The notes under the pieces were generated by a model. That model had not been told where the DNA came from, did not search any database, and saw nothing but the letters and a program-made list of their open reading frames with translations. Below, in pieces: positions 1-64,000 of a stretch of 64,000 nt of DNA. Source of the DNA: Parcubacteria bacterium C7867-007 (GTDB lineage Bacteria > Patescibacteriota > Minisyncoccia > Phycocordibacterales > Phycocordibacteraceae). How positions within the stretch are numbered: the first letter of the stretch is position 1; each line of letters starts with the position of its first letter. The stretch covers positions 68,997 through 132,996 of the forward strand of contig LFCQ01000002.1 of the NCBI GenBank assembly GCA_001189195.1. Reading direction: 5' to 3'. A program made the position numbers and the translations under genes.

Positions 1-921
1 ATTGAGACCTTGTGTTGCAACATCAGCACCATACTTATTCTCAAGATACTGCTCAATATAGAACACAAAGTGTGGCGCAAGAATTGAATTGTTCTGTTGG
101 CGACTAAATACAACAACTTCATTCTTTGCCTGTTCATACTGCTCTTCAGTGATGTATTTAAGCTCCTTCATTCGCTTCAGCACCTGATTCTTTCGAGCAT
201 CAAGATCTGCACGATTGTTTCCATACGGTGAGTAGTACGTAGGAAGTTGCGGTATGGCTGCGAGATATGCAGCTTCTGCAAGATCTACATCTTTTGCAGA
301 TTTTCCAAAGAATGTACGGCTAGCCACTTCTGCACCGTACATGGTTCCTCCGTACGGAGCTACGTTGAAATAGAATTCAAGAATCTCATCCTTGGTGTAC
401 CGTTGCTCAAACTTAATAGCAAGAATCCACTCCTGAACCTTTCGGGTTATAGACTTCTGTCCTGAAAGGATCGTATTTTTCACCACCTGCTGTGTAATGG
501 TTGAACCACCCTGTGCAAATGAAAGTTGAATGATGTCCTTATATATGGATCGTGCGATACCGGTGAATGAAATACCCCCGTGTCTATAGAATTCAGAATC
601 TTCAATAGAAATGGTTGCTTGCTGTAGGTAGGGAGAGATGTCTGCAAGGGGCACGACATTTCGCTTTACATCATGGTTTAGGTCATAGAGTACGGTCTTT
701 CCAGAACGATCGTACAGCTTCGTAGACTGTGCTACTTTTCGAGAATCAAAGGAGTTGAGTGCCGGGATGGGAGTAAGAGCAACCCAAAGGATACCGGTGC
801 CCATAATGAAGAGGGCAATACCGGCCATAATGAAGGATGCTTTCAGGAGAGGGTGGGGATCCTGAATTAATTCTCTGAGTGTTTTGGCACGTGAAGATGA
901 ACGCGAATGACGACGTGGCAT
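1..921 (-). CDS. Class A penicillin-binding protein, N-terminal transglycosylase part; the gene continues past the window start so the C-terminus is missing
   Basis: Minus-strand frame reads MPRRHSRSSSRAKTLREL, then a TM helix (FIMAGIALFIMGTGILWVAL), then glycosyltransferase-51-like motifs (IEDSEFYRHGGIS, RKVQEWILA, GGSTITQQ); start ATG is the complement of 919-921. Confidence 0.7.
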   Translation of the reverse strand, partial: MPRRHSRSSSRAKTLRELIQDPHPLLKASFIMAGIALFIMGTGILWVALTPIPALNSFDSRKVAQSTKLYDRSGKTVLYDLNHDVKRNVVPLADISPYLQQATISIEDSEFYRHGGISFTGIARSIYKDIIQLSFAQGGSTITQQVVKNTILSGQKSITRKVQEWILAIKFEQRYTKDEILEFYFNVAPYGGTMYGAEVASRTFFGKSAKDVDLAEAAYLAAIPQLPTYYSPYGNNRADLDARKNQVLKRMKELKYITEEQYEQAKNEVVVFSRQQNNSILAPHFVFYIEQYLENKYGADVATQGLN

Positions 922-998
922 GGCCTGATAGTATCACAAACAAGACCCTCTCTGGCATGCCAGAGAGGGTCTTGTTTCAAGATTCTTAAGATTACGTA

Positions 999-1169
999 CT
1001 ACTCAACAGGTAGGCCATCCTCATCCTCTTCGTGCATACCGTGCTTTCCGAGGTCTTCTTCGTCCTCATCCTCATCTTCACCAGGGATTACCGGAGCATC
1101 TTCCTCTTCTTCCCCCTCGATATCTGCAGCAACTGGTTCCATTTCTGGGTCCATAATTTCATCATCCAT
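999..1169 (-). CDS. Small acidic protein (56 aa, MDDEIMDPEMEPVAADIEGEEEEDAPV...), hypothetical
   Basis: Uninterrupted minus-strand reading frame, strongly D/E-rich; below the 60-aa cutoff of the ORF track; sits between the PBP and ruvC. Confidence 0.25.
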   Translation of the reverse strand: MDDEIMDPEMEPVAADIEGEEEEDAPVIPGEDEDEDEEDLGKHGMHEEDEDGLPVE

Positions 1170-1303
1170 ATTTTCTACATTTAAATTTGTTCATGTACCG
1201 GAATGCCGGTCAGCTCTTGTATAGTCGTAAACCTTGGCACTTTTTGCAAGAGTATCAGTGCGGGTGTGTGGATAGTGAAATCAGAAATCAATCGTCTCCC
1301 CCT

Positions 1304-1330
1304 TGCAGGTGTGCATAATGCACACCTGCA
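1304..1330. promoter_or_regulatory. Perfect 13-bp-arm palindrome TGCAGGTGTGCAT-A-ATGCACACCTGCA in the ruvC / acidic-ORF intergenic region; candidate operator or hairpin
   Basis: Read directly from the sequence; no T-tract follows, so it is not a classic intrinsic terminator. Confidence 0.3.
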
Positions 1331-1365
1331 TATGACGTATTGATGAAAAAGAAATAACCAGACTA

Positions 1366-1869
1366 TTATCTACGATCCGCTAAACCAGCTATTGCTAGTG
1401 CAATTGCATCTAACTCGTCGTCCAACCGTTTCTTTGGGGGAAGGGAAATAAGATGAGGAATCATACGTGCGATACCCACCTTATCTGAAGCACCGTATCC
1501 TGTAACCGCCAACTTCACTTGTTGAGGTGCATACTCTTGAACAGGAATCTGAGCAGCACCAGCAGCAGCAAGAATTGCACCACGTGCCTCCGCAACACCA
1601 ACGGCTGTTTTTTTGTTGGTACTAAAAAAGAGTGTTTCTAATGCAAGAATATCTGGCTGGTACTTTCGTATAACATCAGCTACTGCTTTATATACAACAG
1701 CTAAACGTAACTCCCTCAATCCTTTTGGAGGAACCACACAATCACTCCACACATGAACAGGTTTGCTGGCATCTCCTTCAAGTACAGCAATGCCTAAGCG
1801 GTCATATCCAGGATCAATAGCTAACACACGACGAAGACTATTCTTCGGTGCTTTCATATCCCCGTGCAT
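1366..1869 (-). CDS. ruvC: Holliday-junction resolvase RuvC
   Basis: RVLAIDPGYDRLGIAVL N-terminal RNase-H-like motif, catalytic acidic residues, C-terminal DDELDAIALAI; its end overlaps the start of yebC as in the usual yebC-ruvC arrangement. Confidence 0.9.
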   Translation of the reverse strand: MHGDMKAPKNSLRRVLAIDPGYDRLGIAVLEGDASKPVHVWSDCVVPPKGLRELRLAVVYKAVADVIRKYQPDILALETLFFSTNKKTAVGVAEARGAILAAAGAAQIPVQEYAPQQVKLAVTGYGASDKVGIARMIPHLISLPPKKRLDDELDAIALAIAGLADRR

Positions 1870-2395
1870 TCGTTACCACCTCCTGTACATCTTCGTGGTC
1901 GTCAAGCAATTGAAGAATCTGAGTGAACTTTGTTTCGTCCTCACCCGCAACATCCATTAGTGGTTCGTTTGGGGTATATCGACCGGTAGGGGATTTGGTG
2001 AACGCCCACAGCGCACTCCCCGGGGTACCGAGTTCGTAGCCATTCTTTGAAAGGAGATGTTTCACTTCCTGCGTGGTGCGGTTCTTGTTATCTGTAAGTG
2101 CGGAGACAATAAGGGCAGAGCCTCCTGGTCCATAGAATTCATATGAGACTGCATCCAACTCACCCGCATCCTTCGAGTTACCCTTAGCAACTGCACGCTC
2201 AATTGTGTCCTTTGGCATATTTGCTGCTTTGGCCCGATCGATAGCTGCAATAAGGCCTGGTGCAGAAAGATTCCCGTTAGCTTTCTTAGACTCAATGGTT
2301 ATAAACTTCCCAAGACGTGAGAAGGTTCGTGACTTCGCCGCATCGGCTGCACCCTTCTGGTGCTTAATTTGAGACCATTTACTGTGTCCTGACAT
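1838..2395 (-). CDS. yebC: YebC/PmpR-family probable transcriptional regulator
   Basis: MSGHSKWSQIKHQKGAADAAKS... is the hallmark N-terminus of the YebC family; lies upstream of ruvC. Confidence 0.85.
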   Translation of the reverse strand: MSGHSKWSQIKHQKGAADAAKSRTFSRLGKFITIESKKANGNLSAPGLIAAIDRAKAANMPKDTIERAVAKGNSKDAGELDAVSYEFYGPGGSALIVSALTDNKNRTTQEVKHLLSKNGYELGTPGSALWAFTKSPTGRYTPNEPLMDVAGEDETKFTQILQLLDDHEDVQEVVTNARGYESTEE

Positions 2396-2530
2396 GTAGT
2401 AACTATAGCAAAATAGGATGAACAGCCCAAAGTTCGATCCCTAGTCTCCCAGCACTCAACTTGTATAAAAGAAAGCCCTCGGCACTGGGATGAAACCAGA
2501 TACCGAGGGCACGCAGGACTAGATCCTGGT

Positions 2531-2665
2531 CTAGATTTTCGTCCCGCCGTCGCCGAGAGAGGAGGTGCCATCGTCACCGATGATGAGCGAACCTCCGTCG
2601 TGGATGCCGTCGCTGCCACCGTCTCCGATACCAGCCGAGCCTCCGTCGCCAATGCCCTGATTCAT
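2531..2665 (-). CDS. 44-aa Gly/Asp-rich peptide with five tandem 8-residue repeats (IGDGGSxx): MNQGIGDGGSAGIGDGGSDGIHDGGSLIIGDDGTSSLGDGGTKI
   Basis: Open frame with RBS AAAGGA 8 nt upstream; stem-loops downstream (2470-2525); local GC about 62%; the 117-aa ORF listed at 2299..2652 in the track is a different frame and looks spurious. Confidence 0.45.
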   Translation of the reverse strand: MNQGIGDGGSAGIGDGGSDGIHDGGSLIIGDDGTSSLGDGGTKI

Positions 2666-2725
2666 CGAGCTAGCGATCCTTTCTGCCACTCAAATGCGGC
2701 AGAATCAAAATAGCATGGAAATCCG

Positions 2726-2753
2726 GGTTCCAACATCGTCCCAGACTGCCAGC
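2726..2753 (+). repeat. Conserved 28-nt element, copy 1 (GGTTCCAACATCGTCCCAGACTGCCAGC)
   Basis: Exact match to the consensus; lies about 60 nt upstream of the peptide gene on the opposite strand. Confidence 0.8.
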
Positions 2754-2810
2754 AAATAAGAGAAGCCGTCCTCCAACGGTTCTCCGGTAGGAGATGGGGA
2801 CGGCTTGGTG

Positions 2811-3083
2811 CTAGCGTCGATGAATCTGAAGTCGGCGATTAGGCCATAGTAAGGCGCGATTACGTGTATCCATATCTGCAACCACGAATCGAAGGCTTGC
2901 TCCAGAAATGCGCCTGTTTATGCTAACGATCGTAAAACCCTGCGGGTAGTTGCCGTCTGCTGCATGCATATTCCGGACCTCTACCGGTTCGTTATGGTTT
3001 GCTCGCAGTGTAGTGATGACATCCGACCTGCCCTGCATCCGCTCGAGTTGCGACCACTCTTCGTCGGTGAGATGGTGAAGCAT
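2811..3083 (-). CDS. Hypothetical protein (90 aa)
   Basis: ORF with RBS GGGAGGA 7 nt before the ATG; hairpin (aagccgtcc...ggacggctt) immediately downstream at 2760-2800. Confidence 0.5.
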   Translation of the reverse strand: MLHHLTDEEWSQLERMQGRSDVITTLRANHNEPVEVRNMHAADGNYPQGFTIVSINRRISGASLRFVVADMDTRNRALLWPNRRLQIHRR

Positions 3084-3131
3084 GGTTCATCCTCCCGTTG
3101 ATCTGACAGCACCCTAACATAGCTGCAAAAA

Positions 3132-3159
3132 GGTTCCAACATCGTCCCAGACTGCCAGC
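3132..3159 (+). repeat. Conserved 28-nt element, copy 2
   Basis: Exact consensus. Confidence 0.8.
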
Positions 3160-3242
3160 AATAAAGCGAAAACCCTTCTCTTAATTATTGCCGTAGCAGT
3201 AATTAAGAGAAGGGTTTTGTGTGGGTTGTACGAATTCAATTT

Positions 3243-3503
3243 TTACTCTGATACTTGCAGTAGTTTTTGTGCGATTCGAACTGCAGTATCGTAACGAACG
3301 TATGCGCCGAGCAAGGTATCAACTAGTAGATTCGACGAATCACTCGTTACACCCTCTTCAATGTGCGCTGTGCATCTCTGAAGGGCTGAATCTAGGAAGT
3401 CTCGAGCAAAATGCGATTTCTCGTCTCGAGAGCCATCGCGCACATAGCGCGGCAGACTATCTATAACTTCTTCTAGAGCTTCATCGTAAAGAAGGGTAAT
3501 CAT
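3243..3503 (-). CDS. Hypothetical protein (86 aa, acidic and helical)
   Basis: ORF with RBS AGAAGGA; terminator-like hairpin downstream (3168-3215); TTGACA then a TATATAAAA box upstream. Confidence 0.5.
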   Translation of the reverse strand: MITLLYDEALEEVIDSLPRYVRDGSRDEKSHFARDFLDSALQRCTAHIEEGVTSDSSNLLVDTLLGAYVRYDTAVRIAQKLLQVSE

Positions 3504-3579
3504 CTATTAGTCCTTCTGGAAGTGAACGGGCTTACGCTTATATTTAAGCATTTTATATAAATTCTGTCAATAGTACCCT

Positions 3580-3607
3580 GGTTCCAGCATCGTCCCAGAC
3601 TGCCAGC
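3580..3607 (+). repeat. Conserved 28-nt element, copy 3 (one mismatch: CCAGC for CCAAC)
   Basis: 27/28 match to consensus; followed on the minus strand by TTGACAGAATTTATATAAAA. Confidence 0.8.
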
Positions 3608-3665
3608 TATATAAAACGAAATCGCCTAACAGGGTCAGGCGACTCCGGTAGGCGATGGTTTAATT

Positions 3666-4097
3666 CTATATTTTAGAAACAACGTGAACTCGCTTGAAGT
3701 TTTCGGCTGCTCGTTTCAGTTCAGGAGTAGGTGCTTTGCTGATCAAGATTCTGAGGCTTCGTGTGCCGATTGGACGACCGTCCAACCATCCATAGAGACT
3801 GGACCTGCTGAAGCCAAGCTGTCTGGCTGCCGTTCGGCCGTCATTGAAGTGGTGCATGTAGGCTTGGACCAGCTCCTTCAGTGCGACCTCGTAGTCAGTC
3901 GCACAGGTGAGGACTTGTGTACGTGGTTTCAGGCTGAGATCGATGCGGATGAGGAAGGCGTCTTTTTCGGACACATGCCTCGCAAACTCATCAATCCGCT
4001 GCTTGATTTCCTCAATCGAGCCCACGTCATCAGCGGTCAGTGACAGAGCCATACTCTTTGTGTCGTCAACAACTTGCAATGCCATTTGCGGCTCCAC
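3666..4097 (-). CDS. Small DNA-binding protein with a C-terminal Fis/NtrC-type helix-turn-helix (TAARQLGFSRSSLYGWL)
   Basis: The HTH signature is read directly from the translation; the overlapping plus-strand ORF at 3684..4043 has poor composition; terminator hairpin downstream at 3620-3660. Confidence 0.6.
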   Translation of the reverse strand: MEPQMALQVVDDTKSMALSLTADDVGSIEEIKQRIDEFARHVSEKDAFLIRIDLSLKPRTQVLTCATDYEVALKELVQAYMHHFNDGRTAARQLGFSRSSLYGWLDGRPIGTRSLRILISKAPTPELKRAAENFKRVHVVSKI

Positions 4098-4150
4098 AGA
4101 ATGAATCTTGTTTCTTTATGTACTATTTATATAGATTTGTCAAATACAAA

Positions 4151-4178
4151 GGTTCCAACATCGTCCCAGACTGCCAGC
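4151..4178 (+). repeat. Conserved 28-nt element, copy 4
   Basis: Exact consensus; followed on the minus strand by TTGACAAATCTATATAAAT. Confidence 0.8.
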
Positions 4179-4189
4179 ACTTTTTAGGT

Positions 4190-4495
4190 ACAAAAAAGAA
4201 AAGCCGCGACTGGGTGGGTCGTCGGCTTGTAGTTCTTCATGGCTGCTGTTTCAACCCGGCAGTGGTTCCTTGAAGGATTCGGCTTTATAACTCGCCGTAA
4301 GTATCTCTCCTGTGTCAGGCGTTACCCTAACTGCTCGGAATAGTGAGGTGATCTCTAAAGCGGAGACGTCGCCTTATGAGGCCTCAAAACCCCTAAGTTC
4401 TATGGAATTCCTTCCACAAGAGTGAGCCTGCAACCAGGCGCTCTCTACAAGGTTCGAACTAGCCGTAGCTCCCTGTATGAGAAAACCTTATCACG
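4190..4495 (-). ncRNA. Candidate roughly 300-nt non-coding RNA of unknown class
   Basis: Minus-strand TTGACA at 4513-4508 then a TATACA box, the same promoter module as at copies 3 and 4; strong intrinsic terminator on the minus strand (AAGCCGACGACCCACCCAGTCGCGGCTT + TTTCTTTTTT, plus-strand coordinates 4191-4231); no ORF longer than 18 codons in any minus frame; many internal palindromes (GUUCGAAC, GCCUGGUUGCAGGC, UGGAA-GGAA-UUCCA, GAGGCCUC, GACGUC). Confidence 0.45.
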
Positions 4496-4523
4496 GTGTG
4501 TATATTCTGTCAAGTGGCGGCCT

Positions 4524-4551
4524 GGTTCCAACATCGTCTCAGATTACCAGC
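4524..4551 (+). repeat. Conserved 28-nt element, copy 5 (GGTTCCAACATCGTCTCAGATTACCAGC, 4 mismatches)
   Basis: Sits between the leftward candidate-ncRNA promoter and the start of the next plus-strand gene. Confidence 0.7.
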
Positions 4552-4575
4552 CAGAAGTTACGCTATACTCACTCC

Positions 4576-4944
4576 ATGATGGAGCTCATTACTTCAATAC
4601 TTGTACTAATCGTATTGTTTTTAGGGATAATCGCAGGGCCCCTATTTCTCGGGGCTCTATTTGTAGATCAAGCTCTGCATAAAAAGCAGATACCAAGGGT
4701 ACACAAGTTAGGTGCCTTCCTCGTTGCTTTTGTGGTGATTACATCTGCAATTATTTTTGGAGTCTATGCGGTCCAAAAAACAGTACAACAATGTACGGAT
4801 CAGGGCAGTTACTTGGAGTTTAATGCTGACGGAGCTATACGCTATTCAAAGCGACTTAATCAGCTTCATTTACGCTGTCACACGAAAGACGGAACACTTT
4901 ATAAATTGAAACCTCTCATCGATCTTAAAGTTTATTCTGGATAA
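4576..4944 (+). CDS. Small two-TM membrane protein (122 aa)
   Basis: Hydrophobic helices LITSILVLIVLFLGIIAGPLFLGALFV and LGAFLVAFVVITSAIIFGVYAV; start chosen at the internal ATG 4576 after a TATACT box; the longer track ORF starting at 4477 runs through the repeat. Confidence 0.5.
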   Translation: MMELITSILVLIVLFLGIIAGPLFLGALFVDQALHKKQIPRVHKLGAFLVAFVVITSAIIFGVYAVQKTVQQCTDQGSYLEFNADGAIRYSKRLNQLHLRCHTKDGTLYKLKPLIDLKVYSG

Positions 4945-4950
4945 ATATCT

Positions 4951-4977
4951 AGTTCCGACATCGTCCCAGGCTGTCGG
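4951..4977 (+). repeat. Conserved element, copy 6 (AGTTCCGACATCGTCCCAGGCTGTCGG, degenerate)
   Basis: Core ACATCGTCCCAG is conserved; a TTGACA-N17-GATAGT promoter and the RBS TAGGAG follow before the gene at 5100. Confidence 0.6.
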
Positions 4978-5099
4978 TAAAGTAGGGTGCAAATACATTT
5001 TATGAAATTGACAAGACCAACTGAGAAGTAGATAGTTCACGCGGAGTACAGTACTGGTCCAGCGTTAAACGGACCGAGCAACAGCGTTAGGAGCTAGCT

Positions 5100-5711
5100 A
5101 TGTCAGACTTTCCAAGTGCTCTTGAGCTTTTCGAACAGTTCAGGCCTCGTTTCGAACGAATCGAGCTTCGACCGATTGGGTGGTTGAGTCAGGACTACAA
5201 ACAGGTGCAGCTTTACGGGCTGCTCAACTACCGAGCAGGCAAAGAGGTGAAGTGGCATGACCGCTACACTTGCTCATTTGTCGATATAAAGGAGTCTGGT
5301 TTGCAGGTCACATTCACCTACGACCCCTCTTCTGAAGCCGACATCTTGAGTCAGTTCAGCAAAGCAGTCGCTCACCAAGTCACTGCTATGCTCTCTGGCC
5401 GCATTTTCCGACTTGCGCCTGCAGAGCCTTTTGAATGCCTTGTCGACGAGCATGGTCGGGAAGTCTCTCGACGACTGAATGTGGAATTGATCGGAGATCC
5501 GCTCCCGGGTCTCAGTCTGTACAACAGTGGATACAACACCGGCGAGTCCGGTTACTGGGATAGTTTTGTTCCGCGCGGCACACCTGAGGCTGAGGCGATT
5601 CAAGCTGCACTTACCTACCACTACAAGCAGTCGCTTAAAGCACGAGACGTCGCGACTGAACAGCAGGAAGCCAAAGTCCGTCTCGAAAAAGCACTAGTTC
5701 AGATTGCGTAA
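5100..5711 (+). CDS. Hypothetical cytoplasmic protein (203 aa)
   Basis: ORF with RBS TAGGAGCTAGCT before the ATG; no family recognised. Confidence 0.55.
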   Translation: MSDFPSALELFEQFRPRFERIELRPIGWLSQDYKQVQLYGLLNYRAGKEVKWHDRYTCSFVDIKESGLQVTFTYDPSSEADILSQFSKAVAHQVTAMLSGRIFRLAPAEPFECLVDEHGREVSRRLNVELIGDPLPGLSLYNSGYNTGESGYWDSFVPRGTPEAEAIQAALTYHYKQSLKARDVATEQQEAKVRLEKALVQIA

Positions 5712-5770
5712 GATCGATGGATCAGCCCCGGTAGAAATACCGGGGTACCTCTTTTAGTAGGTGCTTAGAT

Positions 5771-5790
5771 TAGAACATCGTCCCAGACTA
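5771..5790 (+). repeat. Conserved element, copy 7 (TAGAACATCGTCCCAGACTA, partial core)
   Basis: 17-nt core conserved; its 3' end runs into TACAAT about 45 nt upstream of the gene at 5840. Confidence 0.55.
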
Positions 5791-5839
5791 CAATTTCTTT
5801 TAAACTCACGAACAAAGTGCTGAATGGTACACTTTCACT

Positions 5840-6064
5840 ATGAAAAAACGTACCCCACTTGCAACCATGCGTTATGTAGCAAAGAACCTCCTTATCGTAG
5901 TTGGACTTGTGTTGATATGGCGTGGTATTTGGTACGTGCTTGATGGTATCGATCTCATGATCTTCGATGGGTCACATTTCTGGACCGGTCTATTTGGGAT
6001 AATAGTTGGACTAGCCATTCTTTATCTTCCGGACAACGACCTAAAAGAGATTGAGAAGCTTTAA
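5840..6064 (+). CDS. Small two-TM membrane protein (74 aa)
   Basis: LLIVVGLVLIWRGIWYVL and GLFGIIVGLAILYL hydrophobic segments. Confidence 0.5.
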   Translation: MKKRTPLATMRYVAKNLLIVVGLVLIWRGIWYVLDGIDLMIFDGSHFWTGLFGIIVGLAILYLPDNDLKEIEKL

Positions 6065-6115
6065 TTAGCTCCTTAGAAGTAGCAGGGGAGCGGACAGATC
6101 ACCAATACCTGATTG

Positions 6116-7108
6116 TTATCCCTGCAAATAGTCTTTTCCTTTCTGCGTAAGGATACGGCCACGAGAAGATCGCTCGATAAACCCAAGTCGTAGGAGGTAT
6201 GGCTCATACAAGTTTTCAACCGTATCACCATCCTCGTGTAGGGCGCTTGCGAGAGCACGCACACCTGCAGGACCTCCTTTAAACGAATCACGTAGTGTTT
6301 CAAGATAGCGGCGGTCGTCCTTAGTGAGACCAAGAGTGTCGATACCAAACAGAGCACACGCCTTATCACACACTGCAGCAGTGAGGGGCAGATTATGTAC
6401 TTGTGCGTAATCACGTACACGCTTAAGTAGAGCATTTGCAACACGTGGAGTCGCACGACTACGTGCCGCGATCTTTTCTACAACAGCGTCATCAACTTCC
6501 ATTGCAAGAAGGGAAGCAGAGCGCGCAACAATTGCACGAAGGTCTGCATCAGAATAGAAATCGAGTTGATACACACCACCACCAAAGCGTGAGCGCAATG
6601 GTCCTGAAAGTTGCGCAACGCGTGTGGTTGCTCCAACGAGAGTGAAAGGAGGAAGTGATAACTCCACGGTACGAGCACTGGGACCCTTCCCAAGAATGAT
6701 ATCTAGAGACCCAGATTCAAGTGCTGGATAAAGAAGTTCTTCAATCTTGCTAGAGAGCTGATGAATTTCATCTATGAAAAGCACCGTACCTGGTTCAAGG
6801 TTTGTGAGAATGGAGGCAAGATCTCCGGCACGTTCAATTGCAACGCCAGAGGTTGTTTTAACCGGAGCTTCAAGAGATTTGCCAATAAGGTGTGCGAGTG
6901 TGGTCTTACCAACGCCAGGTGGACCGTAAAAGAGAATATGCTCTGGCATATCCCCGCGCATCTTTGCAGCCTCTAAAACGATGTGTACATTATCCTTCAC
7001 GTGCCCCTGACCCACATATTCATCCCATACGGAAGGGCGAAGAGCCGCATCCAATGCCTGATCGCGCAGCTTGATAGGGAGGTCGGTATCGTTAGGAGTA
7101 CTTGACAT
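6116..7108 (-). CDS. ruvB: Holliday-junction branch-migration helicase RuvB
   Basis: Walker A GPPGVGKTTLA, Walker B LFIDEIHQL, sensor residues and a winged-helix C-terminus; start set at MSSTPND. Confidence 0.92.
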   Translation of the reverse strand: MSSTPNDTDLPIKLRDQALDAALRPSVWDEYVGQGHVKDNVHIVLEAAKMRGDMPEHILFYGPPGVGKTTLAHLIGKSLEAPVKTTSGVAIERAGDLASILTNLEPGTVLFIDEIHQLSSKIEELLYPALESGSLDIILGKGPSARTVELSLPPFTLVGATTRVAQLSGPLRSRFGGGVYQLDFYSDADLRAIVARSASLLAMEVDDAVVEKIAARSRATPRVANALLKRVRDYAQVHNLPLTAAVCDKACALFGIDTLGLTKDDRRYLETLRDSFKGGPAGVRALASALHEDGDTVENLYEPYLLRLGFIERSSRGRILTQKGKDYLQG

Positions 7109-7138
7109 AAAAACAGTGTGTGCTAGCATTGTATCACA

Positions 7139-7395
7139 TGAGGGTTGGCCTCATAAGTACCTTGCCTTGCGCAAGGTAATTTCTTTTTGTTCCCGCATAC
7201 CACCCTCTAGGCAAGGCTTGACGGCTTCAGGGCGACTCCCCAAGGCTTATCTGGTACTCACCTCGTAGTGAGCCCGCTGGATATCACCTCAGGCGTTTCG
7301 ACCGCCGTCCTATTTATAGGACGGAGTGCCTGGAGGGTAGTGTGCAGGATCTCCTAAGAAAAACACCGCTTCATTGAAGCGGTGTTTTTCTTTAT
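7139..7395 (+). ncRNA. Structured non-coding region ending in an intrinsic terminator: candidate sRNA or cis-regulatory leader
   Basis: Candidate promoter TTGTAT-N16-TCATAA at 7155-7182; palindromes CCTTGCGCAAGG and GTCCTATTTATAGGAC; terminator AAAAACACCGCTTCATTGAAGCGGTGTTTTTC at 7350-7392; no ORF; also contains the ruvB promoter (TGATACAAT) on the other strand. Confidence 0.3.
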
Positions 7396-7401
7396 ATCTG
7401 C

Positions 7402-7884
7402 TTGATTAGCACCCTATCGCTCTCGGGTATACTCCTACGCGTGATAAAACGATTCTTCGATTGGACACGACTTAAGCGTCAACTTGATCTCGTCAAAGAG
7501 AAAGAATTTTCCTTCAGCGAAGGACAAATATGGTGGTGCCACACTGGAGAAAATATTGGTCATGAGTTAAATGGAAAAGGGACAGGTTTTGCACGACCAG
7601 TTTTGATTTTGAAGAAGTATGACCAATATACATTTCTTGGATTACCTCTCACTACAAAAAATAAATTTGGAACCTGGTATGTTTCCTTGTATACAAAAGC
7701 TGGCTTAAGAACAGTGGTGCTTTCACAAGAGAGAACATTTGGCTATCGCCGCATGCAAAATAGGATTCAACACGTATCCAAAAGAGACGAAAATTATATT
7801 CGCACCATGTATCTCAAGCTACACAGTAAAAATCAACCCCGCACCATTACTGATGCGGGTCGCGGGGAGTCCCGAAATCCTTGA
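7402..7884 (+). CDS. MazF/PemK-family endoribonuclease-like protein with an N-terminal extension of about 38 aa; start codon uncertain (TTG 7402 or GTG 7441)
   Basis: EGQIWWCHTGENIGHELNGKGTGFARPVLILK ... LGLPLTTKNKFGTWYVSL ... VVLSQERTF follows the MazF/PemK pattern (GDIWxV...GsEqgG.RPavVls ... cvP.TT...g.pf.v.l...q); candidate sigma-70 promoter TTAGCA-N16-TATACT at 7404-7431; no cognate antitoxin ORF seen. Confidence 0.5.
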   Translation: MISTLSLSGILLRVIKRFFDWTRLKRQLDLVKEKEFSFSEGQIWWCHTGENIGHELNGKGTGFARPVLILKKYDQYTFLGLPLTTKNKFGTWYVSLYTKAGLRTVVLSQERTFGYRRMQNRIQHVSKRDENYIRTMYLKLHSKNQPRTITDAGRGESRNP

Positions 7885-7933
7885 AACAAATCAAGGCACA
7901 GTCAGTCTATCAAAATATTTCAAACGCCACAAA

Positions 7934-9586
7934 TTAATGGCGTGGAGGATCAATCACTCTAAAGACCTCTTCAAGTGTCGTTTGTCCCGCAAGAGCTTTT
8001 AAGATGCCGTCTTGTGCCATGGTGAGGAATCCTTGGCGAACTGCTTCCTTTGCAATATCGCTTGCCGATGGTGCGGTACGTAGGAATTCTGCGAGCTGGT
8101 CGTCCATGAAAATTGCTTCATATACACCCACGCGACCTTTGTATCCTGTTCCATCTGGACCTTCTGCACCAACCTGATCAATTGAAGTTGGTATGAGTGA
8201 AGAGTCTGCGAGTGGAGCGAACACATGCTTAATGAGTTCCTTCTCTTGGTCTGTAGTGGCACGCATGGTTCGTGTCTCAGGATTAAGAGTACGAATAAGA
8301 CGCTGGGCCATTGCAACAGAGACCGCAGATGGAATCGTTTTAGGATCCACACCCAGATCAAAAAGGCGAGGGAAGGCACCAGCTGCATCATTGGTGTGGA
8401 GTGTGGTGAATACGAAGTGTCCGGTGAGAGCAGCTTGTACCGCCACTTCCGCCACCTCTGCATCACGAATTTCTCCCACCATGATCACATCAGGGTCCTG
8501 ACGAAGAATAGAGCGAAGACCTGTTGCAAAGGTATAGTCTGCGCCGTCTGTTTGAGTTTGAACGATACCCGGAAGATGATATTCAACAGGATCTTCGATC
8601 GTAATTATTTTAATTTCTGGTGTATGCACTTCCTGAAGGAAGGTATACAACGTCGTTGTCTTGCCCGAACCCGTTGGACCGGTGGTGAGAAGCATACCGT
8701 TTGGGCGGTGAATCTCAGTAGCGAGACGTTCCAAAAGCTTCGGATGAATACCAAGATCATTGAGAGAGTGATTGATGGCATTGGGGTCAAGAATACGCAT
8801 CACAATAGACTCCCCGTAGTTACCCGGGATAATCGAAGTACGTATTTCTATATCCGTTCCCTGTACCGCAACTGTGAAGCGGCCATCCTGTGCACGGGTC
8901 ACGACATTCAATTTAAGTCCTGAAAGAATCTTTATACGAGATTCAATAAGACGGTATACGTGGGGATCAAATGTATAAACTTCTGTGAGTTGGCCGTCAA
9001 GACGCATGCGCATACGTACTACAGTTTCCTCAGGTTCGAAGTGAATATCAGACGCCTTCATTGCAAGCGCTGAAGTTAGAACACCTTCGAATATGTGTGA
9101 AACCTGTGCGGTCTTCTTTGCGCCAAGTGCATCATCTAAATGTGCTTTTAGTTCTGTGATAGTTGAAAGGGAACCACTGTCAGTACCATTAATGGTAAAG
9201 GTTCCTTCCTTGCTCTGTTCTGCATAAGAGAGGTCTGCGTATTTAGTTAGTGCGAAGTTCAAACCGCGTTCAGAAATAAGAAACTTCTCAACGATGTATC
9301 CTTGAGTATCCAACTGCTCAAGAAGCAGACGAGTTGCATCTGGTTCTGTACTACGCAGTGCAACAGAAAGATGTTTGCCATTCTTTTCAAATGCCACTGC
9401 CTGTGCAGCCTTTGCATCTACCTCTGATATAACACGAAGTGCGTCTGCGTTAACCGGAATAAGAGTCAGATCGGTATAGGGGATACCGTATTTGTCCGAA
9501 AGAAGACGGGCAAGATCCTCTTCTTCCTGTTCACGCAGGCTTTTGAGTTTTGCGTCTTCAGCGTCTGTATCAAAATGAGCAGGCAT
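7934..9586 (-). CDS. pilB: Type IV pilus assembly / type II secretion ATPase (PilB/GspE family)
   Basis: Walker A GPTGSGKTTTLY, Asp box, His box TLHTND, Walker B DPDVIMVGEIRD; start set at MPAHFD. Confidence 0.9.
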   Translation of the reverse strand: MPAHFDTDAEDAKLKSLREQEEEDLARLLSDKYGIPYTDLTLIPVNADALRVISEVDAKAAQAVAFEKNGKHLSVALRSTEPDATRLLLEQLDTQGYIVEKFLISERGLNFALTKYADLSYAEQSKEGTFTINGTDSGSLSTITELKAHLDDALGAKKTAQVSHIFEGVLTSALAMKASDIHFEPEETVVRMRMRLDGQLTEVYTFDPHVYRLIESRIKILSGLKLNVVTRAQDGRFTVAVQGTDIEIRTSIIPGNYGESIVMRILDPNAINHSLNDLGIHPKLLERLATEIHRPNGMLLTTGPTGSGKTTTLYTFLQEVHTPEIKIITIEDPVEYHLPGIVQTQTDGADYTFATGLRSILRQDPDVIMVGEIRDAEVAEVAVQAALTGHFVFTTLHTNDAAGAFPRLFDLGVDPKTIPSAVSVAMAQRLIRTLNPETRTMRATTDQEKELIKHVFAPLADSSLIPTSIDQVGAEGPDGTGYKGRVGVYEAIFMDDQLAEFLRTAPSASDIAKEAVRQGFLTMAQDGILKALAGQTTLEEVFRVIDPPRH

Positions 9587-9700
9587 ACAAGTGAATAGTT
9601 GAATAATAGCACCACCCCACAGCATAGTGGGGTATTGACTTTTATACAAATATGGCCTATAATGGGATTTGAATCAAAACACTCGAATGGAGTTCGAGAA

Positions 9701-10489
9701 ATGAACATTTCATCGGCCGCACTGGCCTTCATGATCAGCATCGTCGCCATTTCTTCGGCGCATGCCGCCCCGAAGGGCTACTCGCACGTGCCCAACACCT
9801 ACTACTACCAAGGAGAGGTGCAGTACGACGACATGCCTCTCCCGCGGCGCGACCCGCCTGGTCCCGGATACGTCTGGGGCTGCAAGACCAACGATGTGGG
9901 GAGGTTCCCCACCGAGAAGACGATTCTCGGTGGGGAAAGGACCCCTTGCAACTACTTCCTCCGGAACCCGGAGCAAGTACGTTCGGCCGCCGCTCCTCTG
10001 CAGCGCGTGAGAAAGGGAAATGAACCCTTCACCAGCTGCTCTCCTCAGGAGCTGTACTGCGAGCTGCTCGTTGGACTGCACCCCAAGAAGTGGAACGCGG
10101 ACCACACGGCCCTCGTCGACGACCTGCTGTACAAGAACACGGGGTGTCACAACGCCGCAGTCTGCACGTGGCAGAACATGCGGTTCGAGACCCCGGGCCA
10201 AGCTCAAGCGAGGCTCTGCCCCGACCCGAAGAAGCCCAACCTGATCCGCTACCCCAGCCCAACGCAGGGGTGCATCAGCGACAAGCATCTTAGGGACTTG
10301 TCTTCGCTCTACGGCCCTGCCTACGGCGTCAGCTACCCGGGTCAGTATGTGGGTGCTGGTGGTTATGGCTACGGCTATTACCAACGCGCCCCCTACCGGT
10401 ACGAGCCCAGCTCGAGGCAGGGACCGAATGTCTGTTCCTCCAGTGGCGACTATCGTCGCAATGGAGGACGCGCCGTCGGCAGGTGCTGA
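9701..10489 (+). CDS. Secreted Cys-rich protein with a Tyr/Gly-rich C-terminus; GC-rich (about 60%), likely horizontally acquired
   Basis: Signal peptide MNISSAALAFMISIVAISSAHA; about 10 Cys; third-codon-position G/C bias unlike the flanking genes; terminator GTGCCCGCTCTCCCAAGAGCGGGCAC downstream. The antisense 224-aa ORF at 9710..10384 is treated as a GC artefact. Confidence 0.55.
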   Translation: MNISSAALAFMISIVAISSAHAAPKGYSHVPNTYYYQGEVQYDDMPLPRRDPPGPGYVWGCKTNDVGRFPTEKTILGGERTPCNYFLRNPEQVRSAAAPLQRVRKGNEPFTSCSPQELYCELLVGLHPKKWNADHTALVDDLLYKNTGCHNAAVCTWQNMRFETPGQAQARLCPDPKKPNLIRYPSPTQGCISDKHLRDLSSLYGPAYGVSYPGQYVGAGGYGYGYYQRAPYRYEPSSRQGPNVCSSSGDYRRNGGRAVGRC

Positions 10490-10575
10490 TCAACTCCCGG
10501 ACTTTTGTCCAAATACGGTGCCCGCTCTCCCAAGAGCGGGCACTTTTTCTATTCAGAGGTACAATTTCAGTACTA

Positions 10576-11027
10576 TGGAAAGAGAGAAAAATAATCTTGT
10601 AGACCTAGAAGCACTGCAATCAGAAGCAGCACGTTTTACCGCAACACTTTCTCCATCACAAGAAAACGCCACCCTTATAACGCTTTCGGGAGAACTAGGG
10701 GCAGGGAAGACTTCTTTCACACAGGGTGTTGCCCGTACGCTTGGTGTTACCGATGCAATAACCAGCCCCACTTTTGTACTAGAAAAGATATATGAACTCC
10801 CTGAAGCAACTAGTCTTGGGTTTACACGACTTGTACATATTGATGCGTATCGTCTTGAAGGCAAGAACGCACTAACTCCACTGGGATTCAATGAATTAGT
10901 TCAAGACGCAAAGAATCTGATTCTTTTAGAGTGGCCTGAGCGAGTTGGTGATGCTCTGCCTAAAGCCACACACCAGATTCATCTTTCTGTTGGAGAAGGA
11001 AACACCCGCGACATTTCCTATGCCTAA
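10576..11027 (+). CDS. tsaE: tRNA threonylcarbamoyladenosine biosynthesis protein TsaE (YjeE)
   Basis: P-loop GELGAGKTSFTQGVARTLGV, SPTFVL, HIDAYRL. Confidence 0.8.
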
Positions 11028-13431
11028 AGCACCTGCTAAAAAAGTAGAAAAGAAGAAGCGACTCATCCTATTGGATGCACACGCAATCATCCACCGTGCG
11101 TATCATGCACTTCCTGATTTCTCATCACCAACTGGTGAACCAACAGGCGCGCTGTATGGTCTATCGTCGATGCTTCTACGTATCATTCAAGACCTTAAGC
11201 CCGACTATCTGGCCTCTTGCTACGATCTCCCCAAAACAACCTTCCGGCATGAAGCATATGACGCATATAAGGGAACACGTGTGTCACTTGATGATGCATT
11301 GGCAAAACAACTAAACACGTCACGCAAGGTATTCGAAGCATTTTCCATACCGATCTACGAAAAGGAAGGGTTTGAAGCAGATGACATACTCGGTACCATC
11401 TGCGAACTCACTCGTGACCAGAAAGATCTTGAGATCATCATCGCTTCCGGTGATATGGACACCATGCAACTTATCGAGAAAGGTCGGGTACGGGTGTACA
11501 CCCTGAAGAAGGGAATCAACGACACCATTATCTATGATGAGAAAGCCGTTGAGGAACGCTATGGTTTTGAACCGGCTCTCGTTGCTGACTACAAGGGTTT
11601 GCGGGGAGATCCCTCAGACAACATCATTGGTGTGCCCGGTATTGGTGAGAAAACAGCCACTGAACTTATACAAAAGTTTGGAAGTGTTGAAGATATATAC
11701 AAGAAACTGAAGAAGAACGAAGCACAGTTCATTGAGCAGGGCATAAAGCCACGTATTATAGGCCTTCTTAAAGAACACGAGGAAGATGCGCTGTTTTCAA
11801 AGATGCTCGCAACCATCCGTATGGATGCACCAATCGTATTTCGCCTCCCTGAAGCGGTGTGGCAAGACGGTAGCGTATTGCCAAAAGTACTTGCGCTCTT
11901 TGATGAGCTTGGTTTCCGTACCTTGCGTGGCCGCGCACGAGCACTCTTTGAAAAAGGGGATAGCTCTGTTGAAGAGAGCGACACAGATACAGGAGTTGAA
12001 GAAAAGGAAATAGACCCAACACGCCTGCAAGAAGCACAGGTGATGGTGTGGCTACTTGCATCAGACCTCACCAACCCAACTCTTGATGACATTCTCGCCT
12101 TCACAAAGGCACAAACATTTGATGCTGCGTATAAAACACTGCAAGCGAAAATAGATACCACCGGTCAACTAGATGAAGTGTATGAAACTATTGAGAAGCC
12201 ATTAATACCGGTACTACGTGCTATGGAAGCACACGGGGTGCTGATTGATCAGAAGGAACTTGCAAAGCTTGCGACCATATACGGCAAAGAGCTCGAGGCA
12301 GTTGAAAAACGGATCTTCAAAGTGGTGGGACATGAATTCAATATTAGTTCCCCAAAGCAATTAGGTGATGTGCTGTTTGATGAATTGCAGTTGAAGGCTC
12401 CGGGATCAAAAGCACAGAAGAAAACATCAACCGGCCAGCGCTCCACCAAAGAATCTGAGCTTGAGAAACTGCGTGAACACCACCCCATCATCGAAGATAT
12501 TCTTGAATACCGTCAGATACAAAAACTATTGGGCACCTACATTGAAAACATCCCACCTCTACTTGATACAGAAGGGCGTATTCATCCACAGTTTATTCAG
12601 ACAGGTGCCGTTACGGGCCGCATGGCCACAACAAATCCAAGTATCCAGAATATTCCTATCCGCACCGAACGGGGTCGTGCAATACGACACGCCTTCATTG
12701 CACCAGAAGGTTTTCAATTAATCGGTCTCGACTACTCACAAATTGAACTACGTATTGCCGCACTCCTCTCTGGTGATGAAAAGCTCGGAGACATCTTTCG
12801 TTCAGGACGTGATGTGCATCGAGAGGTGGCAGCGGCCGTGTTTGGTGTTGCTCCTGAGGGGGTTGATTCTGAAATGCGCCGAAGAGCAAAGATAATTAAC
12901 TTCGGTATTTTGTACGGTATGGGTGTTAACGCACTCAAGGCACAACTGGGTACCAGCACCAACGAAGCGCAACAGTTCTATGAGGACTATTTCCGAACAT
13001 TTAATCGTCTTGCCGAATACCTTGAAGAGACTCGAGGTGCCGCACGCCGTCAAGGATTCACTGAAACACTATTTGGTCGTCGCCGTGAGTTCTCTGGTAT
13101 TAAATCCTCACTTCCTTTTGTGCGTGCACAAGCAGAACGTATGGCAATCAATGCACCTATACAAGGAACACAGGCAGACATCATAAAGATTGCGATGGTG
13201 CGCATCCACCAAATGCTTATAGATGAGAATGCTCAAGACGATGCGTACATGCTTCTTCAGGTACACGATGAACTAGTCTTCGAAATCCGTGAGTTACGTG
13301 CAAAGGAATTGGCACAGAAGATTCGTGAAATTATGGAATCCGTGGTCCCAGAGGATCAGACGCTTGGCATCCCACTCTTGGCTCAGCCGAAGATAGGGAA
13401 GAACTGGGGAGATATGCACCCCATAGACTAG
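11020..13431 (+). CDS. polA: DNA polymerase I (5'-3' exonuclease plus polymerase domains)
   Basis: N-terminal LLDAHAIIHRAYHAL FEN domain, motif A DYSQIELRI, motif B RRRAKIINFGILYGMG, motif C LQVHDELVFE; start at MPKAPAKK, overlapping the tsaE end. Confidence 0.92.
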   Translation: MPKAPAKKVEKKKRLILLDAHAIIHRAYHALPDFSSPTGEPTGALYGLSSMLLRIIQDLKPDYLASCYDLPKTTFRHEAYDAYKGTRVSLDDALAKQLNTSRKVFEAFSIPIYEKEGFEADDILGTICELTRDQKDLEIIIASGDMDTMQLIEKGRVRVYTLKKGINDTIIYDEKAVEERYGFEPALVADYKGLRGDPSDNIIGVPGIGEKTATELIQKFGSVEDIYKKLKKNEAQFIEQGIKPRIIGLLKEHEEDALFSKMLATIRMDAPIVFRLPEAVWQDGSVLPKVLALFDELGFRTLRGRARALFEKGDSSVEESDTDTGVEEKEIDPTRLQEAQVMVWLLASDLTNPTLDDILAFTKAQTFDAAYKTLQAKIDTTGQLDEVYETIEKPLIPVLRAMEAHGVLIDQKELAKLATIYGKELEAVEKRIFKVVGHEFNISSPKQLGDVLFDELQLKAPGSKAQKKTSTGQRSTKESELEKLREHHPIIEDILEYRQIQKLLGTYIENIPPLLDTEGRIHPQFIQTGAVTGRMATTNPSIQNIPIRTERGRAIRHAFIAPEGFQLIGLDYSQIELRIAALLSGDEKLGDIFRSGRDVHREVAAAVFGVAPEGVDSEMRRRAKIINFGILYGMGVNALKAQLGTSTNEAQQFYEDYFRTFNRLAEYLEETRGAARRQGFTETLFGRRREFSGIKSSLPFVRAQAERMAINAPIQGTQADIIKIAMVRIHQMLIDENAQDDAYMLLQVHDELVFEIRELRAKELAQKIREIMESVVPEDQTLGIPLLAQPKIGKNWGDMHPID

Positions 13432-13491
13432 CTCCTTTTTAAAGCAGGAGTATCATTATCTTTGGTATCCACTCAAGTTCGGGGGTGTTTT

Positions 13492-13635
13492 ATGTCGACA
13501 GTTCCACTGCACAGTGCAGCATCTCAGCGGTCTTCCGGCGGAATGAGGATCATCCTGCCTCTCCTGATATCGCTGGCCATGTGGGCGTTCATTCTCCTTG
13601 GACTCGCGGGCTTTTGGCTCAAGATCTTCGGCTAG
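13492..13635 (+). CDS. Small membrane protein (47 aa, MSTVPLHSAASQRSSGGMRIILPLLISLAMWAFILLGLAGFWLKIFG)
   Basis: One TM helix; terminator GAAGGCGTCCCACACGGGGCGCCTTC follows; below the track length cutoff. Confidence 0.35.
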   Translation: MSTVPLHSAASQRSSGGMRIILPLLISLAMWAFILLGLAGFWLKIFG

Positions 13636-13701
13636 GAATCGCCACAACGTGAAGGCGTCCCACACGGGGCGCCTTCAACATGTTCGGGATACAATACATA
13701 C

Positions 13702-14355
13702 GTGATCTACTTATTCCACGGCTCAGATATACATAAGGTGCGCGCAAAGGCCTTTCAGTGGGTAGCGGCTGCACATGCAAAAGCACCTGATGCGTACTAC
13801 GCACGTCTTGATGCAGGGGCAATTTCCCCTGAAGCACTTCAGGAAGCACTTTCAACTCAAGGACTCTTTTTCTCTAAGACCCTTATTCTCCTTGATGACC
13901 CATTCTCAGACAGTGCAGCAGGTGAAGCAGTATTGGAGTCTCTTGCGGAACTCGCTTCATCTCCAAATGCCGTTGCCATACTTGCACCCAAGCTTCTTGC
14001 AACACGACTAAAGAAGATAGAACCTCATGCAGCGAAGGTGTTTGAGGTGAACGCTACAGAAAAGAAAGTGTCACGTGGTTTCAACAGTGGGTTGGTGAAT
14101 GCTCTTGGGGAAAGGAACGGAGCGAAACTATGGCAGGAAATCGAAAAGGCACGTCGTCTTGGTGATGCACCTGAAATGATTCATGGCCTCCTCCACTGGA
14201 AAGCTCGAGACATTATGCAGAAGGGGAGTCGTTCCTGGAGTGATGAAGAAGCACGAGTGCTCTCTCGTAACCTTATCGAGCTTCTCTCTGATTCACGTTC
14301 TGGAGATCTGCCCCTTAATCTAGCGCTAGAACGCTTTGCGCTTTCGCTTCGTTAA
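13702..14355 (+). CDS. DNA polymerase III delta subunit-like protein (HolA-like)
   Basis: MIYLFHGSD N-terminus and overall delta-subunit architecture; follows polA; family assignment is tentative. Confidence 0.45.
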   Translation: MIYLFHGSDIHKVRAKAFQWVAAAHAKAPDAYYARLDAGAISPEALQEALSTQGLFFSKTLILLDDPFSDSAAGEAVLESLAELASSPNAVAILAPKLLATRLKKIEPHAAKVFEVNATEKKVSRGFNSGLVNALGERNGAKLWQEIEKARRLGDAPEMIHGLLHWKARDIMQKGSRSWSDEEARVLSRNLIELLSDSRSGDLPLNLALERFALSLR

Positions 14356-14804
14356 TCCCTCTCCACCAATTCTTTCAGGGCCTGCAATGCCTTTGGCCAC
14401 GTATCCTCAAACATTGCTTTGTATTCATCAATTGCATCAATCTCAACAAGTACTTCTGTACCACCATCCTTCTCAATGAAGGTGTAGTTTTCATGTGCAC
14501 CAACAAAACCCTTAACGGCTTCGCTATCGAAGTCCTCAACATCATTCATAATCATCCCCCTGTATTCAATAGAAATAAACTCATACGGGCGGTTTTCTTT
14601 GATGAATCCAATCATGCCACCCTCAGTACCATCTTCAGAAGGACCTAGAAAACGAATGTCTGAGCCCTCCTCCCAATTACCGATGTAGTACGAGCCAGCA
14701 TGAAATGCAGCCGTCCATATACGATATGTTTCATCTTGAAGCATGGTGTTCCACACCTTCTCCTTTGGAGCATTAATAAAGATTGAGCTTTGTATTTTTT
14801 CCAT
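14352..14804 (-). CDS. SRPBCC / AHSA1-type (polyketide-cyclase-like) domain protein
   Basis: MEKIQSSIFINAPKEKVWNTMLQDETYRIWTAAF is the typical SRPBCC N-terminus; start set at the internal ATG downstream of copy 8 of the repeat. Confidence 0.65.
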   Translation of the reverse strand: MEKIQSSIFINAPKEKVWNTMLQDETYRIWTAAFHAGSYYIGNWEEGSDIRFLGPSEDGTEGGMIGFIKENRPYEFISIEYRGMIMNDVEDFDSEAVKGFVGAHENYTFIEKDGGTEVLVEIDAIDEYKAMFEDTWPKALQALKELVERD

Positions 14805-14844
14805 ACAGTTAATTCTAAAGCATTGTATGGAAAAATAGATGAAC

Positions 14845-14868
14845 AGTCTGTGGGACGATGTTGGAATC
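14845..14868 (-). repeat. Conserved element, copy 8 (minus strand: GATTCCAACATCGTCCCACAGACTG, with a 2-nt insertion)
   Basis: About 40 nt upstream of the SRPBCC gene, sense orientation; a TACAAT box sits between it and the ATG. Confidence 0.65.
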
Positions 14869-14965
14869 AAATCGGATCCCTGGGTTTATTTGACAATGCA
14901 TACTTATAAATGTACTCTGCAGTCCAGTCAGACCTACGTATCACAAATCAGAGGAGCAGCTGACG

Positions 14966-15142
14966 ATGTTCGCAAAGGTTTTTCACGGTGACTTAGTCTT
15001 CCAAGTGGAAGACAAGATCAATGAGTATCTCCGTTCCAACCCGGACCTCGAAGTCGTTTCGACTTCGTTCGTCATCACTCGCTACGGCAGCGGCGACACC
15101 GAATCCGCCCTCTTCGTTTTCAGGGGAGATTCGGCCGCATAG
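14966..15142 (+). CDS. Small hypothetical protein (58 aa, MFAKVFHGDLVFQVEDKINEYLRSNPDLEVVSTSFVITRYGSGDTESALFVFRGDSAA)
   Basis: RBS GAGGAG 7 nt upstream; intrinsic terminator (GAGACGTACGACCTTCGGGTACGGCGTCTC + T-run) at 15168-15210. Confidence 0.5.
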   Translation: MFAKVFHGDLVFQVEDKINEYLRSNPDLEVVSTSFVITRYGSGDTESALFVFRGDSAA

Positions 15143-15241
15143 AGCCAGTCGCAGTTGGATCAACAGAGAGACGTACGACCTTCGGGTACGGCGTCTCTTA
15201 TTTTTTTATTGCTGGGAGACTACGGATCGAACCTCATTAGT

Positions 15242-15314
15242 CCGCCTACCAGGGCTCGAACCTGGGACCGTCTCCTTAAAAGGGAGCTGCTCTACCAACT
15301 GAGCTATAGGCGGT
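15242..15314 (-). tRNA. tRNA-Lys (anticodon TTT)
   Basis: Manual fold: acceptor CCGCCTA/TAGGCGG, D-arm GCTC-AGTTGGTA-GAGC, anticodon loop CTTTTAA, T-arm CCAGG-TTCGAGC-CCTGG; CCA not encoded. Confidence 0.85.
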
Positions 15315-15339
15315 TAGTGCGCACGCATTGTTTATACCG

Positions 15340-16305
15340 TTAATACTGATACAGGTCTACCGTCTTGCCGTTCTGGTCCACTAATTTAATTGCCTCTTTT
15401 GAACTCTTCCAGAGATCACCATACCTGCGTGTGTCGTCATGACTTTTGGTGAGAGGTTCACGGCCCAGATATATGCGCCAGGAGTTACCCCAGAATCGTG
15501 CATCTCCCCGATGAGCATCAATGCAACCCTGGTAGTTTAGGTACTTATCGATGAATTGATAACAAGAAGAGGAAAGTCTCTTGCCTTTCTCACTTGGAAT
15601 ATTGCACCGATTCACAGTTGCTACGAACGATTCACAGTCACCATCTTTGTATTCATTACCGGTGTAGAAGGTTTCGTATTCGTCACTTGGGTCAGGACAG
15701 GTTTGTGAGAGATAGGGATAAAAGGTTTTGCTTTGAGTGTAGTATCCGGCGCACATGTTTTCTCGGAAGGACACATCAACAGGGGACTTGCCCGTAACAA
15801 TCACCGCTGTTTCATTCGGATGGAGGATGATCGGACCAGTATTAGTATTGGTGCGTGAAAGAAGTTCCTGGCCATACGGAATGGTGACACTGCGGTCATT
15901 GCTCACCGCAACCAGTTTCCATCCAGAAATGTTTATGTTTGGTTGTGCGTTATACGCAGCCTTAATAGTTATATATTCCTGATTAGGATCAGTGGTACCA
16001 AGGTTGTTACCCCAACTGATCGTCACCATTCCCTTGTACGGAGACGCTTCTCCGAAAAGCTTTGCATCCTGCACCTCTTTCTTAAGTCCTGTCACTGAAC
16101 GCTGAATACTAAAGAGGTCTGTGCGTGCTGCACCGATGTTGATGCCTGTTATGGGGTCTCCGTATCCAGTCTGGGTAACTCCTACTGTGGTGATTGGGGT
16201 GATATATGGCCCTGCAAAGGAAATAGGATGATTAGGACCACCACTTGCAACCCACACGACAAAGAAGAAGAGAATAAATCCTAATAGGAATGCGCCGTCG
16301 CTCAT
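15340..16305 (-). CDS. Secreted / membrane-anchored protein with a lamin-tail-domain-like segment
   Basis: N-terminal TM helix FLLGFILFFFVVWVA; EYITIKAAYNAQPNINISGWKLVAVSNDRSVTIP resembles the LTD fold; multiple Cys in the C-terminal half; start set at MSDGAF. Confidence 0.5.
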   Translation of the reverse strand: MSDGAFLLGFILFFFVVWVASGGPNHPISFAGPYITPITTVGVTQTGYGDPITGINIGAARTDLFSIQRSVTGLKKEVQDAKLFGEASPYKGMVTISWGNNLGTTDPNQEYITIKAAYNAQPNINISGWKLVAVSNDRSVTIPYGQELLSRTNTNTGPIILHPNETAVIVTGKSPVDVSFRENMCAGYYTQSKTFYPYLSQTCPDPSDEYETFYTGNEYKDGDCESFVATVNRCNIPSEKGKRLSSSCYQFIDKYLNYQGCIDAHRGDARFWGNSWRIYLGREPLTKSHDDTRRYGDLWKSSKEAIKLVDQNGKTVDLYQY

Positions 16306-16309
16306 GCGC

Positions 16310-17572
16310 CTATGATAACAGGAGCTTCTCGAGTTCTTCACCCACCACCTGCGCATCGCTCCACGGTGTTTTCTTTCCCTTAGCCTCCATAATGTACGGA
16401 TCAGTACCTTTGCCGGTGATAAGTACCGCATCTCCACTACGTGCACGTGAAAGTGCTTCATGAATTGCTTCACGTCGATCCATGAGTATCGTTGGGGTAC
16501 GCTTCATACCTTCAGCCATCGCGTCCATAATTGCTTGTGGATCCTCATCATACGGATCTTCGTTCGCAAGGATAACTTCATCACAATATTCGTCAGCAAT
16601 ACGGCCCATCTCTGGTCGTTTCCAAGTATCACGACCACCTCCTGTGTTACCGAGTACACAAATCTTTCGTCGTTCAGGGTATGCCTGATACAGAGCGATT
16701 AGAGAGTCGGGGGTGTGTGCGTAGTCCACTACCGCAAGGAAGTTTTGTCCTCGTTCAACACGTTCTGCACGTCCTGCAATACGCCCTAAGTTTCCAAGAG
16801 CCTTTGCACTTACCGGAACAGGTATTCCTACGAATGCAGCAGTCTTAATTGCTGCAAGCGCGTTACGTGCACTAAACGCACCAGGGTGCGGCAGGGATAC
16901 ATGCGTGTTATCGAAATCAAAATCTGTGGACTGATCAGTGAGTGAAAGATTCTCTGCGTCAGAAAGTGAGAAAGGGATAGACCGCTCAACAGGAAGTTGT
17001 AGGAAACGACGACCATACTCACTTTCGTTGTTTGCAATGATAGCTCTCGGTCGCTTGTTGGAACGAACAAGTGCTTTGCCAAGACGAAACTTAGCTTGAA
17101 AGTACTGCTCCATACCCCCATGAGATTCAATATGCTCCTTTTCAAGGTTGGTGAACACGAGCGCATCAAGTGAAAGAAACAGATGACGATACTGAAGTGC
17201 AGACTCACTCGTGAGTTCAATCACGGCGTGCGTTGCACCATCATGTACTGCTTCAGCGAGCAGTTTCTGGATAAACCCACGACCAGGCAGTGTCATCTTG
17301 AACTTATTCGCTCGTGTACTTTTACCAGTCTTGAAATGAATAGTGCTTGATACTGCAACGGTGTACCCAGCTTCCTCTAGAATCGCTGCGATCATTTCTG
17401 TTACTGATGATTTTCCTTTAGTGCCCGTAACACCAATCACGACAAGCTTCTTTGCAGGGAATCCATAGCGAATTGCACTGATCAAAGACCAACCCACATG
17501 ATACGGAATCAGGATTGCTCGGTACCAAGAGCGGGGAAGGAGACCCTCAATGAATCGTTTAAGTGTCCCCAT
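16310..17572 (-). CDS. murE: Mur ligase family protein (MurE-like UDP-MurNAc-tripeptide synthetase)
   Basis: GVTGTKGKSS P-loop, DYAHTPDSL, NTGGGRD, Mur-ligase C-terminal domain; lacks a long N-terminal domain, so the exact Mur paralogue is uncertain. Confidence 0.65.
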   Translation of the reverse strand: MGTLKRFIEGLLPRSWYRAILIPYHVGWSLISAIRYGFPAKKLVVIGVTGTKGKSSVTEMIAAILEEAGYTVAVSSTIHFKTGKSTRANKFKMTLPGRGFIQKLLAEAVHDGATHAVIELTSESALQYRHLFLSLDALVFTNLEKEHIESHGGMEQYFQAKFRLGKALVRSNKRPRAIIANNESEYGRRFLQLPVERSIPFSLSDAENLSLTDQSTDFDFDNTHVSLPHPGAFSARNALAAIKTAAFVGIPVPVSAKALGNLGRIAGRAERVERGQNFLAVVDYAHTPDSLIALYQAYPERRKICVLGNTGGGRDTWKRPEMGRIADEYCDEVILANEDPYDEDPQAIMDAMAEGMKRTPTILMDRREAIHEALSRARSGDAVLITGKGTDPYIMEAKGKKTPWSDAQVVGEELEKLLLS

Positions 17573-17574
17573 AT

Positions 17575-18129
17575 CTACCGTGACTTACCAGCAAGCGCTG
17601 CCTTAAGACGCGCATCACGACCAACAATATGCATGGGTACTGCGCTGAGCGCCGTACGCGCTTCACGATCGGTATACCCAAGCGCAACCAACGTATCAAA
17701 TACTTCTGCATCTTCATCGTCATGTTTCGCATCCGTTGGAGTGACCTTCTCTGAAAGCTCCACCACCAACTTCTCTGCAGCTTTATTCCCAAGCCCAACC
17801 ACACGCGTGAGGTATGAGAGGTCTCGCGAAGCTATTGCTGTCTCAAGTGATTCACGTGACGCACGGGAGAATATGGAAAGGGCAGTCTTAGGACCCACCC
17901 CTGAAACAGTGAGGAGTTGCTCAAAGAAGCGACGATCCTCTTCGGTGCTGAAGCCATAGAGATCCACACCATCCTGTTTAAATGCCATATAAGTCTTAAG
18001 ACGAACCTGGTCACCTGGTGCAAGCATATCCGCAGCTGCCAGATGGACGAAGATACCAAATCCGGCCACCTCTACGATGGCGCCCCCTGGTTCATTCCCT
18101 ATAACCACCCCGCTTAGCTCACGAATCAT
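17575..18129 (-). CDS. ruvA: Holliday-junction DNA helicase RuvA
   Basis: N-terminal OB fold MIRELSGVV..., two HhH motifs (VSGVGPKTALSI, VVGLGNKAAEKL), C-terminal domain III. Confidence 0.9.
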   Translation of the reverse strand: MIRELSGVVIGNEPGGAIVEVAGFGIFVHLAAADMLAPGDQVRLKTYMAFKQDGVDLYGFSTEEDRRFFEQLLTVSGVGPKTALSIFSRASRESLETAIASRDLSYLTRVVGLGNKAAEKLVVELSEKVTPTDAKHDDEDAEVFDTLVALGYTDREARTALSAVPMHIVGRDARLKAALAGKSR

Positions 18130-18185
18130 ATTAGGTATCGTACCATTTGCACGCGCGAGCGTTATAGCGTACTATCTCCTCACCT

Positions 18186-18455
18186 ATGGCAATTACCGCA
18201 AACGCAAAGAAGGCACACCGCGCATCCCTCAAGAAGCGCGTATTCAATGTGCGCCGCAAGCGTGTCCTTACGACCGCTACCAAAGAAGCAAAGAAGCAGA
18301 TCGCTCTAAATGCAGCAGATACTGCAACTTCACTTTCACAGGCATATAAGGCTATTGATAAGGCAGCTAAGCGCGGCATCATTAAGAAGAACACTGCATC
18401 TCGCAAGAAGTCCCGTCTCGCACTGGCACTCAAGCGAGCAACAGCAACTGCGTAA
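18186..18455 (+). CDS. rpsT: 30S ribosomal protein S20
   Basis: MAITANAKKAHRASLKKRVFNVRRK... is basic and helical, typical of bS20. Confidence 0.9.
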   Translation: MAITANAKKAHRASLKKRVFNVRRKRVLTTATKEAKKQIALNAADTATSLSQAYKAIDKAAKRGIIKKNTASRKKSRLALALKRATATA

Positions 18456-18459
18456 AAGA

Positions 18460-18492
18460 AAAGACCCGGATCAATTCCGGGTCTTTTCTTTT
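18460..18492 (+). terminator. Intrinsic terminator after rpsT
   Basis: AGACCCGGA-TCAATT-CCGGGTCT followed by TTTCTTTT. Confidence 0.7.
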
Positions 18493-18505
18493 ACTAACTA
18501 CGTTT

Positions 18506-18580
18506 TGGTGCTCCCGGCAGGAATCGAACCTACATCGTATCCTCCGCAAGGATATGTCCTATCCATTGAACGACGGGAGC
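18506..18580 (-). tRNA. tRNA-Arg (anticodon read as GCG; CCA encoded)
   Basis: Manual fold: acceptor GCTCCCG/CGGGAGC, anticodon stem TATCC/GGATA with loop TTGCGGA, T-arm GTAGG-TTCGATT-CCTGC; a GCG anticodon is unusual and the assignment should be rechecked. Confidence 0.6.
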
Positions 18581-18647
18581 AATGAGAGACAAACAAAAAT
18601 GTTCGTCCCGTGCTGACTGTATCGTCTGGAGGCCCTATTTGCAAGAA

Positions 18648-19121
18648 TTAGTGACGAAAAAGATGCTCTAAGCGATCCATGAGTGAATTCTCATGCATAC
18701 CCTCAGGTAGATGTTGTGAGACGTAGTCATACACCTCAAGCGGGTCATGATCAACGATTGGAATGTATATATGGGGGGCAAAGATATGATTTGTCTTTAT
18801 AGAAAGGGCAGGGGGAAGGGTGTTGTCTATGTATTCCAGTACCGAGAAGTCCACCATGTCTTTGTATAGATACAGGCTGTTATCAATACCAACACCATTG
18901 TCATAGATAGCGAAACGGTGTGTACGAGGATGCTTTGCGGCAGAGAGTGCGAGAGAGCCTGCGGCAGCAATCACTACAAGTGCGAGGAGAATGTTGTTGA
19001 AGAGTACACAAGCGATCGCTGCAGCGATCGCGATAATACCAAGTGCCCAGTACCAGTCGGCACCTTTCTCTTCAAACACATATTCTCTACCGAACCACTC
19101 GAAGATAGGAGTGTGGGGCAT
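18648..19121 (-). CDS. Hypothetical membrane protein (157 aa)
   Basis: Two hydrophobic helices near the N-terminus (WYWALGIIAIAAAIACVLF, ILLALVVIAAAGSLALSAA). Confidence 0.5.
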   Translation of the reverse strand: MPHTPIFEWFGREYVFEEKGADWYWALGIIAIAAAIACVLFNNILLALVVIAAAGSLALSAAKHPRTHRFAIYDNGVGIDNSLYLYKDMVDFSVLEYIDNTLPPALSIKTNHIFAPHIYIPIVDHDPLEVYDYVSQHLPEGMHENSLMDRLEHLFRH

Positions 19122-19141
19122 GTCGATATGATAGCACTTGC

Positions 19142-20356
19142 GTGCTATCTTTTATCTATATGTGGATGCGTCCTGGAATAGTTGCAGCGGGCTCGTTGCC
19201 AACAATTCCTGGGGTAACAAACTTTAGTCGTGCGAATAACGCTGCGTTTCTTACTGCACTCTCCGCAGTGAAAGCAGGAACGAATGATGTAAAGATCGCG
19301 TGTATGGGTGACAGTATCACCGCAGGTAAAGGTGCAACGGTATCAGTAAATGGCTGGACGGGTGCGCGTGCAGGCGCATATCCTCGTCTTCTTAGAACGG
19401 CTCTTGCTAGTGCATCAATTCCTTCCATTCAGGCAGACTTTTGGGGAGAGGGTACCTCACTTGGTACAACTTCAGATATTGATCTATACATGGGTAACAT
19501 TGCGCGCTCTGGATCTGGGTTTGCAATATCGGGCTCAGTGCAAAGTATTGCAGGCCTTTCCCACGCACAGAATGGTAGCCAGGTTGATAGCACCAGCACC
19601 ATTACCTATACCTGTCCTGCAGGAATGGTTGCAGATAGTGTGGCGGTCTTCACCGCACGCAATACTAGTATTGGTAAATATGTAGTGTCTCTTGATGGGG
19701 GAGCAGAAAGTCCAGAAGTGGATACTGCAGGAACCCCTGGCGCATTCACCACCACATTCTCCTATGCTTCCGCAGCCACTGGACACACGGTTCGCATTCG
19801 CAAATCAAGCACTACTGCCATTGGAGTGTTTGTGCTCGGTGTGTATTTCTATAACAGTTCAGAAAAGGGTCTCCAGCTTTGGAACTGGGGTCGAGGTGGT
19901 TGGAGAACAGACGATTGGGTAAACTCAACAAGCGCGTGGTTTCCGGGGTTCCATTACCATACACAAGGCGCAAAACTGACAATTGTTGAGTTGTGGGGTA
20001 ACGATGCCATCTCTCGACCTTCAAGCACCACAACCACCATAACGAATCTCACGACGATCATCGATAACTTACAGGCAGCAGGTTCCACGGTGTGGATCGT
20101 AAACCCCCAACCATTTGATCCTGCAGGCTCAATCGGAAGTACTGCATCATCACTGTACCGGTCGGCAGTTGCTAGTCTCGCTGACTCAAAGAATTGCACG
20201 CTCATTGATGAAACACATCACTACCCAACATGGTCCGCATGGAATGGTGCAGGGTTTGCATGGGATGCAAATCACCCTTCACAAACGGGATATCAGCACA
20301 AAGTAGATAGTTTCTATACCCCAATGCTACGAGCTCTGTGGGCAGCCGCACCATAA
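19142..20356 (+). CDS. SGNH/GDSL-family hydrolase
   Basis: Block I CMGDSITAG, block III WGNDA, block V DANHPS. Confidence 0.65.
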   Translation: MLSFIYMWMRPGIVAAGSLPTIPGVTNFSRANNAAFLTALSAVKAGTNDVKIACMGDSITAGKGATVSVNGWTGARAGAYPRLLRTALASASIPSIQADFWGEGTSLGTTSDIDLYMGNIARSGSGFAISGSVQSIAGLSHAQNGSQVDSTSTITYTCPAGMVADSVAVFTARNTSIGKYVVSLDGGAESPEVDTAGTPGAFTTTFSYASAATGHTVRIRKSSTTAIGVFVLGVYFYNSSEKGLQLWNWGRGGWRTDDWVNSTSAWFPGFHYHTQGAKLTIVELWGNDAISRPSSTTTTITNLTTIIDNLQAAGSTVWIVNPQPFDPAGSIGSTASSLYRSAVASLADSKNCTLIDETHHYPTWSAWNGAGFAWDANHPSQTGYQHKVDSFYTPMLRALWAAAP

Positions 20357-20389
20357 AGAAACAACCGCCGAAGGGCGGTTGTTTCTTTA

Positions 20390-20481
20390 TGGTGCGGAGG
20401 GGGAGAGATTCGAACTCTCGGTCCCCGTAAAGAGACTCCTGTTTTCAAGACAGGTGCAATCGACCACTCTGCCACCCCTCC
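20390..20481 (-). tRNA. tRNA-Ser (anticodon TGA), long variable arm, CCA encoded
   Basis: Manual fold: acceptor GGAGGGG/CCCCTCC, anticodon loop CTTGAAA, long extra arm, T-arm GAGAG-TTCGAAT-CTCTC. Confidence 0.85.
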
Positions 20482-20588
20482 GTGTCTTACGCGTATAAAC
20501 GCGGTACGGGCATACTACCCTCAATAGCGAACTAAGGCCAGAGTGTGGATACGTAGTGCGAAAGAATAGCTCCTGCTAGGATACCTAT

Positions 20589-21341
20589 ATGAAATATCTC
20601 GGCATAGATTACGGTACTAAAAAGGTTGGCCTCGCTCTCTCGGATGATGGGGGTTCAATGGGATTCCCGCACAGCATCCTCCCCAACGATGTGCGTCTAT
20701 TTGATGCTATTCGCGAATTAATCACCAAAGAAAAGGTAGAGGCGGTGGTGATGGGGGAGTCTCGAGACTTCTCAGGAGCTGAGAACCCTGTTGCAGAAGA
20801 AGCACGTACGTTTGCTACGCGTCTTGTTGAGGCTGGCACACCCGTACACTTTGAACCAGAGATGCTCACTACTCAAGAAGCACGTCGTGACTTCGAGGGG
20901 ATACGTACGAGTGGTCATGCAGTGGTGGATTCTTCTGCAGCAGCACTCATCCTAACCAGCTACCTGTCTCGCACCCCGGTTGTTGAAGAACCAGTACCAA
21001 CGGGCAAGCCACAAATCTCCATCGATGAGTTTCTAAAGATTGAAGTGAAGATGGGATTTGTGCGAACAGCAGAGCGGGTTGAGGATACAGACAAACTTCT
21101 CCGTCTCACCGTTGACTTCAATGAACCAAATGGGCCGCGCCAGATTGTTTCCGGTATCGCAATGTATGTTGAAACTCCAGAAGCACTTATTGGTAGACAA
21201 CTAGCATTTGTAACAAACTTAAAACCCCGTACCATCAAAGGGCTTGAATCAAACGGCATGCTCTTTGCTGTTGGTGAAGGAGATACTTTCGCATTTGTCA
21301 CACCTGATCGTGAGGTTCCTCCAGGTACTGCTGCACACTAA
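20589..21341 (+). CDS. Fusion protein: RuvX/YqgF-type resolvase-like ribonuclease domain (N-terminal) joined to an EMAP/Trbp111-type tRNA-binding OB domain (C-terminal)
   Basis: N-terminal MKYLGIDYGTKKVGLALSD ... VDSSAAALILTSYL is the RuvX pattern; C-terminal ISIDEFLKIEVKMGFVRTAE...LLRLTVDFNEP...RQIVSGIAMYVETPEALIGRQLAFVTNLKPRTIKGLESNGMLFAV is the PF01588 tRNA-binding signature found at MetRS C-termini and in CsaA. Confidence 0.7.
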   Translation: MKYLGIDYGTKKVGLALSDDGGSMGFPHSILPNDVRLFDAIRELITKEKVEAVVMGESRDFSGAENPVAEEARTFATRLVEAGTPVHFEPEMLTTQEARRDFEGIRTSGHAVVDSSAAALILTSYLSRTPVVEEPVPTGKPQISIDEFLKIEVKMGFVRTAERVEDTDKLLRLTVDFNEPNGPRQIVSGIAMYVETPEALIGRQLAFVTNLKPRTIKGLESNGMLFAVGEGDTFAFVTPDREVPPGTAAH

Positions 21342-21402
21342 TTCATATTTGTAGGCATAACATACTGCGCACACCTCAACTGACGCGCTATACTAGGCGG
21401 TA

Positions 21403-22488
21403 ATGAAGCAATCGCTTGCACATTTCGCGCGCATTGAATTTGCTCCCCCAGATTACCTTGCCCTCCCAACGGCAGGTATGGATATTTCTGCAAGTGGCAT
21501 CAAGACCGTTCTCTTAAAAGAACGCATGCATGGGCTTGAAGTTTCTGCGATATCAGAGGAACGCCTACAGCCAGGCATTATTCAAAATGGAGAAATTGCA
21601 GACCACGCGACCCTCACCAAAGCACTCGCTATTGTTGCAGCACGTCATGGTATTCGTCGTGCAAACATAACACTCCCTGAGGCACGCGGGTACTTATTTG
21701 AAGCAGATGCTGCAGGAAAGAGTAAGAAGTTTTGGCGTACCAGTGTGGAGCAGCACCTCGATGAATATGTTCCACTGCCACCCGCAGAGGTGGCGTTCGA
21801 TGTGGCACCGCTTATGGTAAAAGGTGATTCAGTGCACGTGGTTGGCATAGGGTATGCACGTCGTGTGGCTGATGCAGCGGTGCAGGTATTCGAAGATGCG
21901 GGTATTGAAGTACGTTCACTCGAGAGTGAAACATTCGCACTTCCGCGTGCAATCTTGCCGCATGGTGATACAGAAACGGTAATGGTGATTGATATTGGTA
22001 AGACCACAACAAAACTGCTGGTGGTGTCTCATCGACTTCCTCGCTTTGCCACCACCCTTGATGTGGGAGGTCATGCGCTCACCCTTGCGGTTCAGAAACA
22101 CTTTGGTGTTTCTGAAGAAGAAGCAAAGCGTGTGAAGGCAGAGCAGGGATTGGTGGCAGGTGCAGAAAATGCAGAGTATCAGGCAGCAATGCTCTCCACG
22201 GTTTCTGTCATTCGTGAAGAGATCGTGCGACGTCTTGATTATTGGCAGAGCAGAGCAGGGCAGATACCGGCACATGAACCGGTAACACGAGCGATCTTGG
22301 TAGGAGGAAATGCAACCGTACGTGGTCTCCCAGAATATCTAGGAGCATCATTGAAAATACCGGTTGAACTGGGTGATGTGTTTAAGAATCTAGCGTCACG
22401 TGATGACTGGCTTCCACCGATTGATTATATGGAATCACTTGCATACGGTACGGCTGTAGGGCTCGCACTACGAGAATATGTCATCTGA
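21403..22488 (+). CDS. pilM: Type IV pilus assembly protein PilM (actin-like ATPase fold)
   Basis: GMDISASGIKTVLL N-terminal PilM motif; followed by pilN/pilO-like genes with overlapping stop and start codons. Confidence 0.7.
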   Translation: MKQSLAHFARIEFAPPDYLALPTAGMDISASGIKTVLLKERMHGLEVSAISEERLQPGIIQNGEIADHATLTKALAIVAARHGIRRANITLPEARGYLFEADAAGKSKKFWRTSVEQHLDEYVPLPPAEVAFDVAPLMVKGDSVHVVGIGYARRVADAAVQVFEDAGIEVRSLESETFALPRAILPHGDTETVMVIDIGKTTTKLLVVSHRLPRFATTLDVGGHALTLAVQKHFGVSEEEAKRVKAEQGLVAGAENAEYQAAMLSTVSVIREEIVRRLDYWQSRAGQIPAHEPVTRAILVGGNATVRGLPEYLGASLKIPVELGDVFKNLASRDDWLPPIDYMESLAYGTAVGLALREYVI

Positions 22489-23035
22489 ACTCACTAATCT
22501 TCTCCCTCGTTCAAGCGCTAAAGCGTTCAAGCACGGGTATCTTTTACGCGTGGCAGCACTTGCGCTGTTTATGCTCACGCTACTGATCGTGATCCACGGT
22601 CTTCTTCTTGCTCCAAGTTATCTCTACGCACGCACCGAAGTGGTGCGACAAACAAAGCAGCTTGAGGGATTGGATGCGAGCCTACAAACTTCAGAAGAGA
22701 AAGAGGTGCGCGCTCGCCTCGGAAGTCTTACCGGTAATGTTACGTATTTGAATCGTCTTGCCACCACCACTGCAGCATCTGATGTGGTGCGAAGGATTCT
22801 AGATGTTCCTCGTAGTGGTGTACAGATATCTGGCTTCACCTACGCGCCTTCCACTAAAGATGGTGCCCGCATGACTGTTTCAGGAGTTGCCTCATCACGA
22901 GACACACTGCGTGCCTATGCGCTGGCACTCGGGCAGCTGCCGTTTGTAACAAATGCTGATCTGCCAATCAGTGCATACGCAAAGGAGAATGACATTCCAT
23001 TCACCATCACCCTTACAGGAACCTTGAAGCCATGA
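22478..23035 (+). CDS. pilN: PilN-like pilus assembly protein (single N-terminal TM)
   Basis: Cytoplasmic N-terminus, TM LRVAALALFMLTLLIVIHGLLLA, periplasmic remainder; gene order. Confidence 0.55.
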   Translation: MSSELTNLLPRSSAKAFKHGYLLRVAALALFMLTLLIVIHGLLLAPSYLYARTEVVRQTKQLEGLDASLQTSEEKEVRARLGSLTGNVTYLNRLATTTAASDVVRRILDVPRSGVQISGFTYAPSTKDGARMTVSGVASSRDTLRAYALALGQLPFVTNADLPISAYAKENDIPFTITLTGTLKP

Positions 23036-23574
23036 AAAAGCCTCTGACACATCTTATTGTTTCTTTAGTACTGCTCATCGTAGCGATTGGCGCATACGGG
23101 GTGTGGTTTGTGGTGGTAGATACCGAAAGCGCAAAGGCACGCGCACTTAGTGCTGAGATTAAAACAAAGAGCCAGGACGCATTACGTATCGCCGAAGCAA
23201 AGGAAGCGCTTGCCGCACTTGCTATGAACGAATCAGCAGTGAATTCACACTTCATCTCACCTAACGACGTGGTGCCATTCCTTGGTGGCCTTGGTGCTAC
23301 TGGTGCCGCATTGGGTTCAAAGGTAGAGGTGGTTTCGGTGGGTGCAGATAACGCTACAGCAGGGCAGGGCCATCTCAATCTATCTCTACGCATCACGGGT
23401 AGTTTTAATGCAGTGCTTCGTACGCTTGGTGCACTTGAATATGCACCATACGATATCTCTCTCACCAATCTCTCGTTTGATACGAGCGGTGACTCACTTT
23501 GGTCAGCAGCCGTTACAGTAAAGGTTGGAACAGGTCCTGTGGTACCAAAACCTGTCGTAAAACCAGCATCATGA
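23032..23574 (+). CDS. pilO: PilO-like pilus assembly protein
   Basis: TM LIVSLVLLIVAIGAYGVWFVV, coiled region, gene order. Confidence 0.5.
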   Translation: MKKPLTHLIVSLVLLIVAIGAYGVWFVVVDTESAKARALSAEIKTKSQDALRIAEAKEALAALAMNESAVNSHFISPNDVVPFLGGLGATGAALGSKVEVVSVGADNATAGQGHLNLSLRITGSFNAVLRTLGALEYAPYDISLTNLSFDTSGDSLWSAAVTVKVGTGPVVPKPVVKPAS

Positions 23575-23906
23575 AATTAACCCTCCCAAAACTTTCAAAG
23601 AACTCTCCCTCACTTAAGTATGGTGAGCGTCTGAATCCATCACGGGACTGGCTCATTCTTGTAATGGTATTTGTTCTTCTCTTGCTCGGAAGTCTTGGGT
23701 GGAATATCTGGCTTTTTGATCGTGTAACAAATGGTGATGCAATAGGAAATGCCACGGCACCTGCACCACTCAACCCCGCATCAATTGATTCTGTTAATGC
23801 ACTATTTGAAGCACGCGCCGTAAAGGAAACAGACTATAAGAACAGTCGATTCGTAGACCCCTCCACTTCAGCGGCTCCAGGTGCTAGTGTTGAAGTGCCC
23901 CTATAG
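23571..23906 (+). CDS. Small membrane protein, possibly a PilP-like pilus-assembly component
   Basis: MKLTLPKLSKN..., TM WLILVMVFVLLLLGSLGWNIWLF; follows pilO; the C-terminal few codons overlap the next tRNA. Confidence 0.35.
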   Translation: MKLTLPKLSKNSPSLKYGERLNPSRDWLILVMVFVLLLLGSLGWNIWLFDRVTNGDAIGNATAPAPLNPASIDSVNALFEARAVKETDYKNSRFVDPSTSAAPGASVEVPL

Positions 23907-23968
23907 CTCAATGGATAGAGCAGGAGACTTCTAAGCTCTTGATCTAGGTTCGATTCCTGGTGGGGGCA
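23896..23968 (+). tRNA. tRNA-Arg (anticodon TCT)
   Basis: Manual fold: acceptor GCCCCTA/TGGGGGC, D-arm GCTC-AATGGATA-GAGC, anticodon loop CTTCTAA, T-arm CTAGG-TTCGATT-CCTGG. Confidence 0.75.
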
Positions 23969-24010
23969 CTAAATAGAAAACACCTCGGATCTCTCCGAGG
24001 TGTTTTCTTC

Positions 24011-24087
24011 TGGTGCGGGCTGAGGGACTTGAACCCCCGACCATTCGAGTGTAAATCGAGTGCTCTACCAACTGAGCTAAGCCCGCC
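24011..24087 (-). tRNA. tRNA-Val (anticodon TAC), CCA encoded
   Basis: Manual fold: acceptor GGCGGGC/GCCCGC, D-arm GCTC-AGTTGGTA-GAGC, anticodon loop TTTACAC, T-arm GGGGG-TTCAAGT-CCCTC. Confidence 0.85.
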
Positions 24088-24142
24088 TACCAGCTACCAT
24101 ACCGCATACTGAGCTTTTTTTGAAGTGTGCTAGGGTACCGAT

Positions 24143-24874
24143 ATGGATTTTCCGATTCTTTATGAAGATGATGCCATTGTGGCTATAGATAAGCCCATTG
24201 GAGTCATGACCCACCCGGATGGGCACTCAAGCGAAGAAACCGTCAGTGACTGGTTTGCAAAGCGATATCCGGCCTCTGCAGAGGTGGGGGAGACGCAGCG
24301 ATTACAGAACGGTACAGAGATTCTTCGTGCAGGTATTGTGCATCGTCTGGATCGCGACACCTCCGGTGTGATGATTCTCACAAAGACACCAGAAGCCCAT
24401 GCGTTCTATAAGGAATCATTTCAGGAACATGTAATACAGAAGACTTATCTTGCTTTTGTGTACGGAACCCTCAAGGAGTCTAAGGGAACGATTAATCTTC
24501 CTATCGGTCGCTCTGCATCAGACTTCCGTCTGCGTTCAGCACAACGTGGTTCGAAAGGGCTGCGTCGTGAAGCCATCACACACTACGAGGTGGTGGGGGA
24601 GAATGGCACGCACTCGCTTATTAAGGCGATGCCACAGACTGGTCGTACGCATCAGATCCGTGTGCACTTGAAGGCAATTCATCATCCCATCGTGTGTGAC
24701 CCACTCTACGCTCCTAACCAAAAGTGTGATCTTGGTTTCAAGCGTCTTGGTCTTCATGCATATCAGCTTGAGTTACCTCTGGCTTCAGGTGATCAAATTA
24801 AGATTACGGCCCCAATTCCAGACGAATTAAAGGAATCAGTGGCTAAATTCCCTGGTACCGAGGGCTTGGTATAG
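24143..24874 (+). CDS. RluA-family pseudouridine synthase
   Basis: Catalytic HRLDRDTSGVMIL motif; GRTHQIRVH. Confidence 0.8.
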   Translation: MDFPILYEDDAIVAIDKPIGVMTHPDGHSSEETVSDWFAKRYPASAEVGETQRLQNGTEILRAGIVHRLDRDTSGVMILTKTPEAHAFYKESFQEHVIQKTYLAFVYGTLKESKGTINLPIGRSASDFRLRSAQRGSKGLRREAITHYEVVGENGTHSLIKAMPQTGRTHQIRVHLKAIHHPIVCDPLYAPNQKCDLGFKRLGLHAYQLELPLASGDQIKITAPIPDELKESVAKFPGTEGLV

Positions 24875-24912
24875 CTGCATATTTTGCTTTTATAAAGGCC
24901 GTGTGGTAGATT

Positions 24913-25494
24913 TTGCCTACTATGAATTCCGTTATCACCCCCGTAAAGACGGCGGAGCGCACCGGCCTGGGCATCCGTCCTGGTGACACTGTACGTGTAC
25001 ATCAGAACATCATTGAGAAGGGCAAAACTCGTACTCAGGTGTTTGAAGGTCTCGTTATTTCTGTAAAGCATGGTACCGAAGCGGGTGCTACTTTCACCGT
25101 TCGCGCTACACTTTCTGGTGTTGGTGTTGAGCGTATTTTCCCACTCTTCGCTCCATTCATCTCAAAGATTGAGATCGTACGTCGCTCCAAGGTTCGTCGC
25201 GCTAAGCTCTACTTCATCCGTGAGAAGGTTGCTCGTGAGGTACGTCGCCAGCTCCGCAACATGCGCATGGTTAAGATGTCTACTGACGACTTTAAGGAGG
25301 AAGAAGTTCCTGCTGAAGTAGCTCCTGTAGAAGTTGAAGAGGTAATGGAACAAGACCCAGCACAGACTCCAGAAGGTGCAGACATGACCCCCGCAGAAGA
25401 GGAGGCAGGTGAGCCTGAAGCACCCGTCGTTGATGAGATGTCTGTTGACGCTCCAACTGAGGAAGAAAAGGAAAAGGAAGAGAAAGCTGCATAA
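24913..25494 (+). CDS. rplS: 50S ribosomal protein L19 with a long acidic E/A/P-rich C-terminal extension
   Basis: [28 protein letters not shown]...[30 protein letters not shown] is the bL19 core; about 70 extra acidic residues at the C-terminus. Confidence 0.85.
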
Positions 25495-25578
25495 GATATA
25501 AAATCTTACTAAGGACAAAACGCCGGTATCAACCGGCGTTTTGTCTTACATAGGAATAATTCGCTCCATGCTTATGGT

Positions 25579-26253
25579 ATGGAGCGATATAAGCCGAGGG
25601 CAAGAAAAAAGGAAATAGCATGGTCTCCAGAAATGGCCTATGCAGTAGGACTTATGGCTTCTGATGGGTGTCTTTCGTCAAATCTGAGGCATCTTACACT
25701 TACATCTATAGACAAAGAATAGCTTGAGCATTTAAAGGACTGTTTGGAACTCTCGGCACCAATACAGAGATACAAATTAGGCAATGCCGATGGAATAGCA
25801 GATGGCTATAGAGTGCAATGGAGTGATGTAACCCTATATGACTTCTTTTTGGAGATTGGACTAACGTCTAAAAAATCCCTAACGATAGGAGCCCTCTATA
25901 TCCCGGATGAATATTTTTTCGAATTTTTGAGAGGATCATTTGACGGTGATGGATGTTTCTATAGTTACTTTGATCCGCGCTGGAAAAGTAGTTTCATGTT
26001 TTACATGATGTTTAGTTCTGGTAGTGAAGCACATATTAATTGGCTGCAAGAAACCATTAATAGATTGATTGGTTTAAAAGGCCACGTTACTCATGGGAAG
26101 AAAGGGAATGGAATTCATAACCTCAAGTATGCAAAGAAAGAATCACTTATACTTTTGTATCATCTGTATAAAAACAAGGAGGTTCCGCATCTTTCTCGCA
26201 AGAAGTTGAAAATAAACGATGCTTTACGTATAGTGGGGGAATCGATCAAATGA
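25579..26253 (+). mobile_element. Free-standing double-motif LAGLIDADG homing-endonuclease gene interrupted by an in-frame TAG (25720-25722); possible pseudogene
   Basis: Motif 1 AYAVGLMASDGCLSS sits upstream of the stop; motif 2 FLRGSFDGDGCFYS sits in the 169-aa downstream ORF at 25744..26253 in the same frame; the gene ends 12 nt before tRNA-Leu. Confidence 0.7.
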
Positions 26254-26265
26254 TCGATGTTAGAG

Positions 26266-26351
26266 GCCCGGGTGTTGAAATTGGTTATACAAGCTACCTT
26301 GAGGTGGTAGTGCCGCAAGGCGTGGAGGTTCGAGTCCTCTCCCGGGCACCA
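26266..26351 (+). tRNA. tRNA-Leu (anticodon GAG), long variable arm, CCA encoded
   Basis: Manual fold: acceptor GCCCGGG/CCCGGGC, anticodon stem CTACC/GGTAG with loop TTGAGGT, extra arm GCCGCAAGGCGT, T-arm GGAGG-TTCGAGT-CCTCT; terminator follows. Confidence 0.85.
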
Positions 26352-26405
26352 GAAACAAAACACCCCGCTTAGGCGGGGTGTTTTGTTTTCAGTTATACTT
26401 TCTCC

Positions 26406-26981
26406 ATGTCTGGTTTATATACAGGGAAAGGTGATGGTGGCACCACAAAGACCTTTGGCTGTGATCAGCAGCGTATATCTAAAGCAACTGAGTTGCCAGA
26501 AGCACTCGGAACACTAGATGAACTAAACTCATTCCTAGGGTTAGCAAAGATTCGCGCAAAAAAGGCACAAGACTCAAGCCTCAGTATTGGAAAGAAACAC
26601 TACGCAATATCTGCAATCCTTCGTGACGTACAGGAAACACTTTTCATTGTGCAGGCAGAAGTAGCTGGCGCACCAAAGAAAGTGGGGAAACTGAAGGTTA
26701 CATATGTAGAGAAACTCATTGCTGCAGTGGAAGAAGAGATTCCTCCGGTGGTTTCCTTCTCCATTGCAGGAGGCACAGAAGTGTCTGCACTTCTTGATGT
26801 GGCGCGTACACTGGCACGGCGTGCAGAACGTCGTGTTATTGCAGTACATGAGCTTGAACTACGAAACGTTTCTCCGCATACGCGCGCCTACCTTAACCGT
26901 CTTTCATCGCTTCTGTTCGCGCTCGCACGTCTGGCAAATCACAAATCAGGCGTCGTAGAAGAAAATCCAACATATCGATAA
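26406..26981 (+). CDS. PduO-type ATP:cob(I)alamin adenosyltransferase family protein
   Basis: N-terminal TGKGDGGTT motif and the helical-bundle family pattern. Confidence 0.7.
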   Translation: MSGLYTGKGDGGTTKTFGCDQQRISKATELPEALGTLDELNSFLGLAKIRAKKAQDSSLSIGKKHYAISAILRDVQETLFIVQAEVAGAPKKVGKLKVTYVEKLIAAVEEEIPPVVSFSIAGGTEVSALLDVARTLARRAERRVIAVHELELRNVSPHTRAYLNRLSSLLFALARLANHKSGVVEENPTYR

Positions 26982-27052
26982 TCCGTCTCCCGTGGTATAA
27001 GAGTTCAGTGCGCTACATGGCGGCTATGGTGTAACGGTTAACACTACAGGTT

Positions 27053-27361
27053 GTGGCTCTGTGTAACATCACCAACTCACTTGTTACCAACATCATCACG
27101 CCGCCGCTTGGCTTGCTGCTCGGAAAGATAGACTTTAAGGATCTCGCCCTTAACCTAGGAGGTTCTGTTGAAATCACGTATGGTGTTTTCTTGCAGTCCG
27201 TTCTCGATTTCGTCATCATTGCTTTGGTACTCTTCATCATCATTCGCTTCATGAACCGTCTTGCACCTAAGAAAGCAGAAGATATGCCAGAGGCAAGTAA
27301 GTCTCCTGAGCTGCAAGTACTTGAGCAGATTCGTGATGCGATTGGTCATCCAAAACTTTAA
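27053..27361 (+). CDS. mscL: Large-conductance mechanosensitive channel MscL lacking the N-terminal S1 helix and half of TM1 (GTG start); truncated or pseudogene
   Basis: NIITPPLGLLLGKIDFKDLALNL ... YGVFLQSVLDFVIIALVLFIIIRFMNRL aligns to MscL from about residue 28 (E. coli numbering) onward; only 70 nt separate it from the preceding gene and stops block all three upstream frames. Confidence 0.6.
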   Translation: MALCNITNSLVTNIITPPLGLLLGKIDFKDLALNLGGSVEITYGVFLQSVLDFVIIALVLFIIIRFMNRLAPKKAEDMPEASKSPELQVLEQIRDAIGHPKL

Positions 27362-27364
27362 TCT

Positions 27365-28036
27365 ATGAAAGGTGTACTCGTTGGTGTTCTCCTTGTGATG
27401 CTAATAGGCATCGGTGCATTTGTGTACCGCAGCGCTATCGAACGTCCTCGGGTACAGAATCCTCTGAGCAAGGCATGCACTCTTGAGGCGCGTATCTGTC
27501 CAGATGGATCGGCGGTTGGGCGCAGTGGTCCAAATTGTGAGTTTGCTGCATGTGCATTTCCAAATGCAGAAGATGCCGCAATCGGTATTTCATTTGTGGT
27601 ACCAAACGGATTCGTGGCAAATCCAGATGCTATTGGTACTGATCCGTCACTACGGGCAGTATTCGATAGCACAAACCTCAAGTCCGGTATTCCAGACTCC
27701 TTAGTTATTCGCAGGTTTAGTATTCCAGCAGGAAAGACTGCCGAGCAAGTGATACTCGAAAACACTATGTATGAGTCTTCCGGTATTCAACCAAGCTCTA
27801 TGAAAGAGTTTGAACCGATACTCATCAACGGGAACACCTTTCAGACGATTAGTGTAGAGCGCTTTGAGGCACTGGTACACACCGAGTATTACCTTGTTCG
27901 CACCAATGATGTACTTCGGTTTGAAGTGATCGAACGTGATGTGACGAATTGGACTGACCCAACTCTAAAGGTGATGGACCTTCCTTCACACAAAGCACTT
28001 CAAACACTTCTCTCCACACTTCAAAGCACTAAATAG
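27365..28036 (+). CDS. Hypothetical exported / membrane-anchored protein (223 aa)
   Basis: N-terminal TM LVGVLLVMLIGIGAFVY followed by a Cys pair; no family recognised. Confidence 0.5.
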   Translation: MKGVLVGVLLVMLIGIGAFVYRSAIERPRVQNPLSKACTLEARICPDGSAVGRSGPNCEFAACAFPNAEDAAIGISFVVPNGFVANPDAIGTDPSLRAVFDSTNLKSGIPDSLVIRRFSIPAGKTAEQVILENTMYESSGIQPSSMKEFEPILINGNTFQTISVERFEALVHTEYYLVRTNDVLRFEVIERDVTNWTDPTLKVMDLPSHKALQTLLSTLQSTK

Positions 28037-28066
28037 AAAAGCCCCGGTATCTGCCGGGGCTTTTCT
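28037..28066. terminator. Bidirectional intrinsic terminator between convergent genes
   Basis: AAAAGCCCCGGTATCTGCCGGGGCTTTTCTT. Confidence 0.7.
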
Positions 28067-28809
28067 TATCCTGCAATCTGTATCACCACGAACATAACGA
28101 GTGCGCCTAGCAACGTCATAACGGTGGTGAGTATACGGGGGTGAGAATGATGGCTCTCCGGTAGAAGGTCTGATGCACCGATGTACAAGAAGAATCCAGC
28201 AAACGTTGCAAGGATCATTGCAAGCGCTCCTTCTGGGACGGTGATGAAGAGGGTAACAAATGCACCAAGTAGGGGAGCGGCTGCATCTGCAAGAAGCCAA
28301 CGGAATGCTTCTTTGCGTGAACCGCCATTCTTAAGAATGAGATTCACGGTATTAATACCGTCAGAGAAGTCATGTGTGAGAACAGCTGCCGCAACGATCG
28401 CCCCCACGGCAGGTGATGCTTGGAAAGCAAGACCGATTGCAAAACCATCAAGGAAGCTGTGGCTTGAAAGACTTCCTGCACCAATAACCCCACGCTTTGT
28501 GCTGTGGTGCGCATGCACACTACCATCGTCACCATCACTGTGTGCGTGGAGTAGGATCACGCGATCCAGCACCATGTACGCAAAGAAGCCCAGTGCGGTA
28601 AAGAGAATGATCGTTCCTGGTTCAAAGAAACCCATACCAAGTTCAATTGACTCAGGAATGAGGTCAAAGAATGCCAGCGCAATAACCGCTCCGGCTGAGA
28701 AGCCAAGGATAAGGTGCAGCTTGTCTTTTAATTTAAGAGCCAGCATACCCCCGATAAAGGTGGCAATTGAGGCCGCTAGAGCAACGAGAAGAATTGGTAT
28801 TGATTCCAT
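28066..28809 (-). CDS. zupT: ZIP-family zinc transporter (ZupT-like)
   Basis: HSFLDGFAIG and HDFSDGINT metal-binding motifs, a His-rich loop (HAHSDGDDGSVHAHH), eight TM segments. Confidence 0.8.
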   Translation of the reverse strand: MESIPILLVALAASIATFIGGMLALKLKDKLHLILGFSAGAVIALAFFDLIPESIELGMGFFEPGTIILFTALGFFAYMVLDRVILLHAHSDGDDGSVHAHHSTKRGVIGAGSLSSHSFLDGFAIGLAFQASPAVGAIVAAAVLTHDFSDGINTVNLILKNGGSRKEAFRWLLADAAAPLLGAFVTLFITVPEGALAMILATFAGFFLYIGASDLLPESHHSHPRILTTVMTLLGALVMFVVIQIAG

Positions 28810-28890
28810 GCGGTAAGTATATAACTTCCCATACGACTACGCCTATAAGTGCTACCATTAACCTAATCAGTAGTAAGTAACATAAATTGT

Positions 28891-29703
28891 ATGCCTGAAT
28901 CATTGTCAGAAACCATCGTGCGCGCATCTCGTCCTGTCCGCTATGCGGCAGCTGTCGCACTTGCAGTTCTTGCTCTATTCCTCCTTGTTAAGACGTTTGA
29001 TGCAATTGCTCAGTTTGGTACTGGTCCGAACCGTCCTATTAACAGCATCACCGTAACGGGTGAAGGAAAGAGCACATCGGTACCCAACATTGCATTAGTA
29101 ACTTTCACGGTGCAGGAAACCGCAGTAAGTGTTAAAGAGGCACAGGATGCTGCAACCAAGCGCACCAACGATTCACTCGCTGCAATGAAGGATATGGATA
29201 TTGCCGAGAAGGATATTAAAACTCTTGGATACAACGTATATCCTCAGTACGAGAATCGTGCGATCGCACCCTGTTATCCAGGCGGTGAATGTCCAACACA
29301 GTCTAATAAGATAAGCGGATACCAAGTATCTCAGACAGTTGAGGTAAAGATCCGCGATACTGCAAAGGCGGGTGATGTACTTCAGAAACTTGGCACTCTT
29401 GGTGTACAGAACATCTCTGGTCCAAACTTCATGCTTGATGACGACAGCACTGTTCGCGATGAAGCGCGTGAGGCAGCTATCGAGGATGCTCGTGCTAAGG
29501 CCGAGGTTCTTGCAAAACAGCTCCATGTTCGCCTTGGAAATGTTATGAGTTTCTCTGAGGGGGGTGGGTACTACCCAATGTATAGCGGATACGCTAAGGG
29601 TGGTGTAGCAATGGACGCAGCAAATGTTGCCCCTGCACCATCACTTCCAGTAGGAGAGAACGAGACCAACGTAACAGTTCAGATCACCTACGAGATTCGC
29701 TAA
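28891..29703 (+). CDS. SIMPL-domain (DUF541, BP26/YggE-like) periplasmic protein
   Basis: TM anchor followed by the characteristic SITVTGEGKSTSVPNIALVTFTVQ ... NETNVTVQITYEI pattern. Confidence 0.65.
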   Translation: MPESLSETIVRASRPVRYAAAVALAVLALFLLVKTFDAIAQFGTGPNRPINSITVTGEGKSTSVPNIALVTFTVQETAVSVKEAQDAATKRTNDSLAAMKDMDIAEKDIKTLGYNVYPQYENRAIAPCYPGGECPTQSNKISGYQVSQTVEVKIRDTAKAGDVLQKLGTLGVQNISGPNFMLDDDSTVRDEAREAAIEDARAKAEVLAKQLHVRLGNVMSFSEGGGYYPMYSGYAKGGVAMDAANVAPAPSLPVGENETNVTVQITYEIR

Positions 29704-29827
29704 GAGGCTGATTTTGGAGTCAAAGCCGCCCAGTTTAGCTGGGCGGCTTTGTTCATTTGACACCCTAAAACCCTGTAGTAATATAGGAATATATAAGAGC
29801 CCCCGGGGCTTTTTTATTTAGACCACC

Positions 29828-29947
29828 ATGAATTCATTCATCAGCTATCTCGTGCTCATTGTTCTGATTTCTATATTCACTGCAGTGTTTATTGCAGGAC
29901 TCGACTACGTCTTTACGCAAGGCGTAAGTCAGCTCATCGTTCGCTAA
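29828..29947 (+). CDS. secE: Preprotein translocase subunit SecE (39 aa, single TM)
   Basis: MNSFISYLVLIVLISIFTAVFIAGLDYVFTQGVSQLIVR sits immediately upstream of nusG, the conserved secE-nusG-rplK order. Confidence 0.6.
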   Translation: MNSFISYLVLIVLISIFTAVFIAGLDYVFTQGVSQLIVR

Positions 29948-29971
29948 CTTTAGCAACGTTACTTTTTCTCT

Positions 29972-30541
29972 ATGGAAACACGCACCGCACCTTCGTTCTC
30001 TGACGACGCTATCAGCACTGAGCCTCGTTGGTACACCATTCACACCTACGCAGGGTATGAGAACGCTGTTGAGCGTAACCTCAAGCAGCGTATCGAGTCT
30101 CTCGGTATGGAGCACAAGATCTTCGAGGTAGTGGTCCCTACTGAAAAGAAGATCCGCATCAAGGGAGGAAAGCGTATTCTCGAAGAAGAGAAGATATACC
30201 CGGGATACATCCTGGTTCGCATGATCGTAGATGAGGATTCATGGTTCGTGGTACGTAACACTCCTCGTGTTACAGGTTTCGTTGGTTCAGGTACCACCCC
30301 GGTTCCCATGGAAGAGTCTGAAGTGGTAACGCTTATGAAGCGCATGGATCAGGAAGCACCGAAGCATCGTATCGACCTGCAGAAGGACGATCCTGTAGTT
30401 ATTAATGATGGTCCGTTTAAGGACCTAGAAGGCAAGGTAGGGGAGATCGATGAGGAACGCGGCAAGGTTAAGGTCATGGTGGCCATGTTCGGACGCGAGA
30501 CTCCGGTTGAACTCGACTTTTTGCAGATTCGCAAACTTTAA
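29972..30541 (+). CDS. nusG: Transcription termination/antitermination factor NusG
   Basis: NGN domain (WYTIHTYAGYENAVERNL) and KOW domain (VINDGPFKDLEGKVGEID). Confidence 0.9.
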   Translation: METRTAPSFSDDAISTEPRWYTIHTYAGYENAVERNLKQRIESLGMEHKIFEVVVPTEKKIRIKGGKRILEEEKIYPGYILVRMIVDEDSWFVVRNTPRVTGFVGSGTTPVPMEESEVVTLMKRMDQEAPKHRIDLQKDDPVVINDGPFKDLEGKVGEIDEERGKVKVMVAMFGRETPVELDFLQIRKL

Positions 30542-30565
30542 GGTACAGTCGCTACACAAACACAT

Positions 30566-30985
30566 ATGGCTAAAGTAGTTAAGAAAATCAAGCTTCAGAT
30601 TCCCGGCGGTAAGGCGACCCCTGCACCTCCGGTTGGTACCGTGCTCGGCCCTGCCGGCGTTAACATTGGTGACTTCGTCAACAAGTTCAACGAGCAGACC
30701 AAGGACAAGCCAGGCGTTATTATCCCGGTTGATATGACCGTGTATGACGACCGTACCTTCACCTTCGTTCTGAAGGTATCTCCAATGCCTCGCCTTATCC
30801 TTAAGGCACTCGGTATTGAGAAGGGTTCTGGAAAGGCTCCCTCCAAGAAGGCAGGCACTCTCACTCGTGCTCAAGTCCGTGAGATCGCTGAGACTAAGAT
30901 GCCAGACCTCAATGCAGGTAGCATGGAGGCAGCAGAGCGCATGGTGGAAGGCACCGCACGTTCAATGGGAGTTGAGGTTAAGTAA
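30566..30985 (+). CDS. rplK: 50S ribosomal protein L11
   Basis: [38 protein letters not shown]. Confidence 0.92.
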
Positions 30986-31058
30986 TCTCAAGTAAAGGTA
31001 GTAAAAGCGCTCCACACGGAGCGCTTTTACATTTCCTAATTATCTATACACTGCAATT

Positions 31059-31778
31059 ATGTCTGAGCACGCTCCAAAGCCCCATCGTCGTGAACTTAAT
31101 ACCGCGACTCTAGAAGGGAATGTAAAAATACCTCAAATAGGAATGGGCATCATGCTCTATGGTGCTGAACACTGTCTTTCGGAGGAAGATCCACACGCAG
31201 CAATCCAGAAACTTGTTGCACCCATACCTGATGACGAAGCGCTCCGAGTGCGAACAGCAAAAGCGAATGCCCAACATGTCCAGGCAGGTATAGGTACTAT
31301 TTTAACTACAGATAAAATCCGCCAACTACAAGCACGGGGCAATCATGGAACCCTACAGCTTATCGGGCGTGCAGCTGGTATAACCGTCGGCCCCAAAACT
31401 CTGTACTATTTTGATGAAGAGGGAAATTGGTCAGATCCGGAAATGCAGGCAGATGCACAGCGGGTCATAGATGAGTTAACGCCAGAGAAGACCGAATTCT
31501 TAAAGAATGCACTGCACCTGCTACGAAGCACCCTTGAAAGTCCAGAGGTGAAGCAGATGATCAAAGAAAGAAAAGAAGCACTATCAAACTGGGAACATAA
31601 AAATGAGGCTGAAAAAGCAAGAGGAAATGCAATTGCTGCCGCGAAGACAAGGGAGATCGCACAAGCACTCGAAGACACGCTCTTCGAGACGTATGATCCC
31701 TCAGAACACTCACGAGAAGAGATGTTGCTCACTCATAAACTACGACTTGCCATCAATGACATGGTTAATATCTATTAG
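31059..31778 (+). CDS. Hypothetical protein (239 aa), translationally coupled to the ATP-grasp gene
   Basis: ORF; its stop lies 2 nt before the next start; occupies the position where rplA is normally found. Confidence 0.5.
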   Translation: MSEHAPKPHRRELNTATLEGNVKIPQIGMGIMLYGAEHCLSEEDPHAAIQKLVAPIPDDEALRVRTAKANAQHVQAGIGTILTTDKIRQLQARGNHGTLQLIGRAAGITVGPKTLYYFDEEGNWSDPEMQADAQRVIDELTPEKTEFLKNALHLLRSTLESPEVKQMIKERKEALSNWEHKNEAEKARGNAIAAAKTREIAQALEDTLFETYDPSEHSREEMLLTHKLRLAINDMVNIY

Positions 31779-31780
31779 GT

Positions 31781-32620
31781 ATGAGTACTGCAGGCGGCTA
31801 TGTAAACACACGATGCGTGCGTAAAGCGTGTGATCGTCTCAAGATCCCATATACCGTTCACGACGAGTATGGAAACTTTGTCTCTGTACAAAAGCAGAAG
31901 TATTTCTTTGTGAACGCATCGATGCCGTTTAACTCCAGTTCATTGAATAAGATTTGTTCTGATAAAGACTTCGCCTCACGTCTTCTAAAGGATGTGGTAC
32001 GTATGCCAAAGACACTGGGATACTTTGATCCATATCCAAAATATGAGAAGTATACAGACTACATTGAACAAACCAACTACGAAGCAATCACTGATTCTAT
32101 TTGTTCAGAGTTTTCATTCCCGCTCATCATTAAGATGAATAGCGGACAGCAGGGAACCAATGTATTTAAGTGTGCGACCAAGGAAGATGTATCTATGGCT
32201 CTAGCTGCTATATTTGATCACAACTCTCCACATTATGATTTCGTAGCTCTGGTGCAGGAATATATTCAACCGAAGGCAGAATACCGAGTGATTGTGTTTA
32301 GGGGAGAGGTGCTTTTGGCATATGAAAAGAACATCACTGACGCAACATTCGTTGGAAACCTAAGTCCACTGCATTATGAGAATGCAAAAGCCATTCAAAT
32401 ACTCGATCTGGATCTCCTCAAACGTTTTCAAGAGTGCATCACCCCAATCTTTCCAATACTAAATCTCGAATTCACGGGTATCGATATCATTCAAGACGAA
32501 GATGATAAGTTTTATGTGATTGAGCTTAACTCACGACCCGGTTTCACCTTGTTTGAGAAGGATAACGGGGACGAACCATTGGTGCAGATGTACGAGAAGA
32601 TTCTTAGTTCACTAGAGTGA
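31781..32620 (+). CDS. ATP-grasp fold ligase (RimK-like)
   Basis: PLIIKMNSGQQGTNVF, EYRVIVFRGEVLLAYEK, FTGIDIIQDEDDKFYVIELNSRPG are ATP-grasp signature blocks. Confidence 0.6.
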   Translation: MSTAGGYVNTRCVRKACDRLKIPYTVHDEYGNFVSVQKQKYFFVNASMPFNSSSLNKICSDKDFASRLLKDVVRMPKTLGYFDPYPKYEKYTDYIEQTNYEAITDSICSEFSFPLIIKMNSGQQGTNVFKCATKEDVSMALAAIFDHNSPHYDFVALVQEYIQPKAEYRVIVFRGEVLLAYEKNITDATFVGNLSPLHYENAKAIQILDLDLLKRFQECITPIFPILNLEFTGIDIIQDEDDKFYVIELNSRPGFTLFEKDNGDEPLVQMYEKILSSLE

Positions 32621-33115
32621 GACTAGATCAAAGTCTGAACTGCGTGAGTGTGTCTCATGCCACGTAACGGTATTTGTTGATCGATTCACCACACCAATAC
32701 GATCAACTGGCTGGTCCCATGCTTTTCGTTCAAGTGCCTCAGTACTGAACTGATCTTCAAAACAGATACACACCCGCATCCATGCAGCTGGAACCACGGA
32801 CAGGAATTGATCATACCAACCACCACCGCGCCCAGTACGTGTGCCAGCAGCATCTACTTTTGTGCAGGGCATAAGTACACAAACGAACGCACCCTTTGCA
32901 GCATGCTTTGCTTTTTCAGCTTCCTCCCACGGATCAATATCCAAGCGTGGTGGGATAGGGTAGTGGTCTTCTGGAACTTCAATAAAATGAGTGTAATCAG
33001 CTTCGCCTTCAAGTGCGGTGTACGTCACGTAGAATGGCTTACCATCAACTGTTTCTTCTTCGTAGGACATACCAAAAGTATACCCCCGCTTTCCCTCTGT
33101 TCTGGAATATGGCAC
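32612..33115 (-). CDS. 5-formyltetrahydrofolate cyclo-ligase (MTHFS) family protein
   Basis: GTRTGRGGGWYDQFL and WDQPVDRIGVV match the MTHFS motifs. Confidence 0.6.
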   Translation of the reverse strand: MPYSRTEGKRGYTFGMSYEEETVDGKPFYVTYTALEGEADYTHFIEVPEDHYPIPPRLDIDPWEEAEKAKHAAKGAFVCVLMPCTKVDAAGTRTGRGGGWYDQFLSVVPAAWMRVCICFEDQFSTEALERKAWDQPVDRIGVVNRSTNTVTWHETHSRSSDFDLVSL

Positions 33116-33153
33116 TGTGGCGTAAGATCAACTCAATTTCACGGAGAGAATCC

Positions 33154-34224
33154 ATGGGCGTACTGCCTATCCAACGTCTACGAGAACTGCAAGGGGAGTA
33201 CATCACCGATGTTGGTGAAAGCTTCCTCAACCCTGCGTCAATCGACATGCCATTGTCGAACGAAGCGTTCCGGTTGGAGAGTGTTTTCTTCCCGGAAGAA
33301 AACCTAATGATCCGAGACATGTTCGAAATAGTTGGTGCGCGGCCACATGATCTCGTGAACCCTCTTGAAGTTGGTGTTGCGTACCTTATTCGTGTCGACG
33401 GCAGTTGGTCGTTACCAGAGAGTGCATACGGCTATGCGAACCCAAAGTCATCAAGTGGCCGTGTGAACTTATTCTGTCGACTCATGGCAGATGGCGTCGA
33501 TATGTATGACTTCCTCCCGAAGGGGTGGAAAGGGGAGTGCTGGATGTTTGTGCGCCCAGACAGTTTCCCGATCATTCTGCATCCCGGACTGGCAGTTGCT
33601 CAGCTGCGCGTCTTCGACTCAAAAGAATTCTTGAGTGAGACAGACATGGAGGTTGCTGTCAGAAACCGTGGGCTCCTCTTCGATGGAGCTCAGCAGAAGA
33701 TTCCATTTCGTGAGCTTCACCTGCATGGTGATTCGCTCTACCTAACCCTCGCAGTCGGAGAGAACTTCGGCTACGAGTGTCGGGGGTTGTACAAGCCACT
33801 GGATTTTGGTGCGATTGGTGCACACGATCCCGCAGACTATTTCGTTCCCATCGGAGCTCCGTTGGGTCGGTACACCCTCCGCAAGGGCAACTTCTATATT
33901 CTCTCAACCTTTGAGCGGGTAATGGTTGCACCGGGACATTCTGCTGAGCTCCGGCCAGTCGATCCTCGGCTGGGCGAATTCCGTTCGCATGCTGCCGGGT
34001 ATATCGATCCTGGTTGGGGGTTTGGTGCGAATGGTGAGGTATGTGGGAGACCGATCACTCTCGAAGTGATTCCGCATGAAGACTTCTCCGTTCGTAACGG
34101 TCAACCAATTGGGCGCCTTCGGTACGAGCGCATGAGCTCGGAACCGGATACGAACTACGATGCATCACCTTCCAACTATCTCGTGCAAGAGGGACCTCGG
34201 CTCTCAAAGCATTTCAAAACCTGA
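33154..34224 (+). CDS. dcd: 2'-deoxycytidine 5'-triphosphate deaminase family protein (long dCTP-deaminase / dUTPase fold)
   Basis: dUTPase-fold motif AAGYIDPGWGFG; roughly 355-aa long-form architecture; start set at MGVLPIQRL. Confidence 0.5.
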   Translation: MGVLPIQRLRELQGEYITDVGESFLNPASIDMPLSNEAFRLESVFFPEENLMIRDMFEIVGARPHDLVNPLEVGVAYLIRVDGSWSLPESAYGYANPKSSSGRVNLFCRLMADGVDMYDFLPKGWKGECWMFVRPDSFPIILHPGLAVAQLRVFDSKEFLSETDMEVAVRNRGLLFDGAQQKIPFRELHLHGDSLYLTLAVGENFGYECRGLYKPLDFGAIGAHDPADYFVPIGAPLGRYTLRKGNFYILSTFERVMVAPGHSAELRPVDPRLGEFRSHAAGYIDPGWGFGANGEVCGRPITLEVIPHEDFSVRNGQPIGRLRYERMSSEPDTNYDASPSNYLVQEGPRLSKHFKT

Positions 34225-34239
34225 GGATCAGACTCAAAA

Positions 34240-34290
34240 AGAAAAGAAACGGGCCGCGCGATGAATCGCGCGGCCCAATTTGTTTGTGTT
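34240..34290. terminator. Bidirectional terminator between convergent dcd and thyX
   Basis: AAACGGGCCGCGCGATGAATCGCGCGGCCCAATTTGTTTG. Confidence 0.65.
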
Positions 34291-34301
34291 GCAGAAAACA
34301 G

Positions 34302-35714
34302 TTACGACACATCACGTTCCACGATGTCTTGCGCACCGCGCTTGAGGCTGAACTGTGGTGGTTCAGATTCAAGATGCAGTACAAGACCATGCGGGCCGTA
34401 TTGCTGAAGTAGGACCTCAGCCATCTGGCTCGCACGGTGGTGCAATGTCGGATGAACATCGTTACGTGCACGACGTTCAACGAGATAGGTGAGCGCCCGC
34501 AGGTCACCAGTGAGCCTAATCGGCACACGGTATCCCATAGGGATGTAGTACTGCTCGATGTAATCTTCGAGTTCGAGGTGCGGGAGCGCAGCAAGTTGTC
34601 TTGCAAGCAGTTCCATTGCCTCTGCGCGAAGGTCGTCGGGGAGTTCGTTCAGGTACCAGGGTTCAAAGCCGTACTCCTCAGAGAGCAGTGGCATAGGAAC
34701 GGTCACTGGGCGATGTCGTTCTAGGTCGCGGAATGAAGCGAAGTCCAGGAGGAACGAGAATTCAGCAGTACCGCACTCCCGAACATCCCATGGCAGTTCA
34801 ATACCACGAGGACGTGATACAAACACATCAGCGTATTCCTGCATTCGTTCTGGCCGCACGGCATCGTGTGTAAGAGCGAAGACAGGGAATGTTGATGCAT
34901 TGGCGATGAGATAGCCAGACGTCTGTTGGGACATGTAGGCGTACCATTCACGGTCCTTGTGTCGACGCTCCCAATCAGGATCATTTGCACGATCCGTGAA
35001 TGAGTGCGGGTACTGCTTAAGGAGCAGTGCCTCGACTACCAGTGCGACTTCGCGTACTTCAGGAAGTGGATGGTTTCGCAGTAGCGGAAGTCGATCTCCA
35101 AACTGACGCAGCGTACCCGTCCAGGTGAGGTTCGTAGAAGCGCCGGCAGGGAGAAAGCTCCTCATGGTGTCGAAGGCGCGTGCCTTAATGGCTTTTGTGT
35201 ACTTTTTCTTATCACCATCACCGATCACCTCAAATGGATATCGTTCAGCGAGAACGACCTGCATCCTCTCCAGACCCTTGAGATAAAAGGCGCGCCAGTT
35301 CTCAAGGATTTGAGTAGACGCAGCTGACCCATGCGGATCAACAAATGGTTGCAAGGCGAAGTCGATGTACCGGGTTGAAGCTTCTTGTCCGTTGTAGAGG
35401 GGGAAGTGTTGAATCGCTTTCGCGGTCAACATTGAAACACCCGAGATACTCACGAACGCTTCCCCCATATCGCCAATGGACTGGTGTCCATAGCCGACGT
35501 AGAACTCTTCCATGAATTTACCTGAACCACTCTTCCCGAGTCGTTCCAAATGCTTCCGGATACCGCCAACAGAGCGGCTATCCATGGCACCCAACATAGC
35601 TTTGTCTTCAGAGGTGATGAGTGCGCCGTTATTTAGCACGAGCACTTCACCTCCTCCACTCAGCTGAGCACTGTGGTGTGAAAGGTCAGAAATCTCGCGC
35701 ATAAAAACCTCCAT
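34302..35714 (-). CDS. thyX: Flavin-dependent thymidylate synthase ThyX-like, double-length (two ThyX-like halves, the N-terminal one degenerate)
   Basis: C-terminal half carries the ThyX-type RHR motif (SFRDLERHRPVTV...S..Y); the N-terminal half has VGYGHQSIGDMGEAFVSISGVSMLTAKAIQH...STRY resembling the ThyX GHGSV...RY block without RHR. Confidence 0.5.
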   Translation of the reverse strand: MEVFMREISDLSHHSAQLSGGGEVLVLNNGALITSEDKAMLGAMDSRSVGGIRKHLERLGKSGSGKFMEEFYVGYGHQSIGDMGEAFVSISGVSMLTAKAIQHFPLYNGQEASTRYIDFALQPFVDPHGSAASTQILENWRAFYLKGLERMQVVLAERYPFEVIGDGDKKKYTKAIKARAFDTMRSFLPAGASTNLTWTGTLRQFGDRLPLLRNHPLPEVREVALVVEALLLKQYPHSFTDRANDPDWERRHKDREWYAYMSQQTSGYLIANASTFPVFALTHDAVRPERMQEYADVFVSRPRGIELPWDVRECGTAEFSFLLDFASFRDLERHRPVTVPMPLLSEEYGFEPWYLNELPDDLRAEAMELLARQLAALPHLELEDYIEQYYIPMGYRVPIRLTGDLRALTYLVERRARNDVHPTLHHRASQMAEVLLQQYGPHGLVLHLESEPPQFSLKRGAQDIVERDVS

Positions 35715-35838
35715 AATTGCGAGTCTAGCATGAGCATATAGGTCCTAGAGAAAAGCAGCAAATATGTTGTAATTGCAGTATTGAAGCATCATTGAAAGGT
35801 CGCGGGCTCACTCACTTTTAAGGTACTATGACTGCATT

Positions 35839-37137
35839 ATGGATTACTCACATATACGAAACGAAGATCTCGACCTATACAACCTCATAGAAGGGGAGGA
35901 GAAACGTCAGCGCGAAGGACTTGAACTTATCCCTTCGGAAAACTACGTATCACTCGCCGTACGCGAAGCAATGTCTTGCGCGCTCACCAACAAATACTCG
36001 GAAGGATATCCCGGCAAGCGGTACTACGGAGGTCAAGAATATACAGACCAAATAGAAACACTCGCTATAGAGCGTGCAAAGAAGATCTTTGGTGCTGATC
36101 ACGCAAACGTACAGGCTCTTAGTGGGGCTGCTGCAAATATTGGTGCATACTTCGCATGGCTTGAACCAGGAGACACAATTCTTGGTATGGATCTTGCGCA
36201 TGGAGGACACCTCACCCACGGCGCACCGGTTACGTACATGGCGAAGCTCTTCAAGTTTGTTCGCTACGGTATGAAAGATCCCGATACCGGAGAGATTGAT
36301 TACGATCAGCTTCGTGAGATCGCACTCAAAGAGAGACCAAAGATTATCCTCGGCGGATTCTCTGGATACTCTCGTTCAATAGACTGGAAAAAGATTGCTG
36401 AGATCGCACGAGAGGTGGACGCCGTAGCAATGGCTGATGTTGCACACATTGCAGGACTCATTGCAGGCGGCGTTGCAGAGAACCCGTTTGACCACGGTTT
36501 CAATATCGTTACGACCACTACACACAAAACACTGCGTGGTCCCCGTGGTGCCATGATCCTTTCAAAAGGAACCGTATCTAATCCGCTACGTGCTCCTGAA
36601 AAGACAATGGAGAATCTACCAACCCTTATCGATCGGAGCGTATTCCCTGGACTTCAAGGTGGTCCACACATGCATCAGATTGCTGCTAAAGCCGTGGCGT
36701 TCAATGAGGCGCTCCACCCTAACTTCAAGACATACGCACATCAGGTGGTATCAAACGCAAAGGCGATGGCAGAAGTCTTCAAAGAAGAAGGAGTGCGACT
36801 CATTGGTGGGGGTACAGACAATCACCTCATTCTTGCGGATGTGTATGGCTCTCTTGATATCTCGGGTGGAGACGCAGAAACACTCCTTGATGCAGCAGGC
36901 ATCACGCTCAACAAGAACTCTATTGCAGGAGATACACGCAAGCCTTTCGATCCTTCTGGTATTCGTTTTGGTACCCCTGCAATCACTACTCGCGGATTCA
37001 AAGAAGAGCAAGTTATAGAAGTGGCACGCATAATGATTGAGGTTCTCAAGAACAAAGATGATGCAACTGTAGCGAAAGCCCGTGCCTCTATAAAAGAACT
37101 TGCTGAAGCAAATCCAGTGCCTGAATCATTTATCTAA
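35839..37137 (+). CDS. glyA: Serine hydroxymethyltransferase
   Basis: YSEGYPGKRYYGGQEY, PLP-lysine motif TTTTHKTLRGPRG. Confidence 0.95.
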   Translation: MDYSHIRNEDLDLYNLIEGEEKRQREGLELIPSENYVSLAVREAMSCALTNKYSEGYPGKRYYGGQEYTDQIETLAIERAKKIFGADHANVQALSGAAANIGAYFAWLEPGDTILGMDLAHGGHLTHGAPVTYMAKLFKFVRYGMKDPDTGEIDYDQLREIALKERPKIILGGFSGYSRSIDWKKIAEIAREVDAVAMADVAHIAGLIAGGVAENPFDHGFNIVTTTTHKTLRGPRGAMILSKGTVSNPLRAPEKTMENLPTLIDRSVFPGLQGGPHMHQIAAKAVAFNEALHPNFKTYAHQVVSNAKAMAEVFKEEGVRLIGGGTDNHLILADVYGSLDISGGDAETLLDAAGITLNKNSIAGDTRKPFDPSGIRFGTPAITTRGFKEEQVIEVARIMIEVLKNKDDATVAKARASIKELAEANPVPESFI

Positions 37138-37138
37138 C

Positions 37139-37426
37139 ATGAAAGAGATGCACGATGAGGTGGTAGAGCAGATGCTTGAACGCATTGGTAATGCGCTTGG
37201 GCAGATACAGAAATACCGCGCGTCTCATTTAGATAATCCTCGTCTTGAAGACATCCTCACGCAGCTTGAACGCGTTGAACAGGTGATTGAAGAGAAAGGA
37301 AGACTCGAATACCGAGAGAAACTAGACCTAGACTTCCACCTTATTGAAGATACTCCTCTTGAGGGCAACTCTCATCTTGGGCGTGAGTTATATAGCATCA
37401 AGAATTTCACGGAACACAACCTATAA
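37139..37426 (+). CDS. Hypothetical small helical protein (95 aa)
   Basis: ORF starting at MKEMHD directly after the glyA stop. Confidence 0.4.
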   Translation: MKEMHDEVVEQMLERIGNALGQIQKYRASHLDNPRLEDILTQLERVEQVIEEKGRLEYREKLDLDFHLIEDTPLEGNSHLGRELYSIKNFTEHNL

Positions 37427-37460
37427 GGTATTCCGGTGCTGATTCTGCTATAGTCGCACT

Positions 37461-39137
37461 ATGGAAGACCGGATCCGCCACGCGGTACAGAAATCACTCG
37501 AACAACTTGGCGCAACTGGCGTTACGTTTGCAGTGGAGTGGCCAGCAGACCCGGCACACGGAGACTTTGCCGTGAATGCAGGTTTTGCAGCAAGCAAGGT
37601 GCTTGGAAAGAATCCCCGTGATATCGCAGAGATCATCGTACCAGTACTAGAAAAAGCACTGGGAGATGATGCGACGTGTATTGAAGTGGCGGGTGCTGGA
37701 TTCATTAACATCACTCTGTCACCAGCAGCTATTTCAAATCTCCTCACCGAAGCAAAAGGTGATACATGGGGAGTTGGTACGGCACATGCAGGTGAACGAA
37801 TAATGATTGAGTATTCAAACCCCAATCCTTTCAAAGAGATGCATATCGGCCATCTTATGAGCACTATCATTGGCGAAGCAACATCTCGTTTAATGGAATC
37901 ATCTGGTGCTAACGTAGTACGCGATACGTACGGAGGCGATGTTGGTCCACACGTAGCAAAGGCTATCTGGGGACTACGTGATAAGGGTGTGGCTGAAACA
38001 CCAACCACAGAAGATATTGGTACTGCATACGCACACGGCTCACGTGCATATGAAGAAAGCGAAACAGCAAAGAAGGAAATCGAAACACTAAATGCGGAGA
38101 TCTACGCAATGCTTGCAAAGGACCCCGCCAAACACGATGCGGAAGAGCGCTCTCTCCATGAGACTTGGGTTCGTGGAAGGGAAGTATCAGTGACGGCGTA
38201 CCGCCAACTCTGGGATCGACTCGGTTCACACTTTGACTACACTATCTTCGAAAGTGATACCACCCCTATCGGTATGCGTATTGTGCAGGATGAAATTAAG
38301 AACAATGTCTTTGAAGAAAGTGAAGGTGCCGTTATTTATCGTGGAGAGAAAGTTGGACTACACACACTCGTATTCATCACTTCATACGGAACCCCTACAT
38401 ACGAGACTAAAGACATTGGTCTCGCATTCTGGAAAGAGGAGCATGCACCAACGGATAAAGTATTCATCCTCACCGCAATGGAGCAGGTGGGGCACTTCAA
38501 GATTGTTATCGCTGCACTCAATGAGTTTGCTCCACAGCTCGCCAGCAAGATGCAACACATTTCACACGGCCTCCTCAGACTCGCCAGTGGAAAGATGTCT
38601 TCTCGAGAAGGAAATGTCATCACAGCAGACGGCCTGATCCGTGAGGTGATCGAAAGAGCTAGTGAAAAGAATGAAGACCCGCTTGTCGCTGAGCAGGTAG
38701 CACTTGGTGCTATTAAATATATGATCCTTCGCCAAGCACCCGGTGGAGATATCATCTTTGATATGGAGAAGTCTCTTTCTCTTGAAGGAGATTCTGGACC
38801 GTATCTGCAGTACGCACTTGTACGCGCAACGTCAATTCTCTCTGCGTCACAAGTACCACCTGCAGAAACGACATCTTTTGAAAGCGAAGCACCGCTTCTC
38901 GCACGTTTGATCACTCGATTCCCAGAGATCGTTGCACGAGCAGAAGAACTCCGTGGCCCACACATTCTTGTTACATACCTCACCCAACTAGCAGGGGAGT
39001 GGAACTCCTTCTATGCAACGGGAAAGATCATTGGAAGTGAGAACGAAGCAAGCACTCTTGCTCTCGTACAAGCATTCGTAACAACGATGCGTAACGGACT
39101 TGGTATTCTTGCAATCCCCGTACCGGAGAAGATGTAG
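37461..39137 (+). CDS. argS: Arginyl-tRNA synthetase
   Basis: HIGH motif as HIGHLMSTIIGEA, class-I fold, anticodon-binding DALR domain at the C-terminus. Confidence 0.9.
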   Translation: MEDRIRHAVQKSLEQLGATGVTFAVEWPADPAHGDFAVNAGFAASKVLGKNPRDIAEIIVPVLEKALGDDATCIEVAGAGFINITLSPAAISNLLTEAKGDTWGVGTAHAGERIMIEYSNPNPFKEMHIGHLMSTIIGEATSRLMESSGANVVRDTYGGDVGPHVAKAIWGLRDKGVAETPTTEDIGTAYAHGSRAYEESETAKKEIETLNAEIYAMLAKDPAKHDAEERSLHETWVRGREVSVTAYRQLWDRLGSHFDYTIFESDTTPIGMRIVQDEIKNNVFEESEGAVIYRGEKVGLHTLVFITSYGTPTYETKDIGLAFWKEEHAPTDKVFILTAMEQVGHFKIVIAALNEFAPQLASKMQHISHGLLRLASGKMSSREGNVITADGLIREVIERASEKNEDPLVAEQVALGAIKYMILRQAPGGDIIFDMEKSLSLEGDSGPYLQYALVRATSILSASQVPPAETTSFESEAPLLARLITRFPEIVARAEELRGPHILVTYLTQLAGEWNSFYATGKIIGSENEASTLALVQAFVTTMRNGLGILAIPVPEKM

Positions 39138-39214
39138 GTTGCGAAAGCGCACTAAAGACGATAGGGTAGGCAACAGATTGTTCGTGGTGAACATTCTGTT
39201 CGTCGGGAGGTTTC

Positions 39215-39535
39215 ATGCCGAAAAGTAATGGGGAAAAGCCGCTGGATGACAATAACCTGACGGCTGGACACTTGAACTATCGGAATGCGAGGGCGTTTCT
39301 CGCCCTTTCGCACGAAGATATGTACGAGCTGGCTCGCCAGTGGTATGCCACTCATCTGACGGTGGACCAAGCGCGCGCCGACTGCCGTGAGATGCACGCC
39401 GGCATCGCGTCGGGCGCGTTCGCAATGCCGGACTATGTCAAGGTGCTCGTGGACAAGGCTCGTGAGCAGAGCAGCAATGCGCGCGTCTTCTTCAAGCTCG
39501 AGACCGCGGTGAACCGCGAACTCCTGGCGGCCTAA
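39215..39535 (+). CDS. GC-rich hypothetical protein (106 aa) with its own terminator
   Basis: About 60% GC against a 45-47% background; terminator GGCCCGGCCGCGTAAGCGACCGGGC + TTTCCTTTTT. Confidence 0.45.
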   Translation: MPKSNGEKPLDDNNLTAGHLNYRNARAFLALSHEDMYELARQWYATHLTVDQARADCREMHAGIASGAFAMPDYVKVLVDKAREQSSNARVFFKLETAVNRELLAA

Positions 39536-39627
39536 CGAGGTTCGCCGACAAACGAAACAGATGGCCCGGCCGCGTAAGCGACCGGGCTGTTTCCTTTTTA
39601 TGATACGAGCGATAGGATAAGTAAATC

Positions 39628-42600
39628 ATGGCGGAAATGGAGAACGATGAAAAGAAGGTGTCTGAAGTAGCTGCTCGTGAAGAGGAAATCCTTGCGTACT
39701 GGAATGAGCAAAAGACTTTCAAGGCATCACTTGAGAAGCCATCACCAAGTGGTGAATATGTTTTCTATGATGGTCCTCCATTTGCAACAGGTCTCCCACA
39801 CCACGGCCACATTCTTGCCGGTACCATAAAGGATGCAATACCGCGTTATAAGACGATGCGTGGATTCCATGTACGCCGACGTTGGGGTTGGGACTCACAT
39901 GGTCTTCCTCTGGAGAACATCATTGAGAAAGAACTCGGTATAAAGACGAAGCGAGACATCGAAGAGATGGGTGTGTCTGTATTTAATGAAGCGGCACGTA
40001 GCGCGGTGCTTCGTTATGCCGATGAGTGGAAGCGCATCGTTCCCCGTATTGGACGCTGGGTGGACATGGAGGATGACTACAAAACCATGGACACTACATA
40101 CACAGAGTCGGTATGGTGGGCATTCAAGAAACTCTTTGATAAGGATCTTATAGAAGAAGGATTCAAGGTGATGCAGCTTTGTCCACGTTGTGGCACAACA
40201 CTTTCAAACTTTGAAGTGAGTCAGGGATACAAAGACATTAAAGATATAACTGCATATGCGAAGTTCGAGCTCGAAGATGAACCTGAGACCTACCTTCTTG
40301 CGTGGACCACAACGCCCTGGACTCTTCCAGGAAACATCGCGCTCGCGCTCGGTACTCAGATTGAATACGTAAAGGTTGAGAAGGGTGGCGCGCAGTACAT
40401 TCTTGCGAAGCCACTCGTTGAAAAAGTATTTGGTGAAGATCACGGAGAGGTAACCCCTGTTACTAAATCTGAGATCCTTGGACGGGTATATAAACCTGTC
40501 TTCCCAGGCGTTATGGATGCGCTTGCAGAAGGAAAGGAACGAGACAAGCTAGGTGCTGCATTCCGTGTGTATGAAGCAGACTTTGTAACGGCAGAAGATG
40601 GAACGGGTATCGTACATATTGCACCGGCATTTGGTGAAGATGATCTCAATCTCTCACGTGCACACGGGTTGCCAATTGTGCATCACGTAGATCGTGATGG
40701 TCGAATGATGAGTGCAGTGCCTGTGGTTGCAGGAAAGCTTGCAAAGCCTAAGGGGCAGTGGTGGGAGACCGATGCCCTCATTGTTGAATACCTTGGAGAG
40801 AAACTCTTTAAGACTGAAGAAAAAGTACACAGCTACCCACACTGTTGGCGCTGTGACACTCCACTCCTTAACTACGCATCAAGTTCGTGGTTCGTTCGTG
40901 TGCCAACTTTCAAGGACAAACTTGTTGCAGAGAACGATAAAGTTAAATGGGTGCCAGAAGCAATTGGAAAGAACCGTTTCGGTGACTGGCTAAACAATGC
41001 ACGAGACTGGGCAATTTCACGTAGTCGCTATTGGGGTGCACCTATTCCGGTATGGAAAAACGAGAAGACGGGAGCGCTCCGTGTGTTTGGTTCAGTCGAT
41101 GACATGAAGGGTCACGCAAAGAAAAGCGGTAACCGGTACTTCGTTATGCGTCATGCGGAAGGTGAACATAATATAAAAGGTATTGCTGCAAAGGGTGATG
41201 AGACCTTCCGTGCATCTCTAACAGAGACTGGTCGTGGACAAGCAGAAAAGAATGCATCAGCACTCATGCATGCAAACGTAACGCGCATCATTGCTTCACC
41301 GCTCACGCGTGGATGTGAAACCGCAGTGATTGTAAAAGAAACACTCGGGCTACAGGGTATTGAGATCATCCAAGACGAACGACTCCGTGAGTTTGATTTT
41401 GGAGAACTAGACGGCAAACCGATAGGGGAGTTTGTGAGATGGCGTGAGGTTAATACGTATGCGGACCGTATTCCCGGAGGCGAAAGCTATCAAGATGTTA
41501 AGAACCGTCTTGGTGCATTTCTCTACGATCTTGAACGTACGTATCAGAATGAAACAATTCTCATCGTTACGCACGGCGTAGGTATTGAAACAATCAATGC
41601 CGTTGCACAAGGAATAGATGCAGACGCGTCCAAGAAACTATCCGCAGAGATGGTGCCCTTGTATGCAACACCTATTGAACTGGATTTCACTCCGCTGCCA
41701 CACAACACAAACTATGAACTCGATCTCCATCGTCCATACATAGATGAGTATGCGCTCATAGATACTGATGGTGCTGCACTGCATCGTGTTGCTGATGTCT
41801 TCGACTGCTGGTTTGAGTCTGGTTCAATGTCTTATGCACAGGACCACTATCCATTTGAGAAAGATAATTTTAATCCTGAAAGTGGATTCCTTAAGAAATC
41901 AAAAGGATATCCTGCAGACTTTATTGCAGAGGGATTGGACCAGACACGTGGCTGGTTCTACTCAATGATTGTTCTTGGTACCGCGCTTTTTGGACATTCG
42001 CCGTACAAGCACGTGATCGTTAACGGACTGATTCTTGCGGAAGATGGAAGGAAGATGTCTAAGAGCCTGAAGAACTACCCAGAACCTATGGATGTGGTGG
42101 CTAAATATGGTGCAGATGCACTTCGTCTCTATCTCCTCTCCTCACCACTGATGCGCTCAGAAGACCTCCGATTCTCAGAGAAGGGAGTGGCGGATGTGGG
42201 TAACAAAATAATTGGACGCCTACACAATACTCTCGTGTTCTATCAGACGTATGCAATGAACGATGTGCCGGAAAGTGTTTCAAGTAATCATGTTCTTGAT
42301 CGATGGATCACTGCACGCCTTAAGGAGGTACGTGATGAAGTAACAAACGGACTTGAGTCGTATGAACTTGATCGTGCAGCACGCCCACTCGCGCTACTGG
42401 TTGATGATTTATCAACATGGTATTTGCGCCGCTCACGTGACCGCGTAAAAGATTCGGTTGAGGCTGCAGCGACCCTTCGTTCAGTACTGCGTACTTCTGC
42501 ACTACTCTTCGCACCGTTCGCACCGTTTTATGCAGAATATCTATGGAGTAAGATTCGTTTTGCTAAAGACCCTGAAAGCGTGCACCTTGCAGACTGGCCA

Positions 42601-43089
42601 GAAATGAAGGGCAAAGACGAGAAGGTGCTTCTAGAGGATATGGTACTTGTTCGTGAACTTGCCTCAGAAGCACTTAAACTTCGTCAGCAGGCTGGCATTG
42701 TTGTGCGTCAGCCACTGGCATCACTGAGTGCACCAACCATACCGCGCACCGCAGAGCTTATTGAGATTCTGAAGGAAGAGGTAAACGTTAAGGGTGTTCT
42801 AAAGAGGGAGGGAGAGATGTCTCTTGATACCGAGCTTACTGATGAACTAAAACGTGAAGGTGATGTACGTGCCTTTATGCGTGCACTTGCTGATGCACGC
42901 AAGGACATGAATCTATCACCAAAAGATGTGGTGCGAGTTGTTGCTGACCATGCCGCAAAAGATATGCTCACCGGTCTCAGCATTGCAGGACTTGCTGAGC
43001 TTTCATTCAGTGATTCAGTTGAAGGACCCTATACTGCCGAACTTTCTTCCACGGAGATAGGATTCACCGTTACACTCGATGCGGCATAA
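39628..43089 (+). CDS. ileS: Isoleucyl-tRNA synthetase carrying an inserted histidine-phosphatase (phosphoglycerate-mutase-like) domain
   Basis: HIGH (HHGHILAG) and KMSKS present, editing domain, WCISR-like DWAISRSRYWGAPIPVW; between that and LHRPYIDE...DVFDCWFESG lies a roughly 190-aa insert with RHAEGEHN, GRGQAE, SPLTRGCETA, REFDFGELDG and the catalytic THG. Confidence 0.9.
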   Translation: MAEMENDEKKVSEVAAREEEILAYWNEQKTFKASLEKPSPSGEYVFYDGPPFATGLPHHGHILAGTIKDAIPRYKTMRGFHVRRRWGWDSHGLPLENIIEKELGIKTKRDIEEMGVSVFNEAARSAVLRYADEWKRIVPRIGRWVDMEDDYKTMDTTYTESVWWAFKKLFDKDLIEEGFKVMQLCPRCGTTLSNFEVSQGYKDIKDITAYAKFELEDEPETYLLAWTTTPWTLPGNIALALGTQIEYVKVEKGGAQYILAKPLVEKVFGEDHGEVTPVTKSEILGRVYKPVFPGVMDALAEGKERDKLGAAFRVYEADFVTAEDGTGIVHIAPAFGEDDLNLSRAHGLPIVHHVDRDGRMMSAVPVVAGKLAKPKGQWWETDALIVEYLGEKLFKTEEKVHSYPHCWRCDTPLLNYASSSWFVRVPTFKDKLVAENDKVKWVPEAIGKNRFGDWLNNARDWAISRSRYWGAPIPVWKNEKTGALRVFGSVDDMKGHAKKSGNRYFVMRHAEGEHNIKGIAAKGDETFRASLTETGRGQAEKNASALMHANVTRIIASPLTRGCETAVIVKETLGLQGIEIIQDERLREFDFGELDGKPIGEFVRWREVNTYADRIPGGESYQDVKNRLGAFLYDLERTYQNETILIVTHGVGIETINAVAQGIDADASKKLSAEMVPLYATPIELDFTPLPHNTNYELDLHRPYIDEYALIDTDGAALHRVADVFDCWFESGSMSYAQDHYPFEKDNFNPESGFLKKSKGYPADFIAEGLDQTRGWFYSMIVLGTALFGHSPYKHVIVNGLILAEDGRKMSKSLKNYPEPMDVVAKYGADALRLYLLSSPLMRSEDLRFSEKGVADVGNKIIGRLHNTLVFYQTYAMNDVPESVSSNHVLDRWITARLKEVRDEVTNGLESYELDRAARPLALLVDDLSTWYLRRSRDRVKDSVEAAATLRSVLRTSALLFAPFAPFYAEYLWSKIRFAKDPESVHLADWPEMKGKDEKVLLEDMVLVRELASEALKLRQQAGIVVRQPLASLSAPTIPRTAELIEILKEEVNVKGVLKREGEMSLDTELTDELKREGDVRAFMRALADARKDMNLSPKDVVRVVADHAAKDMLTGLSIAGLAELSFSDSVEGPYTAELSSTEIGFTVTLDAA

Positions 43090-43648
43090 ATACACCACGG
43101 CAGCTGTTACCTTGGCACGCACTCCACTTTCGGAAGCGAGTTCACTGGTAACACTTCTCACGGCAGACTTCGGGGTGCTGCGTGCACGTAGCCAAGGACT
43201 GCGTAAACCAGGGGCAAAAATGAGTGCAGGTCTTCAAACACTAGCAGAGTCTGATGTAACGCTTTTAAAGGGGAAGGAGGGGTGGAGACTTGCTGGTTCA
43301 GTGCTTGCCAGAGATTGGGCACATGTATTGCCAAGCAAAGCACGCACTCGTGCCGGGCGTGTTGCAGAGCTTATGCTTCGTTTCGTGCATGGAGAGGCCG
43401 CAGACCCAACGCTTTTCACTATCTATACGAATTTCATAACAGTACTCCCATCTCTTAATGAAGAAGATCAGGACGCTGCAGAATGTCTCGCAGTTTTACG
43501 TATACTTCGTACTCTTGGGCTAGATGCAGGGGTGATTCCTGGGGAAGGGGATGAAGACTACACCGATATTGCACGCAGTGCTGTACGTGATGATCGTGCC
43601 GCGATAATCTCCCGTATTAATCGAGGTATTAGTGCATCTGGTTTATAA
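43079..43648 (+). CDS. recO: DNA repair protein RecO
   Basis: N-terminal OB fold with YTTAAVTLARTPLSEASSLVTLLTADFGVLRARSQG; overlaps the ileS stop. Confidence 0.65.
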   Translation: MRHKYTTAAVTLARTPLSEASSLVTLLTADFGVLRARSQGLRKPGAKMSAGLQTLAESDVTLLKGKEGWRLAGSVLARDWAHVLPSKARTRAGRVAELMLRFVHGEAADPTLFTIYTNFITVLPSLNEEDQDAAECLAVLRILRTLGLDAGVIPGEGDEDYTDIARSAVRDDRAAIISRINRGISASGL

Positions 43649-43686
43649 GAAAGAGGCGGGTCACGTGACCCGCCTCTCTTGGCTGC

Positions 43687-44349
43687 TTATTCATCTCTTA
43701 GCAGTTGTGTTTGCACCTGTGCTAACACTGAGGAAATGTGCGCAGTCTTCATCCGCCCTTTCCCTTCAATGGAGATGCCTAGAGTCTTCCCCATCTGACT
43801 GATCACAGTTCTGACACGGGGATCAGTGATATTGAGAGAATGACAGATGCCTCGCACATCCTCGCCCTGGTGTAGGAGTTCAAGTATGCGACGCATCAAA
43901 GGAGTAAATGCAACCTGGGCCGTGCGGGCATACTTCTTTATCAGCTCGTTCTCCCCACCAACATTCTGCTCCTCTTCGGGGCCGGGCACTTCCGCATGGA
44001 TAGATCGAACTGCGATCCTGATGCGCGCAGGACTCAGTTCAGTCGAAGGCCGTATAGCCGAGGAGCCGTGTTGTACATGCCATGCGCACAGACCTGACTT
44101 AGGATCTATGTCGCGAATATCGTCTGCCGTGACATGTTGTATGGTGCACGCGATGCAGATTCTCCACGGGCACGCACACCCTGAACAGTTTCTGCTTCGT
44201 TGCGGACTGGCATTGATTTGTGTGCAGAGCGTGTAACCAATGGTGCTGCCACCAGTTGCCCTACATGCAAACAAGCCGGCTACTTGAGATTGGGGCGGCC
44301 ATGTTTCCGCCGGATACATTGTGCCTGCCATAGTCACCTCCATAGGCAT
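43687..44349 (-). CDS. LuxR/FixJ-family HTH transcriptional regulator with a Cys-rich N-terminal domain
   Basis: C-terminal FTPLMRRILELLHQGEDVRGICHSLNITDPRVRTVISQMGKTLGI is a GerE/LuxR-type HTH; the N-terminus has about 9 Cys (CSGCACPWRICIAC...); local GC is higher; start codon uncertain. Confidence 0.55.
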   Translation of the reverse strand: MPMEVTMAGTMYPAETWPPQSQVAGLFACRATGGSTIGYTLCTQINASPQRSRNCSGCACPWRICIACTIQHVTADDIRDIDPKSGLCAWHVQHGSSAIRPSTELSPARIRIAVRSIHAEVPGPEEEQNVGGENELIKKYARTAQVAFTPLMRRILELLHQGEDVRGICHSLNITDPRVRTVISQMGKTLGISIEGKGRMKTAHISSVLAQVQTQLLRDE

Positions 44350-44422
44350 CTGGGTTCATCTACGGGCATTATGCATGTCTTCGCTTATTACTCAACATAT
44401 ACACGCACGGTATACTCTTTCT

Positions 44423-46285
44423 ATGGCATCGAACGGGGGACACCCATTGGAAACACTACGTGCACGCTTGTATGCCCCAAAGCCGGTAGGGACGGTTACA
44501 CCCAATACTCTTTCACAAGAACGTGCACCGGTGACTACTGCGTGGGCACCACCTCCACCTCCGATTATTAAACCTCCCCGTAAAAAGCTTCCACCATCAC
44601 TATGGTTCTTGATTGCTGCAGGGGGGTTCTTTCTAATTGCTGGCATTGTTGCGGCTCTCTTTCTGGTATTTGGGGGCCGTTCTGTATCTGTTGAACATGT
44701 AACTATCGAAGTTCCTGGTCAAACAACGATTGCTAGTGGTGATACGGTACCCATACTTATATCGGTTAAAAATGATAACCCTGTCGCAATGCTGAATGCG
44801 ACTATCACGGTAGATCTTCCTGAAGGAACACGTGATGCAAGTGACCCAAATAAAGCATTGGACCAGTTCTCAGACTCACTTGGTGACATTGCTCCAGACA
44901 CGCGTGCAGAACGTACCGTCAATGCAATACTTTTTGGCGCTGAAAATCAGATACTAACCATTCCGATTCGTGTTGAGTATCGAACCCTTGGATCAAATGC
45001 GGTATCTGTTAAGGAAGTAAAATACTTTGTAACGGTAACGACCTCTCCTGTTTCAGTAACCGTACAGAGCATGAAGGAGGTAGAGAGTGGGGGACCTGTA
45101 ACCATACGTGTTGCGGTACGCTCAAATGCCACCACTCCACTAAAGAACATTGCACTGCTCGGTACGTATTCTCCAGGATTCATACCAATTAGTGCGACAC
45201 CGGCCGCAACAAGTGGTTCTTATTTTGTTCTCGGTGAACTAGCTCCAGGACAAGAGAAAATCATTACCGTAACAGGAACATTAACAGGTACTCAGGGTGA
45301 TGATCGTGTATTCACGTTCACGGTAGGTACGGCGAAGGACGATGGTACATCAGCACTCGGTATTTCCTATATGAGCAACCAGGTTGCGGTAGCTATAGCA
45401 AAGCCCTTCCTTGGCGTAACAGTTTCACTTAATCGTGAGAACGGGGATGTCGTTACTGTTCCTTCAGGACAGTCTGTGCAGGGAAATGTGTCATGGAAGA
45501 ATAGCCTCACCGCTCCGGTTGCAAACGCTCAGATATATGTAAAGTTTTCGGGTAATGCGTTTGATCCTGCAACGGTTGTTGCGGGAACAGGTTACTACCG
45601 TTCAAATGATTCAACCATTGTCTTTGATAAAAGCTCCAACCCTGGCCTAGCACTATTGCAACCCAATGATACAGGTGCGGGTACATTCACTTTTAAGCCA
45701 AAACAAGGAGTACGTAATCCTTCAGTGGATCTAACCATTACAATTATTGGAACACGGGCTGGAACAGGAGGAGGTGCACTTACTTCAAAACTTACCCGCA
45801 CACTCAAGATTGGTACCGGAATCGCACTTTCCTCAAAGATTCTCCACACAGGTGGCGGGATTACTAATACAGGCCCGGTACCTCCTATAGCCAATCAGGA
45901 AACTACCTATACCATACAGCTTACGGCTCAGAATTCCTTAAATGGTGTGGGGGGCGCCATTAGTACTACTGTGCTGCCTGCCTACGTACGCTACACCGGG
46001 GTTACCAGTGCAGGAGAAACATCAATAACGTATGATGAGTCCACCCGTACGGTTTCTTGGAATATTGGTGAACTAACTCCTGACGACGCTAAGACCGCAT
46101 CCTTCCAGGTTGCCGTCTTGCCAAGCATTGCTCAGAAGGGTACAAGTCCTATAGTGATTCCAACGCAAACCCTAACTGGAACAGACCGATTTACGCAGCA
46201 GCTCGTTACCGCATCAGCAAGTGCACTCACCATACAGACACCGGGTGATGCAGGATACATCCCTGATAAGGGTATTGTGAAATAA
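44423..46285 (+). CDS. Large membrane-anchored surface protein with repeated Ig-like/beta-sandwich segments
   Basis: Pro-rich segment then TM LWFLIAAGGFFLIAGIVAALFLVF; rich in T, S, V and G with periodic hydrophobic repeats; start set at MASNGG. Confidence 0.55.
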   Translation: MASNGGHPLETLRARLYAPKPVGTVTPNTLSQERAPVTTAWAPPPPPIIKPPRKKLPPSLWFLIAAGGFFLIAGIVAALFLVFGGRSVSVEHVTIEVPGQTTIASGDTVPILISVKNDNPVAMLNATITVDLPEGTRDASDPNKALDQFSDSLGDIAPDTRAERTVNAILFGAENQILTIPIRVEYRTLGSNAVSVKEVKYFVTVTTSPVSVTVQSMKEVESGGPVTIRVAVRSNATTPLKNIALLGTYSPGFIPISATPAATSGSYFVLGELAPGQEKIITVTGTLTGTQGDDRVFTFTVGTAKDDGTSALGISYMSNQVAVAIAKPFLGVTVSLNRENGDVVTVPSGQSVQGNVSWKNSLTAPVANAQIYVKFSGNAFDPATVVAGTGYYRSNDSTIVFDKSSNPGLALLQPNDTGAGTFTFKPKQGVRNPSVDLTITIIGTRAGTGGGALTSKLTRTLKIGTGIALSSKILHTGGGITNTGPVPPIANQETTYTIQLTAQNSLNGVGGAISTTVLPAYVRYTGVTSAGETSITYDESTRTVSWNIGELTPDDAKTASFQVAVLPSIAQKGTSPIVIPTQTLTGTDRFTQQLVTASASALTIQTPGDAGYIPDKGIVK

Positions 46286-46288
46286 CTT

Positions 46289-47674
46289 ATGGAAAAGAAA
46301 CCTATTACCCTCGACACTATCATTGCGCTTTCTAAGCGTCGTGGATTTATATTCCCTGGCTCCGAAGTATACGGAGGACTCGCAGGAACATTTGATTATG
46401 GGCCTCTCGGTCTTGCACTAAAGAAGAATATTGAGAATCTGTGGTGGCGCACATTCGTTGACTTGCGTGACGACATGTACGGTATTGAGTCTGCAATACT
46501 CATGAATCCAAAGGTATGGGAGACAAGTGGGCACGTGGGTGGTTTCAATGACCCGCTGGTTATCGATCAGAAAACAAATAAGCGGTACCGTGCAGACCAC
46601 CTTCTAGAAGAGGCAGGCGTTGATGTGGCAGGTATGTCGCTCGCTGATATGGGTGCAGCGATAGCTGAAAAGGGAATCAAGAGCCCTGAAGGTAATCCGC
46701 TATCTGACCCACAGCAGTTCAACATGATGTTCAAGACATCAGTAGGTTCTATTGAAGGTGGTGAGATGCCGGTATACCTCCGCCCAGAAACAGCTCAGGG
46801 TATGTTTGTGAACTTTAAGAATATTCAGGACTCCTATCACCCGAAGCTTCCATTTGGTATTGCACAGATCGGTACCTCGTTCCGTAACGAGATCGCGCCA
46901 CGTGAGTTCCTCTTCCGTGTACGCGAACTCGAGATCATGGAACTTGAATACTTTATAACTGAGGCTGAATGGGAACCATTATTTGAACAGTGGCGCACTC
47001 AGATGCTCGCTTGGTTCTCTGCAATTGGATACGCAGCAGATGACATAAAGGAAGTGGAGGTTGAGGGTGGCGATCTTGCACACTACTCAAAGCGTACTCT
47101 CGACTTCTATTTCAAATATCCAGGTGGATATAAAGAAATTGGAGGTCTTGCATACCGCACCGACTTCGACCTTTCAAATCACATGGAAGCAACAAAGGAA
47201 GATCTGCGATATCTCGATCCTGAGACAGGAGAAAAGACCGTGCCTCATGTAATTGAGCCAACGTTCGGCCTCGGTCGCCATGTGCTTGCAAGTCTTGTTG
47301 CTGCATATGACGAAGATGATCTTGGTGGGGAGACACGTGTTGTACTTCGTCTTCCTCCTGCAATTGCACCGATTAAAGCAATGGTGGCGCCACTCCTTAA
47401 GAACAAACCAGAACTGGTTGCAAAGGCGCGTGAAGTTCGTGCTGAACTTCAGAAAATACACCCTGCAATTGCATGGGATGATAACGGAAATGTGGGTAAG
47501 CGGTATCGCCGTCAGGATGAGATCGGAACTCCATTCTGCATCACCATAGACTTCGATACGTTAGGGGAGAATCCTGATCTTCTTGATACCGTAACCCTCC
47601 GACACCGCGATACTGGAGAGCAGGAACGCCTTACCGTTGCTGAAGTGGCTGAGCGTATCCGTACCAGCCTCTAA
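46289..47674 (+). CDS. glyQS: Glycyl-tRNA synthetase, alpha2 (GlyQS) type
   Basis: Class-II motifs; FRNEIAPREFLFRVRELEIMELEYF; C-terminal anticodon-binding domain. Confidence 0.9.
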   Translation: MEKKPITLDTIIALSKRRGFIFPGSEVYGGLAGTFDYGPLGLALKKNIENLWWRTFVDLRDDMYGIESAILMNPKVWETSGHVGGFNDPLVIDQKTNKRYRADHLLEEAGVDVAGMSLADMGAAIAEKGIKSPEGNPLSDPQQFNMMFKTSVGSIEGGEMPVYLRPETAQGMFVNFKNIQDSYHPKLPFGIAQIGTSFRNEIAPREFLFRVRELEIMELEYFITEAEWEPLFEQWRTQMLAWFSAIGYAADDIKEVEVEGGDLAHYSKRTLDFYFKYPGGYKEIGGLAYRTDFDLSNHMEATKEDLRYLDPETGEKTVPHVIEPTFGLGRHVLASLVAAYDEDDLGGETRVVLRLPPAIAPIKAMVAPLLKNKPELVAKAREVRAELQKIHPAIAWDDNGNVGKRYRRQDEIGTPFCITIDFDTLGENPDLLDTVTLRHRDTGEQERLTVAEVAERIRTSL

Positions 47675-47699
47675 ACGTCCATTGTGCTAGCATAGGGAT

Positions 47700-48749
47700 A
47701 TGGAAAAGCATACTTCTATCTCAATCACGTCGGGCACCTTTGTGCGGGCTATATTCATAGCGGCAGTCGCATACATGGCTTGGATACTCAGAGATCTCGT
47801 ACTTCTGGTTATTACGGCCATTGTTATCGCAACCGCTATTGAGCCAGGTGTGGTCTTCTTTATGAAGCGGAAGATTCCTCGCATCATTTCCGTTGTGGTG
47901 ATGTATGCAATTGTGCTCGGTTCACTTTTCAGTATCACGTATTTCTTCCTCCCACCGATACTTGCTGACGCACAGGGTGTGGTGACGCAGCTCCCACAGT
48001 ATCTAGAATCATTTAATCTTCCAATGCTCGGTATCCCTGAACTGACCCCGATTACCGCACAAGGGGGAAGTCTCCAGTCTCTACTTGAAACTATCTTCTC
48101 GTATCGCACCGCATTTGCAGATAGCTCTGAAGGCGCACTACGACTTGCCTCAGTGATCTTCGGTGGACTCTTCTCGTTGATACTGGTGATAGTGCTTTCG
48201 TTCTACTTCGCACTGCAAGAAACGGGTGTTGAAGACTTCCTTCGTCTCGTGACCCCTTCACGGCAAGAGGACTACATTGTTGGTTTGTGGCACCGTGCAC
48301 AAAAGAAGATAGGGCAATGGATGCAAGGCCAATTGTTACTCTCACTTATTGTGGGTGTGACGGTATATCTGGGTCTGCTTATTCTGGGTGTCCCTTATGC
48401 ACTTTTCCTCGCGATCATGGCAGCAGTCTTCGATCTCATTCCTATCTTCGGCTCATTCATTGCAGGTATAGCAGCAGCCATAATCGCATTCGCATCAGGT
48501 GGGTTTGCACTAGCGCTGCTTGTAGCCGGCTTGTACTTCATTGTTAATCAATTTGAGGCACATCTTATCTACCCACTAGTCGTGAACAAGGTAGTTGGTA
48601 TTCCGCCACTTCTCGTTATCCTCGCACTTATCGCGGGCGGCACCCTTATCGGATTCCTTGGCGTACTTCTCTCAGTACCATTCGCTGCAGTACTTCGTGA
48701 GTTCCTTAACGACTACGATCAGCACAAGCGTTCGGCCGTTACTGCATAA
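47700..48749 (+). CDS. AI-2E family transporter (PerM/YhhT-like, UPF0118)
   Basis: Eight TM helices; conserved LFLAIMAAVFDLIPIFGSFIAGIAAAIIAF segment. Confidence 0.75.
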   Translation: MEKHTSISITSGTFVRAIFIAAVAYMAWILRDLVLLVITAIVIATAIEPGVVFFMKRKIPRIISVVVMYAIVLGSLFSITYFFLPPILADAQGVVTQLPQYLESFNLPMLGIPELTPITAQGGSLQSLLETIFSYRTAFADSSEGALRLASVIFGGLFSLILVIVLSFYFALQETGVEDFLRLVTPSRQEDYIVGLWHRAQKKIGQWMQGQLLLSLIVGVTVYLGLLILGVPYALFLAIMAAVFDLIPIFGSFIAGIAAAIIAFASGGFALALLVAGLYFIVNQFEAHLIYPLVVNKVVGIPPLLVILALIAGGTLIGFLGVLLSVPFAAVLREFLNDYDQHKRSAVTA

Positions 48750-48761
48750 GCAGTCCTCTGT

Positions 48762-50192
48762 ATGGCTCGCTACATCACCTCCACGCTTCCATACGTGAAT
48801 GCGGATCCGCACATCGGCTTCGCACATGAAATTCTTCAAGCGGATGTATTGGCCCGTACCTGGCGCATGAATGGGGAAGAGGTGTTCTTCAATACTGGTA
48901 CCGACGAACATGGCCAGAAGATTCTGCAGGCAGCAGAGAAAGAAGGGAAGGATGTTCAAGCATATACTGATCACTTCGCCGCGCAGTTTGAGAAACTAAA
49001 GGGTGCACTCGCTATCTCAAACGATGCCTTCATTCGCACCAGCAACCCAAAGCATGTTGAGGCAGCGCAAGAGATGTGGAAACGTTGTGAGAAGGATATA
49101 TATAAGAAGTCCTATTCAGGACTGTACTGCGTTGGGTGTGAATCTTTTAAGACTGAGAAAGATATCGTGGGCGGTATGTGCGTTATTCATACCAACATGG
49201 AGCTGCAGGAGATTGCAGAAGAAAACTACTTCTTCAAACTCTCTAACCATCAAGACTATCTTCTTGAGTATCTAAGTAACAAGGACGTAATCATTCCTGA
49301 GTGGCGTCGCGAAGAGGCAATTACCTTTGTGAAAGGCGGTCTTGAGGACTTTAGTATCTCTCGTGAGAAAGCAAAGCTCTCGTGGGGTGTGCCCGTACCC
49401 GGTGATGACACTCAAGTGATGTATGTGTGGTTCGATGCTCTCACTAGCTACATCTCCACACTAGGTTGGCCGTCTGACCAAGAAGGGAAGTTTAAGAAGT
49501 TCTGGGAAGAAGGAAAGACTCTTCAGCTTGGTGGAAAAGATCAGGTTCGTTTCCAGTCCGTTATGTGGCAAGCCATGCTTAAGTCTGCAGGCATAAAACA
49601 CACCGACCAGGTGTTCTATCAGGGATTCATAAACTCCGGAGGACAAAAGATGTCCAAGTCCTTGGGTAACGTTATCAGTCCATTTGAGTTGGTTGATAAG
49701 TATGGCACTGAAGCAACACGATACATTCTGCTTCGTCATGTTCATCCTATAGAAGATTCTGATGTCACCTGGGAGCGCATGGATGAGTGGTACACTGCAA
49801 ACCTGGTCAATGGCCTGGGTAACCTGGTGGCGCGAGTAATGAAGCTCGCAGAGTCACATCTATCTCAGCCCGTTGAAATCACTGAAGAGGATCTTCGTGT
49901 TGAAGATGCATTCCTCGCGCACATTGATGCGTTCCAATTCCAAATGGCAATGGATCTTGTGTTCGAACACATCTCAAAGGGTGATGAGTATATGACCGAG
50001 AACGAGCCGTATAAGAAGGTTAAAGACCCAGCAACAGAAGCTGAGGCTCGTGCCATGATCGAGAATCTCGTACATCACGTAGTGAAAGTTGCTGTGCATT
50101 TGCAGACTGTGATGCCTGAGACAGCAGAATCAATTCTTTCTGCAGTACGCACAAACAGGAAGCCGGAGAATCTATTCCCACGTCTCGCATAG
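48762..50192 (+). CDS. metG: Methionyl-tRNA synthetase, minimal form without the C-terminal tRNA-binding domain
   Basis: HIGH-region PYVNADPHIGFAHEIL, KMSKS, anticodon-binding helical domain; the protein ends at 476 aa. Confidence 0.9.
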   Translation: MARYITSTLPYVNADPHIGFAHEILQADVLARTWRMNGEEVFFNTGTDEHGQKILQAAEKEGKDVQAYTDHFAAQFEKLKGALAISNDAFIRTSNPKHVEAAQEMWKRCEKDIYKKSYSGLYCVGCESFKTEKDIVGGMCVIHTNMELQEIAEENYFFKLSNHQDYLLEYLSNKDVIIPEWRREEAITFVKGGLEDFSISREKAKLSWGVPVPGDDTQVMYVWFDALTSYISTLGWPSDQEGKFKKFWEEGKTLQLGGKDQVRFQSVMWQAMLKSAGIKHTDQVFYQGFINSGGQKMSKSLGNVISPFELVDKYGTEATRYILLRHVHPIEDSDVTWERMDEWYTANLVNGLGNLVARVMKLAESHLSQPVEITEEDLRVEDAFLAHIDAFQFQMAMDLVFEHISKGDEYMTENEPYKKVKDPATEAEARAMIENLVHHVVKVAVHLQTVMPETAESILSAVRTNRKPENLFPRLA

Positions 50193-50203
50193 GTTTCAGA
50201 CGT

Positions 50204-51013
50204 ATGAAGTATTTCGATGCACATTGCCACATACAGTTCGACGCATATGATGCAGACCGCGAAGAACTCGTCCGTTCAATGGATGAGCAAGGTGTTGGTG
50301 GACTAGTGGTTGGTGTTGATCGTGTTTCTTCTGAACAGGCTATTAAGCTTGTTGAGAAACATGAGTCACTTTTTGCTGCAGTTGGACTTCACCCGAATGA
50401 TTGTCCCGAAGAAGTCTTTACTGTTTCTTTGTACCGAGAACTAGCATCACACCCCAAAGTACTCGCCATAGGGGAGTGTGGTTTAGATAACTATCGCCCT
50501 GAAGACCCGGAGGCAACAAAAAGGAAACAGCGAGAAGTGTTTGAGCAACATGTGCAACTTGCCATCGAGACAGACAAGCCGCTCATGATTCACTCACGTC
50601 CTTCCAAAGGAACGCAGGACGCGTACGAAGACACCATCGACATTCTTAAGAGCTATAAGCGGGAACACGGAGATAAGGTACGGGGTGATATGCACTTCTT
50701 TGTAGGTGGGGTAGAGGAGGCTCGCCAGTTTGTGGATCTAGACTTCACCCTCTCCTATACCGCCGTCCTAACCTTCACTCAGGACTATGACGAGGTGGTC
50801 CGTTTTGCACCCCTCACACACCTTCTTTCCGAGACCGATTCACCGTATGTGGCACCGGCACCTAACCGCGGAAAGCGTAACGATCCACGTGCTGTACAGG
50901 CAGTTATTGGGGCCATAGCGCGTATACGAGGCGAAGATGAGGAAATGGTACGAGATCAGGTGCTCCAGAACGCTGAGCGGCTCTTTGGGGCAACCTTGCG
51001 GGGCCTAAAATAG
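50204..51013 (+). CDS. tatD: TatD-family metal-dependent DNase/hydrolase
   Basis: MKYFDAHCHIQF N-terminus plus the later His and Asp motifs. Confidence 0.85.
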   Translation: MKYFDAHCHIQFDAYDADREELVRSMDEQGVGGLVVGVDRVSSEQAIKLVEKHESLFAAVGLHPNDCPEEVFTVSLYRELASHPKVLAIGECGLDNYRPEDPEATKRKQREVFEQHVQLAIETDKPLMIHSRPSKGTQDAYEDTIDILKSYKREHGDKVRGDMHFFVGGVEEARQFVDLDFTLSYTAVLTFTQDYDEVVRFAPLTHLLSETDSPYVAPAPNRGKRNDPRAVQAVIGAIARIRGEDEEMVRDQVLQNAERLFGATLRGLK

Positions 51014-51033
51014 CGTGGTAGTATCGCCCTATT

Positions 51034-51525
51034 ATGGCTACTGAGAAGATTTCAACCGAGGAAGAGGTCCTCGACACCGACCACGCTGAACAGCGTGTAT
51101 ATGAGCTAGGTTTCCACCTTGATCCGGAACTTCCGGAGACTGAGGTAAAGAAGAGCTACCAGGCACTTCGTGATCTCATTGCTGGAAAGGGTACTGTTAT
51201 CGCTGAGGGTGAACCAACTAAGATTCCCCTCGCATATACCATTTCTCGTACTGAAACAGGTGTTGGTCGCCGTGACTTTGATAGCGCATTCTTCTGCTGG
51301 ATTGCCTATGAGGTAACTGGTGCTGATCATGCTGAAGTCGTGGCTGCTGCCAACGAAGAGAAGCGTATTATTCGCTTCCTCGACCTCCGTACCACCAAGG
51401 AAGAAGCAAAGCACTCTGAGGAGATGCAGGCTATCTTCGCTCAGATGGCAAACGATGACGTAGCTCCTGAGGAGGAGACCGTTTCTGAGACTGAGCTCGA
51501 TGCAGCTCTAAAGGAGGTTGTATAA
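51034..51525 (+). CDS. rpsF: 30S ribosomal protein S6 with an acidic C-terminal tail
   Basis: RVYELGFHLDPEL ... IPLAYTI matches the bS6 core; starts the rpsF-ssb-rpsR operon order. Confidence 0.8.
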   Translation: MATEKISTEEEVLDTDHAEQRVYELGFHLDPELPETEVKKSYQALRDLIAGKGTVIAEGEPTKIPLAYTISRTETGVGRRDFDSAFFCWIAYEVTGADHAEVVAAANEEKRIIRFLDLRTTKEEAKHSEEMQAIFAQMANDDVAPEEETVSETELDAALKEVV

Positions 51526-51658
51526 AGCCCAACTAAAGGGGTTATAAGAACGAACCGACCACTAGGTCGGTTTTTTCTTAAGGGACGGTACTAGCATCTA
51601 GGCAGGGGAACCGTGGCTGGTATACTTAGTACAAGACCTAAAAATCAGCCAAATCACT

Positions 51659-52159
51659 ATGTATCTCAACAAAGTACTGCTCTACGGAAACCTTACTCGC
51701 GACCCTGAACTCCGTGCTATCCCTTCAGGACAGCAAGTAGCATCGTTTGGTATTGCAACCAACCGCACCTTCAAGAATAAGGAAGGACAGCAGCAAGACC
51801 AGACCGAATTTCATAACATTGTTGCTTTCGGACGCACAGCTGAAGTGATGGGGCAGTACCTTAAGAAAGGTCGCCCGGTATACATTGAAGGACGCATCCA
51901 GACTCGCTCTTGGGATAAAGACGGAGCTAAGCAGTACCGCACAGAGATCGTGGTAGATAGCTTCCAGTTTGGTCCTCAGGCAGGCGGCACCGATGGTGCA
52001 CGTTCTGGTGGCAACAGCGCTCCTGCAGGAAATGCTGCAAGTACTAACCGTGCAGCAAGCATTGCACCTGAAACAGGCGGTGTAGACGACTTTGGGGGCA
52101 CCGGTGATGCTATTCAGTACCCTGATGACGAGATAAATCCTGAGGATATTCCTTTCTAG
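51659..52159 (+). CDS. ssb: Single-stranded DNA-binding protein
   Basis: OB fold [19 protein letters not shown]...; acidic C-terminal tail ending DIPF. Confidence 0.92.
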
Positions 52160-52177
52160 CCCCTACGTACGGCACCA

Positions 52178-52432
52178 TTGCAAAATAGGGCCGAATCAGA
52201 TAGGCTAGAGCAACTAACCACCTATATGGCATATCAATCAGAACGCGAGGAGATCGAGCACAAGAAATTCGTAGACTACAAGGATGTAGCGTACCTACGT
52301 CAGTTCACGAATACTCACGCTAAGATCATGGCTAAGAAGCGCACTGGCGTATCTGCTAGTCGCCAACGAGAAATCGCTATGGCGATCAAGCGTGCCCGTT
52401 TCATGGGACTTCTCCCATACCTCTCTGCGTAA
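52178..52432 (+). CDS. rpsR: 30S ribosomal protein S18
   Basis: KKFVDYKDVAYLRQFTNTHAKIMAKKRTGVSASRQREIAMAIKRARFMGLLPY; the true start may be the internal ATG about 48 nt downstream. Confidence 0.88.
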   Translation: MQNRAESDRLEQLTTYMAYQSEREEIEHKKFVDYKDVAYLRQFTNTHAKIMAKKRTGVSASRQREIAMAIKRARFMGLLPYLSA

Positions 52433-52535
52433 ATCGCACAAAAAACAACAGGCTCGAAAGGGCCTGTTGTTTTTTCATAACAGGTCTACAATGCACTGCA
52501 GGGATAAGGTACATACATAGCTTGGGGAGAAACAG

Positions 52536-52934
52536 ATGTTTTTTGGAGCGATCATTGCTGTTGCTGTGGCCACGGCACCAGCTACAAATGGGGAACGATT
52601 CAGTCGACGTGAAGCAATAGAAGCTGCTGCGTATTGCCTGGGATGGGCTACTCCGGTGGCAAAGGCCCTCCCAAACAATATGGCGGTGCAGAAGAACCTG
52701 AAGGGCCATCTGACGATGATTAACGGAATCGTCGTCAAACCAACAGTAAAGTCCTGTGGGGCACCCTACGTCATGCCGCAGTTTCAGCAGAAAACGGGCG
52801 ATACGGTTCTTGGGCTTGTTGCGCTTAAGACGGGAGAATCGGACGAATACCTCTACCACCTACTTGTTGACCTCGGACCTGATGCAGATGGCGTTCATCG
52901 CTTCATTGGTCAGGTCGCGGTCGAAGACGAGTAA
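52536..52934 (+). CDS. Hypothetical exported protein (132 aa), moderately GC-rich
   Basis: N-terminal hydrophobic segment MFFGAIIAVAVATAPA; a bidirectional terminator follows (52947-52985). Confidence 0.4.
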   Translation: MFFGAIIAVAVATAPATNGERFSRREAIEAAAYCLGWATPVAKALPNNMAVQKNLKGHLTMINGIVVKPTVKSCGAPYVMPQFQQKTGDTVLGLVALKTGESDEYLYHLLVDLGPDADGVHRFIGQVAVEDE

Positions 52935-53003
52935 GTGACCATAGGGGAAAAGAAAATGACCCGCTTCGGAGAGGCGGGTCATTCACTTATTTTGTAGTCC
53001 CCA

Positions 53004-53579
53004 TTATGCCTTCTCCATGCGTTCTGTATATTCACCGGTATCAGTATTAATACGGAGAACATCGCCCTCATTAATAAACATAGGGGTGCTGATGGTTGCA
53101 CCAGATTCAACCGTTACGTACTTGCTACCTCCTGTCGCGGTGTCTCCCTTAACCGCAGGAGCTGCCTCTGTGACCTTCAGATCAACCTTGATAGGAATCT
53201 TCACCGTTGCTGGTTTATCCTTGTACGTCATCACTTCAACCGGAGCATTTTGAATGAGCCACTGCACTTTGTCGTGTACCGCTTCCTCAGGGAAGGAGAA
53301 GCGGTTCTTTGGATTTCCTTCCTCTGCAAACCAAGACTCGCCGCGGTTGGTGTACAGGTAGTTGGCACTAATGGTTGCTATATCTGCTTCAGGAACGTTC
53401 TCATTCTGATGGAAGGAGATCTCTGTCACTTTGCCAGAGATAAGGTGACGAAGCTTGGTCTGGTTAACCGGCTTGCGCTGCTGCATACGGAATACGTGGG
53501 ACGAGAGTACTTCGTACGGCTCGTTATTGTATTCGATAACCTTCTTCTGAACGATCTCGTTATAGGAAAGGATTGCCAT
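53004..53579 (-). CDS. efp: Elongation factor P
   Basis: Three OB/KOW-like domains; the conserved loop region around RKPVNQTKLRHLISGKV. Confidence 0.88.
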   Translation of the reverse strand: MAILSYNEIVQKKVIEYNNEPYEVLSSHVFRMQQRKPVNQTKLRHLISGKVTEISFHQNENVPEADIATISANYLYTNRGESWFAEEGNPKNRFSFPEEAVHDKVQWLIQNAPVEVMTYKDKPATVKIPIKVDLKVTEAAPAVKGDTATGGSKYVTVESGATISTPMFINEGDVLRINTDTGEYTERMEKA

Positions 53580-53647
53580 GATTGATTCAGCTAGTAACCG
53601 GAGCGGGTCCGGTGGCGTTATAAAAGATGCCAGCCAGTTAGGTCTGG

Positions 53648-54259
53648 GTGACGAGTAACGGTATGATACAGGACGTGGGACGCAAGTCTAGTATATGGGG
53701 GGTTGAATGGACGGAAGCTTCGGATGAAGTGGTGCTTTCGGAGTCCCGTACACGCCCGGAGCTTTTTGAGCTCTTGGTAGATCGATACCAGGATGCCTTT
53801 CTACGTAAAGCAAAATCTATCCTATATCGTCAGGAAGATGCAGAAGAAATGGTGCAAGACACCTTCACACGCATATACCTCTATGCAGATCGATTCGTTC
53901 CGCAGGAAGGCGCACAGTTCTCATCATGGGCCTATGCCATCTTGATACGTCTCTGCTTCACGCGCTATCAGAAGATGAAGAAGGAGCGGGGCAGAACAAT
54001 GGAGCTCGAGCCTGAAGCATATGAGCGTATTGCAGATACCGAGGCCTTTCTCGATGATCTGACTATTCGGAATGAGGTATTAATGGCGCTTGCACGCATG
54101 CCGGAAACCGCAAGCCGCATTCTTCGGTTACAGTTTCTTGAGGGCAAGACCCAGGAAGAGATTGCCGTTATAGAAGGAGCTTCTGTTGCGGCCGTAAAAA
54201 CTCGAGTACACCGTGCAAAGAAATCTTTCAAAGAAGCATTTATATATGGAAAAAAATAA
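53648..54259 (+). CDS. ECF-type RNA polymerase sigma factor (sigma-70 regions 2 and 4)
   Basis: Region 2 EEMVQDTFTRIYLYADRF ... FSSWAYAILIRL; region 4 KTQEEIAVIEGASVAAVKTRVHRAKKSF. Confidence 0.75.
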   Translation: MTSNGMIQDVGRKSSIWGVEWTEASDEVVLSESRTRPELFELLVDRYQDAFLRKAKSILYRQEDAEEMVQDTFTRIYLYADRFVPQEGAQFSSWAYAILIRLCFTRYQKMKKERGRTMELEPEAYERIADTEAFLDDLTIRNEVLMALARMPETASRILRLQFLEGKTQEEIAVIEGASVAAVKTRVHRAKKSFKEAFIYGKK

Positions 54260-54599
54260 CACTAATCACTCAGAGCATATGTCCGATATACAAGCAGTGG
54301 TGATGCGACGCGTGCACACCATTCATGCCATACGTCCCTTGGTTAGCAGCACAATGCTCGCAGCACTACTTTCTCTCGGGTCTCTGTATATGGTGGGTAG
54401 GGAAGTGTGGGTAGCGAAGGTGTTTGTGAACATGCCAAACCCGTTGCATGTAGCGAGCACTCTCCGTTTCTTCGAGGCAGCATTCTTCAATACCACAACG
54501 GTTGTTCAGGTGTTGTGCATTGTTGTTGCCTTCAGTGTGGTCTGGATCCTGAGAGATTTGGTTCGTGTGCTTCGACTTCCAGAGTTGCGAATAGCATAG
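54246..54599 (+). CDS. Putative anti-sigma factor / small membrane protein co-transcribed with the ECF sigma
   Basis: Starts 14 nt before the sigma gene stop; hydrophobic segments LVSSTMLAALLSLGSLYMV and VVQVLCIVVAFSVVWIL. Confidence 0.4.
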   Translation: MEKNNTNHSEHMSDIQAVVMRRVHTIHAIRPLVSSTMLAALLSLGSLYMVGREVWVAKVFVNMPNPLHVASTLRFFEAAFFNTTTVVQVLCIVVAFSVVWILRDLVRVLRLPELRIA

Positions 54600-54654
54600 A
54601 GCCAAATAAAAGAGAGACCGCACTTTGTGCGGTCTCTCTTTTATAAATAACTAA

Positions 54655-55785
54655 TTAATCTTCTGCGAGCTTTGCGCGAATCTGTTTAAGAATCTCATTT
54701 GCAACAGGCTTATTCTCACGAAGGAAGGTACGGGTAGCATCGTAGCCACGACCAAGCTTCGTTTCACCATAGCTGTAGCTTGAGCCTGACTTAGAAACGA
54801 TGTCGTACTTCTCACCGAGTGCGATGATTTCACCTTCACGAGAGATACCCTCGTTGTACATAAGATCGAATTCAGTTGTCTTGAATGGAGCAGCCACCTT
54901 GTTCTTCACCACCTTTACGCGTACACGACCTCCTACGACCTCCTCACCCTTCTTAATCTGTGCAATACGACGGATATCGAGACGTACAGAGGTGTAGAAC
55001 TTAAGTGCCTTTCCACCTGGAGTAGTTTCTGGGTTGCCGAACATCACACCAATCTGCATACGGATCTGGTTGATAAAGATAACAATAGTCTGAGACTTTG
55101 CGGTGATAGCGGTGAGTTTGCGGAGTGCTTGGCTCATGAGGCGTGCCTGCTTACCTACATGATGTGCGCCCATATCCCCCTCGATCTCATCCTTAGGGGT
55201 GAGCGCTGCTACGGAGTCTATAACGATCACTGACACAGAACCTGCACGAACAAGTGATTCAACGATCTCAAGTGCTTGTTCTCCGGTGTCTGGTTGAGAA
55301 ATAAGAAGTTCATCAAGCTTCACTCCAATCTTACGTGCGTACTCAGGATCAAGCGCGTGCTCTGCATCTACGAATGAACAGATGCCACCCTTCTTCTGCG
55401 CCTCTGCAATTACGTGAAGAGCAAGAGTGGTCTTGCCGGAAGACTCAGGACCAAAGATCTCAATGATGCGGCCGCAGGGCATACCACCGATACCAAGAGC
55501 TGCGTCGAGACCGATGGAGCCGGTAGGGATTGATGGCATAGCCGCTGGCTTGCCAGAACCGAAGGTCATGATTGCCTCATCACCGAACTTCGTTTTGATT
55601 TCCTTAATAGCAAGTTCAATTGATTTGCGCTTTGCTTCATCACCAACAGGCTGACTGCCATCTGCTTTAGATGATTTCTTTGAACTCTTACCCTCTTCTA
55701 GGACTTCAAGTTCTGAATCATCTTTATTGCGATCTATAGCAGATGATTTCATTGGTTTTTTTGTGGCTGATTTCTTTGCAGGCAT
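54655..55785 (-). CDS. recA: Recombinase RecA with an N-terminal Lys/Ser-rich extension of about 45 aa
   Basis: Walker [13 protein letters not shown]; L1 and L2 loops; the RecA core is fully conserved. Confidence 0.95.
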
Positions 55786-55895
55786 AGCAGAATATATTAC
55801 GAATCTATATGAATATTGTACCGTTTTTCACCAAGGTATCTATCGAACAGGGGAGACTCAGAAAGCTTGTAATAAAGGGATATTTTAGGCTTTCT

Positions 55896-56216
55896 TCAGG
55901 GAACAATTATCTCCTTATCAACACTGGTCGTACGGCCGAAGCGATCCTTAGCTTTAAGGGTAAATGTGACACCTCCGCGGGGAAGGGTAAGGATTTTAGA
56001 GAACCGACCCTCCTCATCAATTAGCAGCGTGTTTCCGTTCAGGGTTAGTGTTTCAGTATGCAGGGCACGACCTGAAAGGGTAGTGAAGCCTTGGTTTGCA
56101 TCTGTGGTTATGGGATCGATACGAATCTCAGGACCACGCACAAGCGGGAAGGCTTTTATTGTCCCGTACCCAACAAGAAGGATAAGGGCTCCTGCAATTG
56201 CATAACGGAACTGCAT
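55896..56216 (-). CDS. Hypothetical small exported protein (106 aa)
   Basis: N-terminal TM/signal segment YAIAGALILLVGYGTI. Confidence 0.4.
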   Translation of the reverse strand: MQFRYAIAGALILLVGYGTIKAFPLVRGPEIRIDPITTDANQGFTTLSGRALHTETLTLNGNTLLIDEEGRFSKILTLPRGGVTFTLKAKDRFGRTTSVDKEIIVP

Positions 56217-56218
56217 GA

Positions 56219-58405
56219 TTAGTAGTTGTCTTCGTCTGGGGTCTCTGCGGGAGTACTTCCACTATTGCCGGAGAGTACATCACGCGGGCGTGAACCGTCT
56301 GCAGGACCGATGACCCCCTTTTCCTCAAGGATATCCATAAGGCGTGCAGCACGTGAGTATCCAATTCGAAGCTTACGTTGTAGGTATGATGTCGATGCAC
56401 GTCCTGCTTCCTCAACCGCTGCCTTTGCTTCTACATAGAGATCGTCATCAACATCTTCGTCACCCCCTGAAAGCATAATTGCGTCATTTGGTGCTTCCTG
56501 CACAGCTCCTCCGGTACCCGTACCAAGATCCAGACCTCCTAGAGTGCCTGCATTGTGCTGCTTAATATAAGACACAACCTTCTTAACTTCGGTCTCACTT
56601 ATATATGCCGTCTGAATACGAACCGGCTTCTGCATGTCTGCAGATTGGTAGAGCATGTCTCCTGAACCAAGCAGGAGTTCGGCGCCAGAACCATCAAGAA
56701 TAGTGCGTGAGTCGATTTGGCTCGCTACCTGGAGTGCCATACGCGTAGGAACGTTTGCCTTAATGAGACCCGTAATCACGTTCACGGAAGGTCGTTGGGT
56801 AGAGAGTACGAGGTGAATACCAACTGCACGAGACATCTGCGCAAGACGTACAATCGCAGCCTCAAGTTCACGAGGGTAGGTCTGCATAATATCTGCGAGC
56901 TCATCAATAACGATGACAATGTACGGCATTGCTTCAGGTATCTCTGCCTTGCCTCGCTTCTTTGCAGGCTCGAATACTGTTTTATGGTAGGAATCAATGT
57001 CACGAACCTGCTCCTCTTCAAGAATGGTGTACCGACGATCCATTTCCTTCGCAGCCCACTTAAGTGCCATGATGCACTTCTTTGGGTCAGTGATAACAGG
57101 AGTTAGAAGGTGGGGGATACCATTATATAGAGTTAGCTCAACGCGCTTCGGGTCAACCATGATGAATCGAAGCTGATTGGGACCGTTACGGTACAAGAGG
57201 GAGGTGATAACTGCATGGATTGCAACTGACTTTCCAGAACCGGTAGCACCAGCAATAAGGCCGTGAGGCATCTTTGCAATGTTTACGTAATGAGGAGTAC
57301 CTGCGATATCACGACCAAGACCTGCCAAGATTGGCTTGGTACTGGTGTTCCACTCAGGAGCAGAAAGTACGCCCCCAAGACCCACCATTGCTTTAGAAGC
57401 ATTAGGAACCTCAATACCAACGAGTGACTTGCCTGGGATTGGTGCTTCGATACGAACAGGGTGTGCTGCAAGAGCGAGCTCGAGGTTCTGCTGCAAAGCG
57501 ACAATCTTCTGCAGACGAACTCCCTCAGCAGGTTTGATTGCATAGCGCGTAACGGTAGGGCCAACTGACACTTCATCCATCTCCACCGAGATACCAAAGT
57601 TCTGGAATGTCCTCTTAATGATATTTGCGTTTGCCTTAATATCGCCAACACCTGGTTTGCCCTTGTCTTCCCCAAGAAGGGAAACCGGGGGTGCATCATA
57701 TTCGGCATCAAAGTTTGGAATTGCCGTACTTGGACTAGAAATATTCTCAGGACGATTAAAATGAGTGATCGTTGGTTCGCGTTCTTCTCCAGGCTGTTCC
57801 CCAGAGCCCACTTCAGGTTCCTCAAAGTGTTCTCCTGTTTCTTCAGAATCATCACCATCTGTTTCACCCGAAGACTTACGATTTGGAAGGCGTACAGAGC
57901 CAATTGCATTTCCCGCGCGCGCCCCCATGTTACCAATTGCCTGAGCAAGGACGACAATATCGGTGACTATTCCTACGCCAACCAATATGAGTGCGAAGAG
58001 AAGAATGAGTGCTCCCCATAGTCCGAAGAATTGTTCTGCTGCATGCCCTGCGTACAAACCAGCAGTGCCACCTAGATTGGTTGAAAGGTTCTGGGTAAGG
58101 ATGCCGAGTAGGGTGATTGTGGAGAAAACAATCAAAGTGATACCTGCTGCAGTTAGAGGACTAACTAGCATGCGTTCCATGATGATCGCAATCCCAATGA
58201 GGATGATCAGGATAGGGAGGAGGAATGCCCCCACTCCAATGGTTCCAAACGCAAAACCAAATACTGCTGCACCTGCAATACCTGCTAATCCGAATGCACC
58301 TAGGAGCAAAATAAGCCCTAAACAAATTAGGAGAATTGAGGTGATCCATTTAACGAGGGCACGGGAGTTTTCCGTGTCTCTTTTCTTGCTCTTTCGTTTT
58401 GCCAT
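56219..58405 (-). CDS. ftsK: DNA translocase FtsK/SpoIIIE
   Basis: N-terminal TM helices, Walker A GATGSGKSVAIHAVITSLL, Walker B IVIVIDELAD, C-terminal winged-helix gamma domain; start set at MAKRKSKKRD. Confidence 0.9.
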   Translation of the reverse strand: MAKRKSKKRDTENSRALVKWITSILLICLGLILLLGAFGLAGIAGAAVFGFAFGTIGVGAFLLPILIILIGIAIIMERMLVSPLTAAGITLIVFSTITLLGILTQNLSTNLGGTAGLYAGHAAEQFFGLWGALILLFALILVGVGIVTDIVVLAQAIGNMGARAGNAIGSVRLPNRKSSGETDGDDSEETGEHFEEPEVGSGEQPGEEREPTITHFNRPENISSPSTAIPNFDAEYDAPPVSLLGEDKGKPGVGDIKANANIIKRTFQNFGISVEMDEVSVGPTVTRYAIKPAEGVRLQKIVALQQNLELALAAHPVRIEAPIPGKSLVGIEVPNASKAMVGLGGVLSAPEWNTSTKPILAGLGRDIAGTPHYVNIAKMPHGLIAGATGSGKSVAIHAVITSLLYRNGPNQLRFIMVDPKRVELTLYNGIPHLLTPVITDPKKCIMALKWAAKEMDRRYTILEEEQVRDIDSYHKTVFEPAKKRGKAEIPEAMPYIVIVIDELADIMQTYPRELEAAIVRLAQMSRAVGIHLVLSTQRPSVNVITGLIKANVPTRMALQVASQIDSRTILDGSGAELLLGSGDMLYQSADMQKPVRIQTAYISETEVKKVVSYIKQHNAGTLGGLDLGTGTGGAVQEAPNDAIMLSGGDEDVDDDLYVEAKAAVEEAGRASTSYLQRKLRIGYSRAARLMDILEEKGVIGPADGSRPRDVLSGNSGSTPAETPDEDNY

Positions 58406-58545
58406 GTACGCATATTTTACCACCTTGTTTGACACAGCGATCATTTCACACTGATACGCACAAAAGACAGATCTAAAAAGCTTTCCAAAGACACGGGGAG
58501 GGGTATACTTGTCCTTGACGACCAAGAAATCTATATAAGACATTC

Positions 58546-59352
58546 ATGGGAGACAAAGGACAAATCAAAGACACACAGGTATCTAAGACGCATGATAATA
58601 AGGCGTCTAATACTGATTTCGTCCTAGAAAAGAGCATATTCTCAAACATATTTGAAAAGGACATACGTAGAGTTTATATCTACAAGAAGGCTGAACGTCT
58701 CGCAAAAGCCATTCATCTTGTTGCTCCTGCCTTTAGAAATTCACCCGCACTTCGTGACCGAATGGACCACGTTGCGGTGGGGCTAGTAGATGCTGCGATA
58801 CTTCCCCCAGGCTCAGCGCGTGACGCACTTTCCCGTGAACTTCTTGCGCTCTCAAGTGTGCTCTCAATAGGGCGCACGGGAGGACTCCTTTCAGGTATGA
58901 ATGCTGAACTGATCGCACGTGAGGCACACCTGCTCCTTCAGGAAATTGCAGCATATGAAGAACCACGACTCTTCCTTGATGACGCACCCTCGCTTGCTGA
59001 GCTTGCTAAGGAACTTGCCTCAGAGCGGCATCACACGGCACAGAGTGTTCGCTCTGCGACACCGTATGATCTGGTTGCAGCACATTCTCCAAAGTCTTCA
59101 CCTGAGAGACCAGTCTCTACTCCTAAAGGACAGATAAAGGACAAACAGAGCGTATCGGACAAAAATACTGAACGCCAGGAAGCAATTATTTCAGTACTGA
59201 GATCAAAGGGCCCTTCCTATATAAAGGATGTTTCAACTGTTATCAGAGATGTGAGTGAAAAGACTATTCAGAGGGAATTACAGACCCTCGTTGAACAGGG
59301 GATTGTGGTTCGAAGTGGAGAAAGACGTTGGACTACCTACGCTCTTTCATAA
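58546..59352 (+). CDS. Putative transcriptional regulator with a C-terminal winged HTH and two KGQIKD-Q-S repeats
   Basis: C-terminal KTIQRELQTLVEQGIVVRSGERRWTTYAL resembles wHTH recognition helices of the DeoR/MarR type; the KGQIKD motif occurs near residue 5 and again near residue 195. Confidence 0.4.
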   Translation: MGDKGQIKDTQVSKTHDNKASNTDFVLEKSIFSNIFEKDIRRVYIYKKAERLAKAIHLVAPAFRNSPALRDRMDHVAVGLVDAAILPPGSARDALSRELLALSSVLSIGRTGGLLSGMNAELIAREAHLLLQEIAAYEEPRLFLDDAPSLAELAKELASERHHTAQSVRSATPYDLVAAHSPKSSPERPVSTPKGQIKDKQSVSDKNTERQEAIISVLRSKGPSYIKDVSTVIRDVSEKTIQRELQTLVEQGIVVRSGERRWTTYALS

Positions 59353-59920
59353 GGAACACCAAACTCATTTAAAGAAGTCCTTCGTTGACTTTCTTCATGA
59401 AAACACCTATGCTTTGGGCTTGGGATAGCAGGAGAAATCTACCCAGATTTCCGGTTATCCACATTCGCGTATAGCTGTTTAGCACCTGCAGCTCTGTATA
59501 CTTATACGGTACACAGAACGCATGGGGCGTAACGCTGAAACGGTTGAACGTTGACATTAACCAGGGCTTCACTTTAGTTCTGCTAAAGAGACTCTGGACA
59601 TAGTGCTCAGCAAAAGCACAAATTGCTCGTCGCGTAAGAAGCGGCGAGCTTGCCCGTCCTCTCTAAAGGAGTGCGGGCATTCAGCACGGAAGCACTATAC
59701 CGATATGGATGGACACAGATAGCTAACTGAATTTTGCCAACTAGCCGATGGGGCGTGGGTCGATACTACGTCTTGTCGGGTAGTAAAGGAATGTTCAAAC
59801 CGGTGACTCTCTTCGGAGTTTCATTGATTACAAAAATTGTAAGCGGGTGTGTGCGATGCACTTTTAGTATTTATCGCACCGCACACGCTTCGTTCAAAAA
59901 CTAAATTAAAAATCGCAATT

Positions 59921-61915
59921 ATGAATATTGCAAACACAAACGTAGTTGCAAAGATCGCAGCAGTCGTCGCAGGTCTCGGCCTCGTCGCTATGTCCTTTGC
60001 TCCTGCAGTGAAAGCTGATACGACTTCTGACCTTCAGGCTCAGATCGCATCTCTTCTCGCTCAGATCTCATCGCTCCAGTCTCAGCTCGGTACTTCTACC
60101 GGCGGAAGCGCAAGCGTCACGTTCTCTAAGGACCTTACTCTAGGTTCTCAGGGTGCTGATGTTACTGCTCTTCAGAACTGGCTTATCAGCAAGGGCTTCG
60201 CAATCTCAGCTGGCGCAACTGGATACTTCGGTGCACAGACTCAGGCAGCTCTTGGTGCATACCAGGCTTCTGTAGGCATCTCGCCAGCAGCTGGTTACTT
60301 TGGCCCGGTTACCCGCGCTAAGGTAAACGCAGCAGCAGGTTCAACAGGTGGCAGCACCGGCGGTTCAACCGGCGGTACTTCAACTGGAGGACTTTCTGGT
60401 GGTGAAGCAGACATCGACAACGACTTCGACCTCACCGCTGGTGATGACCTCATGGAGGGTGACTCTGATGCGGAAATCGCTATCGTAGAGTTCGATGTTG
60501 AAGGTGGTGATGCTCGCATCCAGCGCCTTACCGTTGACATGACTCCTGTTCTCGCAGCAGCTTCTGCTAACGAGCATCCTTGGGAGTACATCGAGACTCT
60601 TTCTGTCTACAGCGGCAGCAAGAAGGTAGGTGATGTAGACGCAGGTTCGAAGGGTGACTGGGATGATCAGGACAACGATTCTGACCATGTTGGTTCTCTC
60701 GACTTCTACACAATCGACATTCCTCTCGACCTAGTCGTAGAGGAAGGCGACATGGTAGAGCTCTCGATCCGTGCAGACGCACAGTCAACCATCGACACTG
60801 GTGACCTTGATCAGACTTTCGAGATCACTGTCCCTGAGGACGGCGTTCGCGCAACTGACTCAATGGGTATCCAGCAGTACACAGGTTCTGACAGCGACCA
60901 CGTAACCATCGGATTCGATGCGGCTGAGGACGGTGACATCACTGTTCGTGAGTCTTCTGACAATCCAGATGCAAGCGTTCTCGTAGCTGACGACACTGAT
61001 ACTTCGGAGGAATTCGAGGTACTCAAGGGTGAGTTCGACAACAATGATGATGCTGATGCTCAGCTCAACAGCCTCACCTTCCATGTTGCAACTACAACCG
61101 CTTCAGGCAGCTCAGCAGCTGATATCTCTGATATCATCCGCCGCGCAACGCTTACGATCGGTGGTGAGGAGTTCGACGGTGATATCAACACTGATAACAC
61201 TATCGACTTCGATGACCTTGAAGAGACCATTATTGGCGGAGACGAGACAGTTGAATTCACCGTATCGGTTGAACTCTACGGTCAGTCTGGCCACTACGCA
61301 TCTTCAGGTGAGTCCCTTACATTCTCTATCAACTCGAACACTTCGGGTGATCTAGATCTTGAAGGCCTCGACACTGGTGATGCATCAGATCTATCTGGTT
61401 CTATCACTGGTAACAAGCAGTCCATCTCGGTTGACGCAGGTATCAATGTAGACGGCACCAGCATGACTGGTTCACAGGTTTACAACGACACTGCTGTTTC
61501 ATCGAGCTACGGAACCTTCACTCTCAAGTTCGACGTAACTGCAGACGGTGACGATGTGTACGTACCTAAGACTGTTGAGGCGATCTCGTCTTCAACAACT
61601 GCAGGTACCAACACTGGTGTTGTGATCATCACTGACCTCAACGCTTCAACCACTTCTGCAACTTCAGTAACAGCTTCTCTATCAACTTCGGCTGACTCAG
61701 AGAACGCTAACTACTACGTTGTTCGTGATGGTGACACTGAAAGCTTCACTGTAACGGTAACAATCAATCCTACCGCTACTGGTGACTTCCAGGTTGGTCT
61801 TGATCGCGTACGCTTCAACACCACCTCTTCAACCTTCACTGGTCTTCAGACCCTTGATGTTGACGAGACTGATGATGAATTCCGCACCGATCCAGTAAAC
61901 GTCCGCAACAGCTAA
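59921..61915 (+). CDS. Large acidic secreted surface protein with an N-terminal coiled-coil and a peptidoglycan-binding-like domain
   Basis: Signal/TM AKIAAVVAGLGLVAMSFAPAV; coiled-coil DLQAQIASLLAQISSLQSQL; PGBD-like LGSQGADVTALQNWLISKGF...GYFGAQTQAALGAYQASVGI; the remainder is D/T/S/G-rich; start set at MNIANT. Confidence 0.6.
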   Translation: MNIANTNVVAKIAAVVAGLGLVAMSFAPAVKADTTSDLQAQIASLLAQISSLQSQLGTSTGGSASVTFSKDLTLGSQGADVTALQNWLISKGFAISAGATGYFGAQTQAALGAYQASVGISPAAGYFGPVTRAKVNAAAGSTGGSTGGSTGGTSTGGLSGGEADIDNDFDLTAGDDLMEGDSDAEIAIVEFDVEGGDARIQRLTVDMTPVLAAASANEHPWEYIETLSVYSGSKKVGDVDAGSKGDWDDQDNDSDHVGSLDFYTIDIPLDLVVEEGDMVELSIRADAQSTIDTGDLDQTFEITVPEDGVRATDSMGIQQYTGSDSDHVTIGFDAAEDGDITVRESSDNPDASVLVADDTDTSEEFEVLKGEFDNNDDADAQLNSLTFHVATTTASGSSAADISDIIRRATLTIGGEEFDGDINTDNTIDFDDLEETIIGGDETVEFTVSVELYGQSGHYASSGESLTFSINSNTSGDLDLEGLDTGDASDLSGSITGNKQSISVDAGINVDGTSMTGSQVYNDTAVSSSYGTFTLKFDVTADGDDVYVPKTVEAISSSTTAGTNTGVVIITDLNASTTSATSVTASLSTSADSENANYYVVRDGDTESFTVTVTINPTATGDFQVGLDRVRFNTTSSTFTGLQTLDVDETDDEFRTDPVNVRNS

Positions 61916-61957
61916 TTCTGACGAGAGTAATCTCATCAGCTACTAGCTAGCAGATAG

Positions 61958-61990
61958 CAAAAGCCCCGCGAAAGCGGGGCTTTTGCGTTA
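61958..61990 (+). terminator. Intrinsic terminator after the surface-protein gene
   Basis: AAAGCCCCGC-GAAA-GCGGGGCTTT + TGCGTT. Confidence 0.7.
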
Positions 61991-61999
61991 TATGGTATT

Positions 62000-62351
62000 C
62001 TCTTGGTATATGGCACTTGAGCCGCAAGACAAGAAGGAGTTTCAAGCCTCCATACTCCATTTCATGAGCTTCACGGGTGGATTCCTCATAATCCTCACGG
62101 TCGCTCTTTCTCTTTTCACATACACTTCTGCAACTGGGGTGTAGGCAAAGGATTTGCACATAGAGCCTCTTCGTCGTATAGTCCTTGGGTACGGACCGAA
62201 GACAGCGAGCATCCTTGCCCAAAGGCAGGGAAGAAGTCTCGCCGAGGGAAGGACACTAATCGCCCAGCGATTTCTGTCTGACTTGTCTCCATAAACGGTC
62301 CACGCAGCAATGCGCGGACCGTTCCCGTTTCGTACATAACAAACCCAGCAC
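62000..62351 (+). promoter_or_regulatory. Long untranslated leader upstream of rplJ; candidate L10 autoregulatory leader
   Basis: About 350 nt without a credible ORF directly upstream of rplJ; bacterial rplJL operons commonly carry a structured L10(L12)4-binding leader (established knowledge); its structure was not verified here. Confidence 0.3.
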
Positions 62352-62846
62352 ATGGCAATTACCAAACAGAAGAAAGAGGATATCGTCGGCAAGATCGGCG
62401 AAGCGCTCGAAAATGCGGCTTCGGTCGTATTCGTGCACTTCAAGGGTCTTTCGGTGGCAGACACCTCTGCAATGCGTAAGAGCTTGAAGGGTGAGGGTAT
62501 TGGTTACTATGTAGCCAAGAAAACTCTCCTTCGTCGCGCGCTTGAAGCGAAGGGCTACACAGGATCAATTCCGGAACTTCCGGGTGAGATCGCAGTAGCG
62601 TGGAGCGATGCAGATGTAACTAGCGCACCACGCGGAATCTTCGAACATGGCAAGAAGCACAAGGATGCGCTCTCTATCGTTGGTGGTGTATTTGATGGTT
62701 CATACCTCGATGCACGCGCAATGCTAGCAGTAGCTACTATCCCGCCGGTACCGGTACTTCGTGGCATGTTCGTCAACGTGATCAACAGCCCTATCCAGGG
62801 TCTCGTGATCGCGCTCGACCAGATTGCGCAGAAGAAGTCAGCATAA
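62352..62846 (+). CDS. rplJ: 50S ribosomal protein L10
   Basis: [46 protein letters not shown]. Confidence 0.9.
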
Positions 62847-62874
62847 CCCTTACAAACGTTTTACTTACAACTAT

Positions 62875-63366
62875 ATGGATGAAGAAATGAAGGATGAGAC
62901 CGTGGTAGAGGCTTCGGAGGACACCACACTCCCTACGGTAGAAGAGACTCCTGTTGCTGCAGCTCCTGCAGCAGAGGAGGCAGAGGTAGAAGTACCTGCT
63001 AAGTTCAAGAAGATCGTCTCTGAAATTGAGGAGATGAGTGTCATGGAGCTTTCTGAGCTCGTGAAGGTCTTCGAGAAGAAGTTCGGTGTATCAGCAGCTG
63101 CAGTAGCAGTAGCTGGACCGGCAGCAGGTGGTGCAGCAGGTGGTGAGGACGAGAAGTCCACAGCAACTGTTGAGCTTACTGATGCAGGTGCAAACAAGAT
63201 TTCTGTGATCAAGGTGGTCAAGGAAGTGCTTGCACTCGGACTCAAGGAAGCAAAGGATCTCGTTGACGGCGTACCTAGCGTTCTCAAGGAGAACATCAGC
63301 AAGGACGAAGCAAATGAGCTCAAGAAGAAGCTCGAGGAAGCTGGTGCAAAGGTTACTCTCAAGTAA
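62875..63366 (+). CDS. rplL: 50S ribosomal protein L7/L12 with an acidic N-terminal extension
   Basis: Dimerisation helix [18 protein letters not shown], Ala/Gly hinge, C-terminal domain [25 protein letters not shown]...EAGAKVTLK; start codon uncertain (62875 or 62887). Confidence 0.85.
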
Positions 63367-63390
63367 TCTAGTCAGTATCTATCGTATAAA

Positions 63391-63428
63391 GGACATGCCC
63401 CGCAAATGCGGGGCATGTCCTTTATTAT
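63391..63428 (+). terminator. Intrinsic terminator after rplL
   Basis: GGACATGCCCCGCAAATGCGGGGCATGTCC + TTTATTATTT. Confidence 0.75.
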
Positions 63429-63501
63429 TTGGTATCCCCGAAGTGCATGTCGTCAAGACTTGTGCCCAGCTATAAAAGACAGGTACAATGCCTTCACTTC
63501 C

Positions 63502-64000
63502 ATGGATCCTCTTGCACGCCTGTTTGGTTCATTTGCTCGCCTCAAACTCCTTCGTCTCTTCCTATTTAATGACGATACAGCGTTTGGTGTCGCTGATATG
63601 GCATTTCGCACCAAGACTCCAAAAGATCAGGTACGAAAAGAAATAACGCAGCTCCTTGCCTCTGAAGTAATTCGTAAGCGCACAGGAAAGGGAACTGCAG
63701 CATACATCGCAAACAAACGATTCACTCATTATGAAGCGCTTACCGCATTCATGCGCGCAACTACTGACCTAAACGATGCAGATATAGTTTCAATACTTAA
63801 GAAGGCGGGTGCACTTCGTTTGGTTGCAATGTCCGGACTCTTTACAGGTGCAATTGAAACAAAGATTGATCTATTAATAGTGGGGGACAATCTCGATGAT
63901 AAGCACCTTGAGTCAGCAGTACATTCTCTTGAGGCACACTTTGGACGCGAACTCTCCTATGCGGCATTTACCACCCAGGATTTCCGGTATCGCGTAGGGG
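63502..64000 (+). CDS. Hypothetical protein, N-terminal 166 aa (the gene runs past the window end)
   Basis: Open frame from ATG 63502 to the window edge (MDPLARLFGSFARLKLLRLFLFNDDTAFGVADMAFRTK...). Confidence 0.45.
   Translation, partial: MDPLARLFGSFARLKLLRLFLFNDDTAFGVADMAFRTKTPKDQVRKEITQLLASEVIRKRTGKGTAAYIANKRFTHYEALTAFMRATTDLNDADIVSILKKAGALRLVAMSGLFTGAIETKIDLLIVGDNLDDKHLESAVHSLEAHFGRELSYAAFTTQDFRYRVG

Follow-up and report, generated by a model that had tools for sequence, protein, structure and literature searches.

Junction elements and tRNA-Gln-derived head sites in Paceibacteria frame arrays of small gene cassettes, probably exchanged by site-specific recombination

Between yebC and ruvB of Parcubacteria bacterium C7867-007, a series of small genes is interspersed with copies of one short sequence. 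In principle, such a sequence can be either the operator of a dedicated regulon or the recombination core of a cassette array; both possibilities had been raised in a sequence-only reading of the window, i.e. the whole 64,000-nt stretch of DNA analysed here. The 28-nt string described there is the core of a junction site of ~35 nt (element A; consensus AnAAAGGTTCCAACATCGTCCCAGACTGCCAGCAA) that lies between small single-gene cassettes. The window contains eight copies of A. Seven are on the plus strand, where the core AACATCGTCCCAGACTG is found with at most three mismatches at 2732, 3138, 3586, 4157, 4530, 4957 and 5774. The repeat is real: 0.17 such matches are expected in shuffled sequence, and none of 100 shuffles reaches seven. 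The same holds for the eighth copy, reported upstream of an SRPBCC gene; it is found on the minus strand at a distance of 9 kb (~14838–14873), carries a 1-nt insertion (CCCACAGACTG) and precedes an AHSA1/SRPBCC-type gene. A profile built from 217 A copies of other genomes recovers exactly these eight in the window and none further.

This inventory of A copies was correct; what it missed is element B (AGGTTCGATCCCTAGTCTSCCAGCAATA), a head site derived from tRNA-Gln, together with the wide distribution of the system. B is present twice in the window, heading one array each; the pattern GTTCGATCCNTAGTCTCCCAGCA matches at 2432–2454 (+), where it heads the island, and at 15210–15232 (−), 7 nt past tRNA-Lys. 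It comprises 27 nt and is the 3′ end (T-arm to discriminator) of a tRNA-Gln(UUG) gene, or a free-standing copy thereof. The 3′ parts of the two elements are shared (ATCG-TCCC-AGACTGCCAGCA in A, TTCGATCCCTAGTCTGCCAGCA in B), with only ~18 of 22 positions in common. On examination of its sequence, A displays neither dyad symmetry nor a hairpin, which is atypical compared with the core sites of tyrosine and serine recombinases and with attC. The two arrays are composed as follows.

1838–2395, minus strand: yebC, conserved left flank (Pfam TACO1/YebC); start codon 36 nt from B1
2429–2456, plus strand: B1, island head site AAAGTTCGATCCCTAGTCTCCCAGCA; exact B-pattern match, profile E 1e-8; free-standing copy of the tRNA-Gln(UUG) 3′ end
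2457–2720, minus strand: cassette 1, 52-aa Gly/Asp-repeat ORF (2531–2689, leftward); hairpin adjoins B1; no Pfam match
2721–2756, plus strand: A1 junction element; core 2726–2753, profile E 1e-11
2757–3125, minus strand: cassette 2, 90-aa ORF (2811–3083); −35 box TTGGAA inside A2, TAGGGT 17 nt downstream
3126–3163, plus strand: A2 junction element; profile E 6e-14
3164–3574, minus strand: cassette 3, 86-aa ORF (3243–3503); 20-bp terminator hairpin 3172–3215
3575–3611, plus strand: A3 junction element; one core mismatch, found by profile
3612–4144, minus strand: cassette 4, 143-aa ORF (3666–4097); weak HTH_28 match; terminator 3617–3647
4145–4181, plus strand: A4 junction element; profile E 4e-13
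4190–4485, minus strand: cassette 5, no ORF, candidate structured RNA of ~290 nt; own TTGACA/TAAGGT promoter, intrinsic terminator
4519–4554, plus strand: A5 junction element, degenerate; 3 mismatches in the 17-nt core, profile E 2e-6
4555–4945, plus strand: cassette 6, 122-aa two-TM ORF (4576–4944, rightward; from the ORF list)
4946–4981, plus strand: A6 junction element, degenerate; profile E 8e-6
4982–5762, plus strand: cassette 7, 203-aa ORF (5100–5711); TTGACA promoter 5008, terminator 5725–5746
5763–5797, plus strand: A7 junction element, partial; left and right ends decayed, profile E 2e-3
5798–6115, plus strand: last unit, 74-aa two-TM ORF (5840–6064); no recognisable A between the ORF and the ruvB stop codon
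6116–7129, minus strand: ruvB, conserved right flank; stop codon 15–31 nt from the yebC start in most relatives
14838–14873, minus strand: A8 junction element, degenerate; 1-nt insertion, profile E 3e-4
14874–15206, plus strand: second-array cassette, 58-aa ORF (14966–15142); hairpin adjoins B2, TTGACA adjoins A8
15207–15235, minus strand: B2, free-standing copy of the tRNA-Gln 3′ end; 7 nt after tRNA-Lys, profile E 3e-8
15240–15313, minus strand: tRNA-Lys(UUU), anchor of the second, one-cassette array; same tRNA-Lys + B arrangement in locus L067

The A copies lie, as the sequence-only reading had it, between small transcription units with hairpins of their own; nine terminator-like hairpins are found versus 3.1 expected. 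The candidate RNA of cassette 5 has a predicted fold of −100.8 kcal/mol (z −3.2), with no Rfam match, no long ORF and no homologue in the other loci. The ruvA gene was likewise correctly placed away from the island (17575–18129).

The layout of B followed by cassette-A, cassette-A and so on recurs in ~34 species of Paceibacteria/Parcubacteria, in which 237 A copies are distributed over 72 loci. Their sequence logo has sharp limits at −6 and +28, with no conservation outside. The co-orientation noted for the seven island copies proves to be general: outside the window, each of the multi-copy 8-kb loci (52 of 52) has its A copies on a single strand. Gene orientation within cassettes, on the other hand, is random, the longest ORF of a cassette being on the element strand in 71 cases and on the other one in 85. 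A copies are spaced 180–1200 nt apart (median ~500), and counts in a few loci give at least 12–21 copies per genome. The cargo is accessory (GNAT, methyltransferase, NUDIX, HAD, HicB and others), with ~75% orphans; no transposase was found in it. Nearly all arrays in the related loci begin with a single, equally oriented B. This B belongs to an intact tRNA-Gln(UUG) gene downstream of dnaX, as its 3′ end, in 13 loci; the majority of head sites, 38 of 52, consist of a free-standing copy of the tRNA end, a sharply bounded 27-nt block usually located at the end of a housekeeping gene or of another tRNA gene. No description of these arrays was found in the searchable literature, nor any matching Rfam family, plasmid or phage record.

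How such arrays come about can be read from related loci. The sequence-only reading held that the island interrupts a conserved neighbourhood and called for a comparison with relatives. The YebC of the window served to fetch 80 orthologous loci; in ~55 relatives the ruvB stop codon is merely 15–31 nt from the yebC start, which bears out the interruption. The same site is occupied by B only in two others (L076, with 87% YebC identity, and L079), where B abuts the ruvB stop codon; by B, one cassette and A in L095; and by B and eight units in the window. Whole cassettes are also common to different species, at 68–86% identity. Their homology starts just past the left A and stops at the right A, with unrelated outer flanks; uncommon tail variants seen in the right A (CCAGCCAATA, GCCARCTA) accompany the cassette to its left, while the left A differs in its 3′ half between homologous pairs. 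At the dnaX-tRNA-Gln flank, a 78% alignment between species ends exactly at the last base of B, past which the A repeats alone match, except for one shared cassette. The latter is 85% identical, i.e. above the 78% of its flank.

Overall, the sequence-only interpretation is partly supported. Co-orientation, cassettes bounded by A, the three-state locus and the synteny break at the end of B together lend strong support to its cassette-array reading. Judged from sequence comparison, A is probably the recombination site that closes each mobile, self-expressed, mostly single-gene cassette, and B the site at which the array docks. Conservative site-specific recombination between A and B sites, all on the same strand and with B starting the array, would let arrays acquire, lose and swap cassettes. 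Three or four homologous cassette pairs suggest an exchange point at or just past ...CCAGC(A/T), the 3′ edge of A; A would therefore travel at the 3′ end of its cassette, as attC does on an integron cassette. Cassettes may pass through circular intermediates. A nearby recombinase, which the sequence-only reading proposed to look for, is not encoded near the arrays in related DNA: Pfam scans detected none among the recurrent flanking protein families, and when all ORFs in 1.23 Mb of related DNA were searched by phmmer with E. coli XerC as query, one gene turned up (L009), whose stop codon simply abuts an array. The recombinase would be encoded elsewhere in the genome and act in trans. As to its class, a tyrosine recombinase, perhaps strand-selective as IntI, is a guess with somewhat less than an even chance; docking at tRNA 3′ ends is best known from this class of enzyme. 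An HUH-type single-strand nickase/ligase is a guess too, and a rather less promising one. Further points count against the cassette model. It gives no account of how free-standing B came to be present at a dozen different gene ends, and the sole homologue of the 203-aa protein of cassette 7 in a set of 5.8 billion proteins (50% identical) lies on a 1.1-kb contig beside a tRNA, with no canonical A after it.

The same cassettes could be moved by single-stranded chemistry, which on balance is unlikely. An HUH-type nickase (relaxase-like or IS200/IS605-like) would recognise the top strand 5′ of ...CCAGCA, starting at one site and ending at the next; the single-stranded cassette circles released in this way would enter B or A again on the lagging-strand template. 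This would fit a site that lacks a dyad and has all its conserved sequence on one side of the inferred exchange point. The element strand is also the sense strand of the long flanking genes (65.8 k versus 23.7 k aa; 52 versus 19 loci), its GC skew is positive in 58 of 72 loci, which marks it as the lagging-strand template, and orientation flips between 152 and 216 kb on one 364-kb contig. However, the location of B behind co-oriented genes confounds this bias, and the island of the window is itself oriented as in the minority of loci; most HUH enzymes require a hairpin, which A lacks, and no HUH gene was seen in Pfam scans of recurrent flank families. A long shot is that there is no dedicated recombinase at all, and that RecA-dependent homologous recombination, e.g. 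after natural transformation, swaps cassettes via the flanking 35-bp A repeats. No recombinase was found near any array, the window encodes RecA and type IV pilus/competence-like genes (PilM, a PilB-type ATPase), and A bounds cassette homology on either side, all of which would suit RecA. Nevertheless, 35 bp is close to the lower limit for RecA-mediated exchange, and homologous recombination gives no reason for the near-invariance of all 35 positions over ~34 species, for the strict single orientation, for a distinct head site identical to the tRNA-Gln 3′ end, or for B-only sites precisely joined to the flank. Moreover, the A tail variants move with the left cassette only, which indicates that exchange takes place at one fixed position and is not scattered over the repeat.

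The regulon reading, in which A is an operator or promoter element through which a DNA-binding protein such as the HTH protein or the ECF sigma factor co-regulates the adjoining small genes, is not supported and must be considered very improbable. It does draw on real features, since A copies always lie between transcription units and are often linked to promoters. A −10 box lies 16–19 nt from the TTGGAA inside A in 24 of 60 leftward cassettes, and has a TG extension in 20 of them; 26 A copies are directly joined to the conserved promoter module TCTAGACAGAACCTAGCATATGTTGCAGAAAGG; and rightward cassettes often have an extended −10 box 4–14 nt past the preceding A. The TTGACA(A/G)AAT..TATA module described 7–10 nt from copies 3–5 is indeed present and can be read as leftward −35 boxes, but the consensus promoter scan made no call there. 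Roughly one third of the leftward cassettes use TTGGAA inside A as their −35 box, and A is thus not purely a recombination site. These A-linked promoters are, however, sigma-70-like with extended −10 boxes and no ECF motif, 150 related loci contain no homologue of the 143-aa HTH protein, and A lacks dyad symmetry. The four gene configurations around A are about equally frequent (−− 15, +− 15, ++ 13, −+ 12), so that 27% of A copies (15) lie between convergent gene ends with no promoter adjacent. An operator would not predict one strand per locus despite random gene orientation, and B, the synteny break and the empty and B-only states are left unexplained. Most improbable of all is that A is a small selfish repeat of the REP/MITE type, inserted repeatedly between pre-existing genes. 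It is short, intergenic, multi-copy and restricted to one bacterial clade, as such a repeat might be; yet relatives lack the entire block of genes between copies (ancestrally, ruvB and yebC are 15–31 nt apart), the copies occur in B-headed clusters and are not dispersed, A bounds cassette homology, and it has no terminal inverted repeats or hairpin.

Taken as a cassette system, the arrays resemble several known systems in part. With IS200/IS605 and relaxase-type HUH systems they share a one-sided recognition sequence, a dependence on same-strand copies and a possible lagging-strand-template bias; A has no subterminal hairpins, Pfam scans of flank families found no HUH gene, and the mobile units are cargo genes, not transposase genes. 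Xer/dif modules (pdif modules of Acinetobacter plasmids; IMEX elements) likewise consist of small gene modules between short conserved sites, which depend for their movement on a recombinase gene located elsewhere in the genome, as proposed for the A/B arrays. In contrast to A and B, dif-type sites are 28 bp long with two inverted 11-bp arms and a 6–8 bp spacer, and pdif sites alternate in orientation, whereas A/B copies share one. Elements that target tRNA genes (P4-like integrases; Prochlorococcus tycheposons) reportedly dock at the tRNA 3′ end leaving the tRNA intact, pile up in tandem behind it and have att sites related to the T-arm and acceptor part. The units described here, by comparison, are 0.2–1.2 kb and without integrase, their distal repeats are A rather than a copy of the tRNA end, and their head sites are mostly free-standing tRNA-end copies.

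The system works like an integron, yet by the tests for integron membership it falls outside the class. No integrase lies beside the head site, which is a tRNA 3′ end; each genome has many arrays, each with its own head site; A is a conserved 35-nt sequence that lacks a hairpin and R/L boxes, while in attC it is the structure, not the sequence, that is conserved; and the cassettes, which face in either direction, come with promoters and terminators of their own. The likeness to integrons and CALINs is that of co-oriented sites in arrays, each closing a small, mostly single-gene cassette; of a distinct head site (attI there, B here); of cassettes common to several arrays and species; and of a cargo of GNATs, methyltransferases, NUDIX hydrolases, toxin–antitoxin parts and many orphans. 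In both, the exchange point, as we infer it for A, would be at the 3′ edge of the site, so that the site moves with the cassette on its left.

The repeat described in the sequence-only reading is present in the window. Its 17-nt core, AACATCGTCCCAGACTG (up to three mismatches allowed), occurs seven times between 2732 and 5790, always on the + strand, where shuffles expect 0.17. The eighth copy claimed there also exists, in degenerate form with a 1-nt insertion, on the minus strand at ~14838–14873, upstream of an AHSA1/SRPBCC-type gene. When the 64 kb are scanned with a profile made from copies of other genomes, these eight are detected and no further ones. They belong to a junction element of about 35 nt, here called A, that closes each small cassette. 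A second element, B (GTTCGATCCNTAGTCTCCCAGCA), was overlooked in that reading and occurs twice in the window:

2432–2454, + strand: B copy 1, heading the island, 36 nt away from the start of yebC
15210–15232, − strand: B copy 2, 7 nt after tRNA-Lys

From these positions it follows that both window arrays read B, cassette, A; the island, which lies between yebC and ruvB, adds further cassette–A units. The two elements have a GGTTC head in common and are clearly akin in their 3′ parts (ATCG-TCCC-AGACTGCCAGCA in A, TTCGATCCCTAGTCTGCCAGCA in B). The likeness is confined to the 3′ 20 nt of A, with ~18 of 22 aligned positions in common. The best-conserved 17 nt of A, GTTCCAACATCGTCCCA, are not tRNA-like, and neither element falls within a tRNA gene of the window.

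A search of related genomes had been proposed, and it reveals clade-wide arrays of co-oriented copies. When a collection of species-representative genomes was scanned once with a 19-base pattern, 72 loci in 36 assemblies matched, all of them MAGs of Patescibacteria (Paceibacteria/Parcubacteria) except two. Of these outliers, one is a match in Actinobacteria of the kind expected by chance, and the other is a 1.5-kb contig assigned to a Gammaproteobacteria MAG. Leaving the window aside, none of the 52 8-kb loci with several copies has copies on both strands. A single genome can carry at least six separate arrays, with at least 12–21 copies in the retrieved pieces, and ~1% of a genome may be taken up by arrays. 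The 237 distinct copies of A in the 72 loci and the window yield a logo, A-n-A-A-A-R-GTTCCAACATCGTCCCAGAC(T/A)GCCAGCAA, with sharp edges: all 35 positions are conserved across species, information outside positions −6 to +28 is essentially nil, and the flanks are unconserved. The elements had no exact-pattern match in viral contigs and no blastn match in plasmid and phage collections. Rfam searches, at the gathering threshold over the window and up to E = 1 over 2300–6200, returned only tRNAs and chance miRNA matches. Neither of the two sequences nor a description of such arrays in the Candidate Phyla Radiation (CPR) was found in the PMC and bioRxiv full texts searched, including a study of horizontal gene transfer in Patescibacteria. 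The finding is wider than could be seen from the sequence alone: the arrays form a clade-wide cassette system, docked at tRNA-Gln-like sites, that is apparently undescribed.

Within the family, a variant 3′ half of A (GTCCCACACAGCCAGCA or GTCCCACACCCCCAGC) is enriched in loci L018 and L028 (UBA6241) and in L066, where the 5′ 17 nt are invariant; this suggests either sub-families or concerted evolution within a genome.

Copies of A are spaced 180–1200 nt apart (median near 500), with one small gene per unit; gene-containing units of this size rule out a CRISPR-like array. Gene direction is nearly independent of the element. In 156 cassettes the longest ORF is on the element strand in 71 and on the opposite strand in 85 (54 vs 60 in a stricter count), and the gene configurations around internal copies are near equal (−− 15, +− 15, ++ 13, −+ 12). 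About a quarter of the copies (15 of 55) lie between convergent gene ends, with no promoter adjoining. A is not tied to genes.

Two readings had been offered for the repeat, namely the operator of a dedicated regulon and the recombination site of a cassette array. The operator reading does have promoter signals on its side. The TTGACA boxes reported 7–10 nt from copies 3–5 are present, and 24 of 60 leftward cassettes have a −10 box (20 of them with a TG extension) 16–19 nt from the TTGGAA on the reverse complement of A. In rightward cassettes, an extended −10 box often follows closely on the preceding A. Furthermore, a ~33-nt module, TCTAGACAGAACCTAGCATATGTTGCAGAAAGG, is fused to the left of A before unrelated leftward genes; it has 26 copies (in L004, L006, L007, L012, L013, L027, L030, L052 and others), and a diverged version is found at window 3095–3131. 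On its other strand the module is a predicted promoter, with a TTGGAA −35 box inside A, 18 nt, and TGnTAGGTT; its conserved transcript start, GTTCTGTCTAGA, is a possible regulatory site. A is not transcriptionally inert, and these signals are read as cassette promoters adapting to a constant neighbour. A regulon is nevertheless not supported, given the equal gene configurations, the absence of dyad symmetry and the lack of conservation of the HTH protein named as candidate cognate factor; the convergent quarter of copies together with the missing symmetry argues against an operator. Folding and consensus inspection find no dyad symmetry, inverted arms or terminal inverted repeats in A, and folding of its two strands as ssDNA gives no hairpin (−1.2 and −1.8 kcal/mol, z 0.4 and 0.1). 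The sole inverted repeat across the consensus of both elements is the 5-bp T-stem of B. The cassette-array reading, on the other hand, is supported by strict co-orientation, by cassette homology that is bounded by A, and by a locus found in three states. An ECF promoter (GGAAC...CGTC) was also considered: the reverse complement of A contains both motifs, but their order and spacing are wrong. The small genes were said to have their own terminators, and terminator-like hairpins are indeed in excess (9 observed, 3.1 expected).

Nearly every array has one B at its 5′ side, on the same strand. At 13 loci, B is the true 3′ end (T-arm, acceptor strand and discriminator) of an intact tRNA-Gln(UUG) gene downstream of dnaX, as identified by ARAGORN; the two copies in the window are free-standing and not tRNA-Gln 3′ ends. 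Free-standing B is a sharply bounded 27-nt block, AGGTTCGATCCCTAGTCTGCCAGCAATA, with 38 copies, in which the tRNA T-arm is not kept. It is found a few nt after other tRNA genes (tRNA-Lys in the window and L067, tRNA-Pro in L006) and at stop codons of co-oriented housekeeping genes, for example those for AlaRS-like and YchF-like proteins and UDG; free-standing copies stand at a dozen gene ends. A family of HI0933-like flavoproteins occurs at seven loci, and B adjoins its stop codon in four. In 15 cases (L007, L011, L012, L019, L023, L025, L033, L034, L040, L046, L052, L059–L061 and L063) B lies 0–1 nt after the stop codon, so that the TAG of B can itself act as stop codon. Distal array ends adjoin the stop codons of convergent genes, such as ruvB (L076, L079) and a Xer-like gene (L009). 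Both array sites of the window, upstream of yebC and behind tRNA-Lys, are also found in other genomes. B was also considered as a decayed half-tRNA, which does not hold: the resemblance to tRNA-Gln in the B-only insert of L076 (41 nt) is limited to the 3′ ~23 nt.

A comparison of the yebC-ruvC/ruvB locus between relatives had been suggested to reveal presence or absence of the island, and its outcome favours insertion. A metagenome scan with the YebC sequence of the window gave 80 orthologous loci, in which empty, B-only and filled states occur. About 55 of the 80 are empty, with the order pilB-ruvB-yebC-ruvC and the ruvB stop 15–31 nt from the yebC start. The B-only state is found in L076, the closest relative (87% YebC identity), and in L079; the spacer is 69–70 nt, and the 3′ end of B (...CCAGCA or ...GTCAGC) is fused directly to the ruvB stop codon. 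In the filled state, B is followed in L095 by a single NUDIX-like cassette with its A; L092 likewise has a single cassette, but its B and A are both diverged; and the window has B and eight units over 3.7 kb. The gene ruvA, which had been placed 10 kb away from the island, is found at 17575–18129.

Two further observations concern other genes of the window. A PemK/MazF-like toxin gene without obvious antitoxin partner (7402–7884, + strand) stands alone in an 805-nt gap between ruvB and the gene for a PilB-type ATPase; the gap contains neither A nor B and measures ~280 nt in L080, the sole relative compared, and may be a second variable spot. At 20589–21341 (+ strand), a 250-aa fusion protein combines a RuvX (YqgF) Holliday-junction-resolvase-like domain with a C-terminal tRNA_bind domain.

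Modularity and mobility of the cassettes are evident from six that are 68–86% identical in DNA between species. In aligned pairs, similarity begins just past the left A, includes the right A and then ends; the neighbouring cassettes are unrelated, and the common cassette differs in rank or stands behind another type of array head, which is tRNA-Gln in L015 and free-standing B in L042. Where the right A has a rare tail variant (CCAGCCAATA; GCCARCTA), it is common to both members of a pair, and the 3′ halves of the left A differ, so that the unit would be the unique DNA plus the A on its right. From three or four such pairs, the exchange point would lie at or just after CCAGC(A/T). At the array head, the dnaX-tRNA-Gln flank is ~78% identical between species and its alignment ends at the last base of B, past which only A repeats match. 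One cassette common to both sides of such a comparison, beyond that break, is 85% identical, more than the flank.

The recognisable cargo comprises GNAT acetyltransferases, SAM methyltransferases, NUDIX and HAD hydrolases, histidine phosphatase, HicB and PIG-L proteins. About three quarters of cassette proteins are orphans, including the window's own, for whose genes tblastn found no homologues in 150 related loci. The 203-aa cassette protein has one relative among 5.8 billion proteins, on a 1.1-kb contig too short to inform on context. The two proteins are 50% identical, and the 5′ UTR of the gene is conserved between them (window 5040–5099, GGAGTACAGTACTGGTCCAGCGTTAAACGGA, vs L156 1–86, GGAGTGCAGTAGTGGTCCAGCGTTCAACGGA) and may be a cis-regulatory leader. 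One cassette (4190–4485, − strand) is devoid of an ORF and contains a candidate RNA of ~290 nt (−100.8 kcal/mol, z −3.2), with a predicted TTGACA/TAAGGT promoter and a strong predicted intrinsic terminator; it has no match in Rfam and no homologue in the 150 related loci. Separately, a 1153-aa isoleucyl-tRNA-synthetase-like protein (39628–43089, + strand) has a His_Phos_1 domain inserted into its class I synthetase core (residues 505–671); one of the common cassettes (L028/L066) likewise holds a His_Phos_1 gene, in free-standing form.

Strict co-orientation, a distinct head site, precise cassette boundaries, precise joints between B and its flank, and 35 conserved positions fit conservative site-specific recombination. 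The system would work in an integron-like manner, with a docking site and with cassettes that each bring one site. The enzyme would have to act in trans, since no recombinase is encoded near the arrays. The proposed look for a nearby recombinase yielded only one gene in an array flank: a phmmer search that used E. coli XerC as query on every ORF of 90 aa or more from the window and the 150 related loci (1.23 Mb), and that would miss very divergent integrases, gave a single match, L009:4198–5190, the convergent flank at the distal end of its array. Pfam scans detected no recombinase in 20 recurrent flank families, 60 cassette proteins and ~40 window ORFs, and there is no transposase among the cassette cargo. 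Docking at the 3′ end of a tRNA gene is a hallmark of tyrosine integrases. The conserved sequence of A, on the other hand, lies on one side of the putative exchange point, and such a one-sided site, free of hairpin and arms, is more reminiscent of strand-specific systems, such as IntI acting on folded attC sites, or HUH nickases.

Long flanking genes mostly have the element strand as their sense strand (65.8 k vs 23.7 k aa; 52 vs 19 loci), GC skew on this strand is positive at 58 of 72 loci, and element orientation flips once along a 364-kb contig; the window island is an exception, in the minority orientation. This bias is consistent with a single-strand mechanism, but it is confounded, because B sits behind co-oriented genes. 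In the window itself, cumulative GC skew has its minimum at ~18000–19500, where the main gene strand changes from − to +; this suggests a replication origin inside the window, but dnaN is situated outside it, ~3 kb left of its start (L001).

A bolder reading sees a gene-capture system unrelated in mechanism to integrons, with many docks per genome that mimic the tRNA-Gln 3′ end, a one-sided, hairpin-less 35-nt site and an enzyme class new to cassette arrays, supplying accessory genes to ultra-small, streamlined genomes. Examples of such an enzyme would be a strand-specific HUH nickase/ligase working on the lagging-strand template, or an RNA-guided recombinase. This reading is less likely than not, but the chance that the chemistry is new, put at about the same, is substantial.

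Little is understood of how Patescibacteria, or Candidate Phyla Radiation, whose genomes are tiny and streamlined, gain and reshuffle their accessory genes. If the cassette reading is true, they possess a dedicated cassette system, with cassettes common across species and several docks in each genome; the problem that integrons solve would then have a second and independent solution, based on different sites. Like attC, the 35-nt site could serve as a handle: the pool of cassette genes in uncultured CPR bacteria could be amplified and catalogued with its help, and phyletic profiling based on it could lead to the recombinase. An enzyme that recognises an asymmetric 35-nt site would also be a possible genome-engineering tool.

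The arrays were also compared with known systems. REP and MITE repeats are palindromic or bounded by terminal inverted repeats and dispersed singly, leaving neighbouring genes unchanged; this type is rejected, as A has neither hairpin nor terminal inverted repeats, its copies are clustered in B-headed arrays, and the intervening genes are absent from relatives. HUH and other ssDNA elements (IS200/IS605, relaxase nic sites) have a hairpin next to the cleavage site, whereas A has none and B has only the tRNA T-arm. Xer/dif modules (pdif, IMEX) use a 28-bp site with two inverted 11-bp arms and a 6–8 bp spacer, and depend on the host's XerC/D for recombination; consensus inspection and folding show no dif-type arms in A or B. 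The window has no xer gene but does encode an FtsK with gamma domain, so that the genome probably has a Xer system. Islands that target tRNA genes likewise insert at the 3′ end and leave the tRNA intact, as at the 13 tRNA-Gln loci, though not in the window arrays. Their two ends carry the same tRNA segment (attL/attR), however, whereas here the distal repeats are A, and the units of 180–1200 nt are without an integrase of their own (no recombinase domain in 60 cassette proteins).

There is also a likeness to integrons, in which co-oriented sites each stand at the 3′ end of a mobile cassette; here, too, the copies of A are co-oriented, and the tail of A goes with the cassette to its left. The head site attI of an integron adjoins intI, a tyrosine recombinase gene; no integrase gene adjoins the B heads. 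Sites of the attC type are imperfect palindromes of 57–141 nt (R″-L″/L′-R′) that fold as hairpins and are conserved in structure, not sequence, whereas A is a 35-nt block conserved in sequence and without a hairpin. Integron cassettes mostly lack promoters, share one orientation and depend for expression on Pc at the platform; the present cassettes point either way and have promoter-like and terminator-like signals of their own. The system is thus integron/CALIN-like in its working, but three of five defining features are missing, namely an adjacent intI, an attC-type hairpin, and promoterless, co-oriented cassettes. It is filed under site-specific gene-cassette arrays, the known kind to which it belongs as a variant.

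Follow-up and report, generated by a model that had tools for sequence, protein, structure and literature searches.

Cassette 4, the 345-nt interval between two repeat cores that is studied here, has a cassette-type layout without an open reading frame (ORF), and it is probably a stand-alone non-coding unit like the ORF-less cassettes of integrons, or else a dead cassette. Our preferred reading, which we place somewhat short of an even chance, is that of a small-RNA gene of ~285 nt, transcribed as a non-coding unit on its own and forming one cassette of a repeat-bounded array. The transcription of the unit, the ends of its RNA, and any function of that RNA are only what we infer from the sequence. 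Cassette 4 lies in a window (the whole stretch of DNA that was analyzed, 64,000 nt) of Parcubacteria bacterium C7867-007, a tiny groundwater bacterium of the Candidate Phyla Radiation.

The window is chromosomal DNA of a Candidate Phyla Radiation bacterium and not of a phage. Its large ORFs encode PolA, class I aminoacyl-tRNA synthetases, FtsK, a PilB-type ATPase, RuvB, YebC, and RuvC; the closest relatives of RuvB are found in Paceibacteria/Parcubacteria MAGs, and six tRNA genes are scattered along the window (Rfam, ARAGORN). The sequence is 100% identical to a JGI contig (3300001199, locus L001) and to two Logan contigs, and a search for strain variants through the neighboring proteins led only to contigs with 100% identity, from two sample accessions. 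Elsewhere in the window, the plus strand carries at 39628-43089 a 1153-aa class I aminoacyl-tRNA synthetase of the IleRS/ValRS type, in which a complete histidine-phosphatase domain (PF00300, E = 2e-31) occupies residues 505-671, between matches to the tRNA-synt_1 catalytic domain. A PemK/MazF-like toxin gene (7402-7884, plus strand) is located between ruvB and pilB, a position that is kept in the closest relative, L004.

Seven same-orientation copies of the repeat GGTTCCAACATCGTCCCAGACTGCCAGC occur at 2725-5801 and none elsewhere in the window, against a chance expectation of 0.17. These copies divide a 3.7-kb insert (2396-6115) between yebC (1838-2395) and ruvB (6116-7129). In about 40 relatives the insert is missing and ruvB directly abuts yebC; other relatives hold unrelated inserts of 0.5-10 kb at this place, and the same repeat is present in several of these inserts (L004, L096, and L146). 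Insertions recur at the ruvB-yebC junction, which is a hot spot for them. On the minus strand, cassettes 1 to 3 each consist of repeat, promoter, small orphan ORF (90, 86, and 139 aa), and terminator, and plus-strand ORFs are present in cassettes 5 and 6 and in the unit past copy 7. Between repeat copy 1 and yebC, the minus strand also contains a 44-aa ORF for a repetitive Gly/Asp-rich peptide (MNQGIGDGGSAGIGDGGSDGIHDGG..., 2531-2665), which is a gene in the JGI annotation and is followed by a terminator-like hairpin. A listed ORF of 117 aa (2299-2652, minus strand) overlaps the start region of yebC; since its own-frame codon-usage score is negative, it is probably not a gene.

The features of cassette 4 and of its two neighbors, in window coordinates, are the following:

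3666-4085, minus strand: next cassette downstream, encoding the orphan 139-aa protein AB202_03160, with a weak helix-turn-helix match and its own promoter
4151-4178, plus strand: 28-nt repeat copy 4, the downstream boundary of cassette 4, followed by the TTGACA of the next cassette (4143-4138, minus strand)
4192-4228, minus strand: intrinsic terminator, with a bulged 10-bp G+C-rich stem (4228-4201), a 7-nt loop, and then UUUUCUUUUUU
4192-4478, minus strand: predicted non-coding transcript of ~285 nt, its start at ~4478 inferred from the -10 and its 3' end in the U-run
4485-4493, minus strand: extended -10, TGaTAAGGT, after a 17-nt spacer, fitting TTGACA-N17-TAnnnT
4508-4513, minus strand: perfect -35 hexamer TTGACA, 10 nt past repeat copy 5
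4524-4551, plus strand: 28-nt repeat copy 5 (GGTTCCAACATCGTCTCAGATTACCAGC), the upstream boundary of cassette 4 when read on the minus strand
4576-4944, plus strand: divergent cassette, encoding a 122-aa orphan protein whose N-terminal half is hydrophobic and which probably spans the membrane

No homologue was found for the 139-aa protein. For the divergent neighbor, the public annotation gives a protein of 155 aa from the ATG at 4477 (4477-4944, plus strand), which reads through repeat copy 5; the ATG at 4576 (122 aa), located 5 nt downstream of a TATACT hexamer resembling a -10, is the more likely start, and the mRNA is possibly leaderless. Comparison of the island proteins with PHROGs, Pfam, PADLOC, and NCBIfam gave no significant match to defence or toxin proteins.

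The original prediction had attached a leftward promoter module to repeat copy 5, and a TTGACA is indeed located 10 nt beyond that repeat on the minus strand. The position of the module at the repeat stands, but not the ATACA proposed as its -10: the 17-nt spacer leads instead to TGaTAAGGT, with TAAGGT at 4490-4485 and the upstream TG at 4493-4492. Within the 64 kb, the pattern TTGACA-N16-18-TAnnnT occurs four times, against 1.8 expected. A strong minus-strand terminator had been claimed as well, and we find it at 4228-4192, where the hairpin AAGCCGACGACCCACCCAGUCGCGGCUU and its U-run reach -14.1 kcal/mol (z = -4.6). Its placement, just before the next repeat, is that of the terminators of cassettes 1 to 3, and ~250 nt without a usable ORF lie between it and the promoter.

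The 28-nt repeat is nearly invariant and non-palindromic (GCTGGCAGTCTGGGACGATGTTGGAACC on the minus strand), and many metagenome contigs of related Paceibacteria (L085-L176, L004, L006, and L012) contain arrays of ~500-nt cassettes with this repeat at the boundaries. A single metagenome scan with the repeat recovered 92 stretches (404 kb) with 230 unique copies, often arrayed, and across the related metagenomes it bounds hundreds of shuffled small-gene cassettes. The 144 inter-repeat cassettes have a median length of 501 nt and mixed ORF directions (77:67); 75% of them have an ORF that spans more than 68% of their length. With an ORF fraction of 0.32, cassette 4 is among the most ORF-poor when compared with these 144. 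The cassettes are modular: L126 115-421 and L134 941-1255 match at 83% exactly from repeat to repeat, within unrelated flanks, and L134 478-904 matches L132 5613-5188 at 68%.

Among the 202 unique metagenome copies of the repeat with adequate flanks, 37 are followed by TTGACA at 3-23 nt in the same sense, compared with 1, 3, and 9 at three control positions, and the full pattern TTGACA-N16-18-TAnnnT is present at 35 of the repeat copies. A separate tally places 32 of 34 full-pattern promoters ahead of a sense ORF that is 40 aa or longer, which suggests that the repeat-TTGACA module behaves as a real promoter. The predicted promoter of cassette 4 thus sits exactly where the repeat family appears to keep working promoters. 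A second promoter module was found in 24 of the 202 copies and in copy 2 of the window (3087-3165, upstream of the 90-aa ORF); there, the TTGGAA at the 3' end of the repeat is the apparent -35, followed by 17 nt, a conserved TGnTAGGTT extended -10, GTCCAGA, a ribosome-binding site, and ATG. With TTGGAA apparently serving as the -35, the repeat would double as part of a mobile promoter.

Cassette 4 is not the only short unit in which a TTGACA promoter next to the repeat is combined with an intrinsic terminator and no credible ORF is present. Others are found at L165 687-890 (175 nt), L127 1237-1493 (228 nt), and L124 245-450, and the L127 unit shares 71% identity with a portion of L132. None of them is related in sequence to cassette 4 or has an Rfam match, and their anatomy suggests a minor class of RNA cassettes. 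Two other candidates for such a class were discarded. A pair of ~250 nt (L126 117-392 and L134 943-1226) looked ORF-free and in fact encodes a conserved peptide of ~40 aa with a zinc-ribbon-like CPWC...C...C motif, 82% identical between two different arrays, so the lack of a long ORF cannot be equated with an RNA gene. The gene-free gap between two repeats at L001 16091-16452 holds an uncalled ORF for a 97-aa membrane protein.

In cassette 4, no minus-strand ORF longer than 18 codons had been predicted, and the longest ones in the putative transcript have 18 codons from ATG and 19 codons from TTG, neither with a Shine-Dalgarno sequence; no start codon preceded by such a sequence was found anywhere in the transcript, whereas the neighboring cassette genes have ribosome-binding sites of the GGAG type. 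Stop codons occur at approximately random density in all six frames. With 25 long genes of the window as the training set, codon usage gave a log-likelihood below zero for each of the six frames (best, -0.06), within the range of off-frame scores and under the 5th percentile (+0.09) of true in-frame chunks. For all six neighboring cassette ORFs, the true frame scores highest, at +0.05 to +0.45. A six-frame translation matched none of 5.8 billion proteins, and tblastx against 1.7 Mb of related loci returned only chance-level matches. No convincing protein-coding frame thus emerged, and the predicted anatomy of own promoter, own terminator, and no ORF is borne out by the recurrence of the repeat-TTGACA module together with the lack of a coding signature and of protein similarity. 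The non-coding reading is supported by these sequence properties. Nevertheless, the neighboring proteins are themselves orphans, so the missing protein match is also compatible with a fully decayed orphan gene.

The same cannot be said of the structural part of the prediction, which described the stretch as packed with palindromes and hairpins. All of the quoted palindromes are present, but their counts are those expected by chance: five 6-mer palindromes (genomic mean, 4.6), three 8-mer palindromes (mean, 1.1; three or more occur in 8% of genomic windows), and two perfect 5-bp hairpins (mean, 2.7). The predicted transcript folds at -96.9 kcal/mol (z = -3.05), and the effect is strand-specific, with z of -3.4 to -3.55 on the minus strand and about -1 to -1.2 on the plus strand. 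For the 269-nt core at 4232-4500, z is -2.57, a value reached by 29 of 212 equal-size windows (14%) across the 64 kb, where the background has a mean of -0.85 and a standard deviation of 1.6. The minimum-free-energy structure, which is multi-branched and not a rod, is unstable (ensemble frequency, 0.003), and the claimed GNRA hairpin forms in one predicted fold but is missing from the other. Given folding within the genomic background, this low ensemble frequency, and the inconstant hairpin, thermodynamics lends no real support to a dedicated structure, and the claim of a structured RNA is not upheld.

Neither did comparative searches add to it. With blastn and nhmmer, no homologue of cassette 4 was found in 80 syntenic ruvB loci or in the 92 repeat-bearing metagenome stretches (404 kb), and none by blastn in phage and plasmid collections; a weak match in L018 was set aside because it lies inside a penicillin-binding-protein gene, and the single 20-mer match from a scan of viral contigs (L084) was attributed to chance. 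Cassette 4 is therefore without conservation or covariation support across the loci and collections searched. No paralogue or complement of at least 12 nt was found within the window, and the duplex energies of the RNA with the 5' regions of the island genes and with the repeat fall within background; a guide or antisense RNA was rejected on these two grounds. The evidence for an RNA that is both structured and conserved is consequently weak, and a structured RNA of ~300 nt is unproven.

According to the small-RNA reading that we prefer, RNA polymerase would recognize the sigma-70-type promoter TTGACA-17-TGaTAAGGT, 10 nt from the boundary repeat, where neighboring and related cassettes hold their promoters, and would read leftward across ~250 nt without a translatable frame. 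Release would occur at the intrinsic terminator, which immediately precedes the next repeat; the downstream cassette would thereby be insulated and would use its own promoter, and the RNA might then act in trans through base-pairing or protein binding. We count in favor of this reading the parallel between the anatomy of cassette 4 and that of the protein-coding cassettes 1 to 3, the recurrence of the promoter module, the z-score of the terminator (-4.6), the negative codon scores, the missing Shine-Dalgarno sequences, the better fold of the minus strand, and the similar ORF-poor cassettes of related arrays. Against it we count the missing homologue, the ordinary fold z-score, the chance level of palindromes, the unstable structure, and the lack of complementarity above background.

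Several of these points fit a dead or neutral cassette, a former small orphan gene or a recombination accident that has kept its signals and whose transcript, if any, would be functionless. We consider this a serious possibility, with a probability of roughly one third. It agrees with a singleton that has no homologue, with folding and palindrome content that match the genomic background, with stop codons at near-random density in all frames, and with arrays that are highly dynamic and filled with orphan contents; the L126/L134 pair further illustrates that an ORF-poor cassette is not automatically an RNA gene. However, the body of the cassette would have had to decay completely and its signals not at all, given that promoter and terminator are intact and no coding trace is left, and the majority of the 144 cassettes do carry an ORF over most of their length.

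A promoter followed by a long untranslated stretch, a terminator, and then a gene also resembles the leader of a riboswitch or an attenuator. Cassette 4 could accordingly be the long 5' leader of the 139-aa gene, with the terminator at 4228-4192 read through conditionally, for example upon translation of the 18-codon ORF, which spans the terminator stem (ATG 4240-4238 to TAA 4186-4184). This arrangement is improbable: a TTGACA promoter of its own (4143-4138) precedes the 139-aa gene, a full repeat copy between terminator and gene places a cassette boundary between them, the 18-codon ORF is without a Shine-Dalgarno sequence, and Rfam gave no match to a riboswitch, a T-box, or a leader family.

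A very small protein of at most 20 residues, such as MKNYKPTTHPVAAFLFCT or the TTG-initiated LQAHSCGRNSIELRGFEAS, is highly improbable. ORFs of this kind do exist on the transcribed strand, and microprotein cassettes are known in related arrays, but each ORF takes up less than 20% of the transcript, none has a ribosome-binding site of the type seen in the neighboring cassette genes, and the codon score is negative in all frames.

Regarding known RNA families, a scan of the 64 kb with Rfam 15 at gathering scores gave no match at cassette 4 and only tRNAs elsewhere, and a permissive scan of 4050-4650 (E <= 10, permissive filters) gave no meaningful one. The collection includes riboswitches, ribozymes, OLE, GOLLD, ROOL, HEARO, raiA, and sRNA-Xcc1, and its sole match at E <= 10 was a trypanosomatid snoRNA model on the opposite strand, with 13.9 bits against a threshold of 45, which we consider meaningless. 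This all-family scan, which the original prediction had suggested as a check, thus found no fragment of a known element. ARAGORN detected six tRNAs and no tmRNA; for RNase P RNA (type A or B), there is no covariance-model match and the CR-I/CR-V motifs (GGAAAGUCC..., ACAGAA...CGGCUUA) are absent from the sequence; and 6S RNA and SRP RNA have no Rfam match at E <= 10, the multi-branched predicted fold also differing from the long rod of 6S RNA. The exclusion of tmRNA, RNase P RNA, and SRP RNA, first proposed from motifs, agrees with these covariance-model scans and with ARAGORN. RNAs of Patescibacteria can be divergent. Still, a highly diverged housekeeping RNA (RNase P RNA, tmRNA, 6S RNA, or long SRP RNA), which that divergence and a size of ~285 nt would allow, is effectively refuted by the empty scans, including Rfam at E <= 10 on 600 nt, by the strain-specific island, absent from ~40 relatives, and by the lack of anything similar in the ruvB loci of relatives, where an essential RNA should be conserved.

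Among known systems, the ORF-less gene cassette of integrons appears to be the nearest functional analogue of cassette 4. Some ORF-less integron cassettes encode regulatory RNAs, such as the trans-acting sRNA-Xcc1 of Xanthomonas, and others supply promoters (PMC6557892). The likeness consists of an ORF-free unit among many small, mostly orphan cassettes that are separated by same-orientation repeats, and of cassettes that are modular and occur in differing array contexts. The differences are considerable. The boundary is a 28-nt non-palindromic repeat, whereas attC sites are hairpins of 57-141 nt (R''-L''...L'-R'), and by inspection, the variable flanks of the repeat hold no matching inverted partner that would complete an attC-like palindrome. 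The cassettes described here usually have their own promoter and terminator, with ORFs in both directions; no Rfam family matches at E <= 10, although sRNA-Xcc1 would be included; and no integrase was found beside the arrays among the Pfam families listed. Membership in the integron family is not supported, and only the modularity of the cassettes is shared.

In anatomy, size, and absence of an ORF, cassette 4 also resembles the genes of trans-acting sRNAs, which have a sigma-70 promoter, 50-400 nt, and a Rho-independent terminator; a predicted promoter, a predicted Rho-independent terminator, and no translated ORF are the general marks of a bacterial sRNA gene, and all three are read from the sequence here. 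Cassette 4 differs from such genes in having neither conservation nor a predicted target, and in being located in a mobile cassette array instead of a core-genome intergenic region. A putative RNA gene beside a gene for a protein with a hydrophobic N-terminus (4576-4944), in an accessory region, further recalls type I and type III toxin-antitoxin RNAs. Unlike those antitoxins, however, the RNA of cassette 4 does not overlap the mRNA of its neighbor in antisense and has no tandem repeats, and the neighboring proteins match no toxin or defence model.

A broader interpretation would place the 4192-4478 RNA as one orphan member of a population of RNA genes, namely ORF-free cassettes with promoter and terminator that circulate in an undescribed integron-like cassette system of the Paceibacteria. 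This system would consist of ~500-nt modules whose 28-nt repeat carries or abuts a promoter, would occupy hot spots such as ruvB-yebC, and would be shuffled without a visible integrase. As a joint proposal we regard it as doubtful, at about one chance in four. No recombinase is enriched among 115 proteins flanking the arrays, whose neighbors are housekeeping genes, and no integrase or recombinase is present in the 25 commonest Pfam families of these proteins, in 25 of the 46 matched families listed for 42 further ORFs of the window, or in nine other large window ORFs that were scanned. In the searchable literature, we found nothing relevant on the repeat sequence or on cassette arrays in Patescibacteria.

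As an unconserved singleton, cassette 4 opens no question by itself. More notable is the surrounding array, in which a 28-nt repeat delimits shuffled mini-cassettes that are self-expressed, a pattern seen in many related genomes. If cassette 4 is transcribed and functional, it would join a very short list of candidate regulatory RNAs in the Patescibacteria, which are reduced and uncultivated, and it would mean that the cassette arrays of these bacteria carry RNA genes in addition to orphan protein genes, as integrons do.

Follow-up and report, generated by a model that had tools for sequence, protein, structure and literature searches.

The window analyzed here (64,000 nucleotides of the Parcubacteria bacterium C7867-007 genome) encodes, in one unbroken frame of 1153 aa, an isoleucyl-tRNA synthetase (IleRS) with a second enzyme nested within it (Table 1). 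An identical deposited protein is named 'isoleucyl-tRNA synthetase [Parcubacteria bacterium C7867-007]', the product scored 837 bits against the NCBIfam ileS model TIGR00392 (cut-off, 621), and its top structural matches were type-2 IleRS, the eukaryote-like class to which it belongs. The gene is part of an argS-(hp)-ileS-recO block, hp being a free histidine phosphatase gene, that is common to the window and the related loci L082, L084, and L089 to L091. The downstream recO-like gene shares its first 11 nt with the end of ileS and occupies the same position in L082, L084, L089, and L090. The argS-ileS spacer of the window contains a short ORF at the position of the relatives' free phosphatase; it was considered as a phosphatase remnant and rejected.

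TABLE 1 Features of the ileS locus (coordinates are positions in the window)
Feature	Coordinates	Strand	Details and basis
argS, arginyl-tRNA synthetase, upstream in argS-(hp)-ileS-recO block	37461..39137	+	ORF and synteny
106-aa ORF in argS-ileS spacer, function unassigned	39215..39535	+	Position of relatives' free phosphatase
ileS, type-2 IleRS with nested phosphatase	39628..43089	+	1153 aa, stop codon included
HIGH signature, reads HHGH (family consensus HYGH)	39799..39810	+	Residues 58-61
CP1 editing-domain signature motifs AWTTTPWTLPGN ... GTGIVHIAPAFG	40300..40635	+	Motifs located; homologue conservation
CP3 subdomain, first part (two strands and helix), to insertion point	41044..41115	+	Residues 473-496; alignment and model secondary structure
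Nested module	41116..41715	+	Residues 497-696; missing from insert-less IleRS; colinear with free phosphatase ORFs
Pfam His_Phos_1 (PF00300)	41140..41640	+	Residues 505-671; Pfam E = 2.2e-31; stand-alone AF2; Foldseek
RHA-E-x-x-x-N motif (R508, catalytic nucleophile H509, N515)	41149..41172	+	Conservation
R561, second phosphate-binding arginine (SPLTR)	41308..41310	+	120/120, 81/81
E588, predicted proton donor (DERLRE)	41389..41391	+	116/120, 81/81; pairs with ERLRE of PhoE
H649, second catalytic histidine (LIVTHG)	41572..41574	+	120/120, 81/81
Second CP3 part and Rossmann fold re-entry (ELDLHRPYID ... DVFDCWFESG)	41716..41823	+	Structure and insert-less-relative alignments, motif positions
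KMSKS signature	42052..42066	+	Residues 809-813
Anticodon-binding domain, Pfam Anticodon_1	42298..42717	+	Residues 891-1030; Pfam match
recO-like gene	43079..43648	+	RecO_N, E = 3e-10

Judged from its sequence, the host is the type-2 IleRS that serves the organism as its housekeeping enzyme; its synthetic, editing, and anticodon-binding parts are intact. The HIGH and KMSKS signatures and the editing domain were all found in place, as the first-pass annotation had claimed. K809 and K812 of KMSKS are invariant in homologue alignments, as are, among 120 homologues, W226, T227 to T229, W231, T232, G325, G327, V329, and H330 of the editing motifs AWTTTPWTLPGN (residues 225 to 236) and GTGIVHIAPAFG (residues 325 to 336). 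The nearest hosts of known structure are the mupirocin-resistant, eukaryote-like type-2 enzymes of Thermus thermophilus (1ILE), Priestia megaterium (IleRS2; 8C8U/8C8V), and yeast and Candida (7D5C, 6LDK). Homology to these is full-length (E ~1e-199), and the AlphaFold2 (AF2) model of the window protein superposes on 1ILE with a TM score of 0.89 and on 8C8V with one of 0.80. The domain order (Rossmann fold, CP core, CP1, CP2, CP3, anticodon-binding domain, C-terminal domains) is shared, as are the HxGH, KMSKS, and editing motifs. However, the window IleRS carries within CP3 approximately 200 additional residues that form a second enzyme, where the type-2 structures have a loop of 5 to 8 residues, and it has lost the CP3 zinc-knuckle cysteines that are present in the T. 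thermophilus enzyme and in insert-less IleRS of Patescibacteria.

The insert is preceded by DWAISR (residues 460 to 465) and WGAPIPVW (469 to 476), and the AF2 model places two strands (475 to 478 and 484 to 486) and a helix (490 to 494) directly before it. Residue 494 pairs with residue 496 of Candida albicans IleRS, whose CP3 spans residues 473 to 534 (PMC7191050). Aligned against the insert-less IleRS of L082, L084, and L089 to L091, the insert extends from approximately residue 497 to 696; in the alignment with solved structures it takes the place of T. thermophilus residues 483 to 487 and human IARS1 residues 490 to 497. The insertion previously assigned to the catalytic core is thus present between the quoted blocks, but its host loop belongs to the CP3 subdomain and not to the Rossmann core itself. 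Likewise, the figure of about 250 residues between blocks holds when measured from W476 to D723 of DVFDCWFESG (723 to 732), an interval of 246 residues, whereas the interval to L700 of LHRPYID (700 to 706) is 223. In GC content, the insert (0.467) matches the remainder of ileS (0.477).

The insert comprises an entire free-standing histidine phosphatase of ~190 aa followed by a short C-terminal linker, FTPLPHN. Its Pfam His_Phos_1 match (109.5 bits; cut-off, 21.7) is nested within a split tRNA-synt_1 match, and every motif quoted earlier was located where expected (RHAEGEHN, residues 508 to 515; SPLTR, 557 to 561; DERLREFDFG, 583 to 592; LIVTHGVG, 645 to 652). Structure prediction yielded a confident two-enzyme model, with a pLDDT of 92.4 and a pTM of 0.86 for the full-length protein, 94 to 97 across the module region, and a pLDDT of 90.3 for the module modeled alone. 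The module is predicted to be catalytically active via a phospho-His509 intermediate, in which R508, R561, and H649 would hold the phosphate and E588 would act as the proton donor.

The nearest solved folds identified with Foldseek were PspA (TM, 0.75), PhoE (TM, 0.71), a riboflavin-pathway HFP, GpgP, TIGAR, and CobC. The module is a small branch-1 histidine phosphatase of the PhoE/PspA/CobC-like kind; the earlier label 'PGAM-like' is refined accordingly, the module not being a true phosphoglycerate mutase. Comparators of this group include the Hydrogenobacter thermophilus phosphoserine phosphatase PspA (4IJ5), Geobacillus stearothermophilus PhoE (1EBB/1H2E), the alpha-ribazole phosphatase CobC, and the GpgP Rv2419c. 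They share with the module the fold (TM, 0.70 to 0.75; rmsd, 2.4 to 3.1 Å), a size of ~190 to 210 aa, and the RH[GA] nucleophile motif, two Arg, Glu, and second His; PspA, which reads RHAESEWN, also shares the RHAE variant. In contrast to the module, they are free-standing, and identity is only 24 to 31%. As the module falls under every NCBIfam equivalog cut-off (PspA, 68 versus 350 bits; CobC, 75 versus 163; archaeal dPGM, 75 versus 225), a substrate cannot be transferred by homology. The top-scoring NCBIfam phosphatase model was PRK07238 (78 bits, far under its cut-off of 326), which describes the bifunctional RNase H/acid phosphatase of the Rv2228c type and likewise joins a nucleic-acid enzyme to a CobC/PhoE-like histidine phosphatase. 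However, that fusion is end-to-end and with a different partner, while the window module is nested, and we know of no explanation for it either.

The nested architecture, with PF00300, was found in all 120 closest clusters (90%-identity protein clusters from NCBI, JGI, ENA, and Logan assemblies; 51 to 76% identity). The full-length junction segment was present in at least 80 species-representative genomes, among at least 522 confirmed stretches, from Kaiser-, Adler-, Taylor-, Nomura-, Lloyd-, Vogel-, and Wolfebacteria. Apart from genes cut by contig ends, all 80 retrieved species-representative loci consist of one open frame. An assembly chimera and a hidden frameshift, both named in the first-pass annotation as grounds for refutation, are excluded by this recurrence across independent assemblies and by the open frames. 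R508, H509, R561, and H649 are conserved in 120/120 closest clusters and E588 and N515 in 116/120; in the divergent 81-sequence set, R508, H509, R561, E588, and H649 are conserved in 81/81 and N515 in 80/81. Mean pairwise identity in the latter set is only 38% for the module, compared with 62 to 70% for the host core. Catalytic residues that stay fixed in an otherwise drifting module indicate selection on the active site. Indeed, the R-H-N-R-E-H set is retained in 138 of 166 domain copies from all architectures. The gene product is truly two enzymes in one polypeptide, an arrangement that the Paceibacteria (Parcubacteria) lineage of Patescibacteria/CPR has conserved. The retained motifs of both enzymes, with the confident AF2 model, support the view that the gene is not disrupted and probably encodes a functional chimera.

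Sister Patescibacteria encode this phosphatase as a free gene of ~190 aa adjoining an insert-less ileS, as observed in all seven loci with a free single-domain form (L082, L084, L086, L087, L089, L090, and L091). In L082, L084, L087, L089, and L090 it directly precedes a co-directional ileS, with gaps of 1 to 25 nt. These free ORFs are colinear from first to last residue with window residues 499 to 685. The free family (P0196; 322 members at E <= 1e-8) is annotated as 'histidine phosphatase family protein / broad specificity phosphatase PhoE'. Its members are 32 to 37% identical to the window module and share with it an N-x-Y motif near the N terminus, ahead of the RHG strand. They differ in being separate genes, whose partner IleRS (818 to 962 aa) has a short zinc-knuckle CP3 loop, and in retaining an SSWPEKFxNP motif in the beta1-alpha1 loop that is absent from the nested forms. 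Given this sequence difference, the specificities of the free and nested forms may differ. Operon adjacency is weaker evidence of functional linkage in very compact genomes than in large ones. In both the domain and host trees, deep nodes had bootstrap values below 20%, too low to count fusions and fissions or to tell their direction.

Nesting of related modules recurs at four or more other sites in IleRS and valyl-tRNA synthetase (ValRS), in one to four copies, with up to four intact copies in one synthetase. Among the 120 clusters closest to ValRS, approximately 35 contain the module, and ValRS proteins 80% identical and with identical synteny differ by its clean presence or absence (180 aa). 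No free phosphatase was found near the insert-less valS loci examined, so the account in which a neighbor becomes the insert holds only for ileS. All mapped nesting sites are in or around the catalytic/CP side, with none in the anticodon-binding or C-terminal domains, and no terminal fusion was found among mapped aaRS-linked forms. Enzymatic domains in or on class Ia synthetases are also represented by NCBIfam NF040702 ('isoleucine--tRNA ligase, N-acetyltransferase domain-containing') and by the canonical CP1 editing domain, itself nested. However, the guest described here is a phosphomonoesterase, unlike either in fold and chemistry, and whereas CP1 acts on the synthetase's own product, phosphate ester hydrolysis has no known link to aminoacylation.

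Overall, the best explanation, to which we assign a probability of roughly 0.7, is a two-enzyme polypeptide in which an operon partner has been internalized and whose phosphatase activity is tied to class Ia synthetases. The architecture, the origin, and an active phosphatase are, taken jointly, highly probable; functional coupling to class Ia synthetases is somewhat favored over accidental fusion; and the odds are about even that the substrate is a small molecule rather than tRNA or protein. The nested form would be the covalently internalized version of the operon partner, held at a 1:1 dose and in one location with IleRS. Its substrate could be a diffusible small phosphomonoester resembling a nucleotide, sugar acid, or phospho-amino acid, consistent with the small-molecule phosphatases among its fold neighbors (PspA, PhoE, CobC). 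The free phosphatase presumably acts in trans, and nesting is tolerated at many sites and in varied copy numbers; a precise geometry relative to the aminoacylation site would not be needed.

It is conceivable, if unlikely, that an unrelated housekeeping phosphatase was fused simply because the genes were neighbors in a compact genome and CP3 is permissive, a neutral ratchet in which the free copy was then lost and selection for its own job retained the nested copy. The structure of CP3 varies among IleRS (PMC7191050), and aminoacyl-tRNA synthetases are recognized as frequent, preferred hosts of nested domains (PMC13114784). The module is also generic and PhoE-like and conserves no unusual residues outside the superfamily core, and as many sites and copy numbers are tolerated, precise geometry seems irrelevant. 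However, loss of the upstream gene's stop codon would give an N-terminal fusion, while the mapped forms are all nested. Independent nesting in ValRS without a neighboring free gene is hard to explain from proximity alone, and the presence of up to four intact copies in one synthetase also argues against this explanation.

An improbable alternative is tRNA 3'-end healing, in which the module would clear a 3'-phosphate, a 2',3'-cyclic-phosphate-derived phosphate, or a toxin-added (pyro)phosphate from A76 and so permit charging, as hydrolases reverse toxSAS pyrophosphorylation. The nesting sites are indeed on the side where the acceptor end binds, and pyrophosphorylation of the tRNA CCA end is known to prevent aminoacylation (10.1101/2021.04.30.441581, PMC11559606). 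PMC10673834 (citing Yakunin 2004) describes a precedent, phosphatase activity attached to tRNA 3'-end enzymes. The HD phosphohydrolase domain of bacterial CCA-adding enzymes covered there resembles the module only if tRNA-end healing is assumed; it is a metal-dependent C-terminal appendage of unrelated fold, whereas the window module is nested. The module's closest relatives in structure are without exception small-molecule phosphatases, and the nested modules are acidic (pI 5.7) without a specific positive-charge signal, the basic pI of the free phosphatases merely tracking Lys-rich proteomes. To our knowledge, histidine phosphatases do not act as RNA-end phosphatases. Healing also gives no reason for a need in IleRS and ValRS only.

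It is very doubtful that a cofactor-dependent glycolytic phosphoglycerate mutase is parked within IleRS. The superfamily includes dPGM, but NF038349, the model for small archaeal dPGM, is matched only weakly (75 bits, far under the cut-off of 225), the module is without the longer dPGM-specific elements, and dPGMs rank under PspA, PhoE, and CobC in the fold search. Furthermore, a genome with nested ValRS keeps two iPGM genes adjoining enolase, in the same synteny as insert-less relatives, which makes a glycolytic role unlikely. Equally hard to sustain is a role as a protein phosphatase that would undo the inhibitory phosphorylation, by HipA-like kinases for instance, of the synthetase or a partner. 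Protein phosphatases do occur among branch-1 members (PGAM5, Sts-1, and SixA), and the nesting sites cluster close to the catalytic core and KMSKS region. However, no kinase was seen in the conserved ileS neighborhood (L082, L084, and L089 to L091), and the closest folds belong to metabolite phosphatases and not to Sts, PGAM5, or SixA. Finally, an artifact, a degenerate pseudo-enzyme, or a spliced-out intein-like insert was rejected as having a negligible probability: the linker junction PLPHN|T superficially resembles an intein His-Asn plus Thr, but the residue after HN varies (most commonly E, 38/120), Pfam gave no Hint/intein match to the window protein, the architecture is conserved in hundreds of assemblies and lies in one frame in 81 independent loci, the catalytic residues are nearly invariant, and the module equals an ordinary free-living enzyme.

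No description of an IleRS-nested phosphatase was found in the full-text literature searched, and the impression that this architecture is unfamiliar in a synthetase holds as far as such searches can test it. The essential isoleucine-charging enzyme of these ultra-small CPR bacteria carries in a surface loop a second, seemingly active enzyme, in a design that is apparently undescribed and unexplained.

The product of ileS was identified as an isoleucyl-tRNA synthetase (IleRS) that carries a second, nested enzyme. In Pfam searches, the tRNA-synt_1 match (E = 8.5e-136) was split by the insert, with His_Phos_1 lying between its two parts and Anticodon_1, the helical anticodon-binding domain, following at residues 891 to 1030 (E = 3.3e-28). 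The cutoff of the NCBIfam ileS equivalog TIGR00392 was passed (837.3 versus 621.4 bits) in two stretches on either side of the insert. All of these domains belong to one ORF. The nested phosphatase proposed in the first-pass annotation is confirmed, and the motifs quoted there were all found where they had been placed. The class I signatures HIGH (HHGH, residues 58 to 61) and KMSKS (residues 809 to 813) are present and conserved in homologues, as are the editing motifs of the CP1 subdomain, a Thr-rich block (AWTTTPWTLPGN, residues 225 to 236) and a GTGxVHxAP-type block (GTGIVHIAPAFG, residues 325 to 336), which include invariant columns. The window reads HHGH at the HIGH motif, where HYGH is the consensus of the 120 closest homologues.

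Both sequence and structure matches identify the host as a type-2, eukaryote-like IleRS. Its best solved relatives were human IARS1, the IleRS of T. thermophilus, yeast, and Candida, and Priestia megaterium IleRS2 (E of ~1e-199 to 1e-194), while type-1 IleRS (S. aureus, E. coli-like) matched much more weakly in sequence (E of 1e-86 to 1e-76). A Foldseek search with the AlphaFold2 model likewise returned type-2 IleRS at an E value of 1e-80 versus 1e-55 for type-1 enzymes, and the host part of the model was superimposed on T. thermophilus IleRS with a TM score of 0.89 and on IleRS2 with a TM score of 0.80.

Alignments to solved IleRS were interrupted at residues 494 to 499 and were taken up again at residues 698 to 699; thus, approximately 200 residues stand in place of T. 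thermophilus residues 483 to 487 and human residues 490 to 497. In Candida albicans IleRS, the CP3 subdomain comprises residues 473 to 534 (PMC7191050). As residue 494 of the window protein aligned to C. albicans residue 496, this comparison, which the first-pass annotation had suggested, locates the module inside CP3, past its two strands and first helix. The module boundaries (residues ~497 to 696) were set against insert-less IleRS from related Patescibacteria. The CP3 zinc knuckle (CxxC...CxC) is kept in T. thermophilus IleRS and in insert-less Patescibacteria IleRS (loci L082, L084, and L089 to L091), and its cysteines are missing from both CP3 halves of the window enzyme. Loss of zinc binding in CP3 may go along with the insertion.

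The module matched His_Phos_1 (PF00300) over residues 505 to 671 (E = 2.2e-31; 109.5 bits versus a gathering score of 21.7; profile positions 2 to 169 of 194). Aligned to PspA and PhoE, it has the catalytic set R508, H509, R561, E588, and H649. R508, H509, R561, and H649 were found in all 120 homologues, and E588 and N515 were found in 116 of them; in a more divergent set of 81 species-representative sequences, the five catalytic residues were present without exception. Mean pairwise identity in this set was 38% for the module versus 62 to 70% for the host catalytic core. Invariant catalytic residues on a module of such low identity indicate that the active site is under selection while the surface drifts, and the module is probably catalytically active as a phosphatase. 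The RHA form of the RHG motif also occurs in the characterized phosphoserine phosphatase PspA.

AlphaFold2 predicted the whole protein with a pLDDT of 92.4 and a pTM of 0.86 (94 to 97 in the module region) and the module by itself with a pLDDT of 90.3. The superfamily alpha/beta fold was recovered with a Foldseek probability of 1.00 and TM scores of 0.70 to 0.78 to PspA, PhoE, GpgP, CobC, and phosphoglycerate mutases (PGMs). The nearest solved folds were small metabolite phosphatases, namely, PspA (TM score of 0.75), PhoE, a riboflavin-pathway histidine-family phosphatase, GpgP, TIGAR, and CobC, and the longer cofactor-dependent PGMs (dPGMs) ranked lower. PspA and CobC are the closest folds only, as the module scored under both NCBIfam cutoffs (NF045917, 68.3 versus 350; TIGR03162, 75 versus 162.9). 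Judged by its sequence, the module is a member of branch 1 of the histidine phosphatase superfamily, outside every characterized specificity group. An intein was rejected, as no Hint or intein Pfam match was obtained and the insert constitutes an entire, ordinary enzyme; at the intein-like PLPHN/T junction, H692 and N693 are conserved and the next residue varies (most commonly E, 38 of 120).

The nested architecture is genuine and conserved across the clade. A database entry from "Parcubacteria bacterium C7867-007," located on a 134-kb contig and named isoleucyl-tRNA synthetase, is identical to the window protein, and PF00300 was found in all of the 120 best 90%-identity clusters (51 to 76% identity; 1,019 to 1,212 aa, most >1,120 aa), which were drawn from NCBI, JGI, ENA, and Logan assemblies. 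When one genome per GTDB species was scanned with a 273-residue segment spanning the junctions, at least 522 stretches were confirmed. Among the matches listed, 80 loci covering the query essentially in full were kept; they belong to Kaiser-, Adler-, Taylor-, Nomura-, Lloyd-, Vogel-, and Wolfebacteria and other Paceibacteria. The survey of related genomes proposed earlier recovered the same insertion in all of these loci. Module and synthetase share one frame at every locus (81 including the window), barring genes cut by a contig end, and GC content stays level at the junctions (insert, 0.467; remainder of the gene, 0.477). An assembly chimera or an unnoticed frameshift, which the first-pass annotation had named as possible refutations, is ruled out by these one-frame loci, by the hundreds of assemblies, and by the even GC content. 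No second module copy was found in the flanks of the 80 loci or in the 64-kb window, which also contains no second IleRS, ValRS, or free phosphatase.

A search of 1.84 billion cluster representatives with the module only returned 713 matches at E <= 1e-10, including IleRS fragments and free proteins of ~190 aa. The free family (322 matches at E <= 1e-8; 186 to 206 aa) occurs in Patescibacteria, including Staskawiczbacteria, and is named "broad specificity phosphatase PhoE" by JGI. In all seven contexts examined, insert-less ileS adjoins such a free single-domain phosphatase gene (hp in the table). The free ORF is colinear from first to last residue with window residues 499 to 685, including the N-x-Y motif before the RHG strand, and the window block matches locus L082 gene for gene, save that the phosphatase lies within ileS. 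This shared synteny and colinearity identify the nested enzyme as the fusion form of a gene pair that is conserved in relatives. The fusion could plausibly have arisen if hp-ileS was duplicated in tandem and parts were then deleted. In the argS-ileS spacer of the window, neither a phosphatase remnant (hmmsearch --max, E > 0.2) nor a regulatory RNA such as a T-box was detected, Rfam matches being at chance level (E > 0.5).

Features of the window and of retrieved loci from relatives (L0xx), with gene orders around the free phosphatase gene (hp)
Locus	Feature	Coordinates	Strand	Description
Window	ileS	39628-43089	+	1153 aa, ORF without interruption
Window	Gene block			thyX, glyA, argS, 106-aa ORF, ileS, recO, DUF11 protein, class II synthetase
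Window	argS-ileS spacer	39138-39627
Window	106-aa ORF	39215-39535	+	In argS-ileS spacer; GC locally 0.56-0.62 vs ~0.48
Window	HIGH motif	39799-39810		HHGH
Window	CP3 halves	41044-41115 and 41716-41793		Without zinc-knuckle cysteines
Window	ileS/recO-like overlap	43079-43089		11 nt, ileS 3' end and recO-like gene start
L082, L084, L089, L090	Gene order			argS-hp-ileS-(x)-recO; hp-ileS gaps 1-25 nt
L087	Gene order			hp-ileS
L091	Gene order	5570-6160 / 6173-8629		argS-hp-CYTH-ileS; coordinates cover CYTH and ileS
L086	Gene order			argS-hp, then convergent ileS
L086	In-frame TGA	4346-4373	-	Conserved Trp codon of HSYPHC-W-RC
L088	Tandem His_Phos genes	6001-7862		Free 404-aa double His_Phos protein, then third His_Phos gene
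L081	PemK-type toxin gene	162-596		Directly upstream of double-module ValRS P0253
L092, L093, L094	Conserved cluster	1-6000 / 1-8000		(pgk ...) eno-iPGM-iPGM, few kb upstream of valS-tyrS-argS

Several features of these neighborhoods were recorded in addition. The 106-aa ORF of the window occupies the position of the free phosphatase in relatives; it gave only a subthreshold HTH_ParB match and contains neither a phosphatase remnant nor an Rfam family. The overlap of ileS with the recO-like gene suggests translational coupling. A single in-frame TGA splits the ileS gene of L086 into two called ORFs; with this codon read as Trp, one full-length IleRS is restored. A mutation, UGA recoding, or an error in sequencing could account for the TGA, and the argS and hp genes of this locus end in TAG and TAA, respectively, neither having an internal TGA. 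At L091, a CYTH (triphosphate tunnel metalloenzyme) gene separates the free phosphatase gene from ileS, the product of which is only 818 aa long and has no counterpart of window residues ~1012 to 1132. No synthetase gene is located near the His_Phos genes of L088. The nested modules are related to a family of such tandem His_Phos proteins (cluster representatives P0152, P0160, P0222, P0228, P0240, and P0255).

Among the 150 best representatives of the module-only search, modules were nested in the CP1 region, at the CP3 site of the window enzyme, between HRPYID and DxWFxSG, between DxWFxSG and KMSKS, and past KMSKS; none was found in the anticodon-binding domain, the C-terminal domains, or the termini. 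Modules occurred singly, in tandem pairs, and four times in one protein. By NCBIfam, the hosts include IleRS (P0145, P0223, P0249, P0254, and P0270) and valyl-tRNA synthetases (ValRS; P0278, P0253, and P0123). The full R-H-N-R-E-H set was present in 138 of 166 domain copies, the exceptions being mostly truncated fragments or conservative changes. Where a class Ia synthetase contains two to four modules (P0123, P0145, P0147, P0182, and P0253), the catalytic residues are nearly always kept, apart from Glu to Ala in copy 1 of P0253 and Asn to Ala in copy 3 of P0123. One IleRS (P0203, on an 11-kb JGI contig) contains three foreign domains, with an in-frame IS200-like Y1 transposase domain in the editing-domain region (aa 340 to 461) and a GNAT acetyltransferase past DxWFxSG in addition to its CP3-site His_Phos module.

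Among the 120 closest ValRS clusters, approximately 35 also carried PF00300 (1,050 to 1,185 aa, on contigs of up to 914 kb). They are intermingled with insert-less ValRS from Patescibacteria of the Magasanikbacteria type, and one JGI label reads "valyl-tRNA synthetase/broad specificity phosphatase PhoE." The order eno-iPGM-iPGM-...-valS-tyrS-argS is common to L094, which encodes a nested ValRS, and to the insert-less L092 and L093; the two iPGM genes in these Magasanikbacteria-type genomes are tandem paralogues of cofactor-independent PGM. The ValRS of L094 and L093 share 80% protein identity outside a clean, linker-less 180-aa module, which indicates that gain or loss of the module in ValRS was recent. 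Inspection of the junction sequences revealed no junction repeats or mobile-element signatures at this indel. No free phosphatase was found within 6 kb of insert-less valS at L092 and L093. Conversion of a free neighbor into an insert is therefore supported as a route for ileS only and does not extend to ValRS as a pattern. Neighbor-joining trees of the modules (200 bootstraps) and of masked hosts resolve shallow clades only: bootstrap values were 56% for the free ileS-adjacent family and 64 to 88% for the main ValRS-nested clade, deep nodes remained below 20%, and split-gene IleRS were scattered among nested IleRS in the host tree.

The analysis establishes that one chain contains two intact enzymes, that the active site is conserved, that the phosphatase is linked to IleRS as gene pair and as fusion, and that the module recurs in ValRS. 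We prefer the reading in which the role of the phosphatase is coupled to class Ia synthetases (probability of about 0.55). The rival view of the module as a neutral hitch-hiker seems less likely, because the modules are nested around the catalytic and CP side although N-terminal fusion would be easiest, and because ValRS gained the module without a neighboring precursor gene. The free form is presumed to work in trans, the nested forms are accommodated at many sites and in various copy numbers, and the closest folds are metabolite phosphatases; together, these points suggest that the phosphatase need not be placed exactly with respect to the aminoacylation site. A small, diffusible phosphomonoester is thus the substrate we favor, at roughly even odds, with fusion securing coexpression and colocation.

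A more far-reaching proposal, which we regard as improbable, is that Patescibacteria have a hitherto unrecognized phosphatase-dependent step bound up with class Ia aminoacylation by IleRS and ValRS, and that this step drove repeated internalization of the module from an operon partner complexed with IleRS. Such a step might take a blocking phosphate or pyrophosphate off the tRNA 3' end or, alternatively, destroy a phosphorylated inhibitor or near-cognate substrate. A role of the module in tRNA 3'-end healing as such also seems unlikely. It has attractive analogies in the HD domain of CCA-adding enzymes (PMC10673834) and in the pyrophosphorylation of CCA ends by toxSAS toxins. The apparent positive charge of the free forms can be ascribed to their Lys-rich proteomes. 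Free forms are basic (pI of 9.4) and nested forms are acidic (pI of 5.7); as the ArgRS and IleRS next to the free forms are equally basic in those low-GC genomes, the difference is an effect of proteome composition, and charge was discarded as an RNA-binding clue. A glycolytic PGM is unlikely, as all dPGM equivalog cutoffs were missed (NF038349 dPGM_arch, 75.3 versus 225; PRK01295, 37 versus 316; GpmB PRK03482, 63.7 versus 261), and for the nested-ValRS lineage, PGM replacement was rejected since L094 keeps eno-iPGM-iPGM like its insert-less relatives.

Aminoacyl-tRNA synthetases are among the best-studied enzymes. To our knowledge, catalytic domains other than editing domains are rarely nested in the core of bacterial synthetases, and we know of no connection of Ile or Val charging with the hydrolysis of phosphate esters. 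No description or analysis of the nested architecture was found in 7.7 million PMC papers, bioRxiv, the AARS Online paper, or a 2026 domain-insertion survey, and database names are generic ("class I tRNA ligase family protein"). Domain-bearing IleRS are already known, as NCBIfam holds a curated GNAT-bearing IleRS (NF040702); the guest domain there is a GNAT, whereas here it is a phosphatase. The finding would surprise a synthetase specialist, and it is conserved and testable.

The biology of the uncultured CPR bacteria is largely unknown, and reconstructions of their metabolism could miscount the module, either overlooking it or scoring it as a PGAM-family enzyme. The links between IleRS and this one phosphatase family are threefold: an operon gene next to ileS, a nested domain found across the clade, and multicopy and multisite variants that extend to ValRS. 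Combined with selected catalytic residues, this is a classic signature of functional partnership. If the coupling is not real, the family would offer a clean natural case of a neighboring gene turning into a nested domain, and the recent presence/absence polymorphism in ValRS could expose the mechanism; if it is real, it would point to an additional activity, new to translation or to the quality control of tRNA.
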